A stretch of DNA of 64,000 bases from Lentimicrobiaceae bacterium. GTDB lineage: Bacteria > Bacteroidota > Bacteroidia > Bacteroidales > JAAYJT01. This document shows, in pieces, positions 1 to 64,000 of the stretch (positions within the stretch are counted from its first letter, which is position 1; the number at the start of each line of letters is the position of its first letter). The notes beneath the pieces were generated by a model. It saw only the letters and a list, made by a program, of their open reading frames with translations. It did not search any database and was not told the DNA's origin. The translations under genes and the position numbers were made by a program. The stretch lies in assembly GCA_037446395.1 (NCBI GenBank), contig JBBIIP010000002.1, positions 53,074-117,073 of the forward strand, in the 5' to 3' direction.

Positions 1-667
1 GGTATTCAGAACCAGTGGGCTCAATATTCCGTCTACACCAGACGACAACCTGGTTATGAAAGCATACGAATTGCTTAGGAATGATTATCATTTGCCTCCA
101 CTATATATCCACCTGCATAAAACAATTCCTATGGGGGCCGGACTGGGTGGAGGTTCATCTGACGCAGCTTTTGCAATAAAACTATTAAACGATCAGTTTA
201 AACTGGGACTAAGTCAGGCCCAGATGCAGGCCTATGCCTCCAAAATTGGAAGCGACTGTGCATTTTTTATTCTTGATCAGCCTGCCATTGCCACAGGCCG
301 GGGCGAACAACTTAAACCAATCACTCTGAACCTTTCGGGATATTACATTGCCATCATAAAACCTTTAGCCGACATCAGCACAACTTGGGCGTATGCATCA
401 ATCATCCCTAAACCCAGAACTAAGTTGCTTGAAGAAATTATTTTCAAACCCGTTGCATCGTGGAAAACTCAACTTGAAAACGACTTTGAAGAAGTTGTTT
501 TTAAAAAACATCCAGAGATAGAAAAACTAAAGAGCCTACTGTATGAACGTGGGGCAGATTATGCCTCTCTCACTGGCAGTGGTTCGGGTGTATATGGACT
601 CTTTGAGAAAGATCCCGGGATCCTCCGCACGGATAGCAAGTTTTTCTTATGGCAACGCAGGCTATAA
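1..667 (+). CDS. ispE: 4-diphosphocytidyl-2-C-methyl-D-erythritol kinase (IspE), 5'-truncated by window edge
   Basis: The frame of ORF 56..667 stays open back to base 2 (..SGLNIPSTPDDNLVMKAYELL..). It has the GHMP-kinase ATP motif PMGAGLGGGSSDAA and a C-terminal LTGSGSGVYGLF typical of IspE. Confidence 0.85.
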   Translation, partial: VFRTSGLNIPSTPDDNLVMKAYELLRNDYHLPPLYIHLHKTIPMGAGLGGGSSDAAFAIKLLNDQFKLGLSQAQMQAYASKIGSDCAFFILDQPAIATGRGEQLKPITLNLSGYYIAIIKPLADISTTWAYASIIPKPRTKLLEEIIFKPVASWKTQLENDFEEVVFKKHPEIEKLKSLLYERGADYASLTGSGSGVYGLFEKDPGILRTDSKFFLWQRRL

Positions 668-670
668 ATT

Positions 671-1747
671 TTATTTTGGTGTTGTTTTGATTAGCACAAG
701 TGCTATTATACCAAAAACAACATTTGGTAGCCAGGTGGCGATTTGCGGAGGTAAATTCCCGTAAGTTCCGAAAACAATAGAGATTTGCATAAATAGTACA
801 AAACCAAATGTGAGTGCAAGCCCGATGCCAAGGTGCAAACCAGTGCCTCCCCGTAACTTTCTGCTCGATACAGCAAACCCGATCAACGTGAGAATTATAT
901 TGGCAAACGGAAATGCAATCCGGGTATTTTTTTCTACCTTGTAGGTCACCACTGCACCCGACCCCTTCAAACTTTCGAGGGCAATTTTGTTGGTAATTTG
1001 AGGCAGGGTGAATACTTTTATTTGCTCACTATTGAAGTCGAAGTCAAACGGAGTTATGTTTAAGGCGGTATCAATTACACTTCCGGTAATAATGTTCTCG
1101 CCGAGGCTATCAATTTCACGAACCTGGTAATTTTCAATTTTCCAACGTGTGTTTATACTGTCCCAGCGAATGGCATCAGCCATTAATTTATAATAAAGGC
1201 CAGTGCTGTCAATTTTTTCCATCGTAAACCGATAGCCGATATTTTGGATGTTGTTATAGCGCTCAACATACAAAAACACTCCCGGACTGATCTGCATATG
1301 CATATTCAATGCATTTGAGCGGCGCGGATTTTTAATATAGACCCTTTCGAATTCGAATAACGTTCTATTTGTAACTGGTATGATATAGCTGGCAAGCACA
1401 AACGACATTAGGGCAAGAACCACTGCAGAAATCATATAGGGCCTCAGCAGCCTCCAAAAACTTATACCGCTGCTCAGAAACGCAATAATTTCGGTGTTGG
1501 CAGCCAGGCGCGAAGTAAAAAACACCACTGAAATAAAAGTGAAAAGCGCACTGAATGTATTGAGGAAATAAGGAAGAAAATTCAGGTAATATGAAAAAAT
1601 GATCTCGCTCAGCGGGGCTTTTTTGTCAATAAAATCGTCTATCTTTTCAGAAATGTCGAAAATAATAATGATCACAGAAAGCAAAAGGATAGAAAAGAAA
1701 AAAGTGCCAAGGAACTTTTTGATAATATACCAGTCGAGTGTTTTCAT
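671..1747 (-). CDS. LptF/LptG-family (YjgP/YjgQ) LPS export permease
   Basis: Polytopic protein with N-terminal TM helices, a large central soluble loop and C-terminal TM helices, as in YjgP/YjgQ permeases. I place the start at ATG 1747 (MKTLDWYIIKKFLGTFFF) rather than the upstream ORF-track start, which would overlap tgt. Confidence 0.75.
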   Translation of the reverse strand: MKTLDWYIIKKFLGTFFFSILLLSVIIIIFDISEKIDDFIDKKAPLSEIIFSYYLNFLPYFLNTFSALFTFISVVFFTSRLAANTEIIAFLSSGISFWRLLRPYMISAVVLALMSFVLASYIIPVTNRTLFEFERVYIKNPRRSNALNMHMQISPGVFLYVERYNNIQNIGYRFTMEKIDSTGLYYKLMADAIRWDSINTRWKIENYQVREIDSLGENIITGSVIDTALNITPFDFDFNSEQIKVFTLPQITNKIALESLKGSGAVVTYKVEKNTRIAFPFANIILTLIGFAVSSRKLRGGTGLHLGIGLALTFGFVLFMQISIVFGTYGNLPPQIATWLPNVVFGIIALVLIKTTPK

Positions 1748-1835
1748 AAATCCTTTGGTATTCCTTCTCTCGCACTTACTGTATTTGCGGGGTTTATAGC
1801 TATTTAAACGGAATAGGTGATTTTTATTGCCCTGC

Positions 1836-2966
1836 CTACAATCGTTGGGCAAGTTGCTTTATCATTATGTTTTTCCAAGGCACAAAATCTCCTGAGATGA
1901 TTTTTGTCCTCGCCTCATCAACCAGCCAAAGGTAGAATGCCAGGTTGTGGGAGCTGGCAATCATAGGGCCCAGCATCTCGCCCGAAACGAAAAGGTGCCG
2001 CAAGAAAGCTTTCGAATACGCATGGTCAACAAAAGATGTGCCTTGCTCATCAACCGGAGAAAAATCCAGTTTCCACTTCTCGTTCTTGATATTAATAACT
2101 CCATCGCGGGTGAAAAGCATTCCGTTTCGGCCATTTCGCGTTGGCATTACACAATCAAACATATCAATACCCATGGCTATGCACTCAAGTAGATTGATAG
2201 GTGTTCCGACTCCCATCAGGTATCGGGGCTTGCTTGAGGGGAGAATACGACAAACCAGGTCGGTCATTTCATACATTATTTCAATAGGTTCTCCCACCGA
2301 TAATCCTCCGATGGCATTCCCTTCGGCATCAGCTGCAGCAATAAACTCAGCAGATTTTTTCCGCAAATCGCTATAAACGCTGCCCTGCACAATTGGAAAT
2401 AATGTTTGATCGTAGCCATATCTGGGCTCGGTTGTTTTGATTCTTTCTAAACAACGTTGCAGCCAGCGATGGGTTCTTTCCATCGAAAGATTAGCGTAAT
2501 CATAATCGCACGGAAATGGCGTACATTCATCGAAGGCCATAATGATGTCAGCCCCTATGCTGCGCTGAATATCCATCACATTTTCCGGAGTAAAAGCATG
2601 ACGCGAACCATCAATATGCGACTGAAAAATTACACCCTCTTCGGTCATTTTTCGTCTGTCGGTTAATGAATAAACCTGATACCCACCACTATCAGTAAGA
2701 ACAGGTTTCTTCCACCCATTGAAATGATGAATACCACCGGCTTTTTCAAACACTTCCAACCCGGGGCGAAGATAAAGATGATAGGTGTTGCCAAGAATAA
2801 TGCGGGCTTTAATGTCCTCAATTAGTTGTTTGAAATGCACTGCCTTGACTGTTCCGGCAGTGCCAACCGGCATAAAAACCGGAGTTTCAATACCCCCATG
2901 ATCAGTGTAAAAGCATCCGGCTCGTGCGGATGATCCTGGGTCAGAAAAGATTAACTCAAACTTCAT
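1836..2966 (-). CDS. tgt: tRNA-guanine transglycosylase (queuine tRNA-ribosyltransferase)
   Basis: Full-length 376 aa. Motifs IETPVFMPVGT, LTDSGGYQV, MAFDEC and FDCVMPTR are characteristic of bacterial Tgt. Confidence 0.95.
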   Translation of the reverse strand: MKFELIFSDPGSSARAGCFYTDHGGIETPVFMPVGTAGTVKAVHFKQLIEDIKARIILGNTYHLYLRPGLEVFEKAGGIHHFNGWKKPVLTDSGGYQVYSLTDRRKMTEEGVIFQSHIDGSRHAFTPENVMDIQRSIGADIIMAFDECTPFPCDYDYANLSMERTHRWLQRCLERIKTTEPRYGYDQTLFPIVQGSVYSDLRKKSAEFIAAADAEGNAIGGLSVGEPIEIMYEMTDLVCRILPSSKPRYLMGVGTPINLLECIAMGIDMFDCVMPTRNGRNGMLFTRDGVINIKNEKWKLDFSPVDEQGTSFVDHAYSKAFLRHLFVSGEMLGPMIASSHNLAFYLWLVDEARTKIISGDFVPWKNIMIKQLAQRL

Positions 2967-3165
2967 GATTGGAGCAGATATTTGTTAAGCCAAAAAATAT
3001 CAATAAGATATAGTCATATTATTAAACGAAGCACAAGGCAGTTACCGGCTTTTTATACATTTGAGAAGCATTTCATTTTCAGAGCGTTTGACAACGAGAT
3101 TTCATTTGTTCACTAAACGCTGATAACTTTAAAACTCCAAAATTATACTATTTGACGGAGTTGTA

Positions 3166-3173
3166 TAATTTTG
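3166..3173 (+). promoter_or_regulatory. Candidate Bacteroidota -7 promoter box (TAATTTTG)
   Basis: Exact match to the TAnnTTTG -7 consensus of Bacteroidetes sigma-A promoters, 22 nt upstream of ATG 3195. There is no well-spaced -33 TTTG. Confidence 0.3.
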
Positions 3174-3194
3174 CCGCCTCAAGTACATTCCGAT

Positions 3195-4325
3195 ATGCCA
3201 ACCTTGGATCTATACCCACTTTATTTGCTCTTAATTGCGGCCTTGTTCCTGCTTGCATTTGGTGTGCAATGGATTTATTACCTGGTTTTTTATACCCGGT
3301 TGGCTTTCTATCGTAAACTGAATGCTGTTTCGACAGATCAGCCTGTTTCGGTGGTAATTTGTGCCCATAACGAAGCGTATAATTTGCTCGAAAATCTACC
3401 ATTGATACTCGAACAAGATTATCCTGATTTTGAGGTGATTGTGGTAAATGATACTTCAACGGACGAGAGCAAAGAGATATTACTCGAGCTTTCGCAGATT
3501 TATACCAACCTGAAAATTGTCAATGTTTCAAATAGCGTAACTTTTTTTCGCAGCAAAAAGTTTCCGCTATCTGTTGGAATAAAATCGGCCCAGCACGAAA
3601 TTTTACTTCTGACCGATCCCGATTGCCGCCCTGCATCAAACCAATGGATTCGCAAAATGCAAGCCAACTTTAATGAAGATAAATCCATTGTGCTGGCCTT
3701 CAGTACATTTGATTTTAGACCTGGGTTGCTAAACCTGCTGATGCGCTACGATAACTTTCACCTGGCCATCCAATATTTGTCTTATGCAATTGCTGGTGTT
3801 CCATTTATGGGCGTCGGGCGAAATCTTGCTTATCGCAAGTCGCTTTTTTATGAGCAAAAAGGATTTATTAATCATTATAAAATCAGCTCGGGCGATGATG
3901 AGCTATTTATCAATGCAGCATCCACCCGTCGCAACACGGTGATTGAAATAGATGCAGCCAGCCAAATTATTTCTAAGCCAAAATCTTCTTTTGCTGCCTG
4001 GTTCATCCAGAAACGCCACCATTTTAATGCGCAGAAATATTATCGCACAAAATTTAAAATTTTACTTAGCACATATTCGGTTAGTGCCACCGCATATTAT
4101 CTTCTGCTTGTCGCTTTATTATTTCTCAAATTCGAAATTTATTGGATTCTGCTTTTTCATTCAGTGCGCCTGATCACCCGAATGATTTTCATGGGAATGG
4201 CCGCAAAAAAACTGAACCTTAGAAAGTTATTCCTATCTTCGCCAATACTTGATCCGGTTTTTGCGTTTTTAAACCCATTACTTGCATTGAGCAGTAGAGT
4301 AAGAGCAAGTGAAAGATGGAACTAG
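3195..4325 (+). CDS. Family 2 glycosyltransferase, membrane-associated
   Basis: VSVVICAHNEAYNLLENLPLILEQDYPDFEVIVVNDTSTDES is a GT-A/GT2 N-terminal signature, with a DPD motif and flanking TM helices. ATG 3195 is preferred over the TTG at 3171 because the -7 box overlaps 3171. Confidence 0.8.
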   Translation: MPTLDLYPLYLLLIAALFLLAFGVQWIYYLVFYTRLAFYRKLNAVSTDQPVSVVICAHNEAYNLLENLPLILEQDYPDFEVIVVNDTSTDESKEILLELSQIYTNLKIVNVSNSVTFFRSKKFPLSVGIKSAQHEILLLTDPDCRPASNQWIRKMQANFNEDKSIVLAFSTFDFRPGLLNLLMRYDNFHLAIQYLSYAIAGVPFMGVGRNLAYRKSLFYEQKGFINHYKISSGDDELFINAASTRRNTVIEIDAASQIISKPKSSFAAWFIQKRHHFNAQKYYRTKFKILLSTYSVSATAYYLLLVALLFLKFEIYWILLFHSVRLITRMIFMGMAAKKLNLRKLFLSSPILDPVFAFLNPLLALSSRVRASERWN

Positions 4326-4924
4326 ATTCACAACAGCACTCAAAATCTCAAAAAGACAATGATCTTGTTATAAATGCCTTGGTTGATGGTAACCAAAAGG
4401 CCTATGCTCAATTAATGAACAATCATTGGAGCTCGGTATATGATATGCTTTTCAAAATGACCAATGATGGCAACCTGGCTAACGACATGACCATTGAAGC
4501 ATTTACCAAAGCATTCAAAAATCTCCATCTCTACACCTCGCGTCATGCATTCAGTTCGTGGCTGTTCAAAATTGCAACAAACAACTGTATTGATTATCTT
4601 CGAAAAAAAAAGCTCCACACGTATTCCATTGACGACCCTCAGGAAATGCAGGATGGATATAATGTAGAAAGAGAGTATCCAAGCCAGCAACCCGACCCCG
4701 AAGAACACATTATCCGCAAACAAAAGGCCTTGATTATGCAGGATATAATCCAAAGCCTAAAACCTCACTACAGCAAACTGATTACGCTAAGATACTTCGA
4801 TGAGCTGAGCTATGAAGAAATTGCCACTGAACTCAACCTGCCGTTGGGTACCATTAAAGTGCAGTTATTCAGGGCCAAGGAATTGCTTTACAATATTCTG
4901 AAGAACTCGCGTGAGGTTATTTGA
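4316..4924 (+). CDS. RNA polymerase sigma-70 family (ECF-type) sigma factor
   Basis: Region 2 (..FSSWLFKIATNNCIDYLRKKK..) and region 4 helix-turn-helix (LSYEEIATELNLPLGTIKVQLFRAKELL). The start overlaps the GT2 stop by 10 nt. Confidence 0.8.
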   Translation: MELDSQQHSKSQKDNDLVINALVDGNQKAYAQLMNNHWSSVYDMLFKMTNDGNLANDMTIEAFTKAFKNLHLYTSRHAFSSWLFKIATNNCIDYLRKKKLHTYSIDDPQEMQDGYNVEREYPSQQPDPEEHIIRKQKALIMQDIIQSLKPHYSKLITLRYFDELSYEEIATELNLPLGTIKVQLFRAKELLYNILKNSREVI

Positions 4925-4942
4925 TTATGCAGCGATTTGCAT

Positions 4943-4972
4943 AAAAAAACCGGCCCTAAATGACCGGTTTTT
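4943..4972. terminator. Bidirectional intrinsic terminator hairpin
   Basis: AAAAAAACCGG-cccTAAATGA-CCGGTTTTT: a 7-bp stem (AAACCGG/CCGGTTT) flanked by an A-run and a T-run. It lies between the convergent sigma factor and hsp20 genes. Confidence 0.5.
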
Positions 4973-4996
4973 ACTCTGCTTTCCCTATTGTTCAAA

Positions 4997-5443
4997 TTAT
5001 GAAATCTTGATCTGACGGGCGGGCTTTTCTTTTGCTTCTTCCTTTTTCGGAATCACAATGTTCAGCACACCATCCTTGTATGTTGCATTGATTTTGTCGG
5101 GGTCAATTGAATTGGGCAATGCAAAAGAACGACTAAAGGAACTGTAGCAGAACTCGCGGCGCATGAACTTATTGTCTCCTTCTTCAGATTTGCTCTCTTT
5201 TTCAGAACTAATGGTTAGCACATTGTTTTGAAGGTTAAGTGCAAAATCTTTTTTTTCGAGCCCGGGAGCAGCCAACTCAATTCTGAAGTCATCCTTGCTT
5301 TCGACAATATTGGCCGACGGCATGCTGATTCCAGTGCGATCTTCAAGGAAGTTAGAAAGAAAATCTCTTCCAAAAAATTCATCAATCATTGATGGGAAAG
5401 CAGTTCCTTTTCTTAAAATTGGTAACATGGCTTGATCCTCCAT
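4997..5443 (-). CDS. Hsp20/alpha-crystallin family small heat-shock protein
   Basis: 148 aa. Alpha-crystallin domain pattern (PSANIVESKDDFRIELAAPGLEKKDF ... FSRSFALPNSIDPDKINATYKDGVLNIVIPK). Confidence 0.9.
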   Translation of the reverse strand: MEDQAMLPILRKGTAFPSMIDEFFGRDFLSNFLEDRTGISMPSANIVESKDDFRIELAAPGLEKKDFALNLQNNVLTISSEKESKSEEGDNKFMRREFCYSSFSRSFALPNSIDPDKINATYKDGVLNIVIPKKEEAKEKPARQIKIS

Positions 5444-5712
5444 AATTAAAGTTAAACATTTTTTGAATTTCGCTAAACGCTTAACAATTCCTGTACCATA
5501 GAAAGACGGAACAAGTTTTCTTTCAGGCCTATTGGCTGTAGAAGATTAAAAAATAAATGAAATACAACAACTTATGCCGTACCTAAAAGTGATATTTATT
5601 CTCCAACATTAAGGGACTGAGTGAATAAATGTTAGCGACCAGACAAATTGTCTGTTTTTAAGCAAGTAGATTTTGTTGTGGGCGCCATAATGGCAGGGGC
5701 TCGATTGCAAGG

Positions 5713-6321
5713 CTATTCTAACTGCCTGAATATGCGTGAGGCGAGAATATCAATAGCAACCTTGTTCGTTCCGCCCAGGGGCACAATAATGTCGGCGTAG
5801 CGTTTGGTTGGTTCAATAAATAAAAGGTGCATGGGTTTCACATATTTTTCATAATGCTCGAGCACCTGCAAAAATGACCTGCCCCGCTCTTGAATATCAC
5901 GGCGAATTATTCGCATTAAACGGTCATCATCATCGGCATCAACATATACTTTGATTCCCATTCGGCTTCTCAAACGCGGGTTTGTGAGGATAAGAATTCC
6001 TTCTACAATCACTACATCCTTTGGGAACACAGTAGTGGTTTCTTTGGCCCGTGCACAAGTGAGGTAGCTATAAATAGGCATTTCGATCGGGCTTCCGCTT
6101 CTGAGCTGATCGAGGTGCTTTATGAGTAGATTAAACTCAATACTCGAAGGATGGTCGAAATTAATTTTTGCCCTTTCTTCGGGGGTCAGGTGACCATTAT
6201 CGCGATAATAGGCATCCTGGGGGATGATGACAACTGAGTCCTTGGGCAACATTTTTGTGATTTTCTTTACCACTGTTGATTTGCCCGATCCCGAGCCACC
6301 TGCAATTCCTATAATTAGCAT
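5713..6321 (-). CDS. udk: Uridine kinase
   Basis: P-loop GIAGGSGSGKST at the N-terminus. Length and downstream motifs (DAYY, FDHPSS, VIVEGIL, RRDI.ERGR) match Udk. Confidence 0.9.
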   Translation of the reverse strand: MLIIGIAGGSGSGKSTVVKKITKMLPKDSVVIIPQDAYYRDNGHLTPEERAKINFDHPSSIEFNLLIKHLDQLRSGSPIEMPIYSYLTCARAKETTTVFPKDVVIVEGILILTNPRLRSRMGIKVYVDADDDDRLMRIIRRDIQERGRSFLQVLEHYEKYVKPMHLLFIEPTKRYADIIVPLGGTNKVAIDILASRIFRQLE

Positions 6322-6592
6322 AATTTGGGTTTAGTTATTAGGTATATAGATTTTAAGTGGAAGGCATTTAGGATAGACCCTTCAAAATCAATGTCATTAC
6401 TCGAATCAACGTGCTCAAAACATTTCGATAAGCCCAGGTATCTTTTTTGTTGTTTCTATTTTTAGCGCAATTTCACTAATTTCTGATTTCTATTCATTAT
6501 TCAACCGACAAAACAACCTGTAACATCGTCTCAGCCCATTAAATATTTTGATATCTTATATTCTAATTCTCTATTTATCTGACAGTTACTTT

Positions 6593-7924
6593 TTAATTTA
6601 ACAAGAAACTCATTAAAATACCTGCTGCAACTGCAGACCCGATTACGCCGGCAACATTGGGAGCCATAGCGTGCATAAGCAAGTGGTTCGACGGATCATA
6701 TCTAAGGCCTTCCTGTTGTGCAACCCTTGCGCTGTCGGGCACAGCCGAAACCCCGGCTGCTCCGATTATCGGATTAATTTTTTGATCATCTGCTAAAAAC
6801 AAGTTCATCACTTTGGCAAACATAACCCCACCAGCCGTTGCGATCATAAACGAAACTGCGCCGAGAATGAAAATAAATACTGACTGAGGCGACAAAAACA
6901 CATCCGCCTGCGTTGAGGCCCCAACCGTCAAACCAAGAATCATGGTGATGATGTCTATAAGAGCGTTTCGGGCAGTGTCGGCCAAGCGCTTGGTTACACC
7001 GCTTTCTTTTAAAAGGTTGCCAAAAAACAACATTCCGAGCAAAGGAAGCGCACTGGGAGCGATAAAGGTGGTAAGCAGCAGTCCGATGATCGGAAACAAT
7101 ATTTTTTCGACCCTGGATACAGAACGCGGAGGTTTCATTTTGATTACCCGCTCTTTTTTGTTGGTTAGCAGGCGCATAATTGGTGGCTGAATCACAGGCA
7201 CCAATGCCATATATGAATAGGCTGCGATCGCAATAGGCCCGATAAGTCGTGGTGCAAGTTGAGAAGAAAGGAAGATGGCCGTAGGACCATCGGCGCCTCC
7301 AATAATGCCAATTGAGCCGGCTTCTCTGGGATCAAATCCAAAAGCAAGGGCACCTAAAAATGTCATGAAAATACCCAGTTGGGCGGCAGCACCCAGCAAC
7401 ATCAGGCGCGGATTAGAGATCAGGGAAGAGAAATCGGTCATCGCGCCGATGCCAAGAAATATCAATGGTGGATAAATGCCTTTGGTCACCCCCATGTACA
7501 AATAGTTGAGCACACTACCCTCTTGATAGATACCCAATTGCAGATTAAATCCGCCATCCTGAAAAAATGGGATATTCCCAAGCAAAATTCCGGTGCCGAT
7601 TGGAATCAATAACAATGGCTCATAGTCGAATCGAATGGCGAGAAAAATAAAGAACAGACCAATAAAAAGCATGAGAATATTGCCAATTTTTGCATTCCGA
7701 AAACCAGTGTAACTCCAGAACCTTTTCAAGCCAGTTTCTGTTGCTTCTTCGGTTTCTTTGAGTAATTCGCTGATGTCTTTGTGGGTGTTGCTGTTCAGGC
7801 TTGTGTCACTTTTCGGCGATTGGTTATGTGTCGTGTCGGTTACGGGCCGCTCAATTTGTGCAGCCACCATACTCACCATCGTAAGAATGCCAATGATGCC
7901 AAGAACCGTTAAAAATCTTTTCAT
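6593..7924 (-). CDS. mmdB: Na+-translocating decarboxylase beta subunit (methylmalonyl-CoA/oxaloacetate decarboxylase family)
   Basis: Polytopic 443-aa protein with OadB/MmdB-type conserved stretches (GAMTDF, IIGGADGPTAIF, AAYSYMALVP, GVSAVP). Last gene of the carboxyltransferase/biotin-carrier operon. Confidence 0.9.
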   Translation of the reverse strand: MKRFLTVLGIIGILTMVSMVAAQIERPVTDTTHNQSPKSDTSLNSNTHKDISELLKETEEATETGLKRFWSYTGFRNAKIGNILMLFIGLFFIFLAIRFDYEPLLLIPIGTGILLGNIPFFQDGGFNLQLGIYQEGSVLNYLYMGVTKGIYPPLIFLGIGAMTDFSSLISNPRLMLLGAAAQLGIFMTFLGALAFGFDPREAGSIGIIGGADGPTAIFLSSQLAPRLIGPIAIAAYSYMALVPVIQPPIMRLLTNKKERVIKMKPPRSVSRVEKILFPIIGLLLTTFIAPSALPLLGMLFFGNLLKESGVTKRLADTARNALIDIITMILGLTVGASTQADVFLSPQSVFIFILGAVSFMIATAGGVMFAKVMNLFLADDQKINPIIGAAGVSAVPDSARVAQQEGLRYDPSNHLLMHAMAPNVAGVIGSAVAAGILMSFLLN

Positions 7925-7951
7925 TCTTGAGCTTGGTTTAGTTGTTGGTTG

Positions 7952-8374
7952 TCAGGCAATTTCCATTAACACATCTCCCTGAAGGATACTTTGGCCTGCA
8001 GTTACCCGGATATTTTTAATCACACCGTCTTTATCGGCCAGGACAACGTTTTCCATTTTCATGGCTTCATAGGTCACCAACTTTTCCCCTTTTTTAACCG
8101 AATCATTTTCTTTGACGAACACCTGTAGCACGATGCCGGGCAGGGGCGATAAAATATTATAAACCGGGGCAATTGTTTTTTTAATCTTGCTTTCTGCCCG
8201 GGTAGTTATTACCTCTGACCGCACAAGTTTCGGGGTTTTGGGTATTTTCAGCTCGCGGTGCACCTCAATGATATAGGGTGTACCGTTGACTTCAACCTCA
8301 GCGATGTTTTCTTCAAACTTTTTCAATTCAACCTCGTACCGGTTGCCACTGATGGTAAATTCAAAACTCTTCAT
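7952..8374 (-). CDS. mmdC: Biotin carboxyl carrier subunit of the decarboxylase
   Basis: C-terminal biotinyl domain with the EAMKMEN biotinylation motif. 140 aa. Confidence 0.9.
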   Translation of the reverse strand: MKSFEFTISGNRYEVELKKFEENIAEVEVNGTPYIIEVHRELKIPKTPKLVRSEVITTRAESKIKKTIAPVYNILSPLPGIVLQVFVKENDSVKKGEKLVTYEAMKMENVVLADKDGVIKNIRVTAGQSILQGDVLMEIA

Positions 8375-8413
8375 AACTGCATGATTTATTCAGGAATATT
8401 TATTTTACAGTTG

Positions 8414-8773
8414 CTAAATTTTATCAAGGCCGTAGATTTTTGAGCTCCACGGAGAATATCTTTTTGAAACCCTTTTGATTGTCATCACCGTATTTTCTGA
8501 ATCATGGATTTCGGAGAAATAGAGGATGAGAGCCATGCTGATGGCAGCATTTACCTCGCCCGTAATATTCAAATCTTTTTGGTTGGCTTGTTTGAATTTG
8601 CCCTGTTTGTTTAATTTCTGCCGGAGATTCATTTGAATGACTCTCGGGATTAAGGTATAAACGTAATAGAGCGCTACCAATGCTAAAAACACGATCACAT
8701 AGCCGACAACAGTCACCGTGAGGGCAAATCCATCTATTGCCGATAAATCAAAACTTATTTTGGCCAGTTCCAT
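8414..8773 (-). CDS. OadG-like small membrane subunit of the decarboxylase
   Basis: 119 aa with a single N-terminal TM helix. It sits between the carboxyltransferase and biotin-carrier genes, as delta/gamma anchor subunits do. Assignment is mainly by context. Confidence 0.6.
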   Translation of the reverse strand: MELAKISFDLSAIDGFALTVTVVGYVIVFLALVALYYVYTLIPRVIQMNLRQKLNKQGKFKQANQKDLNITGEVNAAISMALILYFSEIHDSENTVMTIKRVSKRYSPWSSKIYGLDKI

Positions 8774-8800
8774 AGTGCGATTGGTTTAGAAGGTATTTCA

Positions 8801-10360
8801 TTATAAAGGCATGTTGTTGTGTTTGCGCGGGGGATTGGTGTCCTTTTTTGTGGCCAGGGTTTGCAGGGCTCTAACCAGGCGGAAACGGGTATTGCGTGGT
8901 TCTATGATATCATCAATGAAGCCATGTCGGGCGGCAATGTATGGATTGGCAAATTTTTCGACATATTCAGCTTCTTTTTGGGCAATATATTTTGCCTTTT
9001 CCTCAGGGTTTTCAATTTTTTCAATATAACTTCCTTCCAGAATTTCTATCGCCCCTTTGGCTCCCATCACTGCAATCTCAGCCGAAGGCCAGGCATAGTT
9101 GATATCTCCCCGCAATTGTTTTGAACTCATCACATCGTGGGCGCCACCGTAGGACTTGCGCAGAGTCACCGTAATTTTTGGAACGGTTGCTTCGCCATAA
9201 GCAAAGAGCAGCTTGGCTCCGTGAGAAATTATACCTCCATGTTCCTGCCGGCTTCCAGGCAAAAATCCGGGCACATCAACAAGGGTAATCAGCGGAACGT
9301 TGAAGGCATCGCAAAAACGCACAAATCGGGCGGCTTTCTTTGATGCATCAATGTCGAGAACTCCAGCCAAAAAATTGGGTTGATTGGCTACAATCCCAAC
9401 CGGAATGCCATTGAACTTGGCAAAACCAACAACAATGTTCTTGGCAAAATGGCGGTGCATCTCTAAAAACTCGTGTTCGTCGGCGATCGTATAGATGATG
9501 TCTTTCACATCGTATGGCTGATTTGGATTTTCAGGAATGATTGTGTTCAGCACATCGTCGAGCCTGTCAATCGGATCTGTACACTCAGTAATGATAGGGT
9601 CTTCAAGGCAATTCGAGGGCAAATACTCCAAAAGCTTCCTAATCAGAAGAATGCCTTCATCTTCGCTTTCGGCCCTGAAATGAGCCACTCCCGATTTACC
9701 TGTGTGAATGATTGCGCCACCCAAATCTTCTACGCTTATCTCTTCACCTGTAACTGCCTTGGTAACTTTAGGCCCGGTTACAAACATATAGCTGTTTTTC
9801 TCGCTCATTATAATTACATCCGTAAGGGCGGGAGAATAAACGGCTCCTCCTGCACATGGCCCAAAAATTGCGGATATCTGCGGAACCACCCCTGACGCCA
9901 TGATATTGCGCTGAAATATTTCTGCATAACCTGCCAGGCTCATCACCCCTTCCTGTATGCGGGCGCCCCCACTATCGTTGATACCAATAATGGGTGCACC
10001 AACCTTCATGGCTTGGTCCATGATTTTACAGATTTTGTTGGCAAATGTTTCGCTCAGCGAACCGCCCATCACCGTAAAGTCCTGAGAGAACACATAAACC
10101 ACTCTGCCATCTATGGTACCATGCCCAGTGATGACCCCATCTCCTAAAAACTGTTGGTTTTCAAGGCCAAAATCACGGCATCGGTGGGTTACGAACATAT
10201 CGTATTCTTCAAAACTACCTTCATCGAGCAACATTTCAATGCGTTCACGGGCGGTATTTTTACCTTTGGCGTGTTGTGCTTCATTGCGTTTTTCGCCTCC
10301 ACCCAATTTGGCTTTTTCGCGCAATTCGATGAGTTCTTTGATTTTTTCCACTCTCTCCAT
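8801..10360 (-). CDS. mmdA: Methylmalonyl-CoA carboxyltransferase (decarboxylase alpha subunit; propionyl-CoA carboxylase beta-chain family)
   Basis: 519 aa. Carboxyltransferase family hallmarks are [26 protein letters not shown] and [12 protein letters not shown]. Confidence 0.95.
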
Positions 10361-10650
10361 ATATTCTGAGTTAAAAAGAGAATTAATGTTATTTGTAAGA
10401 ATTTAGATGTTTGGACTAAAAGTTGCCGGACTGCTAACCGATAATAACAAATGCGATGCTCGAATCAACATACTCAATACACGATGATAAGCTCAGCACA
10501 TCGCTTTTTTATAGTTCAAATGATCATATACTAATTTTCGCCGGTTTATTATTTTTCAACCAAACCCAACCGATAAGTCAAACTGATCGTTTGCCATCGG
10601 TCTTAATTAGTTTAGATTCCTCATACCCGATGTGCAAAATTTTTTTATCC

Positions 10651-11064
10651 CTACATGATATTTTTGTTTTCACAAAGTTCGGTAAGAACCCCCCCGGTCG
10701 ATTTGGGATGCAGAAATGCAATATGCAGCCCTTCGGCCCCCTTGCGGGGTTGTTTATCAATCAAATGAATTCCTTTGGCTTCGGTTTCTGCTAAAACCGC
10801 CTCCAGGTCATTCACAGCAAAAGCAATATGATGAACCCCTTCTCCTCGCTTTTCAATAAACTTGCCAATTGGCCCATCCGGATCGGTGGATTCGAGCAAC
10901 TCAATTTTGGTTTGTCCTACCATAAAAAAAGCAGTCTTCACTTTTTGATCCTTCACTTCTTCGATGGCGTAACACTCAAGTCCTAAAACGTTCTTATAGT
11001 AATCAATACTCATCCCGAGGTCTTTAACAGCGATTCCAATGTGTTCAATATGTGTCGGTTTCAT
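10651..11064 (-). CDS. mce: Methylmalonyl-CoA epimerase (VOC/glyoxalase fold)
   Basis: 137 aa. IEHIGIAVKDL ... IELLE ... GEGVHHIAF ... is typical of methylmalonyl-CoA epimerase. It lies upstream of the mmd genes. Confidence 0.85.
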   Translation of the reverse strand: MKPTHIEHIGIAVKDLGMSIDYYKNVLGLECYAIEEVKDQKVKTAFFMVGQTKIELLESTDPDGPIGKFIEKRGEGVHHIAFAVNDLEAVLAETEAKGIHLIDKQPRKGAEGLHIAFLHPKSTGGVLTELCENKNIM

Positions 11065-11272
11065 TCCTTTAATTTTGGGCCAAAATTACCTGCTTTTTAT
11101 GAGCCGGCAATGAAAAAAAATAAGAAAATATTTATGTAGCCAGTATATCTGTTAAGTACTATTTCGGGCGCGTTGAATCTGCCTCTACAGATAATATCTG
11201 TCGAAGCTGAATGTCTGATACAATATTTAGTAATTTTATCGGATCGAAAACCCATTTTAACACCAACAACCT

Positions 11273-12373
11273 ATGAAGATTATTAAAAATTTTCTGATCA
11301 TTGTCTCGGTGATCATGTTTTTGTTTTCTAATTCACTCACTGCTCAAACCAATGAAGATGTTGTGAAGCTTATCAATCAAAAATTTAATGAGCTGGATCA
11401 CCGCTTTGATGTCATCAGCAAGGCAATTGATGACCTGGCTTGGTATAATAATGTTGGCGATGTGGCCTATGTTGACAAGGTATTTATCACTGGGCCACCA
11501 CCGGCGGTGATCAAAAATCACAAACTCAAAGGCGCATCAAATCCAGTACGTTTCTATACATATATCTTCATTCCGCGCGATCTTGACCCTCAGAAAAAAT
11601 ATCCTTTACTTGTGCTACCACATGGAGGGGTGCATGCTGATTTTACTACCTATTATACCCATATCATCCGGGAAATGATTGCACAGCAATATATCGTTGT
11701 CGCTCCTGATTATCGGGGAAGCACAGGCTATGGCCAGCGCTTTTATGAACTGATAGATTATGGTGGCCTTGAAAATGAGGATGTAAAAGCAAGCCGCGAT
11801 TATGTGGTTGAAAATTATGAATTTGTTGATCCAAAGCGCGTTGGCATCATCGGATGGAGCCATGGTGGAATGATCGCCCTGATGAATATTTTTGATTATC
11901 CCAACGATTATCAGGTTGCATTTACTGGCGTGCCAGTAAGCGACCTGGTTGCCCGGATGGGCTATTCAACCGATTCTTATCGAAAGCTCTTCTCAGCCGA
12001 CTATCATCTTGGCAAAACAGCCCGCGAAGATGTAGATGAATATCGCCGCCGTTCACCCGTGAATCATGCGCACAAACTGCAAACGCCTTTGCTGATTCAC
12101 ACCAATACAAACGATGACGATGTGTATGTGCTTGAGGTCGAACACCTGATAAGGGCACTGAAAGCCGAAGGGAAAAAGTTTGAATACGAAATTTATAAAG
12201 ATATCCCCGGTGGCCATGGGTTCGACCGCATTGACTCCAGATTTGCCAAAGAAACCAGAATCAAAATATATGGCTTTTTGTCAAAATATCTCAATCCCCC
12301 ACGGCCAATAAAAAGCCTTCGCGAAATTGACAAAGCCGCCTACAGGCCGGTTGAGTTTAAATCTAAACAGTAA
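11273..12373 (+). CDS. S9-family serine peptidase / alpha-beta hydrolase with signal peptide
   Basis: Signal peptide, nucleophile elbow GWSHGG, and a later D and GGHGF region consistent with prolyl-oligopeptidase-type catalytic domains. Confidence 0.75.
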   Translation: MKIIKNFLIIVSVIMFLFSNSLTAQTNEDVVKLINQKFNELDHRFDVISKAIDDLAWYNNVGDVAYVDKVFITGPPPAVIKNHKLKGASNPVRFYTYIFIPRDLDPQKKYPLLVLPHGGVHADFTTYYTHIIREMIAQQYIVVAPDYRGSTGYGQRFYELIDYGGLENEDVKASRDYVVENYEFVDPKRVGIIGWSHGGMIALMNIFDYPNDYQVAFTGVPVSDLVARMGYSTDSYRKLFSADYHLGKTAREDVDEYRRRSPVNHAHKLQTPLLIHTNTNDDDVYVLEVEHLIRALKAEGKKFEYEIYKDIPGGHGFDRIDSRFAKETRIKIYGFLSKYLNPPRPIKSLREIDKAAYRPVEFKSKQ

Positions 12374-12395
12374 TCGGGTCATTTTAACTGCGGCT

Positions 12396-14027
12396 ATGTT
12401 TAAATTTAAGAAAATTCCACACACATTTGCTATCGTGTTTTTTATCATCATAGTAGCTGCCACGCTCACCTGGGTGTTGCCTGCAGGGAAATATACCGAG
12501 CAAAAACAGCTAGTCAATGGGGAAGAACTGACCACCATGGTTTTTCGTTACGACAACAGTTTGCCTGAGAGCCAGAGCCAAAACACTGGAAGTGGTGGGA
12601 AGCCGCAAACGTGGCAGGTTTTTGCAGCCCTTTTCAAAGGGTTTGTCAAGCAATCGAACATCATCATCTTTATCCTGATGATTGGCGGTGCTTTTTGGAT
12701 TATGAACCAAAGCCGTGCCATTGATGTAGGCATCCTTGCTTTCCTGCGTTTCACGCATGGGCTGGAACGATATAAGTTCATAAGAAAACTCGGGGTTCAT
12801 AATATTGTGATTGTTCTTATTATCCTGATGTTCAGTATATTTGGCGCTGTTTTTGGAATGAGCGAAGAAACCATCGCATTTATCATTATCCTGGTTCCGC
12901 TGGCGATACGCATGGGATATGATTCCATCGTGGGGGTTTGCATGGTGTATGTAGCTGCTCACATTGGATTCGCCGGGGCGGTACTTAACCCATTCACCAT
13001 TGGAATCGCACAGGGATTGGCCAAAATTCCGTTGTTTTCGGGCATCGAATACCGAATTTTTTGCTGGGCAGTGATCAACTTTGTTGGAATTGCATTTGTA
13101 TTATTTTATGCCCGAAAGGTGAAAAGAAACCCAATGCGTTCAAATGTTTACGAGGAAGATGCCTACTGGCGCCAAAAAGAGAGCGAAAATCTGGAAACAA
13201 TTGAATACCAGACCCCCAAAGCTGCCTGGGTGGTTTATTCGGTCATTCTGGCTGCCCTGATTGCTTTCTCAATTTATCATCCGGTTTCCAAACTGAGCAT
13301 TGGCAACTCATCTGTCACCTTCAGTGTGTTACCAATTTCAACACTCCTGTTTGCGCTCGGTGGCCTCCTCACTTTGCGGCGGTCGGTGCACTTCTTCATC
13401 CTACACTTGCTGGCCTTTACCATACTTTTTCTCATTATTGGTGTTATGGGATACGGATGGTATGTGATGGAAATAGCCACCCTGTTCATGGCTTTGGGAA
13501 TAGCATCCGGACTGAGCATGGGGCATTCGGCCGATAAAATTTCGCGGTTATTTCTCGAGGGTGCAAAAGACATTCTTTCGGCTGCCGTGATTGTAGGCCT
13601 TGCAGGCGGAATCATCGTCATACTCGAAGATGGGGGAGTGATTGATACCATCCTATACAGCCTCTCAAAAGGCATGGCCGATTTTGGCAAAATTGCCTCG
13701 ATTGGGGTGATGTACACAATCCAAACAATCATCAATATTATCATCCCGTCGGGTTCGGCAAAGGCAGCGCTTACCATGCCAATCATGGCACCATTTTCTG
13801 ATCTGATCGGCGTTTCGCGACAGGCCACGGTGATGGCTTTTCAATTTGGCGATGGTTTTACAAACATGATCACCCCAACCTCGGGTGTACTGATCGGCGC
13901 CCTTGGTGTAGCTCGAATACCTTACGATAAGTGGGTAAAATGGATTTGGCCGCTGATGCTGATGCTGATCGTTATCGGGTTCTTGCTTCTAATTCCTACA
14001 GTCCTTTTCCGACTCAACGGATTTTGA
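12396..14027 (+). CDS. YfcC/DcuC-like anaerobic C4-dicarboxylate / basic amino-acid carrier family membrane protein
   Basis: Polytopic protein of about 540 aa resembling the YfcC family (N-terminal FKFKKIPHTFAIVF, C-terminal GDGFTNMITPTSG). Start placed at ATG 12396, because the ORF-track start is a TTG overlapping the previous gene. Confidence 0.7.
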   Translation: MFKFKKIPHTFAIVFFIIIVAATLTWVLPAGKYTEQKQLVNGEELTTMVFRYDNSLPESQSQNTGSGGKPQTWQVFAALFKGFVKQSNIIIFILMIGGAFWIMNQSRAIDVGILAFLRFTHGLERYKFIRKLGVHNIVIVLIILMFSIFGAVFGMSEETIAFIIILVPLAIRMGYDSIVGVCMVYVAAHIGFAGAVLNPFTIGIAQGLAKIPLFSGIEYRIFCWAVINFVGIAFVLFYARKVKRNPMRSNVYEEDAYWRQKESENLETIEYQTPKAAWVVYSVILAALIAFSIYHPVSKLSIGNSSVTFSVLPISTLLFALGGLLTLRRSVHFFILHLLAFTILFLIIGVMGYGWYVMEIATLFMALGIASGLSMGHSADKISRLFLEGAKDILSAAVIVGLAGGIIVILEDGGVIDTILYSLSKGMADFGKIASIGVMYTIQTIINIIIPSGSAKAALTMPIMAPFSDLIGVSRQATVMAFQFGDGFTNMITPTSGVLIGALGVARIPYDKWVKWIWPLMLMLIVIGFLLLIPTVLFRLNGF

Positions 14028-14094
14028 GCCTGGCATCGAGTATGCTAAGTAGGAGAGAGTGGCAAAATAATTTGATAATTGGGTATTTCGCCCA

Positions 14095-14128
14095 AAAAAG
14101 CAAAGCCACCTGCCGATGGCTTTGTTTT
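14095..14128. terminator. Bidirectional intrinsic terminator hairpin
   Basis: AAAAAAG-CAAAGCCA-cctgccga-TGGCTTTG-TTTT: an 8-bp stem with an A-run and a T-run. It lies between the 3' end of the YfcC-like gene (+) and the 3' end of tRNA-Arg (-). Confidence 0.55.
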
Positions 14129-14135
14129 CTTCTAG

Positions 14136-14209
14136 TGACCCCGACAGGATTCAAACCTGTGACTTTCAGAACCGGAATCTGACGTTCTATTCAGCTGAAC
14201 TACGGGGCC
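14136..14209 (-). tRNA. tRNA-Arg (anticodon CCG)
   Basis: The reverse complement folds by hand into a cloverleaf. Acceptor stem is GGCCCCG/CGGGGTC (one G-U pair). D arm is GTTC..GAAC. Anticodon stem is TCAGA/TCTGA with loop TT-CCG-GT. T arm is ACAGG-TTTGAAT-CCTGT and the discriminator is A. CCA is not encoded. Confidence 0.85.
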
Positions 14210-14329
14210 TTTTTGACTGACAAAGATAATTATTTTTTTCACCATCATGCGACCATAGTCTTCGCAACGGTTCAACAGGTTACATTGTATTTTCTTACAT
14301 ACTTCCGACAGGGGTTGTTGCAAATGGAT

Positions 14330-14337
14330 TATTTTTG
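14330..14337 (+). promoter_or_regulatory. Candidate -7 promoter box (TATTTTTG) upstream of fba
   Basis: Exact TAnnTTTG match 48 nt upstream of ATG 14385. No clear -33 element. Confidence 0.3.
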
Positions 14338-14384
14338 CCGACGAAAACATCAAACGATCATACATAAAAAAATAAAACACTGAA

Positions 14385-15464
14385 ATGAGCGAAAGAATCA
14401 GCAATAAAATCGTCCCTGGCGTAGTGACCGGAGAGGACGTGAAAACAATATTTCGGATTGCCAAGGAAAACGAATTTGCAATTCCTGCAGTCAACGTTGT
14501 TGGAACAAATTCAATAAATAGTGTGCTTGAGGCAGCAAGTATCGTCAATTCACCTGTAATCATTCAATTCTCAAACGGGGGCGGCCAGTTCTATGCAGGG
14601 AAATCCCTGAACAACGATGGTCAAAAGGCATCCATCGCCGGAACAATATCCGGAGCGCTGCATGTGCATCAGGTTGCGAAAATGTATGGCATTCCTGTGA
14701 TCCTGCACACCGATCATGCCGCCCGCAAGCTACTGCCGTGGATTGACGGATTACTTAGTGCCAGCCAGGAGCATTTCAAAAATTTCGGTCAACCTTTATT
14801 CAGTTCACATATGCTCGATCTGAGCGAAGAACCGCTGAATGAAAACCTTGAAACCTGTAAGAAATATTTCGACCAGATGAATAAAATAGGCATCACCCTC
14901 GAAATGGAACTGGGAGTTACCGGTGGCGAGGAAGATGGTGTTGATAATACTGGGATCGAAAGTTCAAGGCTTTATACTCAGCCCTCAGAGGTGGCTGCAG
15001 CTTATGAGGCACTGAGTGCAATCAGTAACAGGTTTACCATCGCTGCTTCTTTTGGGAATGTTCATGGCGTTTACAAACCAGGCAATGTGAAGTTGCAACC
15101 CATTATTCTGAAGAATTCCCAGGAGTATATACAGCATAAATTTAAGACTTCGGCTAAACCTGTTGATTTTGTTTTTCATGGCGGCTCAGGTTCGGCTCGT
15201 GATGAGATTCGCGAAGCCATTTCGTATGGCGTGATAAAAATGAATATTGATACCGACACCCAGTGGGCTTATTGGGATGGAGTCAAAAATTATTACAAGA
15301 AAAATGTGGGATACCTGCAGGGACAGATTGGTAACCCTGAAGGGGAGGATAAACCGAATAAAAAATATTACGACCCCAGGGCATGGCTACGTGAAGGTGA
15401 GAAAACAGTCGTTGCAAGGCTAAAAACTGCTTTTGAAGATCTTAACTGCCTTGACAGGTACTAA
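14385..15464 (+). CDS. fba: Class II fructose-1,6-bisphosphate aldolase
   Basis: 359 aa. FAIPAVNV, ILHTDH, SSHMLDLSEE, FGNVHGVYK and FVFHGGSGS are class II (FbaA-type) aldolase motifs. Confidence 0.95.
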   Translation: MSERISNKIVPGVVTGEDVKTIFRIAKENEFAIPAVNVVGTNSINSVLEAASIVNSPVIIQFSNGGGQFYAGKSLNNDGQKASIAGTISGALHVHQVAKMYGIPVILHTDHAARKLLPWIDGLLSASQEHFKNFGQPLFSSHMLDLSEEPLNENLETCKKYFDQMNKIGITLEMELGVTGGEEDGVDNTGIESSRLYTQPSEVAAAYEALSAISNRFTIAASFGNVHGVYKPGNVKLQPIILKNSQEYIQHKFKTSAKPVDFVFHGGSGSARDEIREAISYGVIKMNIDTDTQWAYWDGVKNYYKKNVGYLQGQIGNPEGEDKPNKKYYDPRAWLREGEKTVVARLKTAFEDLNCLDRY

Positions 15465-15620
15465 ATCTTGGAGGGTGATTAATATAAATTAGTGGGCTTG
15501 CGTGCAAATCGCAAATTCTCCTGACCACTCACGATGAAAGAGTCCTTCACCTCAATCACCCAACAAAAGACCATGTTCATTGTCGGGTATCAGGCATTTG
15601 GATTATTTTGAATTGTATAG

Positions 15621-16145
15621 TTAAAACCATCTGAACGAGGTGCTCTCTAATGGGTTTTTATTCTTCCAATCCTTGTCTTTAAAGGCAATCCACCAATCAT
15701 TATAAAGATTCCTGACAATAAGAATCTCAACTCCTTTCAGTCCTTTGTTTCTGTCTTCAGCCTGTATATCAATTAAATATGGATCAAGGGAGCCATATCT
15801 GTTCCCATTTCTTATACCTTCAACAGTCCACAGCAAACATTCTCCCAGTATAAGATATTGTCGGTTATATGGGAAAGGTGTCCTGGACGATATAGGATTA
15901 AAGGGGAAATTAGTGATTTGGGATGTATCTTTCGAATGACAAATGAGCGCCTGAATATGATTTTGGTTAAAGTCTGGCATAATAAGCCATAAATTTTTGC
16001 CATTTTCTCCCTTCTCATAGCAATTATACGTTCCATTCTTAACTTGTTTGACAAATTTCTCAACATCAGGATGCTCTGGGTCAAAACTTTTTTCGCATCC
16101 AAGGCAAGAAAGCATCGAAATAACGACGATTATCACATTTTTCAT
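15621..16145 (-). CDS. Hypothetical lipoprotein
   Basis: Signal peptide with a lipobox-like SCLGC. No recognisable catalytic motif. Confidence 0.5.
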   Translation of the reverse strand: MKNVIIVVISMLSCLGCEKSFDPEHPDVEKFVKQVKNGTYNCYEKGENGKNLWLIMPDFNQNHIQALICHSKDTSQITNFPFNPISSRTPFPYNRQYLILGECLLWTVEGIRNGNRYGSLDPYLIDIQAEDRNKGLKGVEILIVRNLYNDWWIAFKDKDWKNKNPLESTSFRWF

Positions 16146-16326
16146 TTTAATCAGTTTTGTGATAGACGAGGGATACCTGCTCAGGGTTGCATTCCTATTT
16201 TAGGTTGATCAAAGTGCAATAGCACGACTTCTTTGGCGGGCATTCTGCCAGTGGTCAAAGAGTAAATAATGTTACAAAGTAAACTGGCTTTTCCCTTTAT
16301 TCGGCAATAATTTATCAACGCCTGCG

Positions 16327-17175
16327 CTATTCTATTTCGGCCGTTATCGGATGGATGTTGAGCACAGGAATCGGCGATAGATTCACGATTTGCTGTGCAT
16401 AGGGACCTAGCCAAAGATTTGACGGGGCTGATTCCTGTTCTGTCATGATTGAGATAAGGTTGCCTTTCTTTTCGATGGCATACTCAATGATGGTTTCGGC
16501 GATGTTTTGAGTAGGACGTGAATCAAATGAACATTTAATATTCTGTTCCTTCATAAATTCAACTACCTGAAATGCATAGCCTTCTACCTGAAGCTGCACA
16601 TTCCTGACTCCGGATTTTAACAGTGCCACAACCAACACCTCAGCGTTGAAAATCTGTGCAATTTTAGCAGTAAAGGCTGTTTTTTGCCTTGTTTCTGGTG
16701 TGCTGTCTATTGGTAATATGATTTTTTTTAGATTACGGCTTGCGCTTAACCCACCCCGGATGGTGATCACCGGACAGGGGGAAATTGAAATGATCTTGTT
16801 GGCGTTGCTGCCAGCCCAAAACTCAACAAAGCCTGATGCCCCATGGGTGCCCGCCACAATCATTTCGGCATTGCTTTCCTTGGCCTGTTGAGCAACTTGC
16901 TGATACACTTTTCCTTCACGAATTACATATTCGATTTGACTTGGGAAAAGCTGGGGTGAATACTTATCAATGAGGCGCCGGAATTGCAGCTTGACTTCTT
17001 CCTTCAATTCGTCTGAATGATCAGATGAAAGCAATATTTTGGTGGTTGTTGGGTTGTTTACCCACACCATGATAATTTTATATCCTCCCTTGTCGGCAAT
17101 TGTAATGGCATGCTCCAATGCATTAATGGAGCAATCCGAAAAATCAATTGCTGTGATTATATTTTTCATAATCAA
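16327..17175 (-). CDS. Tandem-domain universal stress protein (UspA family)
   Basis: 282 aa with two USP halves. Motifs include AIDFS, IVAGTHGASGF..GSNA and PCPVITIR. It is a paralogue of 17772..18620. Confidence 0.8.
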   Translation of the reverse strand: MIMKNIITAIDFSDCSINALEHAITIADKGGYKIIMVWVNNPTTTKILLSSDHSDELKEEVKLQFRRLIDKYSPQLFPSQIEYVIREGKVYQQVAQQAKESNAEMIVAGTHGASGFVEFWAGSNANKIISISPCPVITIRGGLSASRNLKKIILPIDSTPETRQKTAFTAKIAQIFNAEVLVVALLKSGVRNVQLQVEGYAFQVVEFMKEQNIKCSFDSRPTQNIAETIIEYAIEKKGNLISIMTEQESAPSNLWLGPYAQQIVNLSPIPVLNIHPITAEIE

Positions 17176-17336
17176 TAATTTAGCTTAAGTGTTTTTTCAA
17201 AAAAAGGTTTAACTTCCGAGCCAAAAATTTTGTTTTCTATTATGAATTGAATTTTAAAAAACAGAATCGCTAAAGTTCAGCTAAGATAGTCAAAAAAGGG
17301 GACAAATCAAATACTCCGGCCAAATCTCTTGAATTT

Positions 17337-17765
17337 TTAATTGATAGAAGGCGGATTGATTTTATCATTTACGGTAAATGCGTTGGGATAATCTCCAGAA
17401 ATGATTTGTTTGAACCCTTCCGCCTCAAGGCGTGTTCTGAAATCGCCAACCCTGACACGGAAGAAGGGCTCCTTAAAGTCAATGTAAGCATTCGTTGACG
17501 GATAGCGCTGAAGAAATCTCTCTCTGGTTGATGAAGCGTTTCGTTTACTTTGGTTGCCCGAATCAAAAAAAATCTGCACCCTGAACCCGTCGAGACGGTT
17601 CTGATTGGCTGCATATTTAAGGTATTGCTCCTCAAGTTGATTGATCCGGCTATCTTTGATTATGGTTACTTCGCCAGTACCAACCGGACTTTGGGAATAA
17701 GCATTTAAAAAGGCCTGGATGCAACCAAAAAATAGCAGGAGTGTCAGGTATCTTTTAATCAACAT
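17337..17765 (-). CDS. SPOR (peptidoglycan-binding) domain protein with signal peptide
   Basis: The C-terminal FRVQIFFDS...FRVRVGDFRTRLEAEGF pattern is typical of SPOR repeats. Confidence 0.7.
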   Translation of the reverse strand: MLIKRYLTLLLFFGCIQAFLNAYSQSPVGTGEVTIIKDSRINQLEEQYLKYAANQNRLDGFRVQIFFDSGNQSKRNASSTRERFLQRYPSTNAYIDFKEPFFRVRVGDFRTRLEAEGFKQIISGDYPNAFTVNDKINPPSIN

Positions 17766-17771
17766 TATGCT

Positions 17772-18620
17772 TTAACGCAGTATAAATGTTTTTATTTCGG
17801 TGGGTTGCACGCTCAATACCGGAATCGGCGAGTAATTTACAATCTGCTCGGCCTGAGGGCCAAGAAGCAGGTTTGATGCAGAGCCCTGTTGCTCGGTCAT
17901 GATCACCAAAAGATCAGCGTTCACGTCATTGGCAAAATCAATGGCAGCTTTTGTAACATTGATCGAATGAATTTCGACAGATTCGCATTCAATACTGTTT
18001 TTCTGACAATATCTCACTGCATACTCCATGTTGCTCAATGCCTTTTTCTGCAATGATTTTAAAGTGGTACTGTGTAATCCCACGATATGAATCTTGCTGC
18101 CGAGAGTTTGAGCCAAACTGATGGCAGTGGGCACTTTCTGCTTGGTTTCTGAGGTGGAGTCAATGGGCAGTACAATGTTCTTAAAATCACTTTTTATTTT
18201 ATAATCAAACCTGACGGTTATTACCGGGCATGGGGCATAAGATACAATGCGGTAGGCATTGCTACCGATCCAGTATTCTTCAAAACCTGTAACCCCATGG
18301 GTGCCAGCTACAATTAAGTCCGCCCCGATAATACGCGAAAGCGCAGCCACTTCCTGATAAACTTTTCCCCGCCGAAGTTTATATTCAAGACTAACTTTAA
18401 GCCCTTCTTTTTTATTGATTGCAATCAGGTCATTAAAGTTTTTAATGGCTTCGTTTCGAAATTCACTGTTGATAGTGCTGCTGGCAAGGCTGATTCCACA
18501 CTCATTATCAACCCATACCATGGTTAGATTTGCCGAGAGCTTTTCGGCCAACATTCGGGCATAATTCAATGCATGAATCGAGCCCTTTGAAAAATCAATG
18601 GCTGCTAATATCTTTTTCAT
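17772..18620 (-). CDS. Tandem-domain universal stress protein (UspA family)
   Basis: 282 aa. Same motif set as 16327..17175 (AIDFS, MVWV, IVAGTHGVTGF, PCPVITVR, LPIDSTSETKQK, IMTEQ, SPIPVL). Confidence 0.8.
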   Translation of the reverse strand: MKKILAAIDFSKGSIHALNYARMLAEKLSANLTMVWVDNECGISLASSTINSEFRNEAIKNFNDLIAINKKEGLKVSLEYKLRRGKVYQEVAALSRIIGADLIVAGTHGVTGFEEYWIGSNAYRIVSYAPCPVITVRFDYKIKSDFKNIVLPIDSTSETKQKVPTAISLAQTLGSKIHIVGLHSTTLKSLQKKALSNMEYAVRYCQKNSIECESVEIHSINVTKAAIDFANDVNADLLVIMTEQQGSASNLLLGPQAEQIVNYSPIPVLSVQPTEIKTFILR

Positions 18621-18816
18621 TGCAACTGCATTTGGGGGAAATTACCCCGCTAAATTATTGATTTTTTAATTACCGTTGCACGATAGTTATATTCTTTCTA
18701 TGTTTTTTCATGAGGCTGATGCCGTAACTTCATTTATGGCTGTCAGCTAATTGAAGATGAATTGATTTAGAAATCCGTGATTTACATTGAATCCGCGGCA
18801 TAACATTCAAATTTTG

Positions 18817-18824
18817 TACTTTTG
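18817..18824 (+). promoter_or_regulatory. Candidate -7 promoter box (TACTTTTG) upstream of ruvB
   Basis: Exact TAnnTTTG match 39 nt upstream of ATG 18863. Confidence 0.3.
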
Positions 18825-18862
18825 AATTTTGAACTGCAGCTTTTATAAAATTTACTGTCCAA

Positions 18863-19897
18863 ATGGCCACACACATCTCTCTTGACCCTGAATTTGAAAA
18901 CCTGAGCCAGGCCGAACGCGAGCTTGAGAAGGTTTTGCGCCCCGCTGATTTCCGGGATTTTTCAGGACAAGCCAATGTGGTTGAAAACCTAAAAGTCTTT
19001 GTGAAAGCTGCCCGGCAGCGCAACGAACCGCTCGACCATGTGCTCTTGCACGGCCCTCCGGGGTTGGGAAAGACCACCCTCTCACACATTATTGCCAATG
19101 AGTTGGGCGTGAATATTAAAATAACTTCAGGCCCGGTGCTCGATAAACCTGGCGACCTGGCCGGCCTGCTGACCAACCTCGATAAGAATGATGTACTTTT
19201 TATTGACGAAATACACCGTCTGAGTCCTGTGGTTGAAGAATACTTGTATTCGGCCATGGAAGATTACAGAATTGACATCATGATCGAAACCGGGCCCAAT
19301 GCTCGAAGCATACAAATTGTAATTAACCCCTTTACCCTCATCGGTGCAACCACCCGAAGCGGATTGCTTACTGCACCGTTGCGCTCGAGGTTCGGCATCA
19401 ATTCTCGTCTTTCATACTACGATGCCAAAACCCTCGAAGGGATTGTTGTGCGCTCTGCAGGGATACTGAAAGTCCCTATCACCAGTCAGGCTGCTCACGA
19501 AATTGCAGGGCGGAGCCGAGGCACCCCGCGAATCTGCAACCTGCTCCTGCGAAGGGTTAGAGATTTTGCCCAGATAAAAGGCAATGGCTCAATTGACCTG
19601 GCCATCACCCAATATGCGCTCGAGGCACTCAATGTTGATAAATTTGGACTCGACGAAATGGATAACAAAATTCTGAGTACCATTATCGAAAAATTCAAAG
19701 GTGGGCCGGTTGGCCTTAACACAGTTGCCACTGCCGTTGGCGAAGACCCGGGCACAATCGAAGAAGTATATGAACCATTTCTGATCATGGAAGGATTTAT
19801 TATGCGCACACCGAGGGGGAGAGAAGTTACCCCCAGAGCCTATGCGCATCTCGGCAAAACAAATATTCCGCAGCAAAAAAAGCTCTTCGAGGAATAA
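18863..19897 (+). CDS. ruvB: Holliday junction branch migration helicase RuvB
   Basis: LRP..F.DF.GQ, Walker [10 protein letters not shown], Walker [10 protein letters not shown], and sensor and winged-helix regions typical of RuvB. Confidence 0.95.
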
Positions 19898-20046
19898 GAC
19901 GCCATTAGTAACAGACGATTAATTTAGTTTTAATGCATATAGTTTTCGCAAGCAGAGGAGGAATTCTTTGCTAAAGAAAAATTTTTCGAATGCGTAGCCT
20001 CGATAACCCCTATTACTTTTTGCATCAAACCCAATAGGATTAAAAC

Positions 20047-21006
20047 ATGGATAACCAGCATGCTTCACAACGCATTAAAGATTTTGCAAGAAGCCTTGGC
20101 TTTCGGGCATGTGGGATTGCAAAATATGAAGTGCTCGAAGATTACCGGGTGCGATTGGCCAACTGGCTCGAAAATGGATTTCAGGGAAAAATGAGTTACA
20201 TGTCTAAAAACTTCGAAACACGTCTCGATCCGGGCAAATTGGTTGACAATGCACGCAGTGTGATCGTGGTATTGCAAAGCTACAACCCGCAGCGTTTATT
20301 GCCCGCAGACTCTGCTTATCTCATTTCGCGATATGCCTACGGCAATGATTATCATGATGTTATAAAAAACAAACTTTACAAATTGCACAATTATATTGCC
20401 CAACATATTGCTGAATGCAGGGCACGCGTATTTACTGATTCGGCTCCACTGCTTGAGCGGGCATGGGCGGTGCGGGCGGGCTTGGGATGGTTTGGAAAAA
20501 ATTCAATGCTAATCACTCCAAAAGAGGGGTCTTATTTTTTCATCGGAGAAATTATAACTGACCTGGAGTTGGCCTATGACACTCCGGGTAAAAAGAATTA
20601 TTGCGGAAATTGCACGCAATGTATTAAGGCATGCCCAACCAAGGCCATCGTTGGCAATGGAATCATTGATGCCCGACGCTGCATTTCCTACCTGACTATC
20701 GAAAATAAAGAGGAAATTTCCGTGGAGTTCTCGGGTAAATATCAGCAATGGATTTTTGGTTGCGATATTTGCCAGCAGGTTTGTCCATGGAACCAATCTG
20801 CACCATATCATAATGAGCCCTCATTTTCTTTGCCAGACGAAGTAATGCAGATACAGGCTGCCGACTGGGAAGCCCTTACAAAAGAAAAATTTGAAAGCCT
20901 GTTTGCCAATTCACCCATCAGAAGGACAAAATTTGAGCGACTCAAAAGAAACATTGAGTTCTTAAAAACAGCCAACAATCAATCCGGCCAATCTCCTATT
21001 TCCTGA
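20047..21006 (+). CDS. queG: Epoxyqueuosine reductase
   Basis: Two ferredoxin motifs (CGNCTQCIKACP, CDICQQVCPWN) and the overall QueG pattern (GLGWFGKNSMLI, RCISYLTIE). Confidence 0.9.
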   Translation: MDNQHASQRIKDFARSLGFRACGIAKYEVLEDYRVRLANWLENGFQGKMSYMSKNFETRLDPGKLVDNARSVIVVLQSYNPQRLLPADSAYLISRYAYGNDYHDVIKNKLYKLHNYIAQHIAECRARVFTDSAPLLERAWAVRAGLGWFGKNSMLITPKEGSYFFIGEIITDLELAYDTPGKKNYCGNCTQCIKACPTKAIVGNGIIDARRCISYLTIENKEEISVEFSGKYQQWIFGCDICQQVCPWNQSAPYHNEPSFSLPDEVMQIQAADWEALTKEKFESLFANSPIRRTKFERLKRNIEFLKTANNQSGQSPIS

Positions 21007-22513
21007 GCATCAGCCTGAATGTTGTTCCTTTTCCGATTGTGGATGACTTGATAAATATTTTGCCGCGGTGATAATCTTCGATGATGCGCCGGGCAAGCGA
21101 CAATCCCAAACCCCAACCACGTTTTTTACTGGTATAGCCCGGTTTGAAAACCGACTCGAACATTGATTTGGGCATGCCTTTTCCTGTGTCGCTAAAATCA
21201 ATGATAAGATACCGGCCCTCCTCGGAGAGAACAATGTCTATTTTCCCTTTGCCTGCAAGCGCATCTGATGCATTTTTCCATAGGTTCTCAATGACCCATT
21301 CAAACAATTGCCGGTTCAATGGAACCATAACTTCCTGGCAATCTCCGCCATGTAGCGTTGGAGTGATTTTTTTTGATGTGCGCGGTTCAAGGTATTTAAG
21401 GGCATTTTGTATCACTGCATAAATATTCTCTGGTTGCAAAACCGCTGCCGATCCGATCTTCGAAAATCTTTCTGTCACTGTCTGAAGGCGCTCAATGTCT
21501 TTTTCCATTTCAATAGTGATTGACTGATCGGTTCCATTAATCTTTAATAATTCAATCCAGGCCATAATGGCCGAAATGGGCGTGCCAAGCTGATGTGCCG
21601 TTTCTTTAGCTAATCCAACCCACACCTGGTTTTGCTCCGACTTACGCGCTGTACTGAAAAGCAGATACGCAATAAATAAAAACACAGCAATAATACCGAA
21701 CTGGAAGAATGGATAATACCGCAGTTGCATCAGAAGGTATGAACTTTTGTAATATATGTATCTCTTTCCCTGGTTAGCCAGGACGATTTCGATGGGATCA
21801 TTTTCGCTGGACATTTCTCTGATGAGTTTTTGAATTGCCAGGCTATCGCGAATCGTCTGTTCATTGATGTTTCCATGCGCAATAATATTCACCAGGGTGC
21901 TGTCGGTAATGATTACCGGAACAGATACTGAATTGCTTACAACCTCAGTGATAAAGGAATCAATCAGGTCATCAAGGTACGATTTTAATTGAGTAAAGAT
22001 GTGAGAGTCTCTGTAATAAGCATAGAGATTTTCGGTTTTATAATAACGGATTACCACAGGGTCGTATTGATAAAAATCTCGCCTGAGTTCTCCATCGAAC
22101 ATTTCGTAGGAAGAGATGTCTTGCCCTATGTTGGCACTTGCAACGATCTCATTATCAGAGTTTGTAATGATTACAGGAATGGTTGTGTTGTCCGAAACAA
22201 TCCGTAGGTAAAAATCAAGCGGCCCTTTGTCTTCAGCGTCTCCCATCCGCCGGTGGGTTTCGGCAAGCAACTCAACCCGTTTGCGCTCTTCGGTCTTCAT
22301 CTGGTCGAAAAGTATCTGGGTATATTGAACCAATTTGGCTCTGTTCTGGATTGCATCTGCCCATATGGTAATATTGCGCCTTTCATCGCGGGCAATTTGA
22401 TCTACCATAATGCTTGAATACCAGAGCGAGAAAAGAACAATGATGAATCCAACCAGCCCCAACAAAAACTTCCAACGTTTTTTTTGCCGATAGATATTTA
22501 ATTTGTTTGACAA
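20996..22513 (-). CDS. Sensor histidine kinase (two TM helices flanking an extracytoplasmic domain)
   Basis: H-box HQLGTPISAI, N-box and G-box (GWGLGLSLARRII). No adjacent response regulator. Confidence 0.85.
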   Translation of the reverse strand: MSNKLNIYRQKKRWKFLLGLVGFIIVLFSLWYSSIMVDQIARDERRNITIWADAIQNRAKLVQYTQILFDQMKTEERKRVELLAETHRRMGDAEDKGPLDFYLRIVSDNTTIPVIITNSDNEIVASANIGQDISSYEMFDGELRRDFYQYDPVVIRYYKTENLYAYYRDSHIFTQLKSYLDDLIDSFITEVVSNSVSVPVIITDSTLVNIIAHGNINEQTIRDSLAIQKLIREMSSENDPIEIVLANQGKRYIYYKSSYLLMQLRYYPFFQFGIIAVFLFIAYLLFSTARKSEQNQVWVGLAKETAHQLGTPISAIMAWIELLKINGTDQSITIEMEKDIERLQTVTERFSKIGSAAVLQPENIYAVIQNALKYLEPRTSKKITPTLHGGDCQEVMVPLNRQLFEWVIENLWKNASDALAGKGKIDIVLSEEGRYLIIDFSDTGKGMPKSMFESVFKPGYTSKKRGWGLGLSLARRIIEDYHRGKIFIKSSTIGKGTTFRLMLRK

Positions 22514-22741
22514 GGACGATACCGATTTAATAGGTGATGCATTAAAAAACTTCTGACAGATTCAATGAGGTCATCCAGAATAAAACGCAATGTAATTATC
22601 AAAAATACACAAACTATTAGATGCAACTCTTTTTTAATGAACAGAGGTATTCAGTAGAACAGAAATTCCATGAAATTCGCTGCTGCACTTTCCGATCTAT
22701 TAGTTCCAGCAGGGTGATTTATTGGATGTTAAATATTCCGG

Positions 22742-23821
22742 TTATTTGTATTCAAGAATATCTGCGGTGCCGGTTAATACCATCATGCCATTGGCTGCCA
22801 GCGAATCCAGATCGTTCACAACCGGATAAACATTAATTTTTGCCAGATGCTCGATACGGCGGATTACTTCGTGGGCAAAGATGCGGTTGCTGAAAAAATT
22901 TCCTGTGAGCAAAATTGCGTCCACTTTGCCTTCGAGAACAGCGGTCATGGCGCCAATTTCTTTAGCAACCTGGTAGGCCATGGCTTTTACGTAAAACGTT
23001 GTTTTTTCGTCTCCGGCAGCCAGGTTCGTTTCAATTTGGCGCAGGCTACTGGTTCCCAGGTAGGCCGACAAACCACCTGATTCGGAAACCAAGGCGATCA
23101 TTTCCTGATGGGTGTATTTGCCGCTAAAACATAAATCTATCAATCCGCCCACGGGCAGCGACCCGGTGCGTGTGAAACTGAAAGGCCCATCGCCTTTATA
23201 AGCCTGGTTTACATCAACGACTTTTCCTTTTTGGTGTGCCCCCACCGAAATTCCGCCACCACCCACATGGGCAACCACAAGCTGAAGGTCGTTATAGCTT
23301 TTTGCGGTGCTTTTAGCATAAGCACGTGCACAATACTTATGATTCAGGGCATGAAAAACAGATTTTCTTTCAATCAAAGGATGGCCACTGATTCGTGCCA
23401 TATCCGATAGTTCATCCACCACCACAGGGTCTCCAAGATAGGCTTTGGCATTTGGAAGCCGTTTTGCAATTTCATCGGCAATCAACCCACCTAAATTGAT
23501 TGCATGCTTCCCAAGAATTCCTTTCCTAAGGTCTTCTTTCATCCGGTCATTCACTTCATATACTCCGCTATGCATTGGTTTAATCAGTCCGCCTCGTGCC
23601 ATGACCACCCGGATGGTGTTCGAATCAAAATCATTCGTATCGAGTTCATTTAGTATGCCTGCAACACGCATAGTCAACTGATCCATGACATCGGCAAACT
23701 GAGCCAAAAGATCGGGTTTGTATTTGAGGGTTTTCAAAAAAACCACTTCAGCATTGTGATAAATGGCCATTTTGGTCTGTGTAACCTCAGGATAAATTAC
23801 AAGAATCTTAATGTTTTGCAT
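22742..23821 (-). CDS. buk: Butyrate kinase family protein (divergent ATP-site motifs)
   Basis: Strong Buk signatures (SGHP..ERKSVFHALN, VAHVGGGGISVGAHQKGKVVDVN, GDGPFS..R.GSLP, DLCFSGKY). The N-terminal INPGSTSTK is replaced by IYPEVTQTK, and LTGGLA by LTGNFF. Confidence 0.8.
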   Translation of the reverse strand: MQNIKILVIYPEVTQTKMAIYHNAEVVFLKTLKYKPDLLAQFADVMDQLTMRVAGILNELDTNDFDSNTIRVVMARGGLIKPMHSGVYEVNDRMKEDLRKGILGKHAINLGGLIADEIAKRLPNAKAYLGDPVVVDELSDMARISGHPLIERKSVFHALNHKYCARAYAKSTAKSYNDLQLVVAHVGGGGISVGAHQKGKVVDVNQAYKGDGPFSFTRTGSLPVGGLIDLCFSGKYTHQEMIALVSESGGLSAYLGTSSLRQIETNLAAGDEKTTFYVKAMAYQVAKEIGAMTAVLEGKVDAILLTGNFFSNRIFAHEVIRRIEHLAKINVYPVVNDLDSLAANGMMVLTGTADILEYK

Positions 23822-23854
23822 AAAATCGGCGATAAGATATTAGTAAAAAACGTT

Positions 23855-23862
23855 CAAAATTA
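23855..23862 (-). promoter_or_regulatory. Candidate -7 promoter box (TAATTTTG) upstream of buk
   Basis: The reverse complement of caaaatta is TAATTTTG, 33 nt upstream of ATG 23821. This suggests buk can be transcribed independently of icmF. Confidence 0.3.
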
Positions 23863-23925
23863 ATGAAGTGTTCTGAAAAACAAAAATGAAATTAACACTC
23901 CTTGGGTAATAGATTCAACCATTGT

Positions 23926-26900
23926 TTACATGTTTCTTCGATATTGCCCGCCGACTTCAAACAAGGCTTCGGTGATCTGCCCCAATGAGCAATATTTTGT
24001 TGCACTCATCATGGCTTCGAAAGTATTCAGGTTGTTCATTGCGGCAAACTTCAGCATTGAAAGGCTATGCTGAGCCTCGTTTGAGTTGCGCTGATGAAGT
24101 GCCATCAGTGTCGAAATCTGTTGCTTTTTTTCTTCCTCAGTGGCACGGATAACAGTACCGGGAATAGTTGTGGGGGAGCCAGTGGAGGAGAGAAAAGTAT
24201 TTACTCCCATGATCGGCAACCTGCCATCGTGTTTAAGCTGCTCATAATAAAGCGATTCTTCCTGAATTTTATTGCGCTGGTACATTGTTTCCATGGCCCC
24301 CAACACCCCTCCACGTTCTGTCAGGCGATCAAACTCCTGCAGCACAGCTTCCTCAACCAGGTTGGTCAGGTAGTCAATGATATAAGCCCCTTGGAGCGGA
24401 TTTTGATTTTTGGCCAGCCCCAATTCGTGGTTTATGATCATCTGAATTGCTACGGCCCTGCGCACCGATTCTTCGGAAGGAGTGGTAATGGCTTCGTCGT
24501 AGGCATTGGTATGCAGTGAATTACAGTTATCATAAATTGCGCCAAGCCCTTGCAATGTGGTACGGATATCGTTGAATTCAATCTCCTGGGCGTGGAGCGA
24601 GCGCCCTGATGTTTGGATGTGATACTTCAACTTTTGGGAGCGGTCGGATGCTTTGTAAAGATGCTTCAGGGCTTTGGCCCAGATAAGCCTTGCCACGCGA
24701 CCGATCACTGTATATTCTGCATCCAGCCCGTTCGAAAAGAAAAAAGAAAAATTGGGTGCAAAAAGATCAACATGCATGCCCCTGGAACGATAATATTCAA
24801 GATATGTGAACCCGTTGGCCAGCGTAAAAGCCAATTGTGTAATTGGATTTGCCCCGGCTTCGGCAATGTGATAACCTGAAATGGAAACCGAATAGAAGTT
24901 TCTTACTTTGTTTTGTATAAAATATTCCTGAATATCACCCATCATGCGCAGTGCAAATTCAATTGAGAAAATGCAAGTGTTTTGTGCCTGGTCTTCTTTT
25001 AGGATATCAGCCTGCACAGTTCCGCGCAATATCGAAATCGTTTCCGCTTTAATTTTGTCATACACCTCGCCAGGCAGAACCTGGTCGCCGGTAACGCCGA
25101 GCAGCATCAGGCCAAGTCCATCATTTCCAGATGGAAGAAATCCGTTATAAACAGGGCGCTTGGCCATTTGACCCTCATATATTTCATTGATTTTTTCTTC
25201 AACCTGTTGCGTCAACCCTTGCTCCCGGATATATAGTTCGCATTGCTGATCAATGGCAGCGTTCATAAAAAAGCCCACAAGTGATGGGGCAGGGCCATTG
25301 ATGGTCATCGAAACCGAAGTAGCTTCATGGGCCAGATTGAAGCCTGAATAAAGCTTCTTGACGTCATCGAGACAACATACCGATACTCCAGAGTTTCCAA
25401 TTTTACCATAGATGTCGGGCCTGATATCAGGATTGCGGCCATATAAAGTCACCGAATCGAAAGCCGTGGATAATCGCCTTGCAGGCATTCCCATACTCAG
25501 GTAGTGGAATCGTTTATTGGTACGTTCAGGCGTACCTTCTCCGGCAAACATGCGCGTGGGATCTTCTGCTTCTCGTTTAAACGGAAAAACCCCTGCCGCA
25601 AAAGGAAACTCTCCGGGGACATTTTCTCTTAACTGCCACTTCAGCAGATCGCCCCATCCCGAGTAAGATGGAAGTGCAATTTTGGGTATCCTTGCATGCG
25701 AAAGCGTTTCGTTGGTGGTTTCAACCTGTATCTTTTTGTTTCTTACTGTGTAAGAAAATGTTCTATCAGCATATTTACGCGCTTTATCATTCCATCCTTC
25801 AATTAACCGAAGATTTTCGGGGGTGAGCTTTGACTTAACTTGAGATAAGCTTTGCTCAATGGAATCAAGCAGCTGGCTGTCGGAATTCTTTTCTCCTTTC
25901 AGCATTTTCAGGCTCACATGCAAGGCATAATATTGCTGTGCAATTGCCGATTGTTCTTCGCTCCACTGATTGTAGCCACGAACTGCACTTGAAATATCAG
26001 AAAGATAGCGCACCCTTGCTGCCGGAATTATTGGCGAAGCAATGGATTTCACATCAATTGCCTGAGTTGGCAGAGCAAATGGCTTTGAAGACCGTTGTGT
26101 AATCATCCTCATGAGCTCTATAAACATCCGGTTGATCCCCGGATCGTTGAATCGGGAAGCGATGGTTGGAAATATGGGAAGATCATCGGGAGCGATATCA
26201 AAGAGCAACCTGTTGCGTGTGTATTGTTTGCGTACATGGTTCAGGGCATCGGCGGCGCCTGGTCGGTCGGCTTTGTTCAGCAAAATTATATCGGCAAAAT
26301 CGAGCATGTCAATTTTTTCGAGCTGGATGGGTGCGCCAAATTCGGGAGTCATCACATACATAGCCAGGTTGCTGTGCTCAATTACCTGTGAGTCGCTTTG
26401 ACCAATACCTGAAGTTTCGAACAAAACGAGGTCAAATCCTGCATTTTTTACTACACACAATACATCGGCAATATGTTTCGAAAGCGCAAGATTGGCCTGG
26501 CGTGTGGCCAGCGAGCGCATAAATACATTCGGATGATGTGCTGAATTTATCCTGATCCGGTCCCCCAGCAAAGCCCCTCCTGAGCGTTTGCGGGTAGGGT
26601 CAACCGAAATAATGGCAATATGCTTATCAGGAAAATTCACAAGCAGACGGCGCAAAATTTCGTCAGTAACAGAAGATTTTCCCGACCCACCCGTTCCGGT
26701 AATCCCTACCACCGGCACCTGTGTGTGATTATAATCGCGATTGAATGATGATAATAGCTTTTTGGCAGTTTGAGGAAAATTTTCAATAGACGTTATCAGG
26801 CGGGCAATAGCTCTGGGATTGTCATAGCGAATGTCTTTTGGTTCGATTGCAAGTGTTTGCCCCAAAGGAAAATCAAGTTGTTGCACCATGTCGTTGATCA

Positions 26901-27300
26901 TGCCTTGCAGGCCCATCGCGCGTCCGTCGTCGGGCGAATAGATGCGAGCAATTCCGTAGGTGTGCAATTCTTCGATCTCGTGAGGCAGGATTACTCCACC
27001 GCCTCCTCCAAATATCTTTACATGGTCTCCGCCTCTTTCCTGCAACAAGTCATACATATACTTGAAATATTCCATGTGCCCGCCCTGGTATGACGATATA
27101 GCAATACCCTGCACATCTTCCTGTATGGCACATTCTACAATTTCGTTAACCGAACGGTCGTGCCCTAAATGGATTACTTCCACACCGGTAGCCTGAATGA
27201 TGCGCCGCATGACATTAATGGCAGCATCATGCCCGTCGAACAAAGAGGTTGCTGTAACGATCCGAATGTGGTTTTTAGGTTTATAAGGAATGATTGCCAT
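23926..27300 (-). CDS. icmF: Fused isobutyryl-CoA mutase (B12-binding domain + MeaB-like G-protein + mutase substrate domain)
   Basis: 1124 aa. N-terminal B12-binding domain ([13 protein letters not shown]), central P-loop GTPase ([16 protein letters not shown]) and C-terminal methylmalonyl-CoA-mutase-like TIM barrel. This is the IcmF architecture. Confidence 0.9.
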
Positions 27301-27555
27301 GATAAGATTATTTGACCAGCCAAATATATAGAAAAACGATGTGATGATGCTCAGTTGTACTATTATATCCAGGTGAAATGCTAGATAAGCCGAAGATTAT
27401 TTTGGGGCTATAGTGGTTGTTTCCGAGAGTTGGCTACCAAAATGGATCAAAGAGCAGTAATGATGAAAATTATTAAGAAATTTGCCGCACTTTTTTATGG
27501 CCAGAGGTTGAAACCAAACCCGAAATTATTTGTTTACTAGAATAAACGCCACTTT

Positions 27556-27789
27556 ATGCAATTACGTTTTAAGTGTTCTGAGTGTAACACCATCTTCGAA
27601 TCCGAAGGGGTTAAAGTTGAATACAATAGCCCCATTTATGGACCTTGCTGGAAATTTATGGGCCAATGTCCGGCATGTGATATGCAAAGCGATGAATATC
27701 GCGATCCCAGCCCGGGCAAAAAATCGGCACCTCAAACTCCATCTGCTTCACCAGGGTGTTGTTGTAGCGGAGGCAGTTGTGGGTTTTAA
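27556..27789 (+). CDS. FmdB-family zinc-ribbon protein with Cys/Gly-rich tail
   Basis: 77 aa. CSEC ... CPAC zinc-ribbon pairs and a C-terminal GCCCSGGSCGF tail, as seen in FmdB/CxxC_CxxC_SSSS small proteins. Confidence 0.6.
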   Translation: MQLRFKCSECNTIFESEGVKVEYNSPIYGPCWKFMGQCPACDMQSDEYRDPSPGKKSAPQTPSASPGCCCSGGSCGF

Positions 27790-27835
27790 CAACTGCTCAT
27801 TCCAAAATCAAACTGATCAGGAAAATAAATTCGGA

Positions 27836-28459
27836 CTATTTTATCAGGCCTAAGCCTTCTGAAGCCGAAGCATCACCAGGTCGGATCAGCAACGCTTTGT
27901 TGAAGAGTGCACGGGCTTCGCGGGGTTTGTTCAGTCTGAAGTTTGTCCAGGCAAACATTTGCACGGCATCATAATCGAAGGGATACATATTGGCGATGCG
28001 CTCAAAATGCTTCAGGGCCGACTGGTAGTCTTCGCGGTTATAGTATATCAATCCCATGCGGTAGTTTGTGAGATAATGATTGGCATCAATTTTTAAAATT
28101 TCCTGGTATCGCTTCACCACCTGGTCCCAATTGCCCATAGCCGATGCTGGCAAAGCAAAACCCAGCCGCGCTTCGATACTGAAAGGCATCAGTTGAATGG
28201 CTTTGTTGTAGTAGGCTGCCGACTCGGTAAATGACCCATGATTATATGTAAGCCAACCCAACCTGACATTAATTTCATAAGAAGTTTGGTTATATTCTTT
28301 TTTTAATATTTCAATTGCACGGGTGTAATCGCCGGCTGTTTCGGATTTATAGCTTGCTGCGAAGGCATCCTGAAGCGCTTTGTTATTTTGTGCCAACAAT
28401 TGTGTGGTAACAAATAAAAAAATCGAACAGGCAAACATTATCTTTCTCAAAGTTTCCAT
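27836..28459 (-). CDS. Secreted tetratricopeptide-repeat protein
   Basis: Signal peptide followed by repeated TPR-like A..Y..A/L...P helices across the whole length. The start overlaps the upstream gene by 13 nt. Confidence 0.7.
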   Translation of the reverse strand: METLRKIMFACSIFLFVTTQLLAQNNKALQDAFAASYKSETAGDYTRAIEILKKEYNQTSYEINVRLGWLTYNHGSFTESAAYYNKAIQLMPFSIEARLGFALPASAMGNWDQVVKRYQEILKIDANHYLTNYRMGLIYYNREDYQSALKHFERIANMYPFDYDAVQMFAWTNFRLNKPREARALFNKALLIRPGDASASEGLGLIK

Positions 28460-29817
28460 TTCAGTCCTCCCATGATATGGTGATTGTTAAATTTAACGAA
28501 ATTCGTTGTATAAGTATTGTTATTCAAATAACTGATGTAGCTATCCTGTTGCCTTACCAGGCTGTAATCGAACTGTAAAGTCATGCTTTTATTAATCAAA
28601 AGATATGCCGTGATTCCGGCTTTGGAGTTAATTGTGCCGCTAGTGTTAAAAAGGATTGAACCGTCATCATCAAACGTATTTTTCAGGTAGCCCCAGGCAT
28701 AATTTCCTTGCAGCCAAATGCCGGGCAGAATTTTGCCTCCTGCTCCAAGCTTATAGTGCCAATTGAATATATGATCTTCGGCCACAGCAGAAAAACGTGC
28801 AAATGTATAAAGATTAAGATTAGCATATGGATAAAGACTCATACCCAAGGCTCCCTGCCACTGATTGTTGTTGTTAAGGTAAGAATGTCCTGCTGCCCCG
28901 CTCAGGCTGAAATAGGGCATTTCTCTAACCAATTTAAGCAATGCAGTGTAATTATATATTGAATATTGAGGCCGGCTCGTGGTGTATTTGTTACTGAGAG
29001 GCACGTATTTCACCACATAAGGCCGGTCATTTATGTTAATCAGGTTAAATGAAGGAATAATATACAACCCGTTGGATATCCTGAAAGGCAGGCTGATGAA
29101 AAGTTGGTGCTGAAAGAGTGTATAATTATTGTCGAGTGTATCTGTTCCTGAAAAAATGATTCGCTGATGCTTGGCAAGTTGCAGGTGAGTGTAGCCCAAA
29201 TACCACCTGTATTGGGTGGCAGGTGAAAGAATAAAGCCTAAGTGCGCATACCGCAGCCTACCGCTTCCACTTATTTCGCCATAGATGTTTGCTGTTTGGT
29301 CCAGATCAATTTGTGCAATCTTTTTTGCAATGCCCGACATTGCACCGCCAGCAAAAACCGAAACTCCTTTAATGTAATTTTTATCGTGGCTGGATTGAAA
29401 GAAATGAGAATATCGTTTTGTGAGCGAGGCGGCTTCAAGGTCAAGCCCGCTCCATTGATAACCTTGGAGCAGATAGTTTGCAGCGTTTTTATCCCTCGAA
29501 TTAAACAAAAGTGCTTTTTCGAAGTGCCCGGCCGCCTTGCGATAGTGTTGTTGCATATAGTATGCAATACCCACCCGCATGCGCATATAAAAATAGTCGT
29601 GCCCCTGGGCAATTGCCTGGTTGCCAATTTTTATGAGGCTTTGCCACTGCCCTTGCAAATAAAGGGAATAGGTGATGCTGTCGGCTGTTTGAAATACCTT
29701 ACCTTTTTGAGCATACATTTCATGTGGCAAAATAATAAGCGTAAGAATCAGCAGATGTGATAACAGGCTGATATGCTTTCGTGAAAGAAACCATTTCAAG
29801 TTTTGTATTACTTTCAC
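28447..29817 (-). CDS. Signal-peptide protein with N-terminal TPRs and a beta-rich C-terminal half (outer-membrane barrel-like)
   Basis: N-terminal TPR-like helices (aa ~45-130). The following ~300 aa have alternating aromatic/polar beta-strand patterns rich in Y/G/N/S, ending ..GGLKWKL. Confidence 0.55.
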   Translation of the reverse strand: MKVIQNLKWFLSRKHISLLSHLLILTLIILPHEMYAQKGKVFQTADSITYSLYLQGQWQSLIKIGNQAIAQGHDYFYMRMRVGIAYYMQQHYRKAAGHFEKALLFNSRDKNAANYLLQGYQWSGLDLEAASLTKRYSHFFQSSHDKNYIKGVSVFAGGAMSGIAKKIAQIDLDQTANIYGEISGSGRLRYAHLGFILSPATQYRWYLGYTHLQLAKHQRIIFSGTDTLDNNYTLFQHQLFISLPFRISNGLYIIPSFNLININDRPYVVKYVPLSNKYTTSRPQYSIYNYTALLKLVREMPYFSLSGAAGHSYLNNNNQWQGALGMSLYPYANLNLYTFARFSAVAEDHIFNWHYKLGAGGKILPGIWLQGNYAWGYLKNTFDDDGSILFNTSGTINSKAGITAYLLINKSMTLQFDYSLVRQQDSYISYLNNNTYTTNFVKFNNHHIMGGLKWKL

Positions 29818-32063
29818 GACTCTACCTCCTTCGCATCTATCATAACCGTATTACTTTTCACCTTAAACAGCGAAATTCTACCTTTGCTCACACACATTTC
29901 AAAATCAACTGCCAAACTGAGCTTATTCAGCACAAACTGCCTGGTTTCTGCTTTCATCACGATACTGCTATCAACCAGGTTATCATCATTTTTAAGGTAA
30001 TACAGGGTATAATCTGCTGTTATGAAAGAATAAAATGGTGCAATAAAATCGTGCCAGAATAAGGCAAATCCTTTTTTAAAAGCACTTAGCGGATAAATAT
30101 CTTTAACTTCAAGTTTATTGTAATAGCCAAGTACAATTTTATAAGCTGCCAGGTAAAAGAAATAGAGAAAAGAATCTTTGTCGCCTTCAAAATGGTTGAA
30201 ATAAAACAAGTCTCCATCGCAGTGAAAATAAGCTTTTGATAGGGTTTCCCGGCATTCAAGATAGGTGTTATTATACATGTCTGACTTAACATCCAAGTGC
30301 TCTTTTTTCATTGGCTTACCATTTCTGTTCGTTTCAAAGCTCAGCGTTTGGCCCGGAATAAAACCGAATGTCTTCGATAAAGCTTCGTTTTTTACAGTAC
30401 CCGACACAAGTTGCCCTTTGAGTGGCCTGTCGTAGGTTTCTAATTGGTAATGATCTTTTTCTTTGACGAGATAATAGGCAAATGGATAATCAATGGTTTT
30501 TGAGCCAATGAACGGATCGGACTGGATCTGGAAGTGTAGGTGAGGCACAACCGATCTCCCCGAATTGCCGCACTGGGCAATGACCTCTCCCTTTTTAACA
30601 TAAGCGCCTTTGTAGGTTTTAATACTGCCCATCTTCAGATGGCATAGCTTGGTGTAGATTTTGTCGGAGTGTTTGATGACGATGGTATTTCCCCAATTGT
30701 TTCCCAAATTCATGTCGCCAATGGCATTATCCGGAATTCCTTGCAGAATTTCCTGAACCACTCCGTCGGCCGGTGCCAGTACAGGTTTTCCAAAACAGTA
30801 AAAATCCTTTTGTTCGAGGCCCATCCTGTCAAAATTCTTGCCTTCCTCATCGCAAATCTCGAAATCCCAGGCATGGCGCCAATCCTCTTTGTGGGTGTGT
30901 TCACCATTGTGGCCTTGAGAAACCACCCATTCGCCCATAAACGGAGGTGTGAGTTGGGTCGAAGTATTTACATCGAACCGTGATTTGTAGTTATTCTGGG
31001 AGTATAAATTTCGCTCAGGGGAAAATTGCTGAACCACCACGAGTTCAGGGCTATTGAAATGCCTTTCTCTGAACTTTAACACATACAGAAACAGCACCAC
31101 AATGATATTGAATGCAAGCGAATAAATGGGTAGGCCCAGCAGGTTAAATAACAAGCTGGTAGAAATAATAATGAAAGAGATGATGGGGGTGAGAAGAATA
31201 ACCCACAGAAATGAGTATTTTGACGGTACTATAAAAAAACCACCGATTGCAATGGCACTCAAAATATAGTTGAAGCCAATATAGCTGTAATTGAGTTCGG
31301 CCAGGTTGGCGCCGATCAATACATAATAGAAATAGGCAGCAAAAAAACCGAGAATCGAAAGCAGGAATGCAATTCTGGAATATATTAACAAGCCGATGGC
31401 CACAATCGCACCGGCCAGCAGGTGATATTGAAAGAAAATGGCAGCCAGCGATTTGAAATAGGTCGAAATGGAAGGATGCATAGGTAAATCGTTGACCCAG
31501 TAATAAAGCTTCACCATTTTTATCCCGCCATGTTCATAGATTTCGTTAAGTAGAAACAAGCCACGCTCACTCATGGCAAGAGCTGAAAACTCGCGCGATG
31601 CCAGGCTCACTATCCAGATGCCCAGCAAAAAAGCCCAACTCAGAGAGGGCAGTCCATACTTGCCAAAAAAACCATCTAGCCAAATGGTGAGCATAAATGT
31701 CAGAATAGCCGAAAACACCAGCACAAAAAAGAACTCGATGCCAGGCTGATAAAAAATGCCCATACCCAATCCAACCAGCAAACTGTTAAACCCATAAAAC
31801 CCCTGGGTTACCGTGTGTTTCCTAAATCCTATCGCGACTGCTGCCAAATTGGAAACAAATACCGCAATTAAACCACTCAGCCCTGCGATCCAGTCGAAAA
31901 AAGTAACAAGCAATAAGATGAGCGCAAAGGATTTTTGTTTCGAAAAAAACACCTGACTGTAGCTCAGAAGCACTCCTTCGCTGAAAAGGATGATATTTTT
32001 CTCGAGTTTTTGAATCATTGTGCCCGTTTCATGGTTGGAGATTATAAAGCAATCAAAGCTCAA
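29814..32063 (-). CDS. Urea-transporter-like polytopic membrane domain fused to an M23 metallopeptidase domain plus a C-terminal domain of unknown function
   Basis: About 340 aa of densely packed TM helices starting with the UT-like SQVFFSKQ motif. Then an M23 domain (HAWDF, GNSGRSVVPHLHFQIQ), then about 200 aa with no recognisable motif. Alternative start at M16 (32018). Confidence 0.65.
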   Translation of the reverse strand: MSFDCFIISNHETGTMIQKLEKNIILFSEGVLLSYSQVFFSKQKSFALILLLVTFFDWIAGLSGLIAVFVSNLAAVAIGFRKHTVTQGFYGFNSLLVGLGMGIFYQPGIEFFFVLVFSAILTFMLTIWLDGFFGKYGLPSLSWAFLLGIWIVSLASREFSALAMSERGLFLLNEIYEHGGIKMVKLYYWVNDLPMHPSISTYFKSLAAIFFQYHLLAGAIVAIGLLIYSRIAFLLSILGFFAAYFYYVLIGANLAELNYSYIGFNYILSAIAIGGFFIVPSKYSFLWVILLTPIISFIIISTSLLFNLLGLPIYSLAFNIIVVLFLYVLKFRERHFNSPELVVVQQFSPERNLYSQNNYKSRFDVNTSTQLTPPFMGEWVVSQGHNGEHTHKEDWRHAWDFEICDEEGKNFDRMGLEQKDFYCFGKPVLAPADGVVQEILQGIPDNAIGDMNLGNNWGNTIVIKHSDKIYTKLCHLKMGSIKTYKGAYVKKGEVIAQCGNSGRSVVPHLHFQIQSDPFIGSKTIDYPFAYYLVKEKDHYQLETYDRPLKGQLVSGTVKNEALSKTFGFIPGQTLSFETNRNGKPMKKEHLDVKSDMYNNTYLECRETLSKAYFHCDGDLFYFNHFEGDKDSFLYFFYLAAYKIVLGYYNKLEVKDIYPLSAFKKGFALFWHDFIAPFYSFITADYTLYYLKNDDNLVDSSIVMKAETRQFVLNKLSLAVDFEMCVSKGRISLFKVKSNTVMIDAKEVES

Positions 32064-33411
32064 ACTTTTTTAGGTGCACTGGCATTTTTTCCAACGCATT
32101 GAAAACCGCCATTGTTTCATTTTCGCGGATTATATGCACCTGGCTATCTGCATCAATTAGAACCACCTTTGGCCTGAGATTGATAAATTGCATCCACTGC
32201 GACATGTTGTAGGCCCCAACATGATGTATCACAAAATGATCGCCTTTGTTGAGCAGCGGAAGCACGGCGTTTTCGCGAATCACATCAATATTCATACACA
32301 AAGGGCCATACATAGTGGTTTCTTCGGTATATTGAGAGAACTCCTGGGCAGGAGTTATTTTATGATCATACCAGAACGAAGTAAATAACAAATTGATGCC
32401 AATATCAACAATGGTAGTTCTTTTGCCTGTTGACGAACGCTTATTTGAGATCACGGTTCCCAGCAAAAAGCCTGCTTCGTCAATTAAGGCGCGGCCCGAC
32501 TCAAGGATTAAGAGGGGCAGGTTTTCGGGAGGAAATTCAACAGCCAGCAGGGCAGAAGAAATTTCTTCGGCATAATCTTCGAACGATGGGGTTGTATCTG
32601 CACTCGGAAGATATGCACCTTTGAGTGTATTACGCGAGGGAAAACCTCCGCCAAGGTCTATGTATTTGATATTGTGGTTATAACGCCGCTTCAATCCCAA
32701 CGCCAGGTCAGAAAGTTTGGCTGCTGCAATGGCATAGGCCTTGGGGCTTAAAATATAGGTTCCAATATGGCAATGAAGCCCCACCAGGTCCATTTTGGCT
32801 GCTACCATGATTTTGTTGAGTGCATCCCAGGCCTGCCCGTTTTCATAATTAAACCCGAAACGGTCCCAGATGGGATAAATACCCGTATCCATGTTTACCC
32901 TGATGGCAACACGCGGGCGCTTTTCAAGCTTTTCGGCGAGCTCGGTAATGGTATAAAGCTCGTCGAGGTGGTCAATATGAATCAAGGAGTCGTTTGTGAT
33001 TGCCTTCGTTAGATCAGCCGTGGTTTTATCTGGCCCGTTAAAAATTATTTTGTTTCCCGGTACACCATTTTTAATGGCTTTATCGTATTCAAACCCTGAA
33101 ACTACTTCCGCCCAAGAGCCTTCCTGGTGGTAGATATTGCAAACTGCATCGAGATAATTTGTTTTGTATGACCATGCAAACTGAACTTTTGGATAACGCA
33201 TGGTAAATGCTTTTTTTGCTTTTTTGTAGGTGCTGCGAATACTTTTTTCGGAGATTACAAACAGTGGCGACCCATAGTCGGCAACCAGCTGGTTTACCGG
33301 CACCCCATCAATATGGGTTTTTGGGGTGCGATCAATCCGTCCGCCAAATTTGTTTGGCATCTCGGTTTCGAGGCGCTTGATGATAGGGCGTTCATATTTC
33401 AGTTTTTCCAT
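32053..33411 (-). CDS. Fold-type III PLP-dependent decarboxylase (Orn/DAP/Arg decarboxylase family)
   Basis: PLP-lysine context FAWSYKTN, HCHIGT, DLGGGFP, LILESGRALI, GPLCMNIDV and VGAYN match the DAP/ornithine decarboxylase family layout. Substrate unknown. Confidence 0.8.
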   Translation of the reverse strand: MEKLKYERPIIKRLETEMPNKFGGRIDRTPKTHIDGVPVNQLVADYGSPLFVISEKSIRSTYKKAKKAFTMRYPKVQFAWSYKTNYLDAVCNIYHQEGSWAEVVSGFEYDKAIKNGVPGNKIIFNGPDKTTADLTKAITNDSLIHIDHLDELYTITELAEKLEKRPRVAIRVNMDTGIYPIWDRFGFNYENGQAWDALNKIMVAAKMDLVGLHCHIGTYILSPKAYAIAAAKLSDLALGLKRRYNHNIKYIDLGGGFPSRNTLKGAYLPSADTTPSFEDYAEEISSALLAVEFPPENLPLLILESGRALIDEAGFLLGTVISNKRSSTGKRTTIVDIGINLLFTSFWYDHKITPAQEFSQYTEETTMYGPLCMNIDVIRENAVLPLLNKGDHFVIHHVGAYNMSQWMQFINLRPKVVLIDADSQVHIIRENETMAVFNALEKMPVHLKKFEL

Positions 33412-33468
33412 AATACTTGTGTCTGTATTTTCGATTTAAATGTTGATGATTGGATGATTCATAATTTG

Positions 33469-34524
33469 CTAAAGTTCTGCGTTTGTAGAGATTTGTTGAA
33501 ACTCCTCAATGTCAACAATCATATCCCAGGCATAACGTACGAACATTTTTCCAACCTTGTATCCAGTGAACGAAGAAACCGGCTCCCCCAAAGCAAGCTG
33601 CACCAATGCTTCCGGAATATTCTGCCCCACACCAACAGCCAAGTATATCCAGGCGGGCATGCGCGGATTAATCTCCAGAAGATAAAAGTCGTTGTTTTTG
33701 TCTTTCATCAATTCCAGTTCAAAACCCCCGCGCCATTTTGTCTGGCTGATAAAACGGTGGGTTAATTCAAGAATTCGCGGATCGGCAATAGAAATACCGC
33801 CCCAGGCTTTTCCCTTGTCGGTGATGTACTGTTTTCGCATGGGTACTGCCGCAATCGTGTTTCCAAAGCCGTCGCCCAAACCGGTAACGTTGAACTCGGC
33901 TCCATGTATAAACTCCTGCACTATGACCGGAGCCCCCCATTTTGCAGTGATTTTGTTGAAAAAATTTTTTGCCTGATCAACATTATATGCAACATAAGCA
34001 TCGTAGTATTTCCCTTTGACCAGCACAGGATATTGAAAATCCTTAGTTATGCTGTGCAGTGAAACCAGCTCGTGATACACTTTGCCTTTTGGGACCTTGA
34101 TGTTGTATTTTTTTCCAAACTCATCGAGGTTTACTTTGTGTCGTTCCTCGAATTGCTCCATGGTGGGCAAAAACATATGAATGCCGAGCTTCTTAAGTCG
34201 TTGCTCAAGGCGGATGAAAGGATACAATTCTGAATCGAAATTAGGAATAATTACATCCAGTTTTTCACGAGAGTGTATGTATTCCATCCGTTCAATAACA
34301 GCTTCGGTTCCTGCTGAAGGGTAGGGCACCTGGTAAGTTTTATCCACCAGGTTATGCATAAAAATTCCCGGCTCAAGAGATTCGTATGCCAATCCAATGA
34401 TGCGGCAATCAAATGATGTGGCCTCCTTTAGTCCGCGGATTACTGCAACCCCAGGGCCTGGACTGTCAATTGCATTAAGGCCTGAAACTGCAATGGTAAG
34501 TTGTTTTTTTTCAGTCATTTTCAA
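33469..34524 (-). CDS. ATP-grasp domain ligase
   Basis: PVLVKGKYYDA, VIVQEFIHGAEFNV and LLEINPRMPAW are ATP-grasp (carbamoyl-phosphate-synthase-like) motifs. Substrate unknown. Confidence 0.75.
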   Translation of the reverse strand: MKMTEKKQLTIAVSGLNAIDSPGPGVAVIRGLKEATSFDCRIIGLAYESLEPGIFMHNLVDKTYQVPYPSAGTEAVIERMEYIHSREKLDVIIPNFDSELYPFIRLEQRLKKLGIHMFLPTMEQFEERHKVNLDEFGKKYNIKVPKGKVYHELVSLHSITKDFQYPVLVKGKYYDAYVAYNVDQAKNFFNKITAKWGAPVIVQEFIHGAEFNVTGLGDGFGNTIAAVPMRKQYITDKGKAWGGISIADPRILELTHRFISQTKWRGGFELELMKDKNNDFYLLEINPRMPAWIYLAVGVGQNIPEALVQLALGEPVSSFTGYKVGKMFVRYAWDMIVDIEEFQQISTNAEL

Positions 34525-34756
34525 CGAGTGAATAATGTCCGAGCAGCCCTATAAAATCTTCAAAATCCTTTTCGAATGTTGCAAAATCAATACTGTATTT
34601 TTCGGAAACCAACGTGGCAACTTCTTGTTGACCTTTTCCGTCTTTCAGAAAGTTGATAATTTCTGCACCCATGGGATTCACAGTAAAAGACTCACCAGTG
34701 TCCGGATTAAAAATCAAACCGGATGCGCTTACCGCAATGTTTTTTTTTATTTTCAT
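34511..34756 (-). CDS. PqqD-family (RRE-like) small protein
   Basis: 81 aa. The pattern ..SGLIFNPDTGESFTVNPMGAEIINFLKDGKGQQEVATLVSEKY..D..DFIGLL resembles PqqD/RRE domains. The 3' end overlaps the ATP-grasp start by 14 nt. Confidence 0.65.
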   Translation of the reverse strand: MKIKKNIAVSASGLIFNPDTGESFTVNPMGAEIINFLKDGKGQQEVATLVSEKYSIDFATFEKDFEDFIGLLGHYSLVEND

Positions 34757-34788
34757 GACGGGATCTATGTTTGTTTTATAGATTCATA

Positions 34789-35580
34789 CTAATAAATCAA
34801 GAGTTTTTCGGCCTTGGATTGATAATTTCGGGCCCGAAGAAAATAAAGATAAATCCCGGCCGCGTATTCAGAAGCAGGGATCTGTAAGTGGTTTGTGTCA
34901 TGCCCGACTTGAATTGTTTTCAATATTCTTCCTTCCAGATCGGTGATGACCAATTCTGCAGATGGAATTCCATTCGGCAATTCATAGCGTATGGTCGTAA
35001 ACTGCGATGCAGGATTGGGAAATGACCCTCTAAGTCCACCCGGTAGGCCTTCAGGCTCATTGGTTTGTGTGATTAATTGGCCGGGAAGATTGAAAACCTT
35101 GGTTTGAATCGAATAGGGATTGCTCGAATAATCATAGCTATATGCAAACATTTTGGTGCCAACTCCGGCAATGTTATACACATAAACATACTGGCATCCT
35201 GGTATTGACAAAAGCTCAGTACCGTTTTCCTTCACTACTTTGGCCGTGTAGGTATAATATTGGCCGGTGGAATTGTAATTATAATATATATAGATTAGGC
35301 ATAATGTATTGTCGGTTGTGAAAAGGTTTTCCGAAACATATTTGATGTCATACAAATAATTATTCACCGGAACATTCAAACTCAGCGTTTTCCATAGGGC
35401 GTGGTTTGTATTATAGATTCGACATTGGCTCGTGGATATGTCCATTAAAAAATACTTGTAACCTGAATTGGCAAGCCGGGTGTATGTTGCAGAATGACTA
35501 TATGTGGCTTCCAGAGAAATCTGGCTGAAAGCAATCCCAAAAAATAACGACAAAATGATTGTAAAGGCAACTTTTTTCAT
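34789..35580 (-). CDS. T9SS C-terminal-sorting-domain secreted protein, function unknown
   Basis: Signal peptide. The C-terminal ~80 aa (FPNPASQFTTIRYELP...VITDLEGRIL...AGIYLYFL...) is a type A T9SS sorting domain. Confidence 0.75.
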   Translation of the reverse strand: MKKVAFTIILSLFFGIAFSQISLEATYSHSATYTRLANSGYKYFLMDISTSQCRIYNTNHALWKTLSLNVPVNNYLYDIKYVSENLFTTDNTLCLIYIYYNYNSTGQYYTYTAKVVKENGTELLSIPGCQYVYVYNIAGVGTKMFAYSYDYSSNPYSIQTKVFNLPGQLITQTNEPEGLPGGLRGSFPNPASQFTTIRYELPNGIPSAELVITDLEGRILKTIQVGHDTNHLQIPASEYAAGIYLYFLRARNYQSKAEKLLIY

Positions 35581-35633
35581 TGAAAAACATTTATTATTTA
35601 TACAAGGTGCTCTAAATTAATAAAATACAGAAC

Positions 35634-36449
35634 TTATTGTTTGATGATTTTTAGGACCTGTTTCTTGTTTCCTTGCTCTGCAATGAAAAAGTAAATACCT
35701 TTATCAACAATGTGGCCGCTCATGTCTTTGCCATCCCAAGTAAACTCATTTTCATCCGAGCGGGCTTTTGGGTTAAAAATGAAGTGCCTCAGGTTTCGTC
35801 CCAGATTATCGTAAATTTTCACATTGACTGGCAATTTGCTTTCGCTTCTTAGTGCAATATGGGCGTATTCCGAAAATGGATTTGGGAAGCAATCAAATAT
35901 TATTGTGTTTGCTAATTCATCCTGTATTCCAACTGTTGATTTCGGAATCCATTGCAATGACATGTTTGTAAAATTAGTTTGATTTGCAGGTGTAAGGGTT
36001 TGCGCTTGCGGGCCTTTGCTGAAAGGTATATAATGCAGTTTACCGGTAGCATTTGCCGAAGTAAATTCAATATAAATCCGGTAATTGCCATCGGGAACCA
36101 GGTTGCCATTGACATCTTTTCCATCCCAGGAAACCGAGTGCGTGATATGGTTTGGCAAAGTTGGCCCGGTAATGGCATCAATAACATTAAAAGTATTGCC
36201 GGTAGCATTCCGGAAGTTAGTAAGGTATTGCCTATAAACGGGATGTTGGGCCAGAAGTTTTCGTGTTTTAACCCATTGAGCATTTTCGTTGCTTATCCAT
36301 ATAGCGAATATATGCAAAGGCGAATAAGGAGCTGAGTAATTAATCGTAGTGACTGAAAAAGAAAGAGTGCCGGGAGTTTGGCAATACAACACAGGTGCCG
36401 CTAATAAGCAGAGTACCAAAAGCCATGCTTTCAATATTTTATGTTTCAT
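35634..36449 (-). CDS. T9SS C-terminal-sorting-domain secreted protein with FlgD-Ig-like and possibly DUF2271-like modules
   Basis: Signal peptide. SWDGKDVNGNLVPDGNYRIYI is a FlgD-Ig-like motif. The N-terminal PYSPLHIFAIWISNENAQWVKT resembles DUF2271, but that is a weak call from memory. C-terminal CFPNPFSEY...VKIYDNLGR...GIYFF is a T9SS sorting domain. Start moved to ATG 36449 because a -7 box overlaps the ORF-track start. Confidence 0.7.
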   Translation of the reverse strand: MKHKILKAWLLVLCLLAAPVLYCQTPGTLSFSVTTINYSAPYSPLHIFAIWISNENAQWVKTRKLLAQHPVYRQYLTNFRNATGNTFNVIDAITGPTLPNHITHSVSWDGKDVNGNLVPDGNYRIYIEFTSANATGKLHYIPFSKGPQAQTLTPANQTNFTNMSLQWIPKSTVGIQDELANTIIFDCFPNPFSEYAHIALRSESKLPVNVKIYDNLGRNLRHFIFNPKARSDENEFTWDGKDMSGHIVDKGIYFFIAEQGNKKQVLKIIKQ

Positions 36450-36458
36450 AATAATACG

Positions 36459-36466
36459 CAAAAATA
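36459..36466 (-). promoter_or_regulatory. Candidate -7 promoter box (TATTTTTG)
   Basis: The reverse complement of caaaaata is TATTTTTG, about 10 nt upstream of ATG 36449. This implies a near-leaderless transcript. Confidence 0.25.
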
Positions 36467-36535
36467 CAATATTGAGGATTAAAAATGGCGTGAAATTCAG
36501 TTGTTTAAGTGTTTTTTCATCGAAGGATTCATAGG

Positions 36536-37549
36536 TTAGCTTTTTCTAATTGCATCTTGTGGGCAAATATCCTCGCACTTGCTGCACTTTTGGCATCTCT
36601 TCTGGTCAATCACGGCTTTATAACGCTCAACCGCAACCGCTTCCGAAGGGCACAACGCAGCACAAACACCACAATTATTGCAGATATTTTGATTCAAAAC
36701 AGGTTCGGAATACTCCGTAGGCGCAATAAAATATATTGCCTCGTCGGGGCAGGCAGGATAACAATTTCCGCAACGAATACACTTCTTCAGGTCAATATAC
36801 GGTTTGGTATTTGTCGGATTTCCTTCCTTGGTGATTCCATTATCGGTGCACACCTGGAAGCACTTTCCACATTTTATACATTTGGTTTGATCAATGGCAA
36901 CCTTTGCCTTAATGATGGCATTGTATCTGCATTTATTAAAGCACTTTCCGCAACGTGTGCATTTGGACGTATCTATAACAGCCTTATTATTAACTTTTCT
37001 GATTGCAGCCGAAGGGCAAACCGAAGAACACTCAGATACACAACCCTGGCAACGCGAATTAATAACCGAATAATATTGAACCGTATACTTTATGGCGTTC
37101 CCCTGCAAGGCACAGGCCTCAATGCACTTACCACATCCAACGCAATTGCCCGATATACTATACTTAAGAGCGCTGGTAGGCAATACAATGGCGTTTGATT
37201 TGCACACCGGAAGGCATTTGCCACACAAGGTGCACTTTTCTGGGGTGATGAAAAAATCAATAGAAGTGATTTCGATGGCTTTTACCTTGCAAGCATTTTC
37301 GCAAATGCAACAACTGATGCATTTCTCTGGCAAAATTGAATACTTGCTCCGCTGGGGCAACACCACAGCGGAATAATAGCATACATCAAAACAAGCACCG
37401 CATCCGATGCATTTTTCATCAATCACTTCATAAGCGGCATAAAGCCCTTCATCGGTGCACGACTTTATTGCGGGTGCAACCATCAAAAGCGCGCCACCTT
37501 TGAGAAGCTTTCCAATAAATTCCCTGCGTTGATATTTGTTTGGTTCCAT
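36536..37549 (-). CDS. Tat-signal polyferredoxin with ten [4Fe-4S]-type cysteine motifs
   Basis: Twin-arginine leader QRREFIGKLLKGGALLMVAP. Ten motifs spaced about 30 aa apart: CIGCGACFDVC, CISCCICENAC, CTLCGKCLPVC, CVGCGKCIEAC, CQGCVSECSSVC, CTRCGKCFNKC, CIKCGKCFQVC, CIRCGNCYPAC, CNNCGVCAALC and CQKCSKCEDIC. Confidence 0.85.
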   Translation of the reverse strand: MEPNKYQRREFIGKLLKGGALLMVAPAIKSCTDEGLYAAYEVIDEKCIGCGACFDVCYYSAVVLPQRSKYSILPEKCISCCICENACKVKAIEITSIDFFITPEKCTLCGKCLPVCKSNAIVLPTSALKYSISGNCVGCGKCIEACALQGNAIKYTVQYYSVINSRCQGCVSECSSVCPSAAIRKVNNKAVIDTSKCTRCGKCFNKCRYNAIIKAKVAIDQTKCIKCGKCFQVCTDNGITKEGNPTNTKPYIDLKKCIRCGNCYPACPDEAIYFIAPTEYSEPVLNQNICNNCGVCAALCPSEAVAVERYKAVIDQKRCQKCSKCEDICPQDAIRKS

Positions 37550-37579
37550 GTTTCAGTTCAATCTTGTTTTAATGGCAGT

Positions 37580-38842
37580 TTATAAGCTAACCCTGAATTC
37601 GAACCTTCCCAGAAAAGCATCATCTTTCAGTAGGTTGCTTTTTATAAAACCTCCAATCGCGCTTGCCTGCATGTGTTTCCCAATTTTTTTTACAATGGCC
37701 AGGTCAAGTTCCTGCATTGGGTTTTGCCTGGTCTGTAATATATATTGCAGTTTCAGGTGGGTTCTGATTTCCGGAAGCCTGTATCGGATGGCTAACTGAA
37801 CGAAAGGCAAATCCATGGCGTCGAGACGAAGCACATTTCCGGCAAAAATATTGCTAAAAGAATTCAATGCTTTGGCGTTGGCATCAAGTGCGTAGATTCC
37901 ATAGTAGCGCAAATAAAAATGCGTTCTGCTTTTCGAGCCATTGAGCGACTTTTCGAGCCCTAGTGTAAATATTAAGGCTTGATTGTTTTGAGAAGCCTGG
38001 TATAAAATTTCGGGCTTAAAATAGATGTCTGCCGGTAATCGAAACTCAGAAAACAGCCCACCAATAAACACATTTTCCGGAACCCATGATCCAAACTCAT
38101 CATACAGGGCAATACCTGCTGTTTCGAGCGAAAATTTTCTTGAACCAGAAGTTTCCGTGCCAATTGCATTTGAGAAACCATCAGGCGAAAATTCATCCAG
38201 GTTTTCCGTTGATTGCTTTTTTGTCATCTTCGAAGGGGTGAATTTGAAAGTTACCCCGCTGAAATTTGTCTGACCGGGTTTGTTTCCTATCAAAGGCAAC
38301 TGGCGGCCTGGAATGATGTCGTAAAGATAGCTGACGGCACAAAAAATTCCATTGCGGGCAAAATCCTTGGTGACTGTTCCGCCAGAAAAATTCACTGCCC
38401 ATGCGCCTTTTGTGTGCTCATAATTAATGCCGATCATTCTTTCGTTGAACAGGTAGTCGTCGTCAAAACGTGCCGATTGCAGCCCGAGAGTAATTCTCCC
38501 AACGGGGCTTCGATATTGGTAAAACAATTCACGCAGGCCAAAATGCTGGTCGCTGAAGCTGGCATCTTTTTCCAGGTCGTAACGATACCAATACTTAAAT
38601 CCACCCTCGATATAGAACGTAGATTTTTCACCCGAACGATCTATGCCCAAATAGCCCATACCATTTATGATTGAATTATCTGTCAGATAACCAAGCCCTC
38701 CGGTGATTTCGGAACCAACGTAAAACTTGCTCTTACCGATGGGCTTCAAAAATGCGGCCAATTGGCTGGGACATTCCCATTGAGCCAACAACCCCAATGG
38801 GAGGGCGATCAAAAGCAGAATTATAAATAATCCTTTTCTCAT
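37580..38842 (-). CDS. Outer-membrane beta-barrel-like protein, function unknown
   Basis: Signal peptide (LLAQ). 420 aa rich in alternating aromatic/G/S/N beta-strand patterns, with a C-terminal ..GRFEFRVSL. No enzymatic motif. Confidence 0.6.
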   Translation of the reverse strand: MRKGLFIILLLIALPLGLLAQWECPSQLAAFLKPIGKSKFYVGSEITGGLGYLTDNSIINGMGYLGIDRSGEKSTFYIEGGFKYWYRYDLEKDASFSDQHFGLRELFYQYRSPVGRITLGLQSARFDDDYLFNERMIGINYEHTKGAWAVNFSGGTVTKDFARNGIFCAVSYLYDIIPGRQLPLIGNKPGQTNFSGVTFKFTPSKMTKKQSTENLDEFSPDGFSNAIGTETSGSRKFSLETAGIALYDEFGSWVPENVFIGGLFSEFRLPADIYFKPEILYQASQNNQALIFTLGLEKSLNGSKSRTHFYLRYYGIYALDANAKALNSFSNIFAGNVLRLDAMDLPFVQLAIRYRLPEIRTHLKLQYILQTRQNPMQELDLAIVKKIGKHMQASAIGGFIKSNLLKDDAFLGRFEFRVSL

Positions 38843-38849
38843 TTTGTGG

Positions 38850-40265
38850 TCAAGAAATAGTGATTGAATTCTTTTTACAACTGCCTATGCAATCGCCACA
38901 GAAAATACAATCATGAATATTTAAGTGGCTGCTTCCACTTTCATAAACGATAGCATGGGTTTTGCAAGCATCGCTGCAGCGCTTGCAATCGGCACAATTT
39001 TGGGTTTTTGTTATGTTTTTTGCGCCGGGCAAATGCGAGACACCGGCAAGCACTACCCCCACCGGGCAGAATCCCCTGCAAAAGGGGCGGTATATCATTA
39101 CAGACAGCAGCAGCAAAATGACGAGCAGCACGTATCCGGTCGTATTGGCCGAAAAAAGGTTGAAAGCCATTTTGAAAGGGTCATAATGAATGAAAATATT
39201 GGTTTGGGTGATTGTAAGCTGAGCAATCAGAATGACCAGGACCACAATACGTAAGTACCTGAGGAAAGCTTGAGCTTTGAGACTTTTTAGAATGTGCAGC
39301 TTGTCGGCCTGAAAAAGAAACTCCTGTAGCCCCCCCAAATGGCAAAGCCAGCTGCACCAGATTTTTCCAAAAAAATATGTCAGGGGAACCAAGGCCACAA
39401 ACCAAATCAGTGAAATCCAGGCCACCTGCTGACCAAGACCCGCCAGCACAAGGTTTTGAAAACTTAAAATCATGCAAGGACATCCACCCTTTATAAACCC
39501 CAGGTAGACAACAGTTGCCAATAAAAACAAACCCCGAAATTTTCTGAAAGATTCATTTTTTATGAAAAAACTGATCACGATCAAAACCGAGAAAAGTATA
39601 GCCAGCTCAATGAGAAATCGTTTGTCGGCCTGGCTCATTGTTCGTCCTGATTTTTCGGAAGCGGCTGCGGTATTTTCGCCGGTTTGAAACTCTGTGGCGG
39701 CAAATTCATCATCAATTGGCGCAAATTCATCGTTGGCAGAAATCAAGGCGGTATCGGAAATGGTTTCTTGCATTGCATCAGGTGCATCAACCGAACCCGT
39801 TTGTTCAGTTACAACACCTGAGAGCGGCTCAAAGTCTTCGTGCATTGGCAAGAATTCAGAATTTACAGCCGTATCATGTAAAACTCCGATAACAGGGCTA
39901 CTTTCCGTCTGGCAGCTCTCGGGCTGTTGGCCAGCTTTTTGGGTTTGAAAAGCGATGACTGCCACCATTGATATCGCAACCAAAGTGGTTATAATCCAAT
40001 AAATGCGCCTTGCTTTATATTTGCCGTGGAAATAAAAAGCCAACAAAAACAGTAACACTGCAAGCAAAATCAACCTGAACAAATCGCTGCCAGTGGAGAA
40101 ACCTGCCGAAACAGGTTCGCTACAGCCTGAAAAAGAACATCCACTCGCGCAATCTTTGGCTTGCAGGTTTTTAGCAAAACCTTTTAGGTTGAGGAAAACA
40201 GAGAAAACTACAAACCATGCGAAGCGACCAAACCAGTTTGTCGCCAGTTTTAATTGATTACTCAC
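38850..40265 (-). CDS. NapH/MauN/RdhC-like polytopic 4Fe-4S-binding membrane protein with an N-terminal extension
   Basis: Family-typical membrane-proximal Cys motifs (GGCPC, IWCSWLCHLG, RPFCRGFCPVG). Two C-terminal ferredoxin motifs (CADCKRCSDAC, CIFCGDCIGSC). An extra N-terminal part of about 210 aa has a Cys-rich loop and an acidic linker. Confidence 0.75.
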   Translation of the reverse strand: MSNQLKLATNWFGRFAWFVVFSVFLNLKGFAKNLQAKDCASGCSFSGCSEPVSAGFSTGSDLFRLILLAVLLFLLAFYFHGKYKARRIYWIITTLVAISMVAVIAFQTQKAGQQPESCQTESSPVIGVLHDTAVNSEFLPMHEDFEPLSGVVTEQTGSVDAPDAMQETISDTALISANDEFAPIDDEFAATEFQTGENTAAASEKSGRTMSQADKRFLIELAILFSVLIVISFFIKNESFRKFRGLFLLATVVYLGFIKGGCPCMILSFQNLVLAGLGQQVAWISLIWFVALVPLTYFFGKIWCSWLCHLGGLQEFLFQADKLHILKSLKAQAFLRYLRIVVLVILIAQLTITQTNIFIHYDPFKMAFNLFSANTTGYVLLVILLLLSVMIYRPFCRGFCPVGVVLAGVSHLPGAKNITKTQNCADCKRCSDACKTHAIVYESGSSHLNIHDCIFCGDCIGSCKKNSITIS

Positions 40266-40271
40266 CGAGAG

Positions 40272-40640
40272 CTATGTTTTTTTGAGTTTCAGGGTGCCCA
40301 TGCCTCCTTCTTTCTGGCATTTACGCGTCAGGGTGAGGATGGCTTCAGTTTTATCGTCTTTTAAAAGCTCGAGTTTAACCTGGCGGGTATAAGTTCCTGG
40401 CGATTTTTCTTTCCATGGGGTGGCGCCCAAAATCTTCATTCCATCGTAAGTGAATTTTGTTTCAGAAAGTTCAATTTCGCATTTGCGATGCGTATAAACA
40501 ACCGTAACTTCCACAATGAGCTCTTCTCCGGCCTTATATGCTTCTTTTTTTTCGCCCGAAATATCAAACTTTACTTCACAAGCCTTGCCGATTTCTGCAA
40601 AAATCAGCATCAGAATCGCAAATAAAAACAATTTCTTCAT
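40272..40640 (-). CDS. Small secreted protein (3 Cys), function unknown
   Basis: 122 aa. Signal peptide MKKLFLFAILMLIFAEIGKA/C. The mature part looks beta-rich. First gene of the Fe-S operon. Confidence 0.55.
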   Translation of the reverse strand: MKKLFLFAILMLIFAEIGKACEVKFDISGEKKEAYKAGEELIVEVTVVYTHRKCEIELSETKFTYDGMKILGATPWKEKSPGTYTRQVKLELLKDDKTEAILTLTRKCQKEGGMGTLKLKKT

Positions 40641-40721
40641 TTTGATTGTAGTGGGTATTTGATTTATAATCTGTTTTTAAAACGAGGTTTTTGGCTTTAA
40701 GATATTTTAAACCGTTCGGCT

Positions 40722-40729
40722 CAAATCTA
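40722..40729 (-). promoter_or_regulatory. Candidate -7 promoter box (TAGATTTG) for the Fe-S operon
   Basis: The reverse complement of caaatcta is TAGATTTG. An ATTG lies 21 nt further upstream as a weak -33. The box is 82 nt upstream of ATG 40640. Confidence 0.3.
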
Positions 40730-40942
40730 CCTGTTAGACAAATAAAGCATCAATAACTTGCAGGATTTGCGGCCAACCATTTACTGCAATAGATTCGCCA
40801 AAATTATGCCACATCAATATCGTGGTCGTTATATTTTTCTCGAATAATTGTATAAGATTTTAAGAAATCAGGCCGAACAATGCCTGTTCCATTTATATTT
40901 GTCCGGTTTAATAAAACATTCATGTAATTGAGTCTACGAAAA

Positions 40943-41992
40943 ATGAACACATTCACATATAAACGAATGTTTCTTCCTGATATTTTAAAAGGCATTGCAG
41001 TAGTCCTGATAATACAGGTTCATGTGATGGAACTATTTGCAGTGCGGGACATACTCAGCAGCCTGGCCGGAAGAATATCCCTTTTTTTAGGCGGGCCGCC
41101 AGCAGCTCCTGTTTTTATGGCGGTGATGGGCTACCTGATTGCAAAATCATCGAAAGGATTTCAAAGCAATATTATCCGTGGAATGAAACTCATAATCTGG
41201 GGCTTTCTGTTAAACCTTGGGATGAATGCCCATCTGTTGGTGAAAATTATAAAAGGCAGCATTCAACTAAATCCCTGGCCGTATATTTTTGGTGTTGATA
41301 TTTTCTTCTTAGCAGGTTTTAGCGTTCTGATTATCGCAGTGTATAAAAAACTGTTTCACAACCAAATTCTTCCCTGGTTGTTGCTGGCGCTTTTTGCCGC
41401 TGCAGCCCGTTTGTTTCTGCCGGTTTATGATGGGAATCAACCGTGGGCTCTTTACCTGCAGGCTTTTTTTACTGGAAATGCAACATGGGCCTATTTTCCT
41501 GTTTTCCCGTGGGCTGCCTATCCTGTGCTGGGGTTTATATTTCATGTCCTGGCTGAAAAATATAGTCTTTCCGCTTTCTCAAACAAGGGACTTTTATACA
41601 TTGCCGGGTGGTTATTCATCGGAGTTGGTGTTTCGTTCAGCTACGGATTTGATATTGCTTCAGATTTATCGGCCTATTATCACCACGACATTCGCTATTT
41701 GCTTTGGGTAACTGGTTTTTTAGGGCTATGGGTGATGATGATAAAGTTGCTCTCCAATCATCGGGAGACGAATATGCTGTTTCGATATTTGCGGTGGGCA
41801 GGAAAAAACGTCACGTCCTTTTATGTAATACAATGGTTGCTGGTTGGAAATTTAGCTACATACATCTATAAAACACAACATGCATTGGCTTTGACCTTCT
41901 GGTTTGTGACGATTTTAGCGAGCACAAGCATCATGGTTTTTTTCTGGGACAGACTTAAAACCTGGCAAAATCCCTCTCATCTTCCGGGTTAG
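40943..41992 (+). CDS. Acyltransferase-like polytopic membrane protein (DUF1624/HGSNAT-like)
   Basis: N-terminal R.FLPDILKGIAVVLIIQVH followed by about 10 TM helices, resembling the DUF1624 / acyltransferase-3 type. ATG 40943 preferred over TTG 40928. Confidence 0.5.
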   Translation: MNTFTYKRMFLPDILKGIAVVLIIQVHVMELFAVRDILSSLAGRISLFLGGPPAAPVFMAVMGYLIAKSSKGFQSNIIRGMKLIIWGFLLNLGMNAHLLVKIIKGSIQLNPWPYIFGVDIFFLAGFSVLIIAVYKKLFHNQILPWLLLALFAAAARLFLPVYDGNQPWALYLQAFFTGNATWAYFPVFPWAAYPVLGFIFHVLAEKYSLSAFSNKGLLYIAGWLFIGVGVSFSYGFDIASDLSAYYHHDIRYLLWVTGFLGLWVMMIKLLSNHRETNMLFRYLRWAGKNVTSFYVIQWLLVGNLATYIYKTQHALALTFWFVTILASTSIMVFFWDRLKTWQNPSHLPG

Positions 41993-42560
41993 GTGTAGCC
42001 CCTAGAAATGTGCGATACTTGCCCGGATCCTTCTTGTATTCGCTCACCGAGATTCCGGTTATAGCTTTAAACTGTTTCGACAGGTACTGCACGCTGCTAT
42101 ATCCCATCATATATGCTATTTCGCTCAAAGTGAGCTCATTATATTGGATCAATTCTTTGGCACGCTCAATTTTTTGATGGATGATAAACTTCTCAAGCGT
42201 AGTGTGTTCCTGCTTTGAGAAAATGGTGGAAATGTGTTGATATGACAGCCCGAACCGCTCGACCAGATAATCTGAGTTACGCACCATGGCATTATAGGTG
42301 CTGTAGTGCACCAGGTTTATCACAGAATGCTTTATCTGCTCGACCAATTGCTTTTCTTTGTCATGCACAAGTTCAAACCCATCCGCTTCGAGCAAGCGGG
42401 CAATTTGCTGAAGATCAACTTTATGTTGATCAAACCTGATTTCAGCTTCACCAGGCTTCACCGTAATCAGTTCCACGCCGGCTTCTGAAAGAATTCTGGT
42501 AACCAGTTTCACGCAACAGTGGCAGGACATGTTTTTGATTATCAGTTTTTTATGAACCAT
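41955..42560 (-). CDS. AraC-family transcriptional regulator with N-terminal heavy-metal-associated (HMA) domain
   Basis: N-terminal ferredoxin-like HMA fold with a MSCHCC metal-binding loop. C-terminal AraC helix-turn-helix (LTLSEIAYMMGYSSVQYLSKQFK). Confidence 0.75.
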   Translation of the reverse strand: MVHKKLIIKNMSCHCCVKLVTRILSEAGVELITVKPGEAEIRFDQHKVDLQQIARLLEADGFELVHDKEKQLVEQIKHSVINLVHYSTYNAMVRNSDYLVERFGLSYQHISTIFSKQEHTTLEKFIIHQKIERAKELIQYNELTLSEIAYMMGYSSVQYLSKQFKAITGISVSEYKKDPGKYRTFLGATPNPEDERDFARF

Positions 42561-42664
42561 CCGTTTTAAAACTTTCAGTGGGTAGCTATTGGTGTGTTCT
42601 ACAAAGTTACATTTAATCCAATTTACCCTATCTTAGCAACCTATTTTATCAAAAAGTATCAAAC

Positions 42665-43663
42665 ATGAGTTTATCAGTAACGCCCGGTAAAAGTGTTTCC
42701 GTAGTAGTGCCATGCTACAACGAACAAGGCAATATAGCCGAGCTTTACAAAAAACTCAATGAAGTACTCGCCGAGTATAATCAGGCAGAAATTATTTTTG
42801 TTGACGATGGCAGTACCGATAGCACGAACGCCATAATCAAAAAACTGACCGAGAATGACAAGAGGGTTCAACTGATCAGCCTGACGCGCAACTTTGGCCA
42901 CCAGTTTGCCCTCAAAGCCGGCCTCGATCATGCTTCAGGCGAATGCGTGATCAGCCTCGATGCCGACCTTCAGCACCCCCCGTCACTAATCCCGGACATG
43001 ATTAAAAAATGGAACGAAGGATATGATGTGGTTTATACACGGCGGCGCGATAATCGGAATTTGCCTTTTTACAAAGGGTTTACTTCTCGCTGTTTTTATC
43101 GACTGGCAAAAATGTTTTCTTCCGTAGACATGCACCCGGGTGCTGCCGACTTTCGCCTCCTCGATCGTGCAGTTGTGGACGTACTGAAAGAATGTCGCGA
43201 AAACTATCTATTCATTCGTGGTCTCGTTTCATGGGCAGGATTTCGACAAACCTGTATTGAATATTCCCCCCAGGATCGTTTTGCCGGAAAAACAAAATAT
43301 TCACTTCGAAAGATGATCAGTTTTGCTTTTACAGGCATCACCTCCTTTAGCATCAAGCCATTGCAGATTTCGCTTATTCTAGGCCTTATCATTGCAGGGC
43401 TATCATTTTTATATGGCCTCTATGTGATTTATGTTTATACTTTTACCAACCAGGCCCTTCCTGGATGGGCGAGCACTACCGCCAGTGTTCTTTTTATTGG
43501 TGGAGTTCAACTGATTATTCTAGGAATTCTTGGGCAGTATGTAGGGATGACTTTTATCGAAAACAAACGCCGGCCAAATTATGTAATCAGAAAAAAAGAC
43601 AAGAATTCTATCCCTCATGATCAACTTCCTGGTGAAAAAACACCCAGTCAGGAGCACAAATAA
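42665..43663 (+). CDS. Family 2 glycosyltransferase, polyprenol-phosphate sugar transferase type (GtrB/ArnC-like)
   Basis: VSVVVPCYNEQGNI, FVDDGSTDST, LDADLQHPP and two C-terminal TM helices. Confidence 0.85.
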   Translation: MSLSVTPGKSVSVVVPCYNEQGNIAELYKKLNEVLAEYNQAEIIFVDDGSTDSTNAIIKKLTENDKRVQLISLTRNFGHQFALKAGLDHASGECVISLDADLQHPPSLIPDMIKKWNEGYDVVYTRRRDNRNLPFYKGFTSRCFYRLAKMFSSVDMHPGAADFRLLDRAVVDVLKECRENYLFIRGLVSWAGFRQTCIEYSPQDRFAGKTKYSLRKMISFAFTGITSFSIKPLQISLILGLIIAGLSFLYGLYVIYVYTFTNQALPGWASTTASVLFIGGVQLIILGILGQYVGMTFIENKRRPNYVIRKKDKNSIPHDQLPGEKTPSQEHK

Positions 43664-43711
43664 CTATTTTTATAATTCACCTACTCGTATTGACTTTATT
43701 GACTGCTTAGG

Positions 43712-45055
43712 ATGTATGCTGTAGTAGACCTGGAAACCACCGGCACAAGTGCACAGCACGGCCGGATCACAGAAATTGCCCTTTACCTGTTTGACGGAAA
43801 CGAGATTACAGATTCGTTTGTGAGCCTTGTCAATCCCGAGTGTTCAATTCCGTATTTCATCACGCGCCTCACAGGTATCAGCGATCAAATGGTGGCGAAT
43901 GCGCCACGTTTTTGTGAAATCGCCCGAAAAGTAGTAGAAATGACTGAAAACAAAATATTTGTAGCACATAATGTCAGCTTCGACTATAATTTTCTTCGTG
44001 AGGAATTTCGCAGGCTTGGCTACGACTATAGGCGTGAGAGGTTATGCACGGTAAGCCTGAGCCGTAAAATATTTCCCGGGTATGGCAGCTATAGTTTGGG
44101 AAATATCTGCCAGGCACTCGGCATAGAAAATATCCACCGCCACCGTGCTGCCGGCGACGCCCTGGCAACTGTTAGTCTTCTGAAACATTTGCTCTGGGCC
44201 AACGAGTTCAACCCCTCCGAAAAGAGGGTAAGATTTTCATCGCCCGAGCATGATTTGGTGCGCTCCATTCCTGAAACTACCGGAGTGTACTACTTGTTTA
44301 ATGAGCGGAATCAGATCATTTATATCGGAAAAAGCATCAATATGCGCGAGCGGGTTAACAAACACCTCTTGCAATGCAATACACGGCGGGCGATTGATAT
44401 GAAAAATGCCACCACCGGAGTCGGTTACGAAGAAACCGGCTCGGAGCTGATTGCCCTGCTGCTCGAATCAAGCGAGATCAAAGCTAAAATGCCAATTTAC
44501 AACCGTCGGCAGCGGAGACAAACATCGCATTATGGGTTGTATTTTTATTGCAACACAGATGGTTATTTGTGCCTGAAGATTGATAAAACAAACCGGAACA
44601 ACACACCCATTATTGCCTATCCGGCCTTGCACGAAGCACGCCAGCATCTTTTTTTCCTCAGCGAACGTTTTAATTTGTGCCAGAAGTTGTGCGGGTTATA
44701 CAACACTCTGGGGGCTTGCTTTCAATACTCAATCAGACAATGTAAGGGCGCATGTATTGGTGTTGAACATCCGGGTTCATACAATGCACGTGTCGAAAAA
44801 ATGATTAATACTCTAGCCAATACGGATGAAAGTTATTTCATTATTGAACCCGGCCGGCATCAAGAAGAAAATGCAGTGGTGAAGGTTGAAAATGGAAAAT
44901 ATATCGGTTTTGGCTATTTCGATTTAAATTCATTTGCAGGGAATACCGACTGTCTGAATGATCACATTAAACCCTACGAGGATAACCGCGACGTACAACA
45001 AATCATAAGATCATACATGCGGCAAGGACGGGCAAAAAAAATCATCAGGTTTTGA
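43712..45055 (+). CDS. DnaQ-like 3'-5' exonuclease domain fused to a GIY-YIG (UvrC/Cho-like) nuclease domain
   Basis: Exo motifs (VVDLETTG, AHNVSFDYNFL, HRAAGDA). These are followed by GVYYLFNERNQIIYIGKS..NMRERV (GIY-YIG). Confidence 0.8.
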   Translation: MYAVVDLETTGTSAQHGRITEIALYLFDGNEITDSFVSLVNPECSIPYFITRLTGISDQMVANAPRFCEIARKVVEMTENKIFVAHNVSFDYNFLREEFRRLGYDYRRERLCTVSLSRKIFPGYGSYSLGNICQALGIENIHRHRAAGDALATVSLLKHLLWANEFNPSEKRVRFSSPEHDLVRSIPETTGVYYLFNERNQIIYIGKSINMRERVNKHLLQCNTRRAIDMKNATTGVGYEETGSELIALLLESSEIKAKMPIYNRRQRRQTSHYGLYFYCNTDGYLCLKIDKTNRNNTPIIAYPALHEARQHLFFLSERFNLCQKLCGLYNTLGACFQYSIRQCKGACIGVEHPGSYNARVEKMINTLANTDESYFIIEPGRHQEENAVVKVENGKYIGFGYFDLNSFAGNTDCLNDHIKPYEDNRDVQQIIRSYMRQGRAKKIIRF

Positions 45056-45071
45056 ATCAATAACAAATCGG

Positions 45072-45836
45072 CTAAAGAAACAAAAAACCCAGCGTAAAGC
45101 TTACACGGTTATAGATCGTATAAACTCTGCGATGATATGGACGTGCCCCATCAAAGTTCTGTTCAGAATAAGAGAGTTTCTGGTACCGGTATCCAAGAGA
45201 AAAGTTAAACGAACCATGCTCGGAAACCCTGAAATTGATGCCAGCCGAAGTGCCGAGCAAGAAACCGCCAAACGTTTCATTTATGTAACCTGAAGACCAT
45301 CTCCAAGAATTTGTTTTGATGTTTTCGACTGCAAAGCCATAGCCTGTTTGAAATGATAAAAACGGACTAACTCTTTCGTCAAAAACAAAATAGCGGATAT
45401 CGGCAAACAATGGCATCACGCCAAAGTCGTAATACTCATAGCCAAGGCCAACTCCTGTAAAGAATTGCGGATTGTGATGATAGCCATTGATGGAGGCAAT
45501 AACTGGAATAGGAACATCTTCGCTGCCAAAGTTTGCACCAAAGTATGATAAATTATAGTAGCCTTTATTCTTGATCTGTTGCGAGATGGAAATTTTTTTG
45601 AAATGCCGGTAGCCAGTGCTGTCGAATTCGCTGGGATTAAATAGCCACACCCCGCAATCGTTTTCAACTTTAACTCCAAGGGCGCCATCATGTTCCAGTA
45701 TTTTGCCTTTCACTATTTCGCCGTTCTTTAGAAAAACGGCATTGGGCTTGCGTTTTTGTGCTGTTACCAAAAAAGGCAACAGCACAATCAACGCACAAAC
45801 AACTATTGATAAAGAAAAACGGGATCTTAGTTTCAT
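45072..45836 (-). CDS. Outer-membrane beta-barrel-like protein, function unknown
   Basis: Signal peptide, a small N-terminal domain, then beta-strand patterns ending ..RVSFTLGFLFL. The start overlaps the upstream gene stop by 4 nt. Confidence 0.55.
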   Translation of the reverse strand: MKLRSRFSLSIVVCALIVLLPFLVTAQKRKPNAVFLKNGEIVKGKILEHDGALGVKVENDCGVWLFNPSEFDSTGYRHFKKISISQQIKNKGYYNLSYFGANFGSEDVPIPVIASINGYHHNPQFFTGVGLGYEYYDFGVMPLFADIRYFVFDERVSPFLSFQTGYGFAVENIKTNSWRWSSGYINETFGGFLLGTSAGINFRVSEHGSFNFSLGYRYQKLSYSEQNFDGARPYHRRVYTIYNRVSFTLGFLFL

Positions 45837-47137
45837 GGGCGAACTACAGGTATGTGGCTAAGCAATTGGAGATTATTCAGGTTGGTGTAGTTATATTGAA
45901 AAAGTCCATCGGCTCCGATTAACATCAGCAACCCACCAAGTGGAATCACGTCATAAGCCTTTATGTTCTGAAAATGCGCAATTTGGTTTGCCTGAATATT
46001 TAGCGGGTCGGATGCATTGAAGATTTTTAGCCCCGCATCGCCATCGCAAATAAAAAGAATGCCATTGTCAATTCCCAGTCCATGGGGATTGAAGAAAGGA
46101 TAAGATTTCACAAGTACTGGTTTGGCGATATTTGAGATATTTAACACATCTAACTGGTTTGTAAAGCCATTGCACAAGGTGCCCGAGCGTAAGGTCACGT
46201 AAGCATAATTGCCCTCAACCACCACCGGGTCGCAGGAATTAATATGATTGAATGCCGAAATATAAGTGGGGGTAGCTGGGTTTGCCAGGCTGTAAACCAG
46301 CATACCGGTAGTGGTGCCGAGGAAGAGTTTGTCGTTAAGCGGGAAGATGGTTTCTACCATTCGGTTTAACTGTATTGTAACTCCTGTAGTGATTCCTGGT
46401 GTGGCGCTGATATTGAAGAGCTTCAGGGCGGAGTTATGTACTGTGTAGAGAAAATTGGAATATATTGTAAATCTTGCCATTGACCCGCCTACTCCCACAC
46501 TTGTCGAGGAGCTCGAAAAGCCAACTTCTAACCCGCCCAAGCGTGCAATGCCCATGCCATCGAAGGAGAGAAAATTTTTGCTGTAGCCCGAACCACGTTC
46601 GATTAGTTCGGTATGTTCCTTTATCTTCCAGCCCACAACCACTCCCTTGGTAAGGTCGAGGTTGGCTACCGGGTAGGAACGGTCGAACTCAGGCAGTACA
46701 TTTGGAAAAGCGTTTGGCACACGGTCAATTTCCATGGGGTAGGTTGGCACACTGATGTCAATGGCAACCAGGTCAATATAACTGTCGGCATAAAGTATAT
46801 TGCCCCTGATGGCAATATCGGCATTTCCCGGAATTTCGACAAATGCAATCATTTGCGGGGATGCCGGGTTTGTATTGTTAATAATGTGAACCCCTTTGTT
46901 AATTTCATTGACAAACAAATAATTGTCCTTGAAATAAATCTTGCCAGGATTTTCGAATGCCTGCGCGCTTGTTCTTTTCACTGACTTGCGAAAATCCGTG
47001 AAACTCATGTAAACAGGAATATTCGCAGTATAGGTTACTTCTTCGTAGGTCTTATCGCTGCAAGCACTGATAAATAGCATTGGGATGAGGAGCAAAGAAG
47101 CAACAGCAATCCATATAAAATTAGGTTTCGTCTTCAT
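45833..47137 (-). CDS. LVIVD-repeat beta-propeller lipoprotein
   Basis: Lipobox FISAC. Recurrent LVIVD-like repeats (..DIAIRGNILYADSY.DLVAIDIS.., ..NYAYVTL.., ..ILFICDGDAGLKIF.., ..LLMLIGADGLFQY..). Confidence 0.7.
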   Translation of the reverse strand: MKTKPNFIWIAVASLLLIPMLFISACSDKTYEEVTYTANIPVYMSFTDFRKSVKRTSAQAFENPGKIYFKDNYLFVNEINKGVHIINNTNPASPQMIAFVEIPGNADIAIRGNILYADSYIDLVAIDISVPTYPMEIDRVPNAFPNVLPEFDRSYPVANLDLTKGVVVGWKIKEHTELIERGSGYSKNFLSFDGMGIARLGGLEVGFSSSSTSVGVGGSMARFTIYSNFLYTVHNSALKLFNISATPGITTGVTIQLNRMVETIFPLNDKLFLGTTTGMLVYSLANPATPTYISAFNHINSCDPVVVEGNYAYVTLRSGTLCNGFTNQLDVLNISNIAKPVLVKSYPFFNPHGLGIDNGILFICDGDAGLKIFNASDPLNIQANQIAHFQNIKAYDVIPLGGLLMLIGADGLFQYNYTNLNNLQLLSHIPVVRP

Positions 47138-47243
47138 TTCATTTGATTTGTTTCATCGAAGATGGTAAAACCAGCTTTTAAGTTGCACAACACAATAATA
47201 AATCAGAAATTTTTCTGAATATTTTCAATTGGCAAGAAACTTC

Positions 47244-47801
47244 TTAGGGGATCGGTGTTAGCCTCAATGTCCAGGCAAAGGTCATTGTACCATTAAATGC
47301 CGGAACTGTGGCTCCGAGGGTTGATCCGCTCCATGCAGCATCGGAGATTGAAAAGTTCATCGGATTATCAACCGGGTTGGATGTATTGAACAACAGGCTG
47401 GCCACCTCTATCCATCTGGTTCCATCCCAACCCCAAACGATCATATTGGTTACAACAATAGTCGCTGTTGTGATTTGTACAAAACTTTCATCTCCTCTGA
47501 TCACGACCTTGCCCTTTGGGTTGTTGACTATCAGGCTGCCGAATTCCCTTATTTTGACTACTTCGGGTTCTTCGGCAGTTGCATCATAATTGGCAGGCGA
47601 GGGAGTACTCAGGGTAACCTCACCCGACTTTGCAATGTATACATCAAGGGTAGTGTTTGCATCGAATGACGGAAAACTCCGGGAATAAACCAAACTTAAT
47701 GTTCCGGTATAATCAAAATCAAGGATGTCTTCGTTTTTATTACATCCAGCCGAAATAAGCAAGGCAGGCAGCCATAAAACAAATATAAATTTGCGAAACA
47801 T
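47244..47801 (-). CDS. Hypothetical lipoprotein
   Basis: Lipobox LISAGC. 185 aa, beta-rich, no known motif. Confidence 0.5.
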   Translation of the reverse strand: MFRKFIFVLWLPALLISAGCNKNEDILDFDYTGTLSLVYSRSFPSFDANTTLDVYIAKSGEVTLSTPSPANYDATAEEPEVVKIREFGSLIVNNPKGKVVIRGDESFVQITTATIVVTNMIVWGWDGTRWIEVASLLFNTSNPVDNPMNFSISDAAWSGSTLGATVPAFNGTMTFAWTLRLTPIP

Positions 47802-47906
47802 CTACTTTCAGATCACATGATTTATAATTTTCTAAAACGAAAATTCCGGAAAAGTGATGCCAATATACGAATTTTAAACGGTATATTGAGGGCGCTGCAA
47901 AAATAA

Positions 47907-48611
47907 TTAGTCATACAGCCCTTTAACCTTTGGCCTGCCTGCGATAAAGTCTTTGAGATAAAATGGTTCAAAGTAGGCAATGTTTTCGAATTGCAGTTGC
48001 CTGAACCTGATGGATGCCAGGGGAGCCATGTGTGCTGCGGAGTGGGCAAAAGAATCTGCGAGAAACGCATTGGGGTTGTTTAGTTGCAGCTCTTTGCATT
48101 TATATGCGCCATCGCCAAAAAAATAAACCGGATACTCGGCCAGCACTGTTGAAAAGGAATCATTTTCAATGATTTTTGCCGAAACAGGATCAAACTCGCT
48201 CAAATCCTTATGATAGAATGCAGTGAACACTTCCATGCGGCGGGCATCAATCATTGGGCAGAGCAAGGCGTGATCTGGCAGGGTTGGGTTGCTCATAATA
48301 AATCCGTTAGCCATTGATTGCAAGGTTGGTATTGCAATCAATGGCTTGTCGAGGGCAAAGCAGTATCCTTTTGCGGCAGAAATCCCGATACGCAACCCTG
48401 TGTATGATCCCGGCCCCATACTCACAGCCACTGCATCGAGTGCAGTGAAACTGATACCGGATTGCTTAAAAATATCTTCGACGAATACATTTAGAACAGA
48501 TGAATGTGCATTCTTTTCATCGGTTTCCTTTATGGCCAATATTTTGCTTTCATTAATCAGTGCCACTGAGCAAACCGCGGTAGCGGTTTCGATACACAAG
48601 ATCAATGCCAT
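47907..48611 (-). CDS. tsaB: tRNA t6A biosynthesis protein TsaB
   Basis: ILCIETATAVCSVAL ... VSMGPGSYTGLRIG is the TsaB/YeaZ signature. Start placed at ATG 48611 (MALILCIE). Confidence 0.85.
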   Translation of the reverse strand: MALILCIETATAVCSVALINESKILAIKETDEKNAHSSVLNVFVEDIFKQSGISFTALDAVAVSMGPGSYTGLRIGISAAKGYCFALDKPLIAIPTLQSMANGFIMSNPTLPDHALLCPMIDARRMEVFTAFYHKDLSEFDPVSAKIIENDSFSTVLAEYPVYFFGDGAYKCKELQLNNPNAFLADSFAHSAAHMAPLASIRFRQLQFENIAYFEPFYLKDFIAGRPKVKGLYD

Positions 48612-48615
48612 AGGG

Positions 48616-49959
48616 TTATTTTTCGGTAGCGTACAACTCTTTTCGGTCAACCTTTTTCACATGGTCTCCATCTTTCAGGGTGGTCGAAACAGCCCGGTAA
48701 GGGCCAGTAATCACTTCGCTTTGCTCCTCTAGCCCTTCAAGGATCTGTATGTACATATTGTCCTGAATTCCTGTTTTAACCGGAACAAGTTTTGCCAAAT
48801 CATCCTGAATGACAAACACGTATTCGCGGGTTTCTTTTTTGGCAGGGGTGGCTGTTGCCCGATTATCGGTGGTGTCAGCATTCTTGCCGGCCAGCGTGTC
48901 GGCACGTGTTGTCACTGCCTGAATCGGAACAGTTAACACATCTATCTCCTGCTGGGTTTGAATATCAACGGTGGCCGACATCCCTGGCCTGAATGGCGAA
49001 TAATTTTGTTCACCTGGTCGGTCGAGATCGCGATAAGACTCGGGTAGTATGCGGATACGCACATCGAAGTTTGTAACCTGATCGGCGCTCACACCGGTTA
49101 AGTTTGCACTGGTGGCAATGGAGGTTACCAGCCCTTTAAACTTTCTGTTCAGATAGGCATCAACCTCAACCAGGGCTGTATCGCCAAGGTTAACGCGCAC
49201 GATATCATTTTCTGCAACACTCACACTTACCTCCATACTCGACAAATTTGCAATGCGCATAATTTCGGTACCGGCGAATTGGGAAGTTCCCACCACACGC
49301 TCGCCTTTCTCAATCGATAACTTGGAAATTGTGCCATCCATGGGTGAATAGATAGAGGTTTTTGATAGATTCTCGCGGGCCTCTTTTACGGCAGCTTCTG
49401 AACTCTTTACGCTAAATTCAGCGGCACGGACACTCTGCTCGGCTGCTTCAACCTCTGCCTGGGCAACCAGAAAACCAGCCCTCACAGCATCATATTCGCT
49501 TTGCGAGATGGCGTTTTGTGCCAGTAAACTCTTGTTTCGCTCATAGTTTGTCTTGGAATTCAGAAATTGAGCCTGGGTTTGTGCCAGCCGGGCATGGCTA
49601 TTGCTTAAGTTGGCTTTTTGCATGTTGAGAGCGGCCACAATGCGATCGAAATTCGACATGTAGATCTCTGGGTTTATCTTGGCAAGAAATTGGCCCTTTA
49701 TTACTGCATCGCCTTCTTTAACCATTAATTCAACCACTTCGCCTGAAATGTCAGGCGAGAGTTTCACTTCCACCTCGGGCTGGATTTTTCCGCTTGCCGA
49801 AACGAGTTCAACAATTGTTCTCTTTTGTACCGTTTCAACCGTAACTTTTACTCCCGGTTTTTCGCCGATAAAGCCTTTCTTTTTTGCATAAACCAGGGCG
49901 ATTACGATAAAAACAACCAGTGCAATAGCGACCCGGATAATGGTTTTTCGATTTTTCAT
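48616..49959 (-). CDS. Efflux periplasmic adaptor (HlyD/MacA-type membrane fusion protein)
   Basis: N-terminal anchor, lipoyl-like hairpin-flanking motifs (SPDISGEVVEL.VKEGD.V.KGQ.LA), a long coiled-coil and a beta-barrel domain. Confidence 0.85.
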   Translation of the reverse strand: MKNRKTIIRVAIALVVFIVIALVYAKKKGFIGEKPGVKVTVETVQKRTIVELVSASGKIQPEVEVKLSPDISGEVVELMVKEGDAVIKGQFLAKINPEIYMSNFDRIVAALNMQKANLSNSHARLAQTQAQFLNSKTNYERNKSLLAQNAISQSEYDAVRAGFLVAQAEVEAAEQSVRAAEFSVKSSEAAVKEARENLSKTSIYSPMDGTISKLSIEKGERVVGTSQFAGTEIMRIANLSSMEVSVSVAENDIVRVNLGDTALVEVDAYLNRKFKGLVTSIATSANLTGVSADQVTNFDVRIRILPESYRDLDRPGEQNYSPFRPGMSATVDIQTQQEIDVLTVPIQAVTTRADTLAGKNADTTDNRATATPAKKETREYVFVIQDDLAKLVPVKTGIQDNMYIQILEGLEEQSEVITGPYRAVSTTLKDGDHVKKVDRKELYATEK

Positions 49960-50083
49960 ATTTGTTGATTTGTAAAGAGTTATTGATTGTGAATATCAAT
50001 GTTTTGTGATTATATTGCTTGGGAAGGATGCTGCATGATTTGTTTCGTGAAACGAACTGAATGTATATTAGTTTTAGTGAGTG

Positions 50084-51505
50084 CTAGTTTTTAATGCTGA
50101 GAGGCAATCCCATGTAAAAGTCCAATACTTTTGTTTTGAAAACATAATCGTATTTTGCCTGCAACAATTCCGATTGTGCCCGCTGCAACTCCTTTTTGGC
50201 ATTGTTGTAATCGAGCGAGGTGAGCATACCCAAAGTGAAACGCTGTTCAGCATATTTGAATGACTCCCTGGTGGCATCTACTTTTTTATTCGAAGCGTTG
50301 TATTTTTTAAAGGAGGCGCCTGCATCAGCCCAAGCCTGTTGAATGGTTTTGTTAAGCTGTAGCTTAGCCGATTCGAGTTCATAAGTTGCATTTTGAACAG
50401 CAATCTTTGCCTTGCCAATATTTGTGCGCGTGTTCCATCCGTTAAAAATAGGTATACTCACCCTGAGGTCAATGGTGCGGTTGTTGTTATCGCTAAACTG
50501 GTCTGAAAACGGCTTGATGGCGTAATTTCCGTACCGTACAACTTGTGCGTATACCGGTTTGTTATCGCTGGTAGTTCCAATTGTAATGGTTTCGAGATAT
50601 TGATCTTTCCCGATTTTTTGAGCACCGCTATAACCTGTTCCCCAACTGCCTGCCATCTGAATACTCGGGCTTTGGCTGCCTCTGGCAATGGCCAGGGATT
50701 TCATTGAGCTCTCTAATTTCATTTCGCTGCTCTTTATGCCTGGTTGTTTTCCGACAGCAAACCTGAAAATTTGCGAAGGGTCCATGGTCATACTCTTGCT
50801 TTCATATAATTCGATGGCCGGTCGTTCGATTGTAAAACCATCGGTTGTGGGCAGGTCTAACATTTGAGCCAGATTGAGTAAGGCAAGGTCGAGATTATTC
50901 TTCGCTTCAACTACCTGCAGCTCTTCAGCCGCCAATTGGGCTTCGATAGTCAATAGGTCGCCCTGAGCCAGGGTGCCGGCTGATACAAGCTTCTTCATCC
51001 GCTCCACCTGCTGGCGCGTAATGCCAATCTGGTTTTCTGCAATGCTCAAATACTCTTGTGAGTAAAGTATTTGCAGATAGGCCATGGCAATGCTCAGCGA
51101 GATGTCGTCCATGAATTTGTCGGTATCGAATTTTGTGGATAGCAGGTCAAATTCGCTTTTCCTTACTGAGTTGATCTTTTGAAAACCATTAAAAATCGTT
51201 ATTGTAGATGAACCATAGAAGTTATTTGATTGCACCCTTGCGGTTGCAAACTGATTGGTAAACCGGTCAATGGTCTGTCCCCAGTTCCAACCATGCGAAA
51301 CAAATCCATTCAGGTTTGGAAGCAGGTTCATTTTGCTTTGCAAAACATCGCTCTGTGCATTTTCGACACCAAGTAAATATTGCTTCACCTGGATGTTGTT
51401 TTCGAGGGCATGATTGACGCATTCTTCTAGTGTCCAGGCTTTTTGAGCAAATGAGGAGCTCATTGATAAGGCAATAAGCGCGATTACTCTGATAATTTTT
51501 TTCAT
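50084..51505 (-). CDS. TolC-family outer-membrane efflux protein
   Basis: Signal peptide starting at MKKIIRVIAL (ATG 51505). Two-repeat TolC architecture (LEECVNHALENN.., ..LLQAKYDYVFKTKVLDFY). Confidence 0.85.
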   Translation of the reverse strand: MKKIIRVIALIALSMSSSFAQKAWTLEECVNHALENNIQVKQYLLGVENAQSDVLQSKMNLLPNLNGFVSHGWNWGQTIDRFTNQFATARVQSNNFYGSSTITIFNGFQKINSVRKSEFDLLSTKFDTDKFMDDISLSIAMAYLQILYSQEYLSIAENQIGITRQQVERMKKLVSAGTLAQGDLLTIEAQLAAEELQVVEAKNNLDLALLNLAQMLDLPTTDGFTIERPAIELYESKSMTMDPSQIFRFAVGKQPGIKSSEMKLESSMKSLAIARGSQSPSIQMAGSWGTGYSGAQKIGKDQYLETITIGTTSDNKPVYAQVVRYGNYAIKPFSDQFSDNNNRTIDLRVSIPIFNGWNTRTNIGKAKIAVQNATYELESAKLQLNKTIQQAWADAGASFKKYNASNKKVDATRESFKYAEQRFTLGMLTSLDYNNAKKELQRAQSELLQAKYDYVFKTKVLDFYMGLPLSIKN

Positions 51506-51834
51506 ATATGAGTGGAATAAATCGGGGGCAATATTAGTAAATAACTGCAAAGGCCGGGATCAAAATGTCAAATAAATATAAAGAGTAATTATATGATACA
51601 GATTTGCAGGTGTTTAATGATTAAAAACCAACATTTGTTCGAGAAACCTATACAGAATATTCACGATCGAAGATGGGCTTGATCGTTACTCTATTATAAA
51701 GACAACCAGACAGGTATAAAATTGCTTCGTGTTGAATTTTTTTTTGTTGTCACTAAAAAAATAGACTAATCGAGCATACATCCGAGGAATATAATAATTT
51801 TACTCATGCTGAAGTCTGAAGTGCTTCCAAAGAA

Positions 51835-53238
51835 ATGATGCATTATGAATATGAAACACCAGGTAAAATGAAATCATTCAACCCCAAGCATCTTTTGCTT
51901 TTACTGGGCGGTTTAGCTGCCTTATGGATATTGGCAAGTGCATTTTTGTCCAGTAAAAATCCGCATGAACAGGTTGTCTATAAGTACGACGATTTTAAGA
52001 CGCCCGAGTATTGCGGCACTGCCTGTCATAACGATATCTACAGGCAATGGAGCCAGAGCATGATGTCGCAAGCCTATACTCACCATTGGGATGAGATAGA
52101 ATATTTCGACCTGGCAGTGCCGCATGCCCGAATCGAGAAAAAAGTTTCAGAAGTTGAAGCGGGTTGTAATGGTTGTCACACCCCTATGGCATTCCTCACC
52201 GGTGATGTGCCGCCACCAAAACCTGATAAAAACTCGAGAGCTAACGAGTCGGTGTCGTGCGAAGTTTGCCACCTAATTACAGGTTTTAAGGGCGATATTC
52301 CTCACAATTTCAACTACATCATGAAACCCGGAAAAACCAAATTTAGCGGCCGCAAAGGGGGGGTGCAGTCGCCCAACCACGAAATTATCCTGAGCGATCT
52401 GCACCGCAGCGGTGATTTTTGTGGTATTTGCCACAACGAGATGAGCCCCTATGGTATTTGGGTGAAATCAACACATCTCGAATGGAAAGAAGGCCCTTAT
52501 TCCAAAGAAGGCGTACAATGCCAGGATTGCCACATGCCTAAGGCAAAAGGCAAGGTTGCCATTATGGGCAATACCTACGAAGATGCACGGCAGCATCTGT
52601 TTCATGGCGCACACGACCCCGGCAAGGTGCGTGGAACTGTCGAACTACGCATTCATCCCGACGTCACACAAGCTGAACCTGGCGAGAGCGTGAAATTTAC
52701 TGTTGTACTTTTCAATCAAAAAACCGGGCACAAATTCCCGACAGGTTCGGTTGAAGACCGCATTTTATGGATGCACGTCGAAGCTATAGATGCCAACGGA
52801 AAGGTTTATCACTTGCCCGTTGACCGAAAAGGGTTTAATGGAGAAGATTATACCATTTCCTCCAACGTGCTGGCATACAGGGACATGGGGGTTCCGCTGG
52901 GACTCAGGGATTTTAAAGGAGTTCAACGCGATGGCATTCCATTGGGCAACCGCATTTTCCGCATGCCCTATTTCGATCCGGATGGCAACATGACCATGCA
53001 ACAATGGCACACTGCTTCCTTAGGAGTTGATTACCGCCTGGGCCCCCGCCAGGCTGTTTCTGAAACTTGCACATTTACCATCCCATTTGACGTAGCCCCT
53101 GGAAAAATGACTGTGAAAGCAACCCTTAATTACCAGCTTTTGGTGAAACCGGTGGCAGATTTTTTAAAAGTTCCAGCAGAAGAATCGAATATTATCGTTG
53201 TGAATGATCACAAGACGACCATTGAAATATTGCCATAA
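51835..53238 (+). CDS. Membrane-anchored multihaem c-type cytochrome (five haem motifs) with C-terminal beta-rich domain
   Basis: N-terminal TM anchor. One CX3CH motif (CGTACH) and four CXXCH motifs (CNGCH, CEVCH, CGICH, CQDCH). The C-terminal ~200 aa have no haem motif. Confidence 0.8.
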   Translation: MMHYEYETPGKMKSFNPKHLLLLLGGLAALWILASAFLSSKNPHEQVVYKYDDFKTPEYCGTACHNDIYRQWSQSMMSQAYTHHWDEIEYFDLAVPHARIEKKVSEVEAGCNGCHTPMAFLTGDVPPPKPDKNSRANESVSCEVCHLITGFKGDIPHNFNYIMKPGKTKFSGRKGGVQSPNHEIILSDLHRSGDFCGICHNEMSPYGIWVKSTHLEWKEGPYSKEGVQCQDCHMPKAKGKVAIMGNTYEDARQHLFHGAHDPGKVRGTVELRIHPDVTQAEPGESVKFTVVLFNQKTGHKFPTGSVEDRILWMHVEAIDANGKVYHLPVDRKGFNGEDYTISSNVLAYRDMGVPLGLRDFKGVQRDGIPLGNRIFRMPYFDPDGNMTMQQWHTASLGVDYRLGPRQAVSETCTFTIPFDVAPGKMTVKATLNYQLLVKPVADFLKVPAEESNIIVVNDHKTTIEILP

Positions 53239-53276
53239 TAATTTAGAAACCAATCAGATAATTCATAAAAACCGCT

Positions 53277-54461
53277 ATGTATAAAATACTTACCATTGGA
53301 ACACTCACTTTGCTTTTTGCTCTCTCTATCAAAGTGCAAGCCATCCCGGCATTTGCCAGAAAATACCAACTCAGCTGCCAAACCTGTCACAACCCTGCGC
53401 CAAGGCTGAAGGCATTTGGAGAAGAGTTTGCCGGCAATGGATTCAAATTGGCAGATCAAACTGCGCCGCGCTATTTTATTCCAACAGGCGACCCAACCCT
53501 GAGCCTGATTCGCGATTTGCCGTTTGCACTTCGGATGGATGGTTTCATGAAAGTAGATGATGATACCGATCAGAAGTTTGATTTCAGTGCCCCCTATCTG
53601 GTTAAGATTATGAGCGGTGGCGAACTTGCCAACAATATCTCCTACTATTTCTATTTTTTCTTTGATGAGCGCGGCCATGTTGCCGGAATCGAAGACGCTT
53701 TTCTTATGTTCAACAACGTATTCGGAGCAAATCTAGACATCAACATCGGGCAGTTTCAGGTGAGCGATCCCTTATTTAAACGAGAATTGCGCCTTACGTT
53801 GAGCGATTATGAAGTTTACAAGACAACTCCGGGAATATCGTCGGCCAATCTTGAATACGACAAAGGCATCATGATTTCTTATGGTTTGGCCACGGGAACA
53901 GATATCGTATTGCAGGTGGTTAACGGAAACGGCATTGGCGGGGTTGACGATAAACTCTTCTACGACCGAGATAAATATAAAAACATTGCTGCAAGAATTA
54001 CTCAGGATGTTGGTGAGCATTTCAGAATAGGGCTTTTTGGCTACTTCGGAAAAGAATTTATGAAAAACAACTCTCCCCTCAACAAAATATCCTATTGGGG
54101 CCCTGACCTGACTATTTCGATGAGCGAAAAGCTGATCTTCAATGCGCAATACTTGTTTCGCAACGACAGCGGGCTTTTTGAATATATATCAGATGCAAGT
54201 GGCCGCAAGAATGTAAAGACCCAGGGAGGGTTTGCCGAGATTATCTATCTGCCAAAAGGCGACGAAAGCAAATGGTATTGCGTTGGTTTGGTAAATTACG
54301 TTAAAAGCGATTTTAGCTACCTCAACCGGCAGTCGGCCTCGGTTCATCTTGGTTATCTCCTCAGGCGCAATATCAGGGCGGTTGGCGAATATACCTTTTT
54401 CGAAAACACAGCCGGCAAGCAAGGAAACCGGTTCTCGATCGGTTTCAGTACCATGTTCTAA
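53277..54461 (+). CDS. Cyc2-like fused monohaem cytochrome-porin (outer-membrane)
   Basis: A signal peptide is followed immediately by IPAFARKYQLSCQTCH (single CXXCH). About 350 aa of beta-strand pattern then end in ..FSIGFSTMF, with the terminal aromatic typical of OMPs. Confidence 0.6.
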   Translation: MYKILTIGTLTLLFALSIKVQAIPAFARKYQLSCQTCHNPAPRLKAFGEEFAGNGFKLADQTAPRYFIPTGDPTLSLIRDLPFALRMDGFMKVDDDTDQKFDFSAPYLVKIMSGGELANNISYYFYFFFDERGHVAGIEDAFLMFNNVFGANLDINIGQFQVSDPLFKRELRLTLSDYEVYKTTPGISSANLEYDKGIMISYGLATGTDIVLQVVNGNGIGGVDDKLFYDRDKYKNIAARITQDVGEHFRIGLFGYFGKEFMKNNSPLNKISYWGPDLTISMSEKLIFNAQYLFRNDSGLFEYISDASGRKNVKTQGGFAEIIYLPKGDESKWYCVGLVNYVKSDFSYLNRQSASVHLGYLLRRNIRAVGEYTFFENTAGKQGNRFSIGFSTMF

Positions 54462-54558
54462 AACTGGAAACAAGCCAGCATCATGCAAAAATTTAATAAG
54501 TAAGAAAGATAAAAAGAGCTACGGATCAATAGGTTAATAATTCAATGCCAAAGAACAG

Positions 54559-55254
54559 ATGCTGACATATTTCGATTTACTAGCCCGGATCCTGCAGGAA
54601 AACGCTAATCCGGCCGATGCCATATTTATGAAAAAATACATGCTCAATCAATTCGAGTATTTTGGAATCCGGTCGCCAAAACTCAAAGAGTTGAGGCGAA
54701 AATTCTTTCAGGAGCATGGATTGCCACCCGTATCAACCCTGCAAAACCTCATCACATTGCTTTGGCAGCAGCCTCAAAGGGAATTTCACTATACGGGAAT
54801 TGACATCGCTGAAAAACTTCTGCGAAAATCAGGTCAAACCTCTATCAGCACGATAGAATTCATGATAACACAAAAATCGTGGTGGGACACCGTAGATTGG
54901 GTGGCCAGCCACCACGCAGGAACATATTTCAAACTCTTTCCGCAGCAAATCGCAATAACAACCGGAAATTGGATGGACTCCGACAACATGTGGTTGCAGA
55001 GAGCAGCCCTTCTTTTTCAACTAAAATACAAGGCTAAAACCGACGAAAGTTTACTTTTTGAGTATATCCGCCGACTAAAATCATCCAAAGAATTTTTTAT
55101 TCGCAAGGCAATTGGCTGGTCTCTTAGAGAATACTCAAAAACCTCGCCTGAAAATGTATTGTTATTTCTTGAAAAAAATAGCGATCTTGCAGGCTTGAGC
55201 TGCCGCGAAGCCCTGAAGTGGATTAATCGGAACAACAAAGTATTGCATGGATAG
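54559..55254 (+). CDS. DNA alkylation repair protein (AlkD/HEAT-like repeat family)
   Basis: 231 aa. The pattern FMKKYM.NQFEYFGIRSP.L ... WW.DTVD ... FIRKAIGW.LREY matches the DNA-alkylation-repair enzyme family. Confidence 0.7.
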   Translation: MLTYFDLLARILQENANPADAIFMKKYMLNQFEYFGIRSPKLKELRRKFFQEHGLPPVSTLQNLITLLWQQPQREFHYTGIDIAEKLLRKSGQTSISTIEFMITQKSWWDTVDWVASHHAGTYFKLFPQQIAITTGNWMDSDNMWLQRAALLFQLKYKAKTDESLLFEYIRRLKSSKEFFIRKAIGWSLREYSKTSPENVLLFLEKNSDLAGLSCREALKWINRNNKVLHG

Positions 55255-55774
55255 TATTTTGGTTCGTACCTGGTATCTCGAAATGACCTCTCCCACAACC
55301 GAGTTGGCGATCGCTGATTTGCCAAACGGCATGGAACTTATCCGGCTCGAAAAGCCAAGCCTGTCTTTTTATCAATATCTCTATAAAGAAGTTGGAAAAG
55401 GTTTTTCATGGTACAACCGATTGCTGCTTTTCGATGATGAGCTGAAAGAAATCATCAATAGCGAAAAAGTTGAAATTCACGTTTTATACGACCATGGGGT
55501 TCCGGTAGGTTTTGCCGAACTTGACCTACGCAAGGATGATGAGGTTGAACTGTCATATTTTGGCATCTTGCCCGAATTTCGTGGCAGGGGGCTTGGCAGG
55601 CAGTTCTTGCAAAAGATCCTGCAGATTGCCTGGCATCATAAACCGAACCGGGTTTGGCTCCACACTTGCGAACTCGATCATAAATCAGCCATGAAACGAT
55701 ATATCGAAGCCGGTTTCCTGAAATATGACGAAAGGATGGAAACGCAGAACCTTCTTGTAAACAAAGGCGAATAA
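55247..55774 (+). CDS. GNAT-family N-acetyltransferase
   Basis: Acetyl-CoA-binding motif FRGRGLGRQFL in a 175-aa protein. Overlaps the previous stop by 8 nt. Confidence 0.8.
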   Translation: MDSILVRTWYLEMTSPTTELAIADLPNGMELIRLEKPSLSFYQYLYKEVGKGFSWYNRLLLFDDELKEIINSEKVEIHVLYDHGVPVGFAELDLRKDDEVELSYFGILPEFRGRGLGRQFLQKILQIAWHHKPNRVWLHTCELDHKSAMKRYIEAGFLKYDERMETQNLLVNKGE

Positions 55775-55820
55775 TCAGTACACTATATCATTTTGATACC
55801 CTATTGACAGGTTGATAAAA

Positions 55821-56963
55821 ATGGAAGCTCCATTGATCAGTCAGATCATTAAAATTCGCAGAATCCTTCACGACATTCCTGAGCTTTCCGGCAAAGAAGC
55901 CGTCACTGCTGAGACTATTATCGGTTTTTTGAAAACGTTGTCGCCCAAAAAGATTATTACCCAACTAGGTGGCCATGGGGTGATGGCTGTTTTTGAAGGC
56001 CATCTACCAGGCACAGTGTTGTTGTTTCGTGCAGAGCTCGATGCTGTGCCTATCGCAAGTCATCGAAAGGATTCAGGTAGTTCGGAGAAACAAATGGCCG
56101 CTCATCTCTGCGGGCACGACGGGCATATAGCCATACTTTTAGGGTTGGCTGCATTGATCAACCAACAACCGCTTGCACGGGGGAGGGTGGCGCTACTGTT
56201 TCAACCGGCAGAAGAAACCGGCCAGGGCGCACAGGCAGTATTGAACGATCCCAGGTTTTCAGAGATAGTGCCAGACTTTGTATTTGCATTCCATAATCTT
56301 CCTGGCTTTCCTTTGAAACAGGTTGTCATAAATTCGGGCAACTTTACCTCGGCATCGATTGGAGCAAGAATCAGATACCTGGGGCGCTCATCGCATGCCG
56401 CCGAACCTAAAAAAGGGAAAAGCCCGTTAAATGCCCTGGCAAAATTGATCATGCGGATTAATAAACTCCCGGCTAAAATTTCTTCGGCCAATAGCAGCAC
56501 TTTCGCAACAATAACACATATTCAGTCAGGGGCAGAATCTTTTGGCATCAATCCTGGCGATGCCATGATGATGATTACCCTGAGGGCAGATTCCGACGAG
56601 AACCTTGCAGCCTTACAGCTTCAGTGTGAGGATCTTGCATATTGCCTGGCAAAACCAGATGGGCTTGATGTTAAAATTGAATATGCCGACTATTTTCCTG
56701 CCACCATACACCAAACCGAGGCGGTGCAATTGGTGCTAAAAGCTGCAAAGAATCTTGGAATGAAGGCGTCACCTCCGAAAAAACCTTTTTGTTGGTCAGA
56801 AGACTTCGGGTACTTCACGAAGAAATTTAAAGGTGCGCTGATTGGTTTGGGCGCAGGCACAGTACATCCGGCATTACACAGCACCGATTATGTTTTTCCT
56901 GACGAACTCATCAGTCCGGCAGCCGAATTGCTGCACAAAATCTGCACAGAGGCGCTGGCCTGA
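55821..56963 (+). CDS. M20D-family amidohydrolase (N-acyl-amino-acid amidohydrolase/hippuricase-like)
   Basis: IRR.LH..PELSG.E, HLCGHDGH and FQPAEE motifs. ATG 55821 preferred over TTG 55812. Confidence 0.8.
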   Translation: MEAPLISQIIKIRRILHDIPELSGKEAVTAETIIGFLKTLSPKKIITQLGGHGVMAVFEGHLPGTVLLFRAELDAVPIASHRKDSGSSEKQMAAHLCGHDGHIAILLGLAALINQQPLARGRVALLFQPAEETGQGAQAVLNDPRFSEIVPDFVFAFHNLPGFPLKQVVINSGNFTSASIGARIRYLGRSSHAAEPKKGKSPLNALAKLIMRINKLPAKISSANSSTFATITHIQSGAESFGINPGDAMMMITLRADSDENLAALQLQCEDLAYCLAKPDGLDVKIEYADYFPATIHQTEAVQLVLKAAKNLGMKASPPKKPFCWSEDFGYFTKKFKGALIGLGAGTVHPALHSTDYVFPDELISPAAELLHKICTEALA

Positions 56964-56999
56964 TGAAGGAATCAATAAACCGATTTGTATTGCGTTGTT

Positions 57000-57566
57000 T
57001 CAGATGAGGCTTTTGCCGGATTTGTATCGGTTGAAGGAGACGATTTCATGAAATGGCTTTCTTGTTTTTTCTCGCAGGCGATAGCCTTCGGCGGGGTAGC
57101 CCAAACTGATGAGCAGCCCAATAAATTTTGATTCAGGGATACCAAGAAGTGCTTTCACTTTGCTTTCGCTGAACCAACCAATCATACAGGTGCCCAGTCC
57201 CAGCTCGGCTGCCTGCAGGCAGAAATGCTCGGCTGCAATACCTGTATCCATCTGGCTCCAGTCGCGTTTCTTGATTTTTGAAGCCAGCCGCGTAATAAAC
57301 TTTGCTCTTTCTGTGATAATGACAATGATTACCGGGGCTTGCAGGGTAAATTTATTAAATGTCAGCACCGGATCAAAAGTAGCCTCAGCCAATTTGTTTT
57401 TCAATACAGGCTCATCAACCACAATAAAATGCCACGGTTGAGAATTGCTGGCCGAAGGAGCAATCCGCGCTGCTTCAAGGCATTGCACCAACTTTTCCTT
57501 CTCAACCGGACGGCCATCGTAGCGGCGAACACTTTGTCGGCTCAAAGCGAGTTCAATTAGCTTCAT
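57000..57566 (-). CDS. Nitroreductase family protein
   Basis: RQSVRRY, APSASNSQPW.F and a C-terminal pattern typical of the NfsB/FRase-type nitroreductase fold. Confidence 0.8.
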   Translation of the reverse strand: MKLIELALSRQSVRRYDGRPVEKEKLVQCLEAARIAPSASNSQPWHFIVVDEPVLKNKLAEATFDPVLTFNKFTLQAPVIIVIITERAKFITRLASKIKKRDWSQMDTGIAAEHFCLQAAELGLGTCMIGWFSESKVKALLGIPESKFIGLLISLGYPAEGYRLREKTRKPFHEIVSFNRYKSGKSLI

Positions 57567-57581
57567 TCTTTCCCTCCTCTG

Positions 57582-58943
57582 CTAGATCAGATTTTTTAGC
57601 CGTTCGGTCAATTTTTGCCCTTCGAATTCAAATCCGGGTTTCCCGAGCAGTGCAAACATGTTTCTTTTATAAGCCTCAACCCCCGGCTGGTCGAAGGGAT
57701 TAACGTTAAGTGTGTAGCCACTGAGTGCACAGGCAAACTCAAAGAAATAGATCAGGCTTCCAAGGTGATATTCGTTAATTTGCGGGATATTGATGCGAAT
57801 ATTAGGCACTTGCCCATCCAAATGTGCAAGAAGGGTGCCCATTTCAGCCATACGATTTACCTGTTGCAAGTGTTTTCCTGCAAGGTAGTTTAGGTCATCC
57901 GCGTCATCGTCGAGAAACGGAACCTTTAACTCGACACTGCTTTGATTTACAGACAACACGGTTTCAAAAATCACACGCAAACCATCCTGGATATATTGCC
58001 CCATGCTGTGCAAATCAGTGGTAAAACTAACCCCTGTGGGAAAAATTCCCCGATGCATCTTGCCTTCGCTTTCGCCATAAAGTTGTTTCCACCATTCGGT
58101 AAAGAAAACCAGGTTGGGATGGTAGTTTACCATGATTTCGATGGGTTTTCCTCTGCGATAGAGCACGTTGCGTGCAGCTGCATAGAGTGCTGCCGGATTA
58201 TCGGTGATGTGGTGCGAAGCAAGGCAGAGTTGCTCCATATCGGCGGCACCACCAATCATTTTTGATATGTCGAACCCTGCAACCGCGACAGGCAGTAATC
58301 CAACCGGTGTGAGAACCGAATAACGGCCTCCCACATCATCCGGAATGTCGAAGGTTTTATATCCTTCGGCAATGGAAAGGTTTTTCAGGGCACCGCGGGC
58401 TTTATCCGTAATGGCAATGATGCGTTTGCGTGCTTCTTTTACGCTGTATTTGCGAACCAGTTCCTGTTTTAATATCCTGAACGCAATGGCAGGCTCGGTT
58501 GTGGTGCCTGACTTTGAAATCACCACAAGCGACCAATCTACTTTTTGAAGGACTTCGAGAAGGTGGGCATGATAGCCTTCGCTGATATTGTTACCTGCAA
58601 ACAGCACCAGTGGCCCTGGTCGTTTGAAAGCGGGCAGCAGTGCGGCAAAAGTGTGCTGCAGGGCTTCGATCAATGCACGGGCGCCGAGATATGAGCCACC
58701 AATGCCAACAACTACAACAATTTCAGACTTGGCTGCCAGTTCTGATGCCAGTTCGGTGATGTCATCCAGAAGCTGGGGTGCGGTGGCAGAAGGAAGCCTA
58801 ATCCATCCGATAAAATCATTTCCTGCGCCCCTTCCGTTGAGCAAGTCGTTATGACATATCTTCAATTCTGTCTCAATTTTTTTGAGATCACCAGGTTCTA
58901 TGAATTGTTCCATGGCGTTAACATCAACATGCAGTATGTTCAT
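57582..58943 (-). CDS. pgi: Glucose-6-phosphate isomerase
   Basis: 453 aa. VVVGIGGSYLGARA, ISKSGTTTEP, GGRYSVL and FDQPGVE are PGI signatures. Confidence 0.95.
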   Translation of the reverse strand: MNILHVDVNAMEQFIEPGDLKKIETELKICHNDLLNGRGAGNDFIGWIRLPSATAPQLLDDITELASELAAKSEIVVVVGIGGSYLGARALIEALQHTFAALLPAFKRPGPLVLFAGNNISEGYHAHLLEVLQKVDWSLVVISKSGTTTEPAIAFRILKQELVRKYSVKEARKRIIAITDKARGALKNLSIAEGYKTFDIPDDVGGRYSVLTPVGLLPVAVAGFDISKMIGGAADMEQLCLASHHITDNPAALYAAARNVLYRRGKPIEIMVNYHPNLVFFTEWWKQLYGESEGKMHRGIFPTGVSFTTDLHSMGQYIQDGLRVIFETVLSVNQSSVELKVPFLDDDADDLNYLAGKHLQQVNRMAEMGTLLAHLDGQVPNIRINIPQINEYHLGSLIYFFEFACALSGYTLNVNPFDQPGVEAYKRNMFALLGKPGFEFEGQKLTERLKNLI

Positions 58944-59216
58944 GGCCTTTGTATTTGATACGATATGGATGTAAAAATAAAAAAAAGGTGCGACCTAACC
59001 ATTGCCGCACCTTTTCCAAACAAAAACAAATTACTTCAGGGTTTTATCAAAACACACACCTAACAAAAAGCCTTAAAGTATTCAATCTGATTATGAGAAA
59101 TAATTGCGCAACAAAAATACTTTGCCACGGGGGGTTGAAGTGTTAAGAAAATGCAATTTAAGTTAAAAATTGTTAATCAGACAATTGACGCCCAGCCAAT
59201 CTGTACTTTTGCATGT

Positions 59217-60779
59217 ATGAACCGCCGCCGAATCCTGCTCATTATTTCCCTGGTCAGCCTTGCCCTGATTACCTTGGTTGGCATTCAGATCTATTGGGTG
59301 CGCAGTGCAATTCTTGTCGAAGGAGACCAATTTACAAGAAGTGTGAACGAAGCTGCTTCAGCAATCATTTTTAAGATACAAAAAATGGAACTGGCCAGGC
59401 AATTTAGCCTTGAGCAGCAAACCGACCGCCTGATTCGTTCATTCGATTCGCTCAATCTGCACTATCATTATCAGAAACTCGATGATAGCCTTCGGCAATC
59501 CATAAACGACCAAGAGTTAAGCACTTTGGAAAATGAACCCTTGCCCAATTCATTAGCGCGAATTAAGAATAAACGAGACGCCTCTATATCTCGGCCTAAC
59601 CAAACAGCCATTGGGCAAGAACCTCTATCCGGCGAAAAAGACGACCGATTGACCGAAGAAAATTTTCGAAAACAATCTGAAATGCTCAGTGAAATGTTTG
59701 CCGAAATCATGCGGGCACGCAACCCCATGAACCTCGAAGGGCGGTATGATAAGAATAAACTCGATTCGCTAATTGGCCAGGAATTGAAAAATATTGGACT
59801 TCGCACCGGGTTTGAATTTGGCATCTTCAACCCGATGCAAAACCGCATGATTGTAGAACGAACCGGAAACTATCGTGAACTGATGATGCAGGAAGGATAC
59901 TTTTTCCCTCTGGCCTCAGATAATCTTTTCTTTACACCCGACTATCTTGCCCTTTATTTTCCAAACCAGGTTCGGTTTCTGCTACAGCAGCTTGCCGGAT
60001 TGTTAGCGGTTTCAATTTTGATTGTAATAATTTTGGTTGGGACATTCATCTATGCCATTGCAACCATCATCAAACAGCGAAGGCTTTCGGAGCTAAAGAC
60101 AGATTTTATCAACAACATGACCCATGAGTTCAAGACTCCCATCTCTACGGTTGCATTGGCTTGCGAAGCCCTTACCGACAAGGACATTCAAAAATCAGAA
60201 TCACTCTATAAAAGCTATATTGGAATCATCAGCGAGGAAAACCGCCGCCTGGGCATTATGGCCGAAAAAATCCTTCAAACAGCCATCCTCGAAAAAAGCG
60301 AACTTCGCCTGAAGCTCGAATCAGTTGATATTCATGAAATCATCCGCGAAGTAGTGAAAACCATGAGCATCCAGGTTGAAATCAGAGACGGGAAAATCAC
60401 AACCGGCCTGCACGCTACCCAAAGTGTGATGCTGATAGATCGGGTACACCTGACAAACATATTCACAAATCTTCTTGAGAATGCCAATAAATACACGCCC
60501 ACAAAACCCCAATTGCATATTTCAACTGAAAATGAAAACCACGGAATTGTCATTCACATATCGGACAACGGAATTGGCATCAGCAAAGCCAACCAGAAGA
60601 AGATTTTTGATAAACTTTATCGCGTTCCTACCGGAAACATACACAATGTGAAAGGATATGGGCTTGGGTTGAGTTACGTAAAATTCATTGTAGAAAAACA
60701 CAAAGGAAGCATCAGTGTAGAAAGCGAACCCGGACAGGGAAGCCATTTCAGAATATATTTGCCATTCGAAAACAAGTAG
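59217..60779 (+). CDS. Sensor histidine kinase
   Basis: Two TM helices, H-box MTHEFKTPIST and G-box GYGLGLSYVKFIVEKH. Start placed at ATG 59217 (MNRRRILL). Confidence 0.85.
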   Translation: MNRRRILLIISLVSLALITLVGIQIYWVRSAILVEGDQFTRSVNEAASAIIFKIQKMELARQFSLEQQTDRLIRSFDSLNLHYHYQKLDDSLRQSINDQELSTLENEPLPNSLARIKNKRDASISRPNQTAIGQEPLSGEKDDRLTEENFRKQSEMLSEMFAEIMRARNPMNLEGRYDKNKLDSLIGQELKNIGLRTGFEFGIFNPMQNRMIVERTGNYRELMMQEGYFFPLASDNLFFTPDYLALYFPNQVRFLLQQLAGLLAVSILIVIILVGTFIYAIATIIKQRRLSELKTDFINNMTHEFKTPISTVALACEALTDKDIQKSESLYKSYIGIISEENRRLGIMAEKILQTAILEKSELRLKLESVDIHEIIREVVKTMSIQVEIRDGKITTGLHATQSVMLIDRVHLTNIFTNLLENANKYTPTKPQLHISTENENHGIVIHISDNGIGISKANQKKIFDKLYRVPTGNIHNVKGYGLGLSYVKFIVEKHKGSISVESEPGQGSHFRIYLPFENK

Positions 60780-60787
60780 AACCATCT

Positions 60788-61489
60788 ATGGAAACCGAAA
60801 AACTCAAAGTCCTGCTTGCCGAAGATGACCGCAACCTTGGCAGCATTCTCAAATCATATCTCGAGGCAAAAGGTTACGAAACCACACTTTGTGTCAATGG
60901 GCAGGAGGCCTTGCAGGCATATTCAAAAAGCCAGTATGACATCTGCATCCTTGATGTGATGATGCCTGTGATGGATGGATTTGCTCTTGCAAAGCAGATT
61001 CGATCTGACAGCAAAAAAATCCCCATCTTGTTTCTCACGGCCAAATCGCTTCAAGAAGACAAAATCAAGGGTTTTGAGTTGGGCGGCGATGATTACATCA
61101 CCAAACCATTTGCAATGGAAGAACTATTGGTCCGGATGAAAGCGGTTTTGCGCAGGTCGCTTCAGGGACCCCTGCCCGGAGAAGACGTGAGTATGTATCA
61201 CATCGGCACCTTTATTTTTGATGTGAACCGGCAAACGTTGAGCTTAAACGATTTTCAGCAAAAGCTAACTTCAAAAGAATCAGAGTTGCTTAAACTGTTG
61301 TGTGAGAGCATGAACCAGGTGCTCGACAGGCGCATTGCCCTTCATAAAATCTGGAACGACGACAGCTACTTCAATGCCCGCAGCATGGATGTATATATTG
61401 CCAAATTGCGCAAGTACCTCGCTAAAGACCCGACAGTGGAGTTGATAAATGTTCATGGAACAGGGTTTAAGCTGATAACAAATATGTAA
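60788..61489 (+). CDS. OmpR-family response regulator
   Basis: Receiver domain (LLAEDD, ILDVMMP.MDG, LTAK) plus a winged-helix output domain (..DVYIAKLRKYL..G.GFKL). Confidence 0.9.
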   Translation: METEKLKVLLAEDDRNLGSILKSYLEAKGYETTLCVNGQEALQAYSKSQYDICILDVMMPVMDGFALAKQIRSDSKKIPILFLTAKSLQEDKIKGFELGGDDYITKPFAMEELLVRMKAVLRRSLQGPLPGEDVSMYHIGTFIFDVNRQTLSLNDFQQKLTSKESELLKLLCESMNQVLDRRIALHKIWNDDSYFNARSMDVYIAKLRKYLAKDPTVELINVHGTGFKLITNM

Positions 61490-61618
61490 GAAGAAGTAGT
61501 TTTATGCAGGCTTTGATATTACTGCCGATACTAATAGCAAGGCTTTTCATTCAGATAAATGCTGTGGGTATGACAGAAAATTATGGGTTGCACTTTTCCT
61601 TTAGGTTAAATTTTATCT

Positions 61619-62317
61619 TTATCCGGTAGAACCAGCAAATAAAATAGTTCCAATATCCTGCAGCGGCCCATCATAAAGTTCAACCACCTTATAGCCTTCT
61701 TCCTCAACCACGCTCCTGAATTTGTTTCCCCAAGCATAATGCCTGAGGCTTCCACACAGAAAGACCATATTCTGCCACAGCCCACATGCTCCTCCTATGA
61801 ACCCATGACAATGACCTTGCAGATTGATCCCCTTTGGCGAAAAATAAACACATTGCAATTGCCTGCGACAGAGTGTTTTTTCAATTCCCTCATCGGAGGT
61901 TATGAATAAATTATTGGCGACCTGGAACAGGTTGCAGCGAGTATATGCCTGATTTACATGAATATGTGTGAGGGAAGCACAGGTGGCTAAAAGTGTTGGA
62001 TCGCCATGCCGCAGATTATGGATGAAATACCGTGTGGTGATAACAGCGTTATAAATGGCTGAATTGGGATACTTGTTTCCAACTGCTTTTGTTCCTGTCT
62101 GATAGTTAATTTGATACTTTTCAAGAACTTGCAGATAATGCGGTGGAAGGTTAGGCGCCACAACCAGTCCTTTAGGCGTGGGGGAAAAAAATATGTCGGG
62201 ATGGCCTGATATGGCGGGATAGGTAATTGAACTAGTTTCGAGCTCAATCAAGTCGGCGTGTGCGACCAGGTTTTTCTTTGCTTGAGCGGGTGCTTTCTTA
62301 TCAATGATAATCAACAC
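61619..62317 (-). CDS. Hypothetical protein (possibly guanidino-modifying-enzyme/amidinotransferase-like fold)
   Basis: 232 aa, no signal peptide, C-terminal GHCHGFIGGACG. The fold assignment is a weak recollection, not a motif-proven call. Confidence 0.35.
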   Translation of the reverse strand: MLIIIDKKAPAQAKKNLVAHADLIELETSSITYPAISGHPDIFFSPTPKGLVVAPNLPPHYLQVLEKYQINYQTGTKAVGNKYPNSAIYNAVITTRYFIHNLRHGDPTLLATCASLTHIHVNQAYTRCNLFQVANNLFITSDEGIEKTLCRRQLQCVYFSPKGINLQGHCHGFIGGACGLWQNMVFLCGSLRHYAWGNKFRSVVEEEGYKVVELYDGPLQDIGTILFAGSTG

Positions 62318-63314
62318 GGTAACTCCTTCCTTCCAAATGATTATCTACAGCAAACCGAACCTTCGAAAACCTATTCAGTAGTTCATGCTTATTCGTGCCC
62401 TTATGTCCAACTGCACAATTAAGTTGTCTTGAATTGACATAAACTGAAATGGAATCATGCTTTTCTGAAGAGATGGTCGCAAACCTATCAGACCAGATTT
62501 TTGAATAAACCATTTCGCCAAATGCCACGTGAAAAGGACCTGTAACCAGGCTTTCGCCATTGAGTAATCCCTCTGAGGGATGCAATCCAAGCCGCAGGAT
62601 GTTCACCCCTGCCTCTTCGAATAAAAGAACCAGGCTTGCACACCAATCCACGGCCTGTATTAATGTTAGCGGCACAAACAAGTTTTGCCTGAAAAGCGCT
62701 TCAAGTCGGGTATTGCGAACCACCAGGGTTGGATATATGCGGATGGTTTTGGCTTTCATAGCAATTATCTGCTTTGCGGTTTCAATGCTTTTCTCCAGCG
62801 AATCTCCAGGCAGGCCGATCATCATCTGCATACCGAGCGAAAAACCCGTTTCTTTGATTAAATTGGCTGCTTGCAACACTGCTGCTGTAGGATATGCCCG
62901 ACCTGAGTTTTTAAGCACCTGGTCATCCATGCTCTGAACACCAAGCTCAATGGTGGTAACCCCAAAACCGGCCAGCAATGCGAGGTTGTCCGGCCTGATC
63001 AGGTCGGGCCGTGTTGAGATGCGGATTCCTGCAATCTGTTTTGTTTTCAGGTAGGGTTGAACCAACCCAAGGTAACGTACCTGATCATCCACTGGCAATC
63101 CCGTAAAGCTCCCTCCGAAGAATCCAACCTCAATAAGGGTGTTTTCAGTGGGAATAGTATTCAAGTGATCCTCTATCTTGGTTTTTATCACATCATCGGA
63201 TGGCAGCCCTGGTTGACTTACGATATTCCTCTGGTTACAAAATATACATTCAAAAGGGCAGCCCTGCATCGGGACAAAAACAGGAATTGTGAAATGGTTG
63301 ACCTGGACACTCAT
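62301..63314 (-). CDS. Radical SAM protein (Elp3-like core, no acetyltransferase domain)
   Basis: N-terminal FVPMQGCPFECIFCNQ (CX4CX2C-type radical SAM cluster motif). TIM-barrel-like remainder resembles the Elp3/MiaB-like core. Confidence 0.75.
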   Translation of the reverse strand: MSVQVNHFTIPVFVPMQGCPFECIFCNQRNIVSQPGLPSDDVIKTKIEDHLNTIPTENTLIEVGFFGGSFTGLPVDDQVRYLGLVQPYLKTKQIAGIRISTRPDLIRPDNLALLAGFGVTTIELGVQSMDDQVLKNSGRAYPTAAVLQAANLIKETGFSLGMQMMIGLPGDSLEKSIETAKQIIAMKAKTIRIYPTLVVRNTRLEALFRQNLFVPLTLIQAVDWCASLVLLFEEAGVNILRLGLHPSEGLLNGESLVTGPFHVAFGEMVYSKIWSDRFATISSEKHDSISVYVNSRQLNCAVGHKGTNKHELLNRFSKVRFAVDNHLEGRSYRVDYH

Positions 63315-63338
63315 GGTCCAAATGTAGGAATTTTGAGA

Positions 63339-64000
63339 TTAAAACATCTCGAGCGTTGCTCTCAATTGAGCGAGGTAGCTTTTGCCAAATAAGTTCAGAT
63401 GTACCAATACCGGATAGACATTGCAAATTTCAACTCGGTATTTCCAGCCTGAAACCAGCGGAAAAGACTCGTTATAGGCATCATAGAAGCATTTGTCGAA
63501 TCCGCCGAATAGCAGGGACATCGCGATATCCATTTCGCGGAAGCCATAATAAACGGCGGGGTCAATGAGGCAGGGTTTGCCATTATTATCACACAGAAAG
63601 TTACCGTTCCAAAGGTCGCCATGAACCAGCGAGGGGGGCTCCGATGGAAAGATTGAGGGAATGGCTTTATAGAGGTTGGAAAACTGGTTATTCAGTTTGC
63701 TGTCAATCAATCCCGTCTCCCGTGCCAAGGCAAGCAGGGGCTCTAAGCGTTCGTAAATAAAAAAATCGCTCCACGAATCGTGGAAACGGTTACTTTGCGG
63801 CAGCGACCCGATATAATTATTGTGATTGAGACCAAATACTGATTCGGTCTCGCGGTGCATTTCGGCCAGCGAAGTACCGAAGTTCTCCCAAAAACCTGTT
63901 TTAATATAGCCCTCCTCAACGTTTTCGAGCAGTAGCCAAGCCTGGCTGGCATCTTCACCTGTGCCAATGACTTTGGGCGTTCTGAATCTACCCGTCTGGG
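63339..64000 (-). CDS. Fructosamine/ketosamine-3-kinase family protein, 5'-truncated by window edge
   Basis: The frame is open to base 63998 (..WLLLENVEEGYIKTGFWENFGTSLAEMHRET..). It has the catalytic-loop-like LVHGDLWNGN and a C-terminal Y.V..HLNLFG. Confidence 0.8.
   Translation of the reverse strand, partial: QTGRFRTPKVIGTGEDASQAWLLLENVEEGYIKTGFWENFGTSLAEMHRETESVFGLNHNNYIGSLPQSNRFHDSWSDFFIYERLEPLLALARETGLIDSKLNNQFSNLYKAIPSIFPSEPPSLVHGDLWNGNFLCDNNGKPCLIDPAVYYGFREMDIAMSLLFGGFDKCFYDAYNESFPLVSGWKYRVEICNVYPVLVHLNLFGKSYLAQLRATLEMF

Follow-up and report, generated by a model that had tools for sequence, protein, structure and literature searches.

The window analysed here, a stretch of 64,000 nucleotides from a Lentimicrobiaceae bacterium, carries six minus-strand open reading frames between positions 27836 and 34756, and these form a real, tightly packed operon (Table 1). 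All six were present at the coordinates given by an initial annotation, and the Pfam and NCBIfam matches, together with AF2 models, agree with the domains which that annotation had assigned to each protein, including TPR repeats in both downstream products. The junctions that it described (overlaps of 14, 11, 4 and 13 nt and one 57-nt gap) are correct for the open reading frames, but two gene starts need correction. Because homologues of the ATP-grasp ligase are 349 aa long, its start was moved to the ATG at 34518, which leaves an 8-nt overlap with the PqqD gene. Likewise, the start of the UT-M23 fusion was moved to 32018 because its homologues are 734 aa long, so that a 34-nt gap to the decarboxylase gene replaces the 11-nt overlap.

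Table 1. Features of the operon and its surroundings, with positions in the window.
Feature	Coordinates	Strand	Basis or remark
PqqD-family RRE-type small protein, 81 aa, cytoplasmic	34511..34756	-	Pfam PqqD 1.3e-9
ATP-grasp ligase, 349 aa from ATG at 34518	33469..34518	-	ORF to 34524 (351 aa); Pfam ATPgrasp_Ter
Fold-type III PLP decarboxylase, 452 aa, FigC/BtrK/DAPDC clade	32053..33411	-	nearest solved structure FigC 7kh2
Y-E-R-P-I-I, [YF]xxPx[ILV] motif, decarboxylase codons 6-11	33379..33396	-	alignment of 22 decarboxylases
Three-part UT / M23 / beta-rich fusion, 734 aa	29814..32018	-	ORF to 32063 (749 aa); Pfam UT + M23, AF2 model
Secreted TPR + outer-membrane beta-barrel protein, 456 aa	28447..29817	-	AF2 model, fold matches
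Secreted TPR protein, 207 aa, probably periplasmic	27836..28459	-	multiple TPR Pfam families
T9SS-sorted protein, 263 aa	34789..35580	-	Por_Secre_tail 1.1e-9; 32 nt upstream of PqqD gene
HMA (MxCxxC) + AraC-HTH regulator, 201 aa	41955..42560	-	Pfam HTH_18 5e-16; HMA 2.5e-4

Two further genes upstream deserve attention. The short spacer between the T9SS-sorted protein gene and the PqqD gene leaves little room for a promoter; the former is a lineage-specific accessory that is probably co-transcribed here, and about 21 of 80 loci have a homologue of it immediately before the PqqD gene. The HMA-AraC protein, whose HMA match is just under the cut-off and which contains an MSCHCC motif, is the probable regulator of the operon: in 32 loci a homologue precedes PqqD on the same strand by no more than 300 nt, and 40 of 79 loci have one within 10 kb. 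In the window its gene lies 7.2 kb upstream, displaced by a block of other genes.

Conservation of the operon and a four-gene core

A co-occurrence survey bore out the view that the six genes are one unit, since all six are colinear on one strand in 50 of the 53 related loci with enough flanking sequence. The triad of PqqD, ligase and decarboxylase occurs in 69 of 70 related loci, and the median intergenic distances range from -20 to +46 nt, an arrangement that is far beyond chance. In 78 of the 79 Bacteroidales loci, the PqqD gene directly precedes the ligase gene.

Outside this order, a core of four genes (PqqD, ATP-grasp ligase, decarboxylase and UT fusion) was found in several bacterial phyla, including an organism with 75.6% GC (L084), Kiritimatiellota B12222 (L094), high-GC soil organisms (L081-83, L090) and assembly GCA_003353785.1 (L096), which holds a minimal four-gene locus. 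A Desulfobacteraceae contig (L097) breaks off within the decarboxylase gene, downstream of PqqD and two ligases. PqqD is directly upstream of the ligase in 9 of 11 distant core loci, the exceptions being L091, with a 283-nt gap, and L093, where the contig begins at the ligase. Some loci vary the scheme, with M23 replaced by SIR2, the ligase doubled, or the ligase fused to the decarboxylase; the 871-aa fusion protein in L088 and L089 upholds the functional coupling of these two enzymes which had been suggested earlier. A related TPR protein is usually next to the core, and a profile HMM of the 207-aa TPR orthologues recovered such proteins beside it in distant phyla (1e-17 to 1e-34). The distant loci and this cross-phylum partner thus support the assignment of the UT fusion and the TPR/barrel proteins to the same system. 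The cross-phylum core, the UT-SIR2 fusion, the YxxP motif of the decarboxylase and the likely HMA-AraC regulator were all absent from the initial annotation.

Signatures of the encoded proteins

The decarboxylase matches Orn_Arg_deC_N (6.5e-29) and Orn_DAP_Arg_deC in Pfam, and its motifs SYKTN, H(C)HIGT, DLGGGF, E(S/T)GRAL and GAYN are, as previously noted, intact and near-invariant in 71 orthologues. Its closest solved relative is FigC (7kh2, 1.3e-58), followed by LysA (2e-42) and BtrK (6e-27). The residues T344, W347, Y348, C372-M-N-I-D376, Y401 and Q405 are invariant in the same 71 orthologues and conserved across phyla. A Met stands beside the catalytic Cys, as in FigC, where enzymes that bind free side-chain amines have an acidic residue, and the DAP-binding Arg is replaced by Thr. 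Judged from these alignments, the specificity residues are unlike those of any characterised member, with a signature that is neither of the LysA nor of the citryl type, and the enzyme belongs with those acting on conjugated amino acids, namely FigC and BtrK. Substrates within this clade are amino acids conjugated to a larger moiety, for example citrate, a carrier protein or a peptide-nucleotide, and that of the clade member MccE is a ribosomal peptide-nucleotide (PMC7857480).

A likeness to the rhizoferrin enzymes FigA/FigC (FslA/FslC) of Francisella lies in the proposed order of side-chain ligation followed by fold-type III PLP decarboxylation of the conjugate, and FigC shares with the present enzyme both the Cys-Met motif and the Thr of the specificity helix. 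The ligation there is however performed by an NIS synthetase instead of an ATP-grasp ligase, the citrate-binding His357 and Arg387 of FigC are Ile and Gln here, the score against the FslC model is 241 against a cut-off of 500, and FigC is not accompanied by PqqD, UT fusion or TPR partners.

Of 22 aligned decarboxylases, 13 of them Bacteroidales orthologues and 9 taken from distant loci, 21 carry a [YF]xxPx[ILV] motif in an N-terminal extension of about 20-30 aa, the exception being L081 with YEPMRL. In the ligase-decarboxylase fusion the motif lies in the linker between the two domains. Given that alignments to FigC and LysA start at query residues 38 and 32, respectively, this N-terminal stretch is without an aligned counterpart in either. 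It is the only place in the cluster where a conserved RRE-type YxxPx[ILV] motif occurs. The YxxP motif has been described as a frequent handle for RRE engagement (PMC13622209), and we propose that it is a candidate docking peptide for the PqqD protein. Since both the motif and the PqqD gene persist despite the fusion of ligase and decarboxylase, simply tethering the two enzymes cannot be all that PqqD does.

The ATP-grasp ligase (ATPgrasp_Ter, 1.7e-11) shares 67-87% identity with its orthologues across the Bacteroidales and has an invariant Mg/ATP motif, E282-I-N-P-R. By its Pfam assignment it is not of the graspetide type, and the PDB search returned no close solved relative (best E-value 1.5e-4).

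The PqqD protein has its best NCBIfam match in the lasso-peptide PqqD chaperone, and the pairing of a PqqD-type RRE (B1) with a YxxPxL leader in lasso peptides is mirrored by the [YF]xxPx[ILV] motif of this cluster. The motif is here on the N-terminus of a 452-aa enzyme and not on a short precursor, and the operon is devoid of a lasso cyclase, B2 protease or core peptide. The initial annotation had considered a small carrier or peptide as substrate. No conserved short ORF was found upstream of PqqD, and a search of both strands within 1.5 kb of the cluster in 79 loci gave no conserved YxxP-containing ORF of 10-70 aa; the minimal L096 locus, which has no room for it, also argues against a precursor gene there.

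A comparison with LysW carriers, likewise raised before, fares no better. The coupling of a small-protein gene to an ATP-grasp gene is reminiscent of LysW/LysX, and a metallohydrolase could free the end product in both. The acidic C-terminal attachment site of LysW is nevertheless strictly conserved, whereas the PqqD tails vary in length and sequence and share no conserved C-terminal residue, one homologue being tail-less altogether; a LysW-type carrier is excluded on these grounds, and the downstream enzymes are different as well. The suggested parallel with butirosin biosynthesis (BtrI/BtrJ/BtrK) holds in so far as both systems couple an ATP-grasp enzyme with a DAPDC-like decarboxylase, whose substrate here too would be a tethered amino acid, and a protecting group would be put on and later taken off. 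The operon however encodes no acyl carrier protein, which rules out a BtrI/J/K system, and its PqqD-fold small protein has no conserved attachment residue; genes for a monooxygenase, an acyltransferase and a cyclotransferase are also absent from it.

The fusion protein (UT 7.7e-55, Peptidase_M23 2.8e-17) opens with a UT-type channel (residues 1-317), which a linker helix connects to an M23 domain (about 360-520); a beta-rich domain (about 540-734) forms the C-terminus. The AF2 model (pLDDT 83.9) supports this architecture, and a PDB sequence search gave no match to the C-terminal domain. In structural comparison the channel resembles the Desulfovibrio urea channel (TM-score 0.83-0.85), with most pore motifs kept, also across phyla, and M23 folds were matched too. 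It differs from that family in its score against the bacterial urea transporter model (113.8, cut-off 274.6), in both constriction Thr residues being Ser, and in one ladder Glu being Ala. The M23 residues H376, D385, H450, H460, H493 and H495 do not vary among 54 Bacteroidales homologues and, except for H450, hold in a five-sequence cross-phylum alignment. Lys and Arg are abundant at either end of the UT domain, and SIR2 occupies the position of M23 in other lineages; as SIR2 requires NAD+, this implies a cytoplasmic C-terminal domain, and we infer that M23 faces the cytoplasm. The UT + M23 combination has been listed, with neither function nor gene context, in a survey of UT proteins (PMC12998343).

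In the 456-aa protein a signal peptide precedes a TPR region (about 42-140) and a beta-barrel (149-455) of about 14-16 strands (AF2 model, pLDDT 83.3). It is kept in position in 53 loci at an identity of only 22-47%. The best fold matches of the barrel are FadL/TodX, at a moderate TM-score of 0.45-0.55, as opposed to 0.26-0.32 for polysaccharide porins, so the modelled barrel seems to resemble small-molecule channels more than polysaccharide porins. The proposed export of a polymer is therefore a poor fit, and no polymer synthase is present among the six conserved genes.

A putative envelope-tied pathway and its alternatives

The combination had not been recognised as a characterised pathway, and our literature and database searches likewise found no description of the system. 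We suggest, with a probability of roughly 40%, that it is an uncharacterised envelope-tied pathway in which an amide-linked amine is made, cut at the UT channel and received by the TPR/barrel proteins. We infer the following order of events. In the cytoplasm, the ATP-grasp ligase would join a carboxylate and an amino acid through an amide bond, and the decarboxylase would then strip the alpha-carboxylate from the conjugated amino acid, so that a primary amine in amide linkage results. The PqqD-type protein, whose translation is coupled to that of the ligase, would dock the decarboxylase through its N-terminal YxxPx[ILV] peptide and would present no precursor peptide. The amide-cleaving domain on the cytoplasmic C-terminus of the channel, M23 here and SIR2 in other phyla, would cut the conjugate at the channel mouth and let a small neutral product pass to the periplasm, from where, in Bacteroidota, the periplasmic TPR protein and the TPR-bearing barrel of about 14 strands may move it to or across the outer membrane. 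In PCAT transporters and ClbP-type prodrug activation a hydrolase is also joined to membrane passage, and cleavage and translocation could be coupled in a similar manner; this is a parallel from general knowledge and not one of homology, given that the UT channel is not an ABC transporter and that the hydrolase is M23 or SIR2, predicted to be cytoplasmic.

Certain observations count against this pathway. M23 and SIR2 normally act on peptides or acyl-lysine and not on small molecules, and a UT pore is expected to admit nothing but very small neutral solutes. Ligation, decarboxylation and amide cleavage would yield no obvious product that suits such a pore. The persistence of PqqD and its putative docking motif where the enzymes are already fused, and the moderate TM-scores of the barrel, also weigh against it.

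A possible, if doubtful, alternative is a write-and-erase modification of an envelope precursor, with the epsilon-amine of stem-peptide DAP/Lys (in UDP-MurNAc-peptide or lipid II) as one candidate target. An acidic or diamino acid would be attached via its side chain by the ligase and turned by the decarboxylase into an omega-amino-acyl or aminoalkyl branch, which the membrane-anchored M23 or SIR2 domain would take off again; the TPR/barrel proteins would bind or sense the modified wall. M23 DD-endopeptidases cleave acyl bonds at the epsilon-amine of DAP/Lys and sirtuins cleave N-epsilon-acyl-lysine, so that the two alternative domains share a bond type, and stem-peptide branching by an ATP-grasp D-aspartate ligase offers a precedent. 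The neighbourhood also points this way: the cluster directly follows mrdA-rodA in 13-15 loci and murE-murF-mraY-murD in L092, an Acyl_transf_3/HGSNAT-type membrane acyltransferase adjoins about 15 loci, a polysaccharide-type flippase (Polysacc_synt family) is inserted in L071, and envelope-type signalling modules are attached in L090 (ECF sigma and anti-sigma-TPR protein) and L094 (Ser/Thr kinase-TPR and FHA protein). The very high conservation of the enzymes suggests an invariant substrate. On the other hand, only a minority of loci adjoin peptidoglycan genes, an arrangement that could reflect inherited synteny, the UT pore motifs kept across phyla are unexpected for a mere membrane anchor, the RRE fold is not known as a binder of D-amino-acid stem peptides, no such peptidoglycan modification has been reported in Bacteroidota, and a branch on the DAP epsilon-amine would hinder normal 4-3 cross-linking.

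The view favoured by the initial annotation, a RiPP or peptide-scaffold pathway, would now require a precursor encoded elsewhere in the genome, with PqqD presenting the peptide to the ligase, the decarboxylase modifying the added residue, and M23 removing a leader or freeing the product at the channel. PqqD is a typical RRE coupled to the ligase in nearly all loci, the fusion of a peptidase to a membrane protein is reminiscent of leader removal coupled to export, MccE provides a ribosomal substrate in the same clade, and precursors as short as 21-22 aa have been overlooked before (PMC13622209). We consider this unlikely in view of the fruitless ORF searches, the tightness of L096 and the non-graspetide ligase; a peptide cannot traverse a UT pore, and RiPP clusters do not usually show enzyme identities of this level across families together with one specificity signature across phyla.

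Quite improbable is an uptake or salvage route, in which barrel, TPR protein and UT channel import a small amide or ureido compound that the hydrolase and the two enzymes process for nitrogen or polyamine metabolism. UT channels facilitate passage in both directions and their pore motifs are kept, FadL/TodX-like barrels are uptake channels, an ECF sigma/anti-sigma pair and a TonB_C protein adjoin some loci, and seven loci contain inserted aminotransferase or MtnA-like (IF-2B family) genes. An ATP-consuming ligase is nonetheless unexpected in catabolism, the core is not accompanied by a conserved urease, amidase or other gene of nitrogen assimilation, and small amides are not what M23 and SIR2 domains hydrolyse. 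An ordinary LysA/SpeC lysine or polyamine decarboxylase beside unrelated genes, which the match to the lysA model (TIGR01048, 1.1e-64) would favour, is hardly credible, as that match scores 218.6 against a cut-off of 297.9, FigC is nearer, the DAP-binding Arg and the acidic residue beside the catalytic Cys are both invariantly replaced, and gene order is kept across phyla together with the ligase-decarboxylase fusion.

The new elements are a four-gene core shared across phyla, its domain swaps and fusions, the absence of a precursor gene along with a motif on the decarboxylase instead, and a usual TPR companion. Enzyme identities of 67-87% across families and peptidoglycan neighbours in two lineages count against the putative envelope-tied pathway, being easier to reconcile with a structural role in the envelope than with the secretion of a metabolite.

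Operon layout and conservation in Bacteroidota

The six minus-strand genes described in the initial annotation, together with their junctions, were reproduced exactly in the ORF list. They encode PqqD (81 aa), an ATP-grasp ligase, a 452-aa fold-type III PLP decarboxylase, a fusion protein composed of a UT channel, an M23 domain and a beta-rich C-terminal domain, a 456-aa TPR-barrel protein and a 207-aa TPR protein, and the domains claimed for them were borne out by Pfam and NCBIfam (PqqD, ATPgrasp_Ter, two-domain Orn/DAP/Arg decarboxylase, UT plus Peptidase_M23, and TPR in two proteins). Based on homologue lengths, the start of the ligase was moved to the ATG at 34518 (349 aa, 8-nt overlap with the PqqD gene) and that of the fusion protein to 32018 (734 aa, 34-nt gap after the decarboxylase gene). 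Promoter and terminator scans of the window remained at chance level, the models of the promoter tool being ones that do not cover Bacteroidota.

The survey of co-occurrence proposed with the initial annotation was performed on the best 80 loci of at least 591 species with a close ligase relative, one genome being scanned per species. These loci are mostly labelled as Bacteroidales, Lentimicrobiaceae, Prolixibacteraceae or Draconibacterium assemblies, with a few other labels. All six genes are present, with order and strand unchanged, in 50 of the 53 loci with sufficient flank, the PqqD-ligase-decarboxylase triad is present in 69 of 70, and the junctions are short or overlapping. The ligase alone matches more than 6,000 database proteins, the best 120 of which are at least 72% identical, and the partner genes accompany it in the 80 loci examined; the source names of its relatives, such as 'carbamoyl-phosphate synthase large subunit', are uninformative. 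Identity to the window protein is highest for the ligase (67-87%) and the decarboxylase (67-86%), followed by the UT-M23 fusion (43-68%), PqqD (38-79%), the 207-aa TPR protein (46-73%) and the TPR-barrel protein (22-47%). Several loci carry additional genes within the operon. A class I/II aminotransferase lies between the decarboxylase and fusion genes in five (L050, L059, L066, L071 and L075), a histidine kinase in three and a DUF4405 protein in two, and an IF-2B/MtnA-like protein is inserted in the operon in two others (L067 and L080). The aminotransferase and IF-2B/MtnA-like genes may serve the supply or recycling of an amino-acid substrate.

Upstream of the operon lies a regulator with an HMA-like and an AraC-type domain. 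In 32 related loci its homologues precede the PqqD gene by 90-300 nt on the same strand, so that it is probably the operon regulator and may respond to a metal; the literature searched offered nothing useful on HMA-AraC regulators. In the window the two are separated by an inserted gene block, three members of which have homologues adjoining PqqD-ligase-decarboxylase in a locus without the UT-M23 and TPR genes (L068). A membrane acyltransferase of the Acyl_transf_3/HGSNAT type, a class of enzymes that acylate extracytoplasmic glycans, is a recurrent neighbour. At the other end, a convergent 77-aa protein with a Cys/Gly-rich tail (PGCCCSGGSCGF) is conserved downstream of the operon in two related loci (L002 and L011), and the 3' end of its gene contains a hairpin, GCAGTTGT...ACAACTGC, facing the operon end. 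Two further ORFs of 359 and 1124 aa lie just downstream of the operon. By eye we take the first to resemble butyrate kinase and the second a B12-dependent acyl-CoA mutase with its G-protein chaperone (IcmF-like), a reading that, if true, suggests a fermentative anaerobe.

Coordinates of the operon, its neighbours and genes of related loci (window positions unless a locus is named)
Feature	Position	Strand	Remarks
Six-gene operon	27836-34756	-	
C-terminal beta-rich domain of fusion protein	29814-30401	-	residues ~540-734
HMA-like (MSCHCC, MxCxxC) and AraC-HTH regulator	41955-42560	-	201 aa; 7.2 kb from operon
Five-gene block between regulator and operon	35634-40640	-	T9SS-sorted DUF2271/FlgD_ig protein; polyferredoxin with eight 4Fe-4S motifs and RREF twin-arginine-like N-terminus; 420-aa outer-membrane-looking protein without Pfam match; 471-aa Fer4_5-motif membrane protein; 122-aa lipoprotein-like protein
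Acyl_transf_3/HGSNAT-type membrane acyltransferase	40928-41992	+	354 aa; homologues beside the cluster in ~15 of 80 loci
77-aa convergent protein	27556-27789	+	two CxxC pairs; no Pfam match
359-aa and 1124-aa ORFs	22742-27300	-	
Ligase-decarboxylase fusion, L088	10001-12616		
Ligase-decarboxylase fusion, L089	4864-7479		
SIR2 fusion, L081	13544-15217		
SIR2 fusion, L090	7099-8769		
SIR2 fusion, L091	6084-7583		
mur genes followed by PqqD and ligase, L092	655-8567		44.5% GC; murE-murF-mraY-murD; a secreted 140-aa protein is the sole separator

The core system in other phyla

A search with the ligase against 1.84 billion cluster representatives returned 230 clusters below 1e-30, including proteins of ~710 aa with two tandem ATP-grasp domains. 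The loci around such distant relatives vary in gene content. An organism of 75.6% GC (L084) harbors the full six-gene set; another of 60% GC (L086) encodes PqqD, ligase, decarboxylase, UT-M23, TPR and a separate 307-aa protein. In the complete genome of Kiritimatiellota B12222 (CP120722.1, L094), a Ser/Thr kinase with TPR and an FHA protein are found with PqqD, ligase, decarboxylase and UT-M23, and the locus of GCA_003353785.1 (L096) consists of the four core genes only, i.e., PqqD, ligase, decarboxylase and UT fusion. Four high-GC loci (L081-L083 and L090, two of them NCBI assemblies) combine PqqD and decarboxylase with a double ligase and a UT-SIR2 fusion, and a locus of 68.5% GC (L091) likewise has PqqD, decarboxylase and a double ligase, together with a SIR2 protein whose N-terminal membrane region receives no UT call from Pfam. 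Two separate ligase genes are present in a Desulfobacteraceae locus (L097). Ligase and decarboxylase are fused in one 871-aa protein in two loci of 65% GC (L088 and L089), where the following gene encodes a 637-aa protein with no UT match and a faint adenylate/guanylate cyclase-like match (E 0.05).

SIR2 fusions of the L081, L090 and L091 type always occur with a double ATP-grasp ligase, both halves of which keep the E-x-N-P/A-R motif, and the SIR2 domain of L081 contains the GAGVS, TQNVD and HG motifs and a Cys4 zinc ribbon. UT-SIR2 loci have one of two kinds of neighbour beside the core: a secreted TPR protein, or an ECF sigma factor paired with an anti-sigma-TPR protein. This pair occurs in L090; the other regulators seen at the core are a sigma-54 two-component pair in L081, a hybrid PAS kinase in L088 and, in L094, a Ser/Thr kinase together with an FHA protein. 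An HMM based on the 207-aa TPR protein recovers the core-adjacent TPR proteins of distant loci at 1e-17 to 1e-34 and passes over an unrelated TPR protein in L084. The gene content of the distant loci therefore defines the conserved system as PqqD, one or more ligases, decarboxylase and a UT protein that carries M23 or SIR2 as a fused domain; a related TPR protein usually accompanies these, and some lineages have added the TPR-barrel.

Predicted roles of the individual proteins

The PLP-enzyme motifs quoted in the initial annotation are present in the decarboxylase and nearly invariant in 71 orthologues. The closest solved structure belongs to FigC, an N-citrylornithine decarboxylase (1.3e-58), followed by LysA (2e-42) and BtrK (6e-27). 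The enzyme scores 218.6 against the lysA model TIGR01048 (cut-off 297.9) and 241.4 against the FslC model NF041039 (cut-off 500), thus below both. Specificity determinants have been named in the FigC paper (PMC7857480) and were transferred to the window enzyme via pairwise alignments. On the specificity helix, the Arg with which LysA binds the distal DAP carboxylate (R343 in M. jannaschii) is Thr in FigC and Thr344 here. The position following the catalytic Cys is acidic in enzymes that bind a free side-chain amine and Met in FigC; here it is Met373, so that the LysA-type C-E-S-x-D reads C-M-N-I-D. The citrate ligands of FigC, His357 and Arg387, correspond to Ile375 and Gln405. These four residues are invariant among the 71 orthologues, as are Trp347, Tyr348, Tyr401 and Trp406, and nearly all loci of other phyla retain the patterns T..WY, GPLCM[NQ].D and GAY..[TS]Q, with L081 deviating in T..WY.

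Since both scores and active-site residues differ, the decarboxylase is neither LysA nor a citryl-amino-acid decarboxylase. LysA identity is excluded by the score together with the replaced DAP-binding Arg and post-Cys acidic residue, and the FigC/FslC citrate siderophore (NIS) pathway by the replaced citrate ligands, the FslC-model score and the absence of an NIS synthetase from the cluster proteins of the window and the genes listed for the distant loci. Judged from its sequence, the enzyme belongs to the clade whose members decarboxylate amino acids bound to a larger group, and all members of this family appear to have one substrate class in common. FigA/FigC and BtrJ/BtrK follow the same logic as this operon, a ligase and then a decarboxylase. 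The butirosin BtrI/J/K module itself, in which the intermediate is a thioester on an acyl carrier protein, is ruled out, given that no carrier-protein domain is present in the ten window proteins or the genes listed for the distant loci.

PqqD (Pfam 1.3e-9) is of the standard RRE type, closest to the lasso-peptide chaperone model, and its gene overlaps that of the ATP-grasp ligase, which places an RRE protein beside a modifying enzyme. Lasso leaders use a YxxPxL motif. The RiPP-type precursor or carrier envisaged in the initial annotation was not found in or beside the cluster: the 450 nt upstream of PqqD contain no conserved short ORF, and a scan of both strands in 79 loci, reaching 1.5 kb from the cluster, gave no conserved ORF of 10-70 aa with [YF]xxPx[ILVM] near its start. 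The matches of the latter scan were unrelated or out-of-frame artefacts, plus a truncated decarboxylase N-terminus in L053, and the four-gene locus L096 offers no spare coding space for a precursor. A graspetide pathway, which would pair an ATP-grasp macrocyclase of the graspetide type with a precursor containing repeated Thr/Ser/Lys and Asp/Glu residues, is likewise dismissed, the ligase matching only ATPgrasp_Ter and generic ATP-grasp models and no precursor being present. LysW-type carriers have a conserved acidic residue for attachment at the C-terminus. PqqD is no such carrier, because its C-termini differ in length and sequence among 79 Bacteroidales and 7 distant proteins, and one homologue (L086) stops at the last helix without a tail.

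A candidate partner of PqqD is the decarboxylase itself. Its N-terminal stretch of ~20-30 residues has no aligned counterpart in FigC and LysA and carries [YF]xxPx[ILV] in 21 of 22 aligned sequences, reading YERPII in the window protein (MEKLKYERPIIKRLE). The YxxP motif has been described as a frequent RRE handle (PMC13622209), and given its conservation here we favor the interpretation that PqqD would dock the decarboxylase through this N-terminal motif. The same pattern is found in the linker of the ligase-decarboxylase fusion (YVRPSI) amid diverged flanking residues; as neither the motif nor the PqqD gene has been lost in the fusion, tethering the two enzymes would not be the only role of PqqD.

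The fusion protein was modeled with AlphaFold2 (pLDDT 83.9) as a UT domain, a linker helix, an M23 fold and a beta-rich C-terminal domain of ~195 residues. The UT domain superimposes on the Desulfovibrio urea channel (3me1) with a TM-score of 0.83-0.85 and scores 186.5 bits against Pfam UT (cut-off 25); the score against the urea-transporter equivalog model is 113.8 (cut-off 274.6). Compared with the Desulfovibrio channel, the pore motifs Q-V-x-F in the first half and F-N-x-x-L and L-P-x-x-[ST]-x-x-F in both halves are kept; F-N-x-x-L covers the F80 site, for which the PDB has a mutant structure. Ser replaces both Thr residues of the constriction and Ala replaces Glu187, in a numbering that partly follows the 2009 structure paper. 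The pore motifs can also be recognized, with variation, in the proteins of other phyla.

The M23 domain (Pfam 63.1 bits, cut-off 28.7; fold matches ShyA, EnpA and DipM) retains H376, D385, H460, H493 and H495 across phyla. As H382 is not conserved in this way, H376 and D385 probably make up the first metal pair, spaced H-x8-D and not HxxxD. The domain comes after the last UT helix, Lys and Arg are abundant on both sides of the UT part, and in other lineages the M23 position is taken by SIR2, an NAD-dependent domain. In UT proteins the N- and C-termini both lie within the cell. Taken together, these features point to a cytoplasmic location of the M23 and C-terminal domains, and an M23 domain tethered to the membrane on this side is unusual. 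For an M23 (LytM) enzyme to reach the peptidoglycan sacculus, an extracytoplasmic position is required. M23 DD-endopeptidases act on acyl bonds formed with the epsilon-amine of DAP or Lys, and the substrate that sirtuins cleave is N-epsilon-acyl-lysine; by analogy, the chemistry common to the two domains would be cleavage of an amide on a side-chain amine. The C-terminal domain is modeled at pLDDT ~90 and conserved more weakly in UT-M23 proteins of other phyla. It has no Pfam match and no match in a profile search against PDB sequences, and the whole-protein fold search is dominated by UT and M23 matches, leaving it unclassified.

In the model of the 456-aa protein (pLDDT 83.3), a signal peptide is followed by a TPR domain and then by a barrel of ~14-16 strands. 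Best matches of the barrel are the 14-strand small-molecule channels FadL and TodX (E down to 2e-11, TM 0.45-0.55), compared with TM 0.26-0.32 for the polysaccharide porins PelBC, AlgE and BcsC. In the exporters PgaA, BcsC, AlgK/E and PelB, TPRs are joined to a porin of 16-18 strands and accompanied by a polymer synthase, whereas TPR and barrel occur here without a synthase. The polymer export suggested initially was discarded on the grounds of barrel size, weak porin scores and the lack of a synthase or glycosyltransferase among the six conserved genes. The architecture also resembles that of the Slam/type XI translocon, with TPR and a DUF560 14-strand barrel; the 207-aa protein has a weak TPR_Slam match (1.4e-4, below cut-off), the barrel has no DUF560 match, and Slam is not among the fold matches.

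Proposed pathway and competing explanations

By these comparisons the cluster falls outside the definitions of RiPP clusters, graspetides, LysW systems, the butirosin module, LysA, NIS siderophores and TPR-porin exporters. We rate the system as lying outside the known kinds and infer its function. The initial annotation had recognized no characterized pathway; in agreement with this, the system is not described in the incomplete literature library searched, where its sole trace is an entry for the UT and M23 domain combination that assigns no function (PMC12998343).

In the pathway that we prefer, with a probability of about 0.4 for the whole chain, the ligase would form an amide, the decarboxylase, held in place by PqqD, would act on the conjugated amino acid, and the M23 or SIR2 domain would cut the amide at the membrane. 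A small product could then pass through the UT channel and be handed on by the TPR proteins and the barrel.

The main rival, which we consider unlikely, is a reversible amino-acyl modification of peptidoglycan or another envelope precursor. It would agree with the bond preference common to M23 and SIR2, with the fact that the cluster follows mrdA-rodA in 13-15 loci and murD in L092, with the recurrent Acyl_transf_3 neighbour and with the very high conservation of the enzymes, but the conserved motifs of the UT channel speak against it. A RiPP with its precursor encoded elsewhere is improbable, an uptake or salvage route more so, and a plain LysA can be practically discounted.

A broader formulation, tentative and on balance somewhat unlikely, is that of a new multi-phylum envelope system with two features that would lack precedent: an RRE would dock an enzyme, in place of a precursor peptide, through a leader-like YxxP handle, and a UT channel would be fused to interchangeable M23 and SIR2 amide-cleaving domains. 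Such a system would gate delivery of an amine-bearing metabolite to the periplasm or reverse a cell-wall amino-acyl mark, and TPR proteins wired to sigma factors or kinases would sense the result.

The core reaches Kiritimatiellota, Desulfobacteraceae and high-GC organisms, and the four-gene locus together with the cultured, fully sequenced Kiritimatiellota B12222 makes the system directly testable. If the proposed roles are true, the function of RREs would extend to docking an enzyme, bacterial UT channels would gain a role beyond urea uptake, and the tethering of M23 or SIR2 domains on the apparently cytoplasmic side of a channel would be explained. The system may also bring to light a new metabolite or a new way of modifying the cell wall in anaerobic Bacteroidales, a group abundant in sediments and digesters.

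Follow-up and report, generated by a model that had tools for sequence, protein, structure and literature searches.

In the MtrA/MtrB systems a wire of ten cofactors passes through an outer-membrane porin, with MtrB forming a barrel of 26 strands, and in methanogen complexes MvhB and FwdF act as electron wires. Electron transfer outside the cytosol has an established apparatus in the NapH-like proteins, a class deployed in modular fashion, and DUF2271 has been experimentally shown to be a substrate for flavinylation by ApbE, at [S/T]GA[S/T] (PMC8238504). The literature also ties DUF2271 to reductive iron assimilation. We found no published description of the gene set analyzed here, whose features in the window (the whole 64,000-nucleotide stretch of DNA that was analyzed) are as follows.

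40640..40272, minus strand: s122, 122 aa; secreted Ig-like beta-sandwich with a Sec-type leader, ..GKA/C21 (ORF, AlphaFold2)
40265..38850, minus strand: NapH-like protein, 471 aa, GTG start; NapH/NosR-type polytopic Fe-S membrane protein (ORF; Pfam Fer4_5 and dicluster domain)
39948..40265, minus strand: N-terminal extension of the NapH-like protein, with a weak signal peptide, a periplasmic Cys motif and a TM hairpin (hydropathy/charge analysis)
39618..39947, minus strand: acidic linker of 110 residues with [D/E/N][D/E]F motifs (hydropathy/charge analysis, motif count)
39078..39617, minus strand: NapH-like membrane core, TM3 of the extension and four core helices TM4-TM7 (motifs, topology)
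38853..39077, minus strand: C-terminal 2x[4Fe-4S] ferredoxin domain, cytoplasmic (Pfam Fer4_9/Fer4_7, residues 423-467)
38842..37580, minus strand: barrel protein, 420 aa; 18-strand outer-membrane beta-barrel of a family of unknown function (ORF; AlphaFold2, Foldseek)
38783..38842, minus strand: barrel signal peptide, ..LGLLA/QWECPS (sequence)
38144..38221, minus strand: disordered barrel loop, residues 208-233, with a DEFSPDGFS motif (pLDDT below 50, AlphaFold2)
37549..36536, minus strand: polyferredoxin, 337 aa; predicted Tat-exported lipoprotein with ten [4Fe-4S]-type motifs (ORF; Pfam Fer4)
37457..37549, minus strand: twin-arginine leader (QRREFIGK), hydrophobic region and lipobox (AIKS-C31) (sequence)
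35634..36461, minus strand: fifth gene; secreted DUF2271, FlgD_ig and T9SS C-terminal sorting domain (Pfam, TIGR04183)
34789..35580, minus strand: 263-aa T9SS-sorted protein, co-directional, 53 nt downstream (Por_Secre_tail, 38.8 bits)

The initial annotation described the first four genes as a co-directional, haem-free unit with no catalytic partner, and re-reading of the sequence agrees on each count. The intergenic gaps calculated from the ORF coordinates are 6, 7 and 30 nt, all of the quoted motifs are present, CxxCH occurs in none of the four proteins, and Pfam and family searches of the unit and its flanks returned no molybdopterin, hydrogenase, haem or flavin-enzyme domain; no catalytic subunit accompanies the unit. 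The genome itself does encode a haem protein, a multihaem cytochrome at 51835-53238.

The four-gene arrangement is not a product of chance, as 47 GTDB species representatives from the Bacteroidales, the Marinilabiliales and one Kapabacteria MAG share the same order. Cultured species that carry the unit include Draconibacterium aestuarii, Mangrovibacterium lignilyticum, Carboxylicivirga caseinilyticus and Bacteroides reticulotermitis. Homologues of the 337-aa and 420-aa proteins, whose co-occurrence had been proposed as a test, stand together in 41 of the 42 informative loci, with the ferredoxin gene after the barrel gene, and the four genes form a real, strongly co-inherited unit. Its parts are also translationally coupled: in eight loci one ORF of 866-899 aa encodes both, the NapH-like protein followed by the barrel, with an internal AxA/QWECPS junction at which the barrel signal peptide reads as an internal signal or stop-transfer-like segment, and stop and start codons overlap in L048-L050. 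The NapH-like gene is found in 38 of the 47 loci, and an s122 homologue in 43, mostly immediately 5' of it. Six loci with adequate flanks, together with the Kapabacteria locus, have no NapH core, so the electron source does not always lie within the unit.

The 471-aa protein can be understood as an electron-input module from its Fer4_5 match (49.2 bits against a cut-off of 22; Pfam), a topology like that of NapH in which the dicluster domain is cytoplasmic, and its kinship to a class known for modular use. GGCPC, WCSWLCHLG and RPFCRGFCPVG were all found in the sequence, followed by two C-terminal CxxCxxCxxxC motifs (CADCKRCSDAC and CIFCGDCIGSC), and topology analysis puts GGCPC where TM4 meets the periplasm and both CSWLCH and CRGFCP at helix ends facing the cytoplasm. 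A cytoplasmic location for the dicluster domain follows from the eight fused loci, where the barrel signal peptide comes next in the same ORF. The NapH-type core is supported; the protein scores far under the cut-offs of the NosR, NapH family and NapH equivalog models and its relatives carry the sole annotation "4Fe-4S binding protein". In the N-terminal extension a hairpin at residues 62-80 and 88-106 (hydropathy and charge) accompanies a Cys motif that reads CASGCSFSGC here and CxxxC in relatives; this module is a separate 134-aa ORF in L036 and L042, neither of which has the NapH core. Between TM2 and TM3 lies the periplasmic acidic linker (21 D/E versus 5 K/R), probably disordered, and in 27 NapH-like homologues the [D/E/N][D/E]F motif occurs 3.4 times per protein versus 0.28 in shuffles.

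The ten Cx2Cx2-3Cx3C motifs of the 337-aa protein start at residues 47 to 319 with a spacing of 27-33 residues, the equivalent of five dicluster ferredoxin domains, and Pfam Fer4 matches nine or more stretches at 158 bits. Among solved structures, the archaeal polyferredoxins MvhB (1.5e-21) and FwdF (4e-17) are closest to it in sequence. This kinship, together with the twin-arginine leader, the lipobox and a first cluster motif about 15 residues past the lipid-anchor Cys in the partner ferredoxins, argues for an exported, membrane-tethered ferredoxin. The lipobox, AIKS-C31, had been overlooked initially, and marks the protein as a predicted lipoprotein; a lipobox-like pattern is present in 39 of 39 partner ferredoxins (L, I, F, M or V at -3 in 37 of them, and A, S or G at -1). 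The Tat assignment is supported: QRREFIGKLL is a good and conserved motif, and RR.[FLIMV][LIFMVA] matches in 20 of the 39 partners. The other 19 have no twin-arginine, and half of the partners carry Sec-type leaders.

From these parts the initial annotation proposed an Fe-S counterpart of MtrA/MtrB. The co-inherited unit, the barrel, the NapH core and the exported ferredoxin leader all stand; a ten-cofactor wire threaded through the barrel is not supported. One type of barrel is paired in orthologous loci with ferredoxins of 2, 4, 6, 10, 12 or 14 clusters, some of them on non-conducting Big_2 stalks, so that no fixed membrane-spanning length is conserved, and the 19 partners without a twin-arginine argue in the same direction. 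These partners also count against the relay that we favor below, since cluster insertion in their lineages has no evident explanation, even though TatA and TatC homologues are present in all seven Bacteroides species examined, where the Tat system would seem, from these genes, to be functional.

An AlphaFold2 model of the 420-aa protein (pLDDT 84.9, pTM 0.79) has 18 long antiparallel strands, and its best 50 Foldseek matches are mostly 18-strand channels of the OprD/Occ, AlgE and MOMP types (E down to 4e-10, TM 0.44-0.58), bearing out the barrel-like assignment of a protein with no sequence match in Pfam, NCBIfam or the PDB. Its 136 homologues, where named, are all "hypothetical protein", from Bacteroidota sources. 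With 18 strands against the 26 of MtrB, the barrel resembles narrow, substrate-specific channels, and we infer that its bore is too small to enclose a ferredoxin domain. The strand number, these structural neighbors and the invariant columns (many charged residues, QWEC at the mature N-terminus and Cys168 in a loop) all point to a channel rather than a sheath. The disordered loop is probably a periplasmic turn, judging by strand parity in the model; its motif is four times as frequent in 39 barrels as in shuffles and does not occur in the 388-aa barrels of loci without a NapH-like gene. A true trans-outer-membrane Fe-S conduit is improbable.

The remaining genes point instead to the trafficking of a small solute. 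In s122, which has three Cys, Cys21, His51, Cys54 and Cys108 are near-invariant across 158 representatives. The protein belongs to no Pfam or NCBIfam family, its model (pLDDT 81.4) is an all-beta sandwich with just generic Foldseek matches (Ig, GAE-ear and AmoB-domain, best E 1.9e-3), and its homologues (243 cluster representatives at E<=1e-3) are mostly stand-alone proteins of about 120 aa among the matches listed. Twenty-nine loci encode an ArsP_1 permease bearing the motif LPVCSCG, in every case alongside an s122 paralogue, which adds another small Cys protein. Lineages from gut and rumen have, within the same operon, a trio of ECF sigma factor, FecR and TonB receptor; the trio, with its Plug-domain receptor, is present in the most frequently sampled variant and in L033, L034 and L039. 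DUF2202 ferritin-like lipoproteins and rubrerythrin lie near the cluster in some loci. These genes, the Cys3His site of s122 and the DUF2271 protein support small-solute trafficking, and the transport genes argue further against a wire. The direction of transport is uncertain, since characterized ArsP-family members are efflux proteins and the nearest models for the permease, SO_0444 and SaoE, are both under cut-off.

The unit in the window very probably comprises five genes (40640..35634), as the position of the DUF2271 gene is conserved in L055, a 62%-identical relative. The fifth gene scores 43.2 bits for DUF2271 (cut-off 27.3), 29.6 for Por_Secre_tail (27) and 37.2 for TIGR04183 (23), and its product is predicted to be a flavinylated cell-surface protein, with DAITGPT at the flavinylation-site position both here and in L055. 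DUF2271 genes with DxxTGAT or DxxSGAS adjoin the cluster in five of the 47 loci (L015, L027, L030, L037 and L045). Membership of the downstream 263-aa protein is doubtful: the 47-locus comparison gave no counterpart, and the gene that comes next to DUF2271 downstream in L055 lies on the opposite strand.

As the best, though tentative, reading we propose a NapH-fed, membrane-tethered ferredoxin relay with a specific outer-membrane channel at its end, by which a small thiophilic substrate would be handled reductively or taken up. In this model, the NapH-like protein, supplied by menaquinol or by a donor in the cytoplasm, would pass electrons to the tethered ferredoxin, the ten-cluster form acting as a periplasmic wire with a length, at typical cluster spacing, of the order of 100 angstrom and the 2-to-6-cluster or stalked forms as a tethered shuttle instead. 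On the periplasmic side, the relay would stop at the opening of the barrel, which is probably a specific gate for a substrate such as sulfane sulfur or a metal, iron or copper, in ionic or chelated form. This substrate would be reduced at or near the channel and handed onward by the conserved Cys sites of the barrel, s122 and the NapH arm. In full versions the ArsP-type permease would import the substrate under ECF sigma/FecR/TonB-receptor control, giving an overall function of reductive acquisition, and the T9SS-secreted DUF2271 flavoprotein would play an accessory part as a redox partner outside the cell. The idea of uptake is an extrapolation from relatives, as the version in the window has neither permease nor TonB receptor, and a ten-cluster chain would seem to be more wire than a periplasmic metal reductase needs, which counts against the relay.

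These four genes form the center of a conserved redox module of the cell envelope and encode a NapH/NosR-type Fe-S protein with an acidic periplasmic arm, a lipid-anchored exported polyferredoxin, an 18-strand channel and a Cys3His Ig-like protein. We class the set among the NapH-like extracytosolic electron-transfer systems, a role further backed by the adjoining T9SS-secreted member of a flavinylation substrate family. It is a tightly conserved, previously undescribed gene set of anaerobic Bacteroidota, and its probable role is to deliver electrons to a small substrate by way of the periplasm, not to run a wire through the outer membrane.

The four minus-strand genes that the initial annotation had described as a haem-free operon are all present as open reading frames, separated as stated by 6, 7 and 30 nt, and a fifth gene follows them on the same strand.

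Features of the unit:
40640..40272, minus strand: s122, a 122-aa ORF for a small secreted Ig-like protein
40265..38850, minus strand: NapH-like protein, a 471-aa ORF with a GTG start
38842..37580, minus strand: barrel protein, a 420-aa ORF
37549..36536, minus strand: polyferredoxin, a 337-aa ORF
36461..35634, minus strand: fifth gene, for a protein with DUF2271, FlgD_ig and T9SS sorting domains (Pfam and NCBIfam matches, and position in the related locus L055)

The fifth gene (DUF2271 at 43.2 bits against a Pfam cut-off of 27.3) occupies the matching position in L055, a 62%-identical relative, and the strand changes after it, so that the unit extends here from 40640 to 35634; a sixth co-directional gene in the window is not conserved. 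Six proteins scanned for CxxCH contained zero such motifs, in agreement with the haem-free description, and the catalytic partner reported as missing from the unit is encoded at none of the loci examined. No riboswitch or other RNA match was found by Rfam in 34000-43000 at E ≤ 1, and promoter- and terminator-like sites, sought by consensus scans for operon boundaries, were no commoner than in shuffles. Two genes upstream of the operon, a CopZ-like HMA domain (MSCHCC) is fused to an AraC-type HTH (41955-42560, minus strand). This protein, which may be a metal-responsive regulator of the unit, has the same place in L014, the closest relative, in an arrangement seen in this lineage only. Downstream of the unit, a co-directional cluster at 29814-34756 (minus strand) encodes a PqqD-like protein, an ATP-grasp enzyme, a PLP decarboxylase of the Orn/DAP/Arg type and a 749-aa protein in which a urea-transporter-like membrane domain is fused to an M23 peptidase, and looks like a separate small-molecule or peptide pathway. 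Genes at 6593-10360 and 23926-27300 (minus strand) for a Na+-pumping decarboxylase beta subunit, a carboxyltransferase and an IcmF-type fused B12 mutase-MeaB are in keeping with a fermentative, anaerobic member of the Bacteroidales.

Scanning a single genome for each GTDB species yielded 47 loci, which we compared by tblastn with the window proteins and by all-against-all clustering of their ORFs. An s122 homologue was present in 43 of the 47 and the NapH-like protein in 38, and a ferredoxin gene lay directly 3' of the barrel gene in 41 of the 42 loci with enough downstream DNA (the exception is L043); the pairing of barrel and ferredoxin, on which the initial proposal leaned, thus holds across these informative loci. 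Gene order is kept between orders, and in a Kapabacteria MAG as well, although the proteins are only 34-73% identical. Among the carriers are Prolixibacteraceae, Draconibacterium, Tangfeifania and Bacteroides reticulotermitis, together with MAGs of Parabacteroides, Prevotella, Paludibacter, Muribaculaceae, Lentimicrobiaceae and Kapabacteria, and the s122 and NapH-like pair additionally occurs in a Fibrobacteraceae MAG.

According to Pfam, the 471-aa protein carries a dicluster domain and, at 49.2 bits (cut-off 22), a Fer4_5 domain (PF12801), and every motif quoted for it earlier (GGCPC, WCSWLCHLG, RPFCRGFCPVG and two C-terminal CxxCxxCxxxC motifs) was recovered. Hydropathy gives the order weak signal peptide, periplasmic Cys motif, TM hairpin, 110-residue acidic periplasmic linker and NapH-type core. 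Taken together with the positive-inside rule, it places CSWLCH (a CX3CH motif) and CRGFCP (a CX3CP motif) at cytoplasmic helix ends of this four-helix core, and both termini of the core and the two C-terminal motifs in the cytoplasm; the GGCPC motif is additional to these. At L036 and L042 the N-terminal module is a separate 134-aa gene and the NapH core is missing. In eight loci from different families (L021, L027, L029-L032, L035 and L037) the NapH-like and barrel genes form a single ORF of 866-899 aa, with the barrel signal peptide and then AxA/QWECPS coming after the dicluster domain. Because the dicluster domain precedes an export signal in these fusions, its place is fixed in the cytoplasm, as in NapH. 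The fusion implies 1:1 co-production, and the fused protein is presumably cleaved afterwards by signal peptidase; an inner-membrane and an outer-membrane protein in one ORF is a very unusual gene fusion and an unusual arrangement for outer-membrane protein biogenesis.

A short acidic motif, [D/E/N][D/E]F, hereafter DEF, links the same two proteins. Its enrichment over shuffles is 12-fold in the NapH linker (39618-39947, minus strand) and, in the barrel, 4-fold in a disordered loop (residues 208-233; 38144-38221, minus strand), with no enrichment in the other unit proteins; loci that have no NapH-like gene encode 388-aa barrels in which this loop is missing. DEF motifs may serve as a docking motif for the basic, Ig-like s122. 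The retention of gene order over such divergence, the gene fusions and a motif common to two of the proteins all tell against a chance adjacency of Cys-rich ORFs with no functional unit, a reading that the synteny data already contradict and to which we give practically no weight. The comparison shows a co-inherited and co-translated set made up of an inner-membrane NapH-type protein, a tethered (poly)ferredoxin, an outer-membrane channel and a Cys3His protein, with no enzyme among them.

It could be argued that the set is an ordinary NapGH/NosGH-like quinol dehydrogenase for a periplasmic reductase encoded elsewhere, which would make the barrel and s122 unrelated neighbours or only the substrate entry for that reductase. 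The similarity to the NapH family speaks for this, as does a ferredoxin partner with a Tat leader like NapG and NosG, and clade II nos clusters of Bacteroidota use NapGH/NosGH-like modules. However, the NCBIfam scores for NapH, NapF and NosR are far under their cut-offs, and the nearest models to the 471-aa protein are NosR (69 against 1000), TIGR02163 (NapH/MauN; 65.1 against 213) and PRK09477 (61.1 against 234), so that the NapH/MauN, NapH and NosR cut-offs are all missed. NapG is a four-cluster soluble protein, whereas the ferredoxin here is a ten-cluster lipoprotein. The argument is further weakened by the constancy of the barrel and s122, which are more regular partners than the NapH core itself, and by the existence of NapH-barrel fusions, and no reductase gene recurs across 47 or more neighbourhoods. 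On balance, we regard this explanation as improbable.

In its way of working the unit resembles the NapH-like extracytosolic electron-transfer systems, and we would file it as a variant of that family. NapH-like proteins are a recognised class, employed in modular fashion, through which electrons from quinol or from donors in the cytoplasm reach partners outside the cytosol (PMC8238504). In common with NapGH, NosGH, NosR and PceC/RdhC (Meheust et al. 2021, PMC8238504), the unit has a Fer4_5 four-TM core with Cys motifs at the cytoplasmic end, a C-terminal cytoplasmic dicluster domain and an exported redox partner, with DUF2271, a domain of the flavinylation type, alongside in the window lineage. 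It differs from them in that FMN_bind is replaced by an acidic disordered arm with a CxxxC module, one CX3CP is a CX3CH, the four-cluster NapG gives way to a ten-cluster lipoprotein, a dedicated outer-membrane barrel is added and sometimes fused to the NapH-like protein, and genes for NapA, NosZ, PceA, NirS and ExaA are missing. Likewise, NapG/NapAB and MauM/methylamine dehydrogenase, the partners in NapH/MauN systems, do not accompany it, and neither the window unit nor any of 47 or more related loci has a catalytic gene, molybdopterin-dependent or otherwise. Since the cut-offs are missed, FMN_bind is missing and no reductase is present, the proteins are not orthologues of NapH, NapG or NosR. 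A PDB sequence search with the NapH-like protein returned the generic dicluster domain only, and its homologues are annotated simply as '4Fe-4S binding protein'.

The 337-aa protein matches Fer4 at 158 bits in nine stretches (Pfam), and its translation contains both the QRREFIGKLL segment and the ten Cx2Cx2-3Cx3C motifs reported for it, which start at residues 47 to 319 with a spacing of 27-33 residues. The twin-arginine leader that had been proposed is borne out as a predicted Tat leader, Q-R-R-E-F-I-G-K standing before a hydrophobic stretch, and a pattern-based lipobox (AIKS-C31) had been overlooked. A lipobox-like pattern precedes a Cys in all 39 of the partner ferredoxins encoded 3' of the barrel, with L, I, F, M or V at -3 in 37 of them and A, S or G at -1, and the first cluster motif begins about 15 residues past the lipobox Cys; these proteins are therefore predicted to be lipoproteins. 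Their best solved sequence relatives, judged with the window protein, are MvhB and FwdF, and its NCBIfam scores are under the cut-offs for VhuB (93 against 600) and FwdF (92 against 375). As in MvhB and FwdF/FmdF, the protein consists of tandem CxxCxxCxxxC dicluster domains and nothing else. Those proteins are electron wires of methanogen complexes, being cytoplasmic subunits of hydrogenase/heterodisulfide reductase or formylmethanofuran dehydrogenase complexes, whereas the window polyferredoxin has a Tat leader, a lipobox and an envelope operon and is predicted to be extracytoplasmic.

The partner ferredoxins vary both in leader and in length. A match to RR.[FLIMV][LIFMVA] is found in 20 of the 39, which carry 2, 10, 12 or 14 clusters, while in the other 19 the lipoprotein leader is plainly of the Sec type and the clusters number 2, 4 or 6; these 19 come from Bacteroidaceae, Tannerellaceae, Prevotella, Paludibacter, one unassigned Bacteroidales locus and one of two Kapabacteria ferredoxins. 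Loss of Tat does not explain the Sec-type leaders, since TatA and TatC homologues and a seemingly functional Tat system are found in the seven Bacteroides species examined (PMC6281302). Examples of Sec-type ferredoxins are encoded at L027:11328-12171, L034:7045-8193 and L042:11317-12897; in some Sec-type proteins, Thr-rich linkers and as many as five Big_2 domains stand between the leader and a terminal dicluster domain. Big_2 stalks are typical of surface proteins, and at least two acidic residues occur just past the lipidated Cys in 15 of the 39 ferredoxin lipoproteins, a feature that we take to resemble the Bacteroidota surface-export signal. The Sec-type lipoproteins also raise the question of Fe-S maturation outside the cytoplasm.

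An AlphaFold2 model of the 420-aa protein, built with 36 homologues, has a mean pLDDT of 84.9, a pTM of 0.79 and 18 long antiparallel strands. Foldseek matched it in the PDB mostly to 18-strand outer-membrane channels, including Pseudomonas OprD/Occ, AlgE and Campylobacter MOMP (best E 4e-10, ranging to 1e-7; TM 0.44-0.58; identity 6-12%), and the barrel-like character first noticed in the sequence can accordingly be specified as an outer-membrane barrel of the narrow-channel type. The predicted fold and strand number are shared with these channels; the low identity, the lack of a Pfam family, the QWEC, Cys168 and DEF-loop features and a redox context in place of catabolism or polysaccharide export set it apart. 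No sequence match was found in Pfam or NCBIfam at E ≤ 0.1 or in the PDB at E ≤ 10. The family has 136 detectable members, every named one being a 'hypothetical protein' of Bacteroidota origin, and its invariant features include QWEC right after the signal peptide, Cys168 in a 36-residue loop and many charged residues.

These dimensions bear directly on the MtrA/MtrB-like logic proposed in the initial annotation. Like the MtrCAB and other porin-cytochrome conduits, the unit pairs a periplasmic protein of about 335 aa and ten redox centres with an outer-membrane barrel encoded beside it, has a possible surface redox partner and encodes no catalytic enzyme. MtrB, however, is a barrel of 26 strands; the width of a dicluster ferredoxin domain roughly equals that of the entire lumen of an 18-strand barrel, which therefore cannot sheath it. 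The unit further differs in having Fe-S clusters in place of haems, no sequence relationship to the Mtr proteins and a cofactor number that varies among orthologous loci. Since haem is absent, the barrel is too small and the length of the wire is not conserved, this is not an Mtr-type conduit, and a chain threaded through the barrel is not supported; the observations of the initial annotation have stood, and its interpretation is supported in part.

A trans-outer-membrane electron pathway could take other forms. Electrons might pass from the NapH-like protein to the polyferredoxin, to the barrel and then to an acceptor on the cell surface, for which the T9SS-attached DUF2271 flavoprotein and a ferredoxin lipoprotein exposed there are the candidates, and on to minerals, electrodes or partner cells. 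The membrane could be crossed with the help of a cofactor or segment seated inside the barrel, in the way that Cyc2 houses its haem, or of a shuttle that is reduced where the barrel opens. Such a pathway would be haem-free from inner membrane to surface, built of Fe-S clusters and flavin only, and its Sec-type ferredoxins would receive their clusters outside the cytoplasm, a combination that seems to us unlikely. The absence of a catalytic subunit from all loci examined, a ten-cluster chain tethered beside a barrel, the retention of a T9SS-sorted DUF2271 protein as fifth gene, the Big_2 stalks and acidic lipoprotein signals of some partner ferredoxins, and an invariant QWEC and Cys168 that could hold something in the lumen are all in its favour. 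So is a candidate haem-based cytochrome-porin pair in the same genome.

Haem-based candidate:
51835-54461, plus strand: multihaem cytochrome c and Cyc2-like protein (motif counts, Pfam and NCBIfam matches)

The 467-aa cytochrome c has four CxxCH motifs and one CxxxxCH motif, with Pfam matches to C554, NapC/NirT and c7 and weak NCBIfam matches to ExtKL and OmcA/MtrC. The 394-aa secreted beta-rich protein that follows (53277-54461) has a single CxxCH (SCQTCH) just past the leader and a C-terminal ..STMF, and looks like a Cyc2-type fused cytochrome-porin with its partner cytochrome. A haem-based candidate for outer-membrane redox chemistry thus lies in this genome at a distance of 11 kb from the Fe-S unit, and it may point to a lifestyle of extracellular electron transfer. 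Cyc2 shows that small barrels can serve in outer-membrane redox chemistry, and it resembles the 420-aa protein in size (about 400 aa) and in a conserved Cys-containing segment at the mature N-terminus; the 420-aa protein, unlike Cyc2, has no haem motif. We considered the barrel as haem-less kin of the Cyc2-like protein of the window and rejected the idea (BLASTP E 0.28, hhalign probability 1%), and this lack of homology counts against a pathway through the barrel. So do the inability of an 18-strand barrel to sheath a dicluster domain and of two Cys alone to ligate a cluster, a cluster number that ranges from 2 to 14, Sec-type leaders in half of the family, the adjacency of DUF2271 in a minority of loci only, and a permease and TonB-receptor context that suits solute traffic better. 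We therefore consider electron export by this route doubtful.

As to the flavin, DUF2271 is a substrate for flavinylation by ApbE and has been linked to the reductive assimilation of iron (PMC8238504). DUF2271 proteins with the canonical DxxTGAT or DxxSGAS lie beside the core at L015, L027, L030, L037 and L045, so that the site there reads TGAT or SGAS, in line with the ApbE site [S/T]GA[S/T], and it reads TGPT in the window and L055. FMN_bind was not found in six proteins (Pfam, E ≤ 0.1), and no ApbE domain was present among the 46 window ORFs scanned.

The model of s122 is an Ig-like sandwich (pLDDT 81) for which Foldseek gave generic Ig-like folds and no specific structural neighbour; with no Pfam or NCBIfam match either, its assignment to a known metallochaperone or FMN-binding family was rejected. 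C21, H51, C54, C108, W76 and R106 are 94-99% conserved among 158 representatives, and those listed are all small proteins, mostly stand-alone ones of about 120 aa. C21 is the first residue past an A-x-A-type cleavage site and is possibly lipidated, and the Cys3His set is a candidate metal or cluster site. A 'GAT' at residues 72-74 (T 82%, A 73% and G 54% conserved) was also considered as a flavinylation site; its conservation is only moderate and the leading S/T is missing, although the s122 of L027 reads TGAT at this position. The idea was kept as no more than a weak lead, by which s122 might be an unrecognised flavinylation substrate.

Beyond the core, the most frequent companions are s122', a paralogue of s122, and an ArsP_1 (PF03773) permease of about 335 aa with the motif LPVCSCG, which are paired in 29 loci and shift as a block to either side of the core; both are missing from the window and from about one third of loci. 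The nearest NCBIfam models to the permease are the SO_0444 Cu/Zn efflux transporter and SaoE, both under cut-off. In gut- and rumen-type lineages the unit is directly preceded by genes for an ECF sigma factor, a FecR anti-sigma factor and a Plug-domain TonB-type receptor, where stop codons overlap start codons, and the same trio is seen at L033, L034 and L039; the receptor found no solved sequence relative in a PDB search. A SufS-like gene adjoins the unit in L003-L005 and is confined to that one lineage. We looked for a conserved flanking gene that would name the substrate and rejected the idea, as the flanks vary by lineage beyond the module parts. In Mangrovibacterium lignilyticum (L054:1610-13034) the whole module, comprising s122, the NapH-like protein, the barrel, a 339-aa ferredoxin, an s122 paralogue and the ArsP_1 permease, lies directly after an nqrABCDEF operon on the same strand, a single case.

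This setting invites an explanation in terms of extracytoplasmic thiol, metal or Fe-S trafficking, in which a soft metal, a persulfide or an Fe-S cluster would be relayed along Cys sites (the s122 Cys3His, the CxxxC of the NapH arm, GGCPC, barrel C24 and C168, the Cys/Met residues of s122' and the CSC of ArsP). The relay would serve detoxification or efflux, or the maturation of the exported ferredoxins, and the NapH-like protein and ferredoxin would keep it reduced. The conserved Cys residues are consistent with this, as are the ArsP_1 membership of the permease and its nearest models, the CopZ-like HMA-AraC gene two genes upstream in the window and L014, the SufS-like neighbour, and the Sec-exported ferredoxin domains, which would need clusters inserted outside the cytoplasm. 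However, we know of no extracytoplasmic Fe-S assembly, the permease and s122' are not universal, the HMA-AraC and SufS neighbours are each limited to single lineages, and ten clusters seem too many for keeping thiols reduced. We think it unlikely that trafficking is the primary role.

The explanation that we favour, although tentatively and at somewhat less than even confidence, is reductive acquisition of a metal, with iron and copper the obvious candidates, or of sulfane sulfur. In this model, the NapH-like protein would feed electrons to the tethered ferredoxin, the ten-cluster form acting as a periplasmic wire and the short or stalked forms as a tethered shuttle, and the relay would terminate at the periplasmic mouth of the barrel. 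The barrel would gate a small thiophilic redox substrate, which would be reduced there and then passed along the conserved Cys sites; in the complete versions, the ArsP-type permease would import it under the control of the ECF sigma factor, FecR and the TonB-type receptor. The cupric reductase CcoG (FixG) joins a NapH-family core with two [4Fe-4S] clusters to a TM segment and an Ig-like domain in the periplasm, and it reduces a metal ion so that this can be delivered. In Mer systems, successive Cys pairs hand a soft metal from a binder in the periplasm on to a permease. The comparison is one of analogy, as no FixG_C or MerP/MerT homology was detected here in Pfam or NCBIfam, and, unlike in CcoG, the Ig-like protein is a separate gene and an outer-membrane barrel and polyferredoxin are added.

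Literature searches on polyferredoxin or Fe-S outer-membrane conduits, on Bacteroidetes NapH with a lipoprotein and on Prolixibacter corrosion genes turned up no account of this system, and the combination of an 18-strand barrel, a lipoprotein polyferredoxin, a Cys3His Ig-like family, DEF motifs and an inner/outer-membrane fusion appears to be new. NapH-like proteins are known as modular periplasmic electron outlets, most of whose acceptors are still to be found; here, such an outlet is locked to an outer-membrane channel, a lipid-anchored polyferredoxin and a new small Cys3His protein. The module is spread across gut, rumen, termite-gut and sediment Bacteroidota, and its cultured carriers (Draconibacterium, Mangrovibacterium, Carboxylicivirga and Bacteroides reticulotermitis) make it directly testable. 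If it is a reductive uptake route, it would represent a new way for anaerobes to obtain metal or sulfur. Should it instead let electrons out of the cell, it would rank as the first envelope conduit free of haem and would extend extracellular electron transfer to a dominant gut and sediment phylum.

What the first reader, a model, noticed from the sequence alone, without database searches (positions are those of the whole stretch)
51835..54461. Cyc2-like fused cytochrome-porin preceded by a membrane-anchored five-haem cytochrome in a fermentative Bacteroidota background
Seen: the 394-aa ORF has a signal peptide, then IPAFARKYQLSCQTCH (a single CXXCH within about 15 residues of the cleavage site). 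About 350 aa of beta-strand pattern follow, ending in F. It lies 38 nt downstream of a 467-aa protein with an N-terminal TM anchor and five haem motifs.

Established: Cyc2 of Acidithiobacillus and neutrophilic Fe-oxidisers is a fused monohaem cytochrome-porin that acts as an outer-membrane iron oxidase. Porin-cytochrome modules mediate extracellular electron transfer.

Inference: this pair could exchange electrons with extracellular iron. That would be unexpected next to propionate and butyrate fermentation genes, and it sits about 11 kb from the Fe-S module.
Basis: partly seen in the sequence, partly recalled or inferred. Interest (0 to 1): 0.75.

Follow-up and report, generated by a model that had tools for sequence, protein, structure and literature searches.

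The report
Cyc2-type haem-porin with pentahaem partner
The two genes are real and form a widely conserved cassette in Bacteroidota and Ignavibacteriota, an outer-membrane Cyc2-family haem-porin plus a secreted five-haem cytochrome, which probably passes electrons across the outer membrane, though its substrate and direction are untested.

Summary
ORF2 (53277-54461, 394 aa) meets every published sequence criterion for the Cyc2 fused cytochrome-porin family. It has a signal peptide, a predicted mature N-terminus IPAFARKY, one CXXCH, a PXL motif, a length above 365 aa, and a porin-like barrel of about 16 strands that ends in F. It aligns over its full length with a proteobacterial family that includes a Gallionellaceae protein (hhalign probability 100%, E 7e-59).

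ORF1 (51835/51868-53238) is a secreted pentahaem cytochrome with four CXXCH motifs and one CX3CH. It belongs to the PHC family (T. tepidum c552, Geobacter ExtKL/MccSep) but lacks MccSep's catalytic Cys and Sec. Its "TM anchor" is more likely a signal peptide.

The pair is adjacent in 78 of 80 related genomes (43 labelled Bacteroidota, 30 labelled Ignavibacteriota); the other two loci end before the upstream gene. No other neighbour is conserved. Relatives at 40% identity or less stand alone.

Cyc2 homologues in these phyla were already reported in surveys, so their presence is not new. I found no description of the fixed pairing with a PHC cytochrome. The function (iron oxidation, electron disposal or other) is inferred, not shown. 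Novelty: new variant of a known kind. Interest is moderate.

The parts
51835..53238 (+). ORF1: secreted pentahaem c-type cytochrome of the PHC family (c552/ExtKL-like). It is 467 aa from the ATG at 51835. The likelier start is the ATG at 51868 (456 aa).
   Evidence: ORF listing. Alternative start from a gene caller. Pfam Cytochrome_C554 2.2e-7 and NCBIfam ExtKL 8e-8, far below that model's cutoff. A profile of the family hits PDB 5ze8 (T. tepidum penta-haem c552) at 1.3e-7 in three collinear segments. 2479 homologue clusters found.
51868..51960 (+). ORF1 N-terminal hydrophobic segment (MKSFNPKHLLLLLGGLAALWILASA|F...). It is a probable Sec signal peptide; an uncleaved signal anchor is not excluded.
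   Evidence: Sequence. Most homologues carry short cleavable signal peptides ending AQ, SQ or GQ.
52012..52029 (+). Haem-binding site 1, CGTACH (CX3CH).
   Evidence: The site is conserved in 121 of 121 homologues, and 6 of them have CXXCH there.
52165..52179 (+). Haem-binding site 2, CNGCH.
52258..52272 (+). Haem-binding site 3, CEVCH.
52420..52434 (+). Haem-binding site 4, CGICH.
52519..52533 (+). Haem-binding site 5, CQDCH.
52633..53235 (+). ORF1 C-terminal beta-sandwich (Ig-like) domain.
   Evidence: The AlphaFold2 model shows strands with pLDDT up to 95 in this half. Foldseek matches only Ig-like sandwich domains. MccSep has the same cap-plus-stem architecture (PMC13510729); 5ze8 aligns with this half only weakly (third segment).
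53239..53276 (+). 38-nt intergenic spacer with no terminator-like hairpin. The two genes are probably co-transcribed.
   Evidence: Most related loci have a comparably short gap, typically 15-110 nt.
53277..54461 (+). ORF2: Cyc2-family fused monohaem cytochrome-porin, 394 aa.
53277..53342 (+). ORF2 signal peptide (residues 1-22, predicted cleavage VQA|IP).
   Evidence: Sequence. The mature A. ferrooxidans Cyc2 starts LPSFARQ by Edman sequencing (PMC3084935), which parallels the predicted IPAFARK.
53340..53408 (+). Cyc2 signature AIPAFARKY-x3-CQTCH-x3-PRL (haem-binding cytochrome module).
   Evidence: The motif is defined in PMC8406198. It is invariant in alignment A1. Every relative with a complete motif (86) has the same 3-residue spacing before CXXCH.
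53475..54458 (+). Outer-membrane beta-barrel (residues ~67-394; 16-18 strands; C-terminal F as beta-signal).
   Evidence: AlphaFold2 mean pLDDT 69.8, with most barrel blocks scoring about 70-90. The best Foldseek PDB matches are 16-strand porins: VhChiP 5mdo (E 7.6e-11, TM 0.55/0.63), PorB, OmpU/T and OmpC/F.

Best explanation
This is an autonomous two-gene redox cassette.

ORF2 is exported to the outer membrane. It folds as a porin of about 16 strands whose N-terminal ~45 residues carry one covalently bound c-type haem, as in Cyc2. [quoted passage not shown]

The most likely mechanism is as follows. A small soluble redox species reaches the haem in the pore and exchanges one electron with it. 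By analogy with all characterised Cyc2 proteins, that species is most plausibly Fe2+/Fe3+. The pentahaem cytochrome acts as the dedicated periplasmic partner, accepting, storing or donating electrons and linking the pore haem to the rest of the cell's redox chains.

Shown here: the sequence features, the fold, homology to the Cyc2 and PHC families, and strict gene linkage.

Inferred: haem loading, physical interaction of the two proteins, iron as substrate, and the direction of electron flow.

On direction, I rate inward flow (Fe(II) oxidation, for extra energy or detoxification) at about 45%. I rate outward flow (electron disposal to soluble Fe(III), humics or similar by fermenters and facultative anaerobes) at about 35%. 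These figures are conditional on the module being such a conduit.
For: ORF2:
- The Cyc2 signature, single CXXCH, PXL and length all match the published criteria.
- The predicted mature N-terminus parallels the experimentally determined LPSFARQ of A. ferrooxidans Cyc2.
- The C-terminal region is modelled as a barrel whose best structural matches are 16-strand porins.
- BLASTP gives 7e-50 against a Gallionellaceae MAG homologue. Profile-profile comparison with that proteobacterial family gives probability 100%, E 7.4e-59, over 362 columns.

ORF1:
- Five conserved haem sites, with no other conserved Cys.
- Homology to the penta-haem c552 structure 5ze8 and a weak match to ExtKL.
- Secretion signals are present throughout the family.

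Linkage:
- ORF1 lies directly upstream of ORF2 on the same strand in 78 of 80 species-level genomes. The other two loci have almost no DNA upstream of the ORF2 match (83 and 128 bases).
- Only these two genes are conserved in the neighbourhood.
- The pairing persists down to about 42% ORF2 identity.

Hosts and literature:
- Hosts include Melioribacter roseus, which makes c-type cytochromes and reduces Fe(III) (cited in PMC6137239).
- All three biochemically tested Cyc2 proteins oxidise Fe(II) (PMC8406198 and PMC7029218).
Against: There is no functional data for any member of this subfamily.

No FeGenie HMM or functionally verified Cyc2 sequence could be compared directly. The bridge to Cyc2 rests on the published motif and on unnamed proteobacterial homologues.

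No inner-membrane partner, oxidase or quinol dehydrogenase is conserved next to the cassette, so the connection to energy metabolism is unknown.

The PHC relatives that have been studied are either a low-potential cytochrome of unknown role (T. tepidum c552) or an enzyme (MccSep polysulfide reductase). ORF1 may therefore not be a mere electron carrier.

The N-terminal haem region of ORF2 and the haem domain of ORF1 are modelled with low confidence.

The 64-kb window holds no cytochrome c maturation genes; the rest of the genome was not visible.
Confidence: 0.55

Rival explanations
1. ORF1 is a periplasmic multihaem enzyme, a terminal reductase or oxidase for a small sulfur, nitrogen or selenium compound, as MccSep/ExtKL is for polysulfide. 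ORF2 mainly serves as the substrate or product channel across the outer membrane, and its haem has an accessory role. Iron is not the substrate.
For: The PHC family includes a proven enzyme. ExtKL (MccSep) is a periplasmic pentahaem polysulfide/selenite reductase, and it is encoded next to the porin gene extI (PMC13510729; PMC11976967). T. tepidum c552 has been suggested to act in sulfur metabolism. ORF1 has weak local similarity to NrfA-type nitrite reductases around haem 5. The cassette has no conserved electron-transfer neighbours. ORF1 has more invariant His and Met residues than five bis-His haems would need.
Against: The residues that define MccSep catalysis are absent. These are a haem-ligating Cys and a Sec/Cys in the Ig-like domain. 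In 121 homologues the only conserved Cys are the ten in the haem-binding motifs. The NCBIfam ExtKL score is 31 bits against a cutoff of 250. The strict conservation of the Cyc2 haem module in ORF2 argues that the porin is itself redox-active. No CXXCK or other known open-site signature was seen.
Confidence: 0.17
2. The cassette is a classical Cyc2 iron oxidase system only, with inward electron flow and ORF1 replacing Cyc1 or rusticyanin as the periplasmic acceptor. It would allow facultative litho- or mixotrophic Fe(II) oxidation. This is the directional special case of the main explanation.
For: Every biochemically tested Cyc2 oxidises Fe(II). ORF2 is a full-length homologue of a family that includes a Gallionellaceae protein. 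FeGenie-based surveys assign iron-oxidation genes to Ignavibacteriales.
Against: The hosts are organotrophs, fermenters and known Fe(III) reducers. The characterised PHC relatives are low-potential or reductive, which makes them poor acceptors for electrons from a Cyc2 haem at about +200 mV. No oxidase or ACIII is linked to the cassette.
Confidence: 0.25
3. The pair has a non-respiratory role, such as redox or iron sensing, haem or iron acquisition, or protection against periplasmic oxidants. The haems would serve as sensor or sink rather than as a conduit.
For: The cassette sits in unrelated, variable contexts. He et al. 2017 noted that Cyc2 homologues in non-iron-oxidisers may have other roles.
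Against: No regulator, transporter, TonB-dependent receptor or peroxidase gene is consistently linked. Six haems across two proteins, conserved across two phyla, fit electron transfer better.
Confidence: 0.06

Closest known systems
Cyc2 fused cytochrome-porin (A. ferrooxidans Cyc2, Leptospirillum Cyt572, Mariprofundus Cyc2PV-1)
   Same: Both have a signal peptide, a mature N-terminus of the form x-P-x-F-A-R-[Q/K]-[T/Y], one CXXCH, a PXL motif, a length of roughly 400 aa and a C-terminal porin of about 16 strands. ORF2 aligns over its full length with a proteobacterial family that includes a Gallionellaceae member.
   Different: ORF2 comes from organotrophic or fermentative Bacteroidota rather than from an iron oxidiser. 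It is always preceded by a PHC-type pentahaem cytochrome gene, not placed in a rus-type operon (cyc2-cyc1-cox-rus, from my own knowledge) or standing alone. More distant relatives checked here stand alone. Its cluster assignment (1, 2 or 3) and its activity are untested.
T. tepidum low-potential penta-haem cytochrome c552 (PDB 5ze8) and the PHC family proposed for cable bacteria and Geobacter (ExtKL, Gsu2801)
   Same: Both have five haem sites in an N-terminal domain followed by a C-terminal Ig-like beta-sandwich, and similar length (435 vs 456 aa). Profile homology is 1.3e-7 in three collinear segments. The family is described in PMC11976967.
   Different: The homology is distant, at about 34 bits. 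ORF1's first haem site is CX3CH. c552 has no assigned function, and its genomic neighbours could not be examined here.
MccSep (ExtKL) polysulfide reductase, with the ExtI porin in the Geobacter extHIJKL cluster
   Same: Both are periplasmic pentahaem proteins with a cap-plus-Ig-stem architecture, and both are encoded beside an outer-membrane porin gene.
   Different: ORF1 lacks the conserved haem-ligating Cys and the Sec/Cys. It scores 31 bits against a cutoff of 250 for NF040886. Its partner porin is Cyc2-type and carries its own haem; I know of no haem site in ExtI (own knowledge, not checked here).
Porin-cytochrome conduits (MtrAB(C), MtoAB/PioAB, Geobacter Pcc)
   Same: Adjacent genes encode a periplasmic multihaem cytochrome and an outer-membrane barrel, with a presumed role in moving electrons across the outer membrane.
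   Different: Those barrels have about 26 strands (per PMC8406198) and sheathe a decahaem cytochrome. Here the barrel has about 16-18 strands, too narrow to hold ORF1, and it carries its own single haem.

Membership tests
Cyc2 fused cytochrome-porin | Sec signal peptide, with the mature protein starting at the x-P-x-F-A-R motif. | tested here: met
   Predicted cleavage VQA|IPAFARKY. The mature A. ferrooxidans Cyc2 N-terminus is LPSFARQ by Edman sequencing (PMC3084935). Cleavage in ORF2 is predicted by eye, not by a dedicated program.
Cyc2 fused cytochrome-porin | A single CXXCH haem-binding motif near the N-terminus. | tested here: met
   C34-Q-T-C37-H38 is the only CXXCH. It is invariant in 26 of 26 aligned homologues.
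Cyc2 fused cytochrome-porin | AXPXFAR[Q/K][T/Y] motif just upstream of CXXCH. The authors state that this motif is unique to Cyc2. | tested here: met
   A22-I-P-A-F-A-R-K-Y30. The definition is in PMC8406198. Caveat: the paper says '5 amino acids upstream', whereas here three residues separate Y30 from C34. Every relative with a complete motif (86) has this same spacing. I could not check the counting convention against a reference sequence.
Cyc2 fused cytochrome-porin | PXL motif about 4 residues downstream of CXXCH. | tested here: met
   H38-N-P-A-P42-R-L44. P42 and L44 are invariant.
Cyc2 fused cytochrome-porin | Length of at least 365 aa. | tested here: met
   394 aa.
Cyc2 fused cytochrome-porin | C-terminal porin-like beta-barrel of about 16 strands. 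| tested here: met
   The AlphaFold2 barrel spans residues 67-393 with 17-18 DSSP strand elements. The top Foldseek matches are 16-strand porins, with E down to 7.6e-11 and TM 0.55-0.65. The exact strand count is unresolved (16-18).
Cyc2 fused cytochrome-porin | BLASTP at 1e-5 or better to a reference Cyc2, or a FeGenie Cyc2 HMM hit above its cutoff. | not testable with these tools
   No reference Cyc2 sequence or FeGenie HMM was available. Indirect evidence: BLASTP 7e-50 to a Gallionellaceae MAG homologue, and hhalign probability 100% to that family. Pfam and NCBIfam have no model that hits ORF2.
Cyc2 fused cytochrome-porin | Haem-loaded outer-membrane protein with Fe(II) oxidase activity. 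| not testable with these tools
   This needs biochemistry.
PHC family (T. tepidum c552 / ExtKL / Gsu2801-type pentahaem cytochromes) | Five c-type haem sites in an N-terminal domain, a C-terminal Ig-like beta-sandwich, and sequence or structure homology to c552. | tested here: met
   Five conserved sites. Profile hit to 5ze8 at 1.3e-7 in three collinear segments. The C-terminal sandwich is modelled with high pLDDT and matches Ig-like folds. The haem domain model is poor, so the structural match to c552 itself was not obtained.
MccSep (ExtKL) multihaem seleno/cysteine polysulfide reductase | A conserved haem-2-ligating Cys and a conserved Sec/Cys in the Ig-like domain. All 637 family sequences have the Sec/Cys site. 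| tested here: not met
   In 121 ORF1 homologues the only conserved Cys are the ten in the haem-binding motifs. There is no in-frame UGA. The NCBIfam NF040886 score is 31.3 bits against a cutoff of 250. Defining features are from PMC13510729.
NapC/NirT (NrfH/CymA) quinol dehydrogenases | An N-terminal membrane helix plus a tetrahaem domain of about 200 aa that matches the family model over its length. | tested here: not met
   Only a 48-residue local match to PF03264 (27.4 bits). TIGR02161 scores 10.9 bits against 310.6, and TIGR03153 scores 24.4 against 134.2. Some databases name homologues 'NapC/NirT family cytochrome c'; that name is not supported.
Porin-cytochrome complex (MtrAB / MtoAB / PioAB type) | A large barrel of at least 20 strands that encloses a multihaem cytochrome. 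| tested here: not met
   The barrel has 16-18 strands and resembles general porins. The comparison with the 26-strand MtrB is in PMC8406198.

The most novel reading that the evidence does not exclude
The cassette is a self-contained, minimal two-protein system that needs no dedicated inner-membrane partner. There are two possible forms.

(a) It lets fermentative or facultative Bacteroidota and Ignavibacteriota dump periplasmic reducing equivalents onto soluble extracellular acceptors such as Fe(III) chelates, humics or flavins. Electrons would pass through a single-haem porin, making this a new and very small kind of outward electron conduit.

(b) It couples Fe(II) oxidation at the pore directly to a reductive reaction catalysed by the pentahaem protein in the periplasm.

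Either way, a Cyc2-family protein would have a physiological role other than lithotrophic iron oxidation, together with a defined, genetically linked periplasmic partner.
Probability: 0.2. Interest if true: 0.75.

Novelty: new variant of a known kind. Interest (0 to 1): 0.5.

Why it matters
Cyc2 is the main genetic marker used to infer microbial iron oxidation in metagenomes. Yet many carriers are not iron oxidisers, and the periplasmic partner of Cyc2 is poorly defined outside Acidithiobacillus.

This subfamily is very common. At least 441 species-level genomes encode a relative of ORF2, although that count was not checked for the partner gene and may include stand-alone relatives. Thousands of protein clusters were also found. 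In the 78 checked genomes where the upstream gene is visible, a specific pentahaem cytochrome always accompanies it.

If these genes are counted as 'iron oxidation' in surveys of sediments, aquifers and digesters, iron-cycling budgets may be misassigned. Conversely, the fixed pair offers a tractable system for asking what Cyc2 homologues do in organotrophs and which protein takes or gives the electron. Cultured hosts exist: Melioribacter roseus, Rosettibacter primus and Tangfeifania diversioriginum DSM 27063.

Tried and rejected
- Pfam, NCBIfam and PDB sequence searches with ORF2 found nothing. No curated model covers this family.
- A tblastn search of ORF2 against plasmids, hoping for annotated Ralstonia or Burkholderia Cyc2 homologues, found no match.
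- I could not obtain a functionally verified Cyc2 sequence. The Keffer 2021 supplements held as text contain no sequences. Cluster look-ups of distant relatives gave only 'hypothetical protein' from MAGs. A peptide-string search of the literature yielded only the Edman N-terminus of A. ferrooxidans Cyc2.
- The AlphaFold2 model of ORF1 was poor (pLDDT 53.8) in the haem domain, as expected without cofactors. Its Foldseek matches concern only the Ig-like domain and say nothing about function.
- I rejected the idea that ORF1 is a MccSep-type polysulfide reductase because it has no conserved extra Cys or Sec.
- I rejected the NapC/NirT annotation.
- A search for conserved neighbours (oxidases, ACIII, Ccs/Ccm, regulators) around the cassette in 80 genomes found none.
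- A sigma-70 promoter and terminator scan of the locus was uninformative, and Bacteroidota promoters are not covered by it.
- A search of the window for other CXXCH proteins or a CcsA/CcmF WWD motif found none.
- Literature checks found no link to this cassette in Melioribacter multi-omics, or in a search on Rosettibacter and another on Prolixibacter corrosion.


Full report
**Observation**

Both reading frames are at the stated coordinates on the + strand and are 38 nt apart. ORF2 (53277-54461, 394 aa) begins MYKILTIGTLTLLFALSIKVQA|IPAFARKYQLSCQTCHNPAPRL. It has one CXXCH and ends in ...GFSTMF. ORF1 (51835-53238, 467 aa) has an N-terminal hydrophobic stretch and five haem-binding sites.

Two details need correcting. 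First, the first haem site is CGTACH, a CX3CH motif; the other four are CXXCH. The site is conserved, and 6 of 121 homologues have CXXCH there. Second, a gene caller working on the same contig starts ORF1 at M12 (51868, 456 aa). From there the N-terminus reads as a Sec signal peptide (MKSFNPK-HLLLLLGGLAALWIL-ASA|F). Most homologues have short, plainly cleavable signal peptides ending AQ, SQ or GQ. The closest relatives of the window protein have longer hydrophobic stretches. A signal anchor in this sub-clade therefore cannot be excluded, but it is not a family trait.

**ORF2 is a Cyc2-family protein by every criterion I could test**

Keffer et al. 2021 (PMC8406198) define the family by five features. 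These are a signal peptide, a single CXXCH, an upstream AXPXFAR[Q/K][T/Y] motif they call unique to Cyc2, a downstream PXL, a length of at least 365 aa, and a 16-strand porin.

- ORF2 has A22-IPAFARKY30, C34QTCH38 and P42RL44. These residues are invariant in 26 homologues.
- An exhaustive search of 1.84 billion representative proteins found 1548 related clusters. Every one of the 86 inspected relatives with a complete motif has the same spacing before CXXCH: motif, three residues, CXXCH. The PxL follows after three residues in 82 of them and four in 4.
- Edman sequencing of mature A. ferrooxidans Cyc2 gave LPSFARQ (PMC3084935). This parallels the predicted mature IPAFARK.
- The AlphaFold2 model (mean pLDDT 69.8, pTM 0.68) shows a barrel from residue 67 to 393 with 17-18 strand elements. 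Its best PDB matches are 16-strand general porins: VhChiP at E 7.6e-11, then PorB, OmpU/T and OmpC/F.
- The haem-bearing N-terminus is modelled poorly, as expected without the cofactor.

I could not obtain FeGenie HMMs or a verified Cyc2 sequence. As a bridge I used a distant relative from a gammaproteobacterial MAG. Its family includes proteins from Gallionellaceae, Acidiferrobacterales, Burkholderiales and Nitrospinota MAGs. ORF2 matches the Gallionellaceae protein at 7e-50, with 35% identity over 280 residues. The two family profiles align over 362 columns with probability 100% and E 7.4e-59. That these proteobacterial proteins are the 'Cluster 1' Cyc2 of the literature is my inference.

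**ORF1 is a PHC-type pentahaem cytochrome and not a MccSep enzyme**

Pfam gives only weak Cytochrome_C554 and NapC/NirT fragments. NCBIfam gives ExtKL at 31 bits against a cutoff of 250. A family profile hits one solved structure, the low-potential penta-haem cytochrome c552 of Thermochromatium tepidum (5ze8). The hit is at 1.3e-7, in three collinear segments covering both halves of the protein. There is also a marginal hit to the archaeal cytochrome nanowire 8e5g.

A 2025 study groups c552, Geobacter ExtKL and Gsu2801, and cable-bacteria cytochromes into a 'PHC' family (PMC11976967). A 2026 study shows that ExtKL (MccSep) is a periplasmic polysulfide reductase. It has a five-haem cap and an Ig-like stem, and its activity depends on a haem-ligating Cys and a Sec/Cys (PMC13510729).

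ORF1 shares the architecture. Its C-terminal beta-sandwich is modelled with high confidence. However, across 121 homologues the only conserved Cys are the ten in the haem-binding motifs, so the MccSep catalytic apparatus is absent. Seven invariant His and three invariant Met lie outside the motifs. That is enough for six-coordinate haems, but it does not prove them.

**The pair is a fixed cassette**

A scan of one genome per species (GTDB) found at least 441 genomes encoding a relative of ORF2. That count was not checked for the partner gene. Among the best 80, 43 carry Bacteroidota labels: Bacteroidales, Prolixibacteraceae (including Tangfeifania diversioriginum DSM 27063), Mariniphaga, Sunxiuqinia, Lentimicrobiaceae and Rikenellaceae. 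Thirty carry Ignavibacteriota labels: Melioribacter roseus, Rosettibacter primus, Ignavibacteriales and Kapaibacterium. Seven carry other labels and are probably mis-binned contigs.

In 78 of the 80 loci an ORF1 homologue (61-88% identity) sits immediately upstream on the same strand. The gap is 15-110 nt in most loci and reaches 540 nt at most. In the two exceptions the ORF2 match begins within about 130 bases of the start of the locus, so the upstream gene could not be seen.

Clustering all ORFs in these loci shows that nothing else is conserved. Flanks differ from genome to genome. In the window the flanks are a divergent TolC/RND efflux operon and a DNA-alkylation repair gene.

The pairing persists in a relative at 42% ORF2 identity. 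It is absent from the relatives checked at about 42% and at 30-40% identity, which stand alone.

**Context**

The window is from a Bacteroidota genome, as shown by proteins with T9SS sorting domains. It carries fermentation-type genes: Na+-translocating decarboxylase, carboxyltransferase, a fused B12 mutase, an acetate/butyrate kinase family protein and DcuC. It contains no other CXXCH protein and no CcsA/CcmF signature. Whether the organism can mature c-type cytochromes therefore cannot be judged from these 64 kb. Melioribacter roseus, which carries the cassette (L007), does make c-type cytochromes (PMC5492636).

**Mechanism**

The best-supported reading is a two-protein redox module. The pore haem of ORF2 exchanges single electrons with a small soluble species that can enter a 16-strand pore. 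Keffer et al. argue the same for Cyc2 and Fe2+. ORF1 is its dedicated periplasmic partner.

Direction is open. Inward flow is favoured because every tested Cyc2 oxidises Fe(II). Outward flow is favoured by the hosts, which are organotrophs, fermenters and Fe(III) reducers, and by the low-potential or reductive character of the PHC relatives studied so far. The lack of any linked inner-membrane component fits either direction. It also leaves room for ORF1 being a terminal enzyme.

**Novelty**

Finding a Cyc2 homologue in these phyla is not new. He et al. 2019 list Cyc2 homologues in Ignavibacteriaceae and Bacteroidetes MAGs (PMC6344600). Casar et al. 2021 report iron-oxidation marker genes in Ignavibacteriales (PMC8478452). 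He et al. 2017 already note Cyc2 homologues in many non-iron-oxidisers.

I found no paper describing the obligatory pairing with a PHC-type pentahaem cytochrome. This negative result is limited to the open-access library that was searched. I therefore class the finding as a new variant of a known kind, of moderate interest.

Noticed in passing
window 34789-40265 (- strand): An Fe-S cluster of genes. It comprises a 337-aa polyferredoxin with many 4Fe-4S motifs (36536-37549), a 420-aa protein with no Pfam hit (37580-38842) and a 471-aa Fer4_5 (NapH/NosR-like) protein (38850-40265). Next to it are two proteins with T9SS sorting tails (34789-35580 and 35634-36461); the second also has a DUF2271 domain. 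It is not conserved near the cytochrome cassette in other genomes.
   Followed up: partly
window 29814-34524 (- strand): A 749-aa fusion of a urea-transporter (UT) domain with a Peptidase_M23 domain. It is followed by an Orn/DAP/Arg decarboxylase and an ATP-grasp protein. This is an unusual domain combination.
   Followed up: no
window 23926-27300 (- strand): A 1124-aa fusion of a B12-binding domain, a MeaB GTPase and a methylmalonyl-CoA mutase domain (IcmF-like architecture). An acetate/butyrate kinase family gene lies next to it at 22742-23821.
   Followed up: no
loci L012, L028, L029, L038, L059, L065 (genome contigs): The cassette appears on contigs of MAGs labelled Hyphomicrobiales, Glassbacteria, Gemmatimonadales, Chloroflexota and Alphaproteobacteria. 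Identity to the window (49-54%) is the same as for Bacteroidota and Ignavibacteriota loci, so these are most likely mis-binned contigs rather than transfers.
   Followed up: no
window 51835-53238 (ORF1) and its homologues: Public annotations name homologues 'NapC/NirT family cytochrome c' or 'nitrate/TMAO reductase-like tetraheme cytochrome c subunit'. The family models do not support these names.
   Followed up: yes
ORF1 family profile (A2) vs PDB 8e5g_A: [quoted passage not shown] This echoes the published suggestion that c552-type pentahaem cytochromes are related to nanowire subunits.
   Followed up: no
window 52765-54488 (- strand): Several antisense ORFs of 81-156 aa overlap ORF1 and ORF2. 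Equivalent antisense ORFs recur in related loci only as shadows of the conserved coding frames, so they are not genes.
   Followed up: yes
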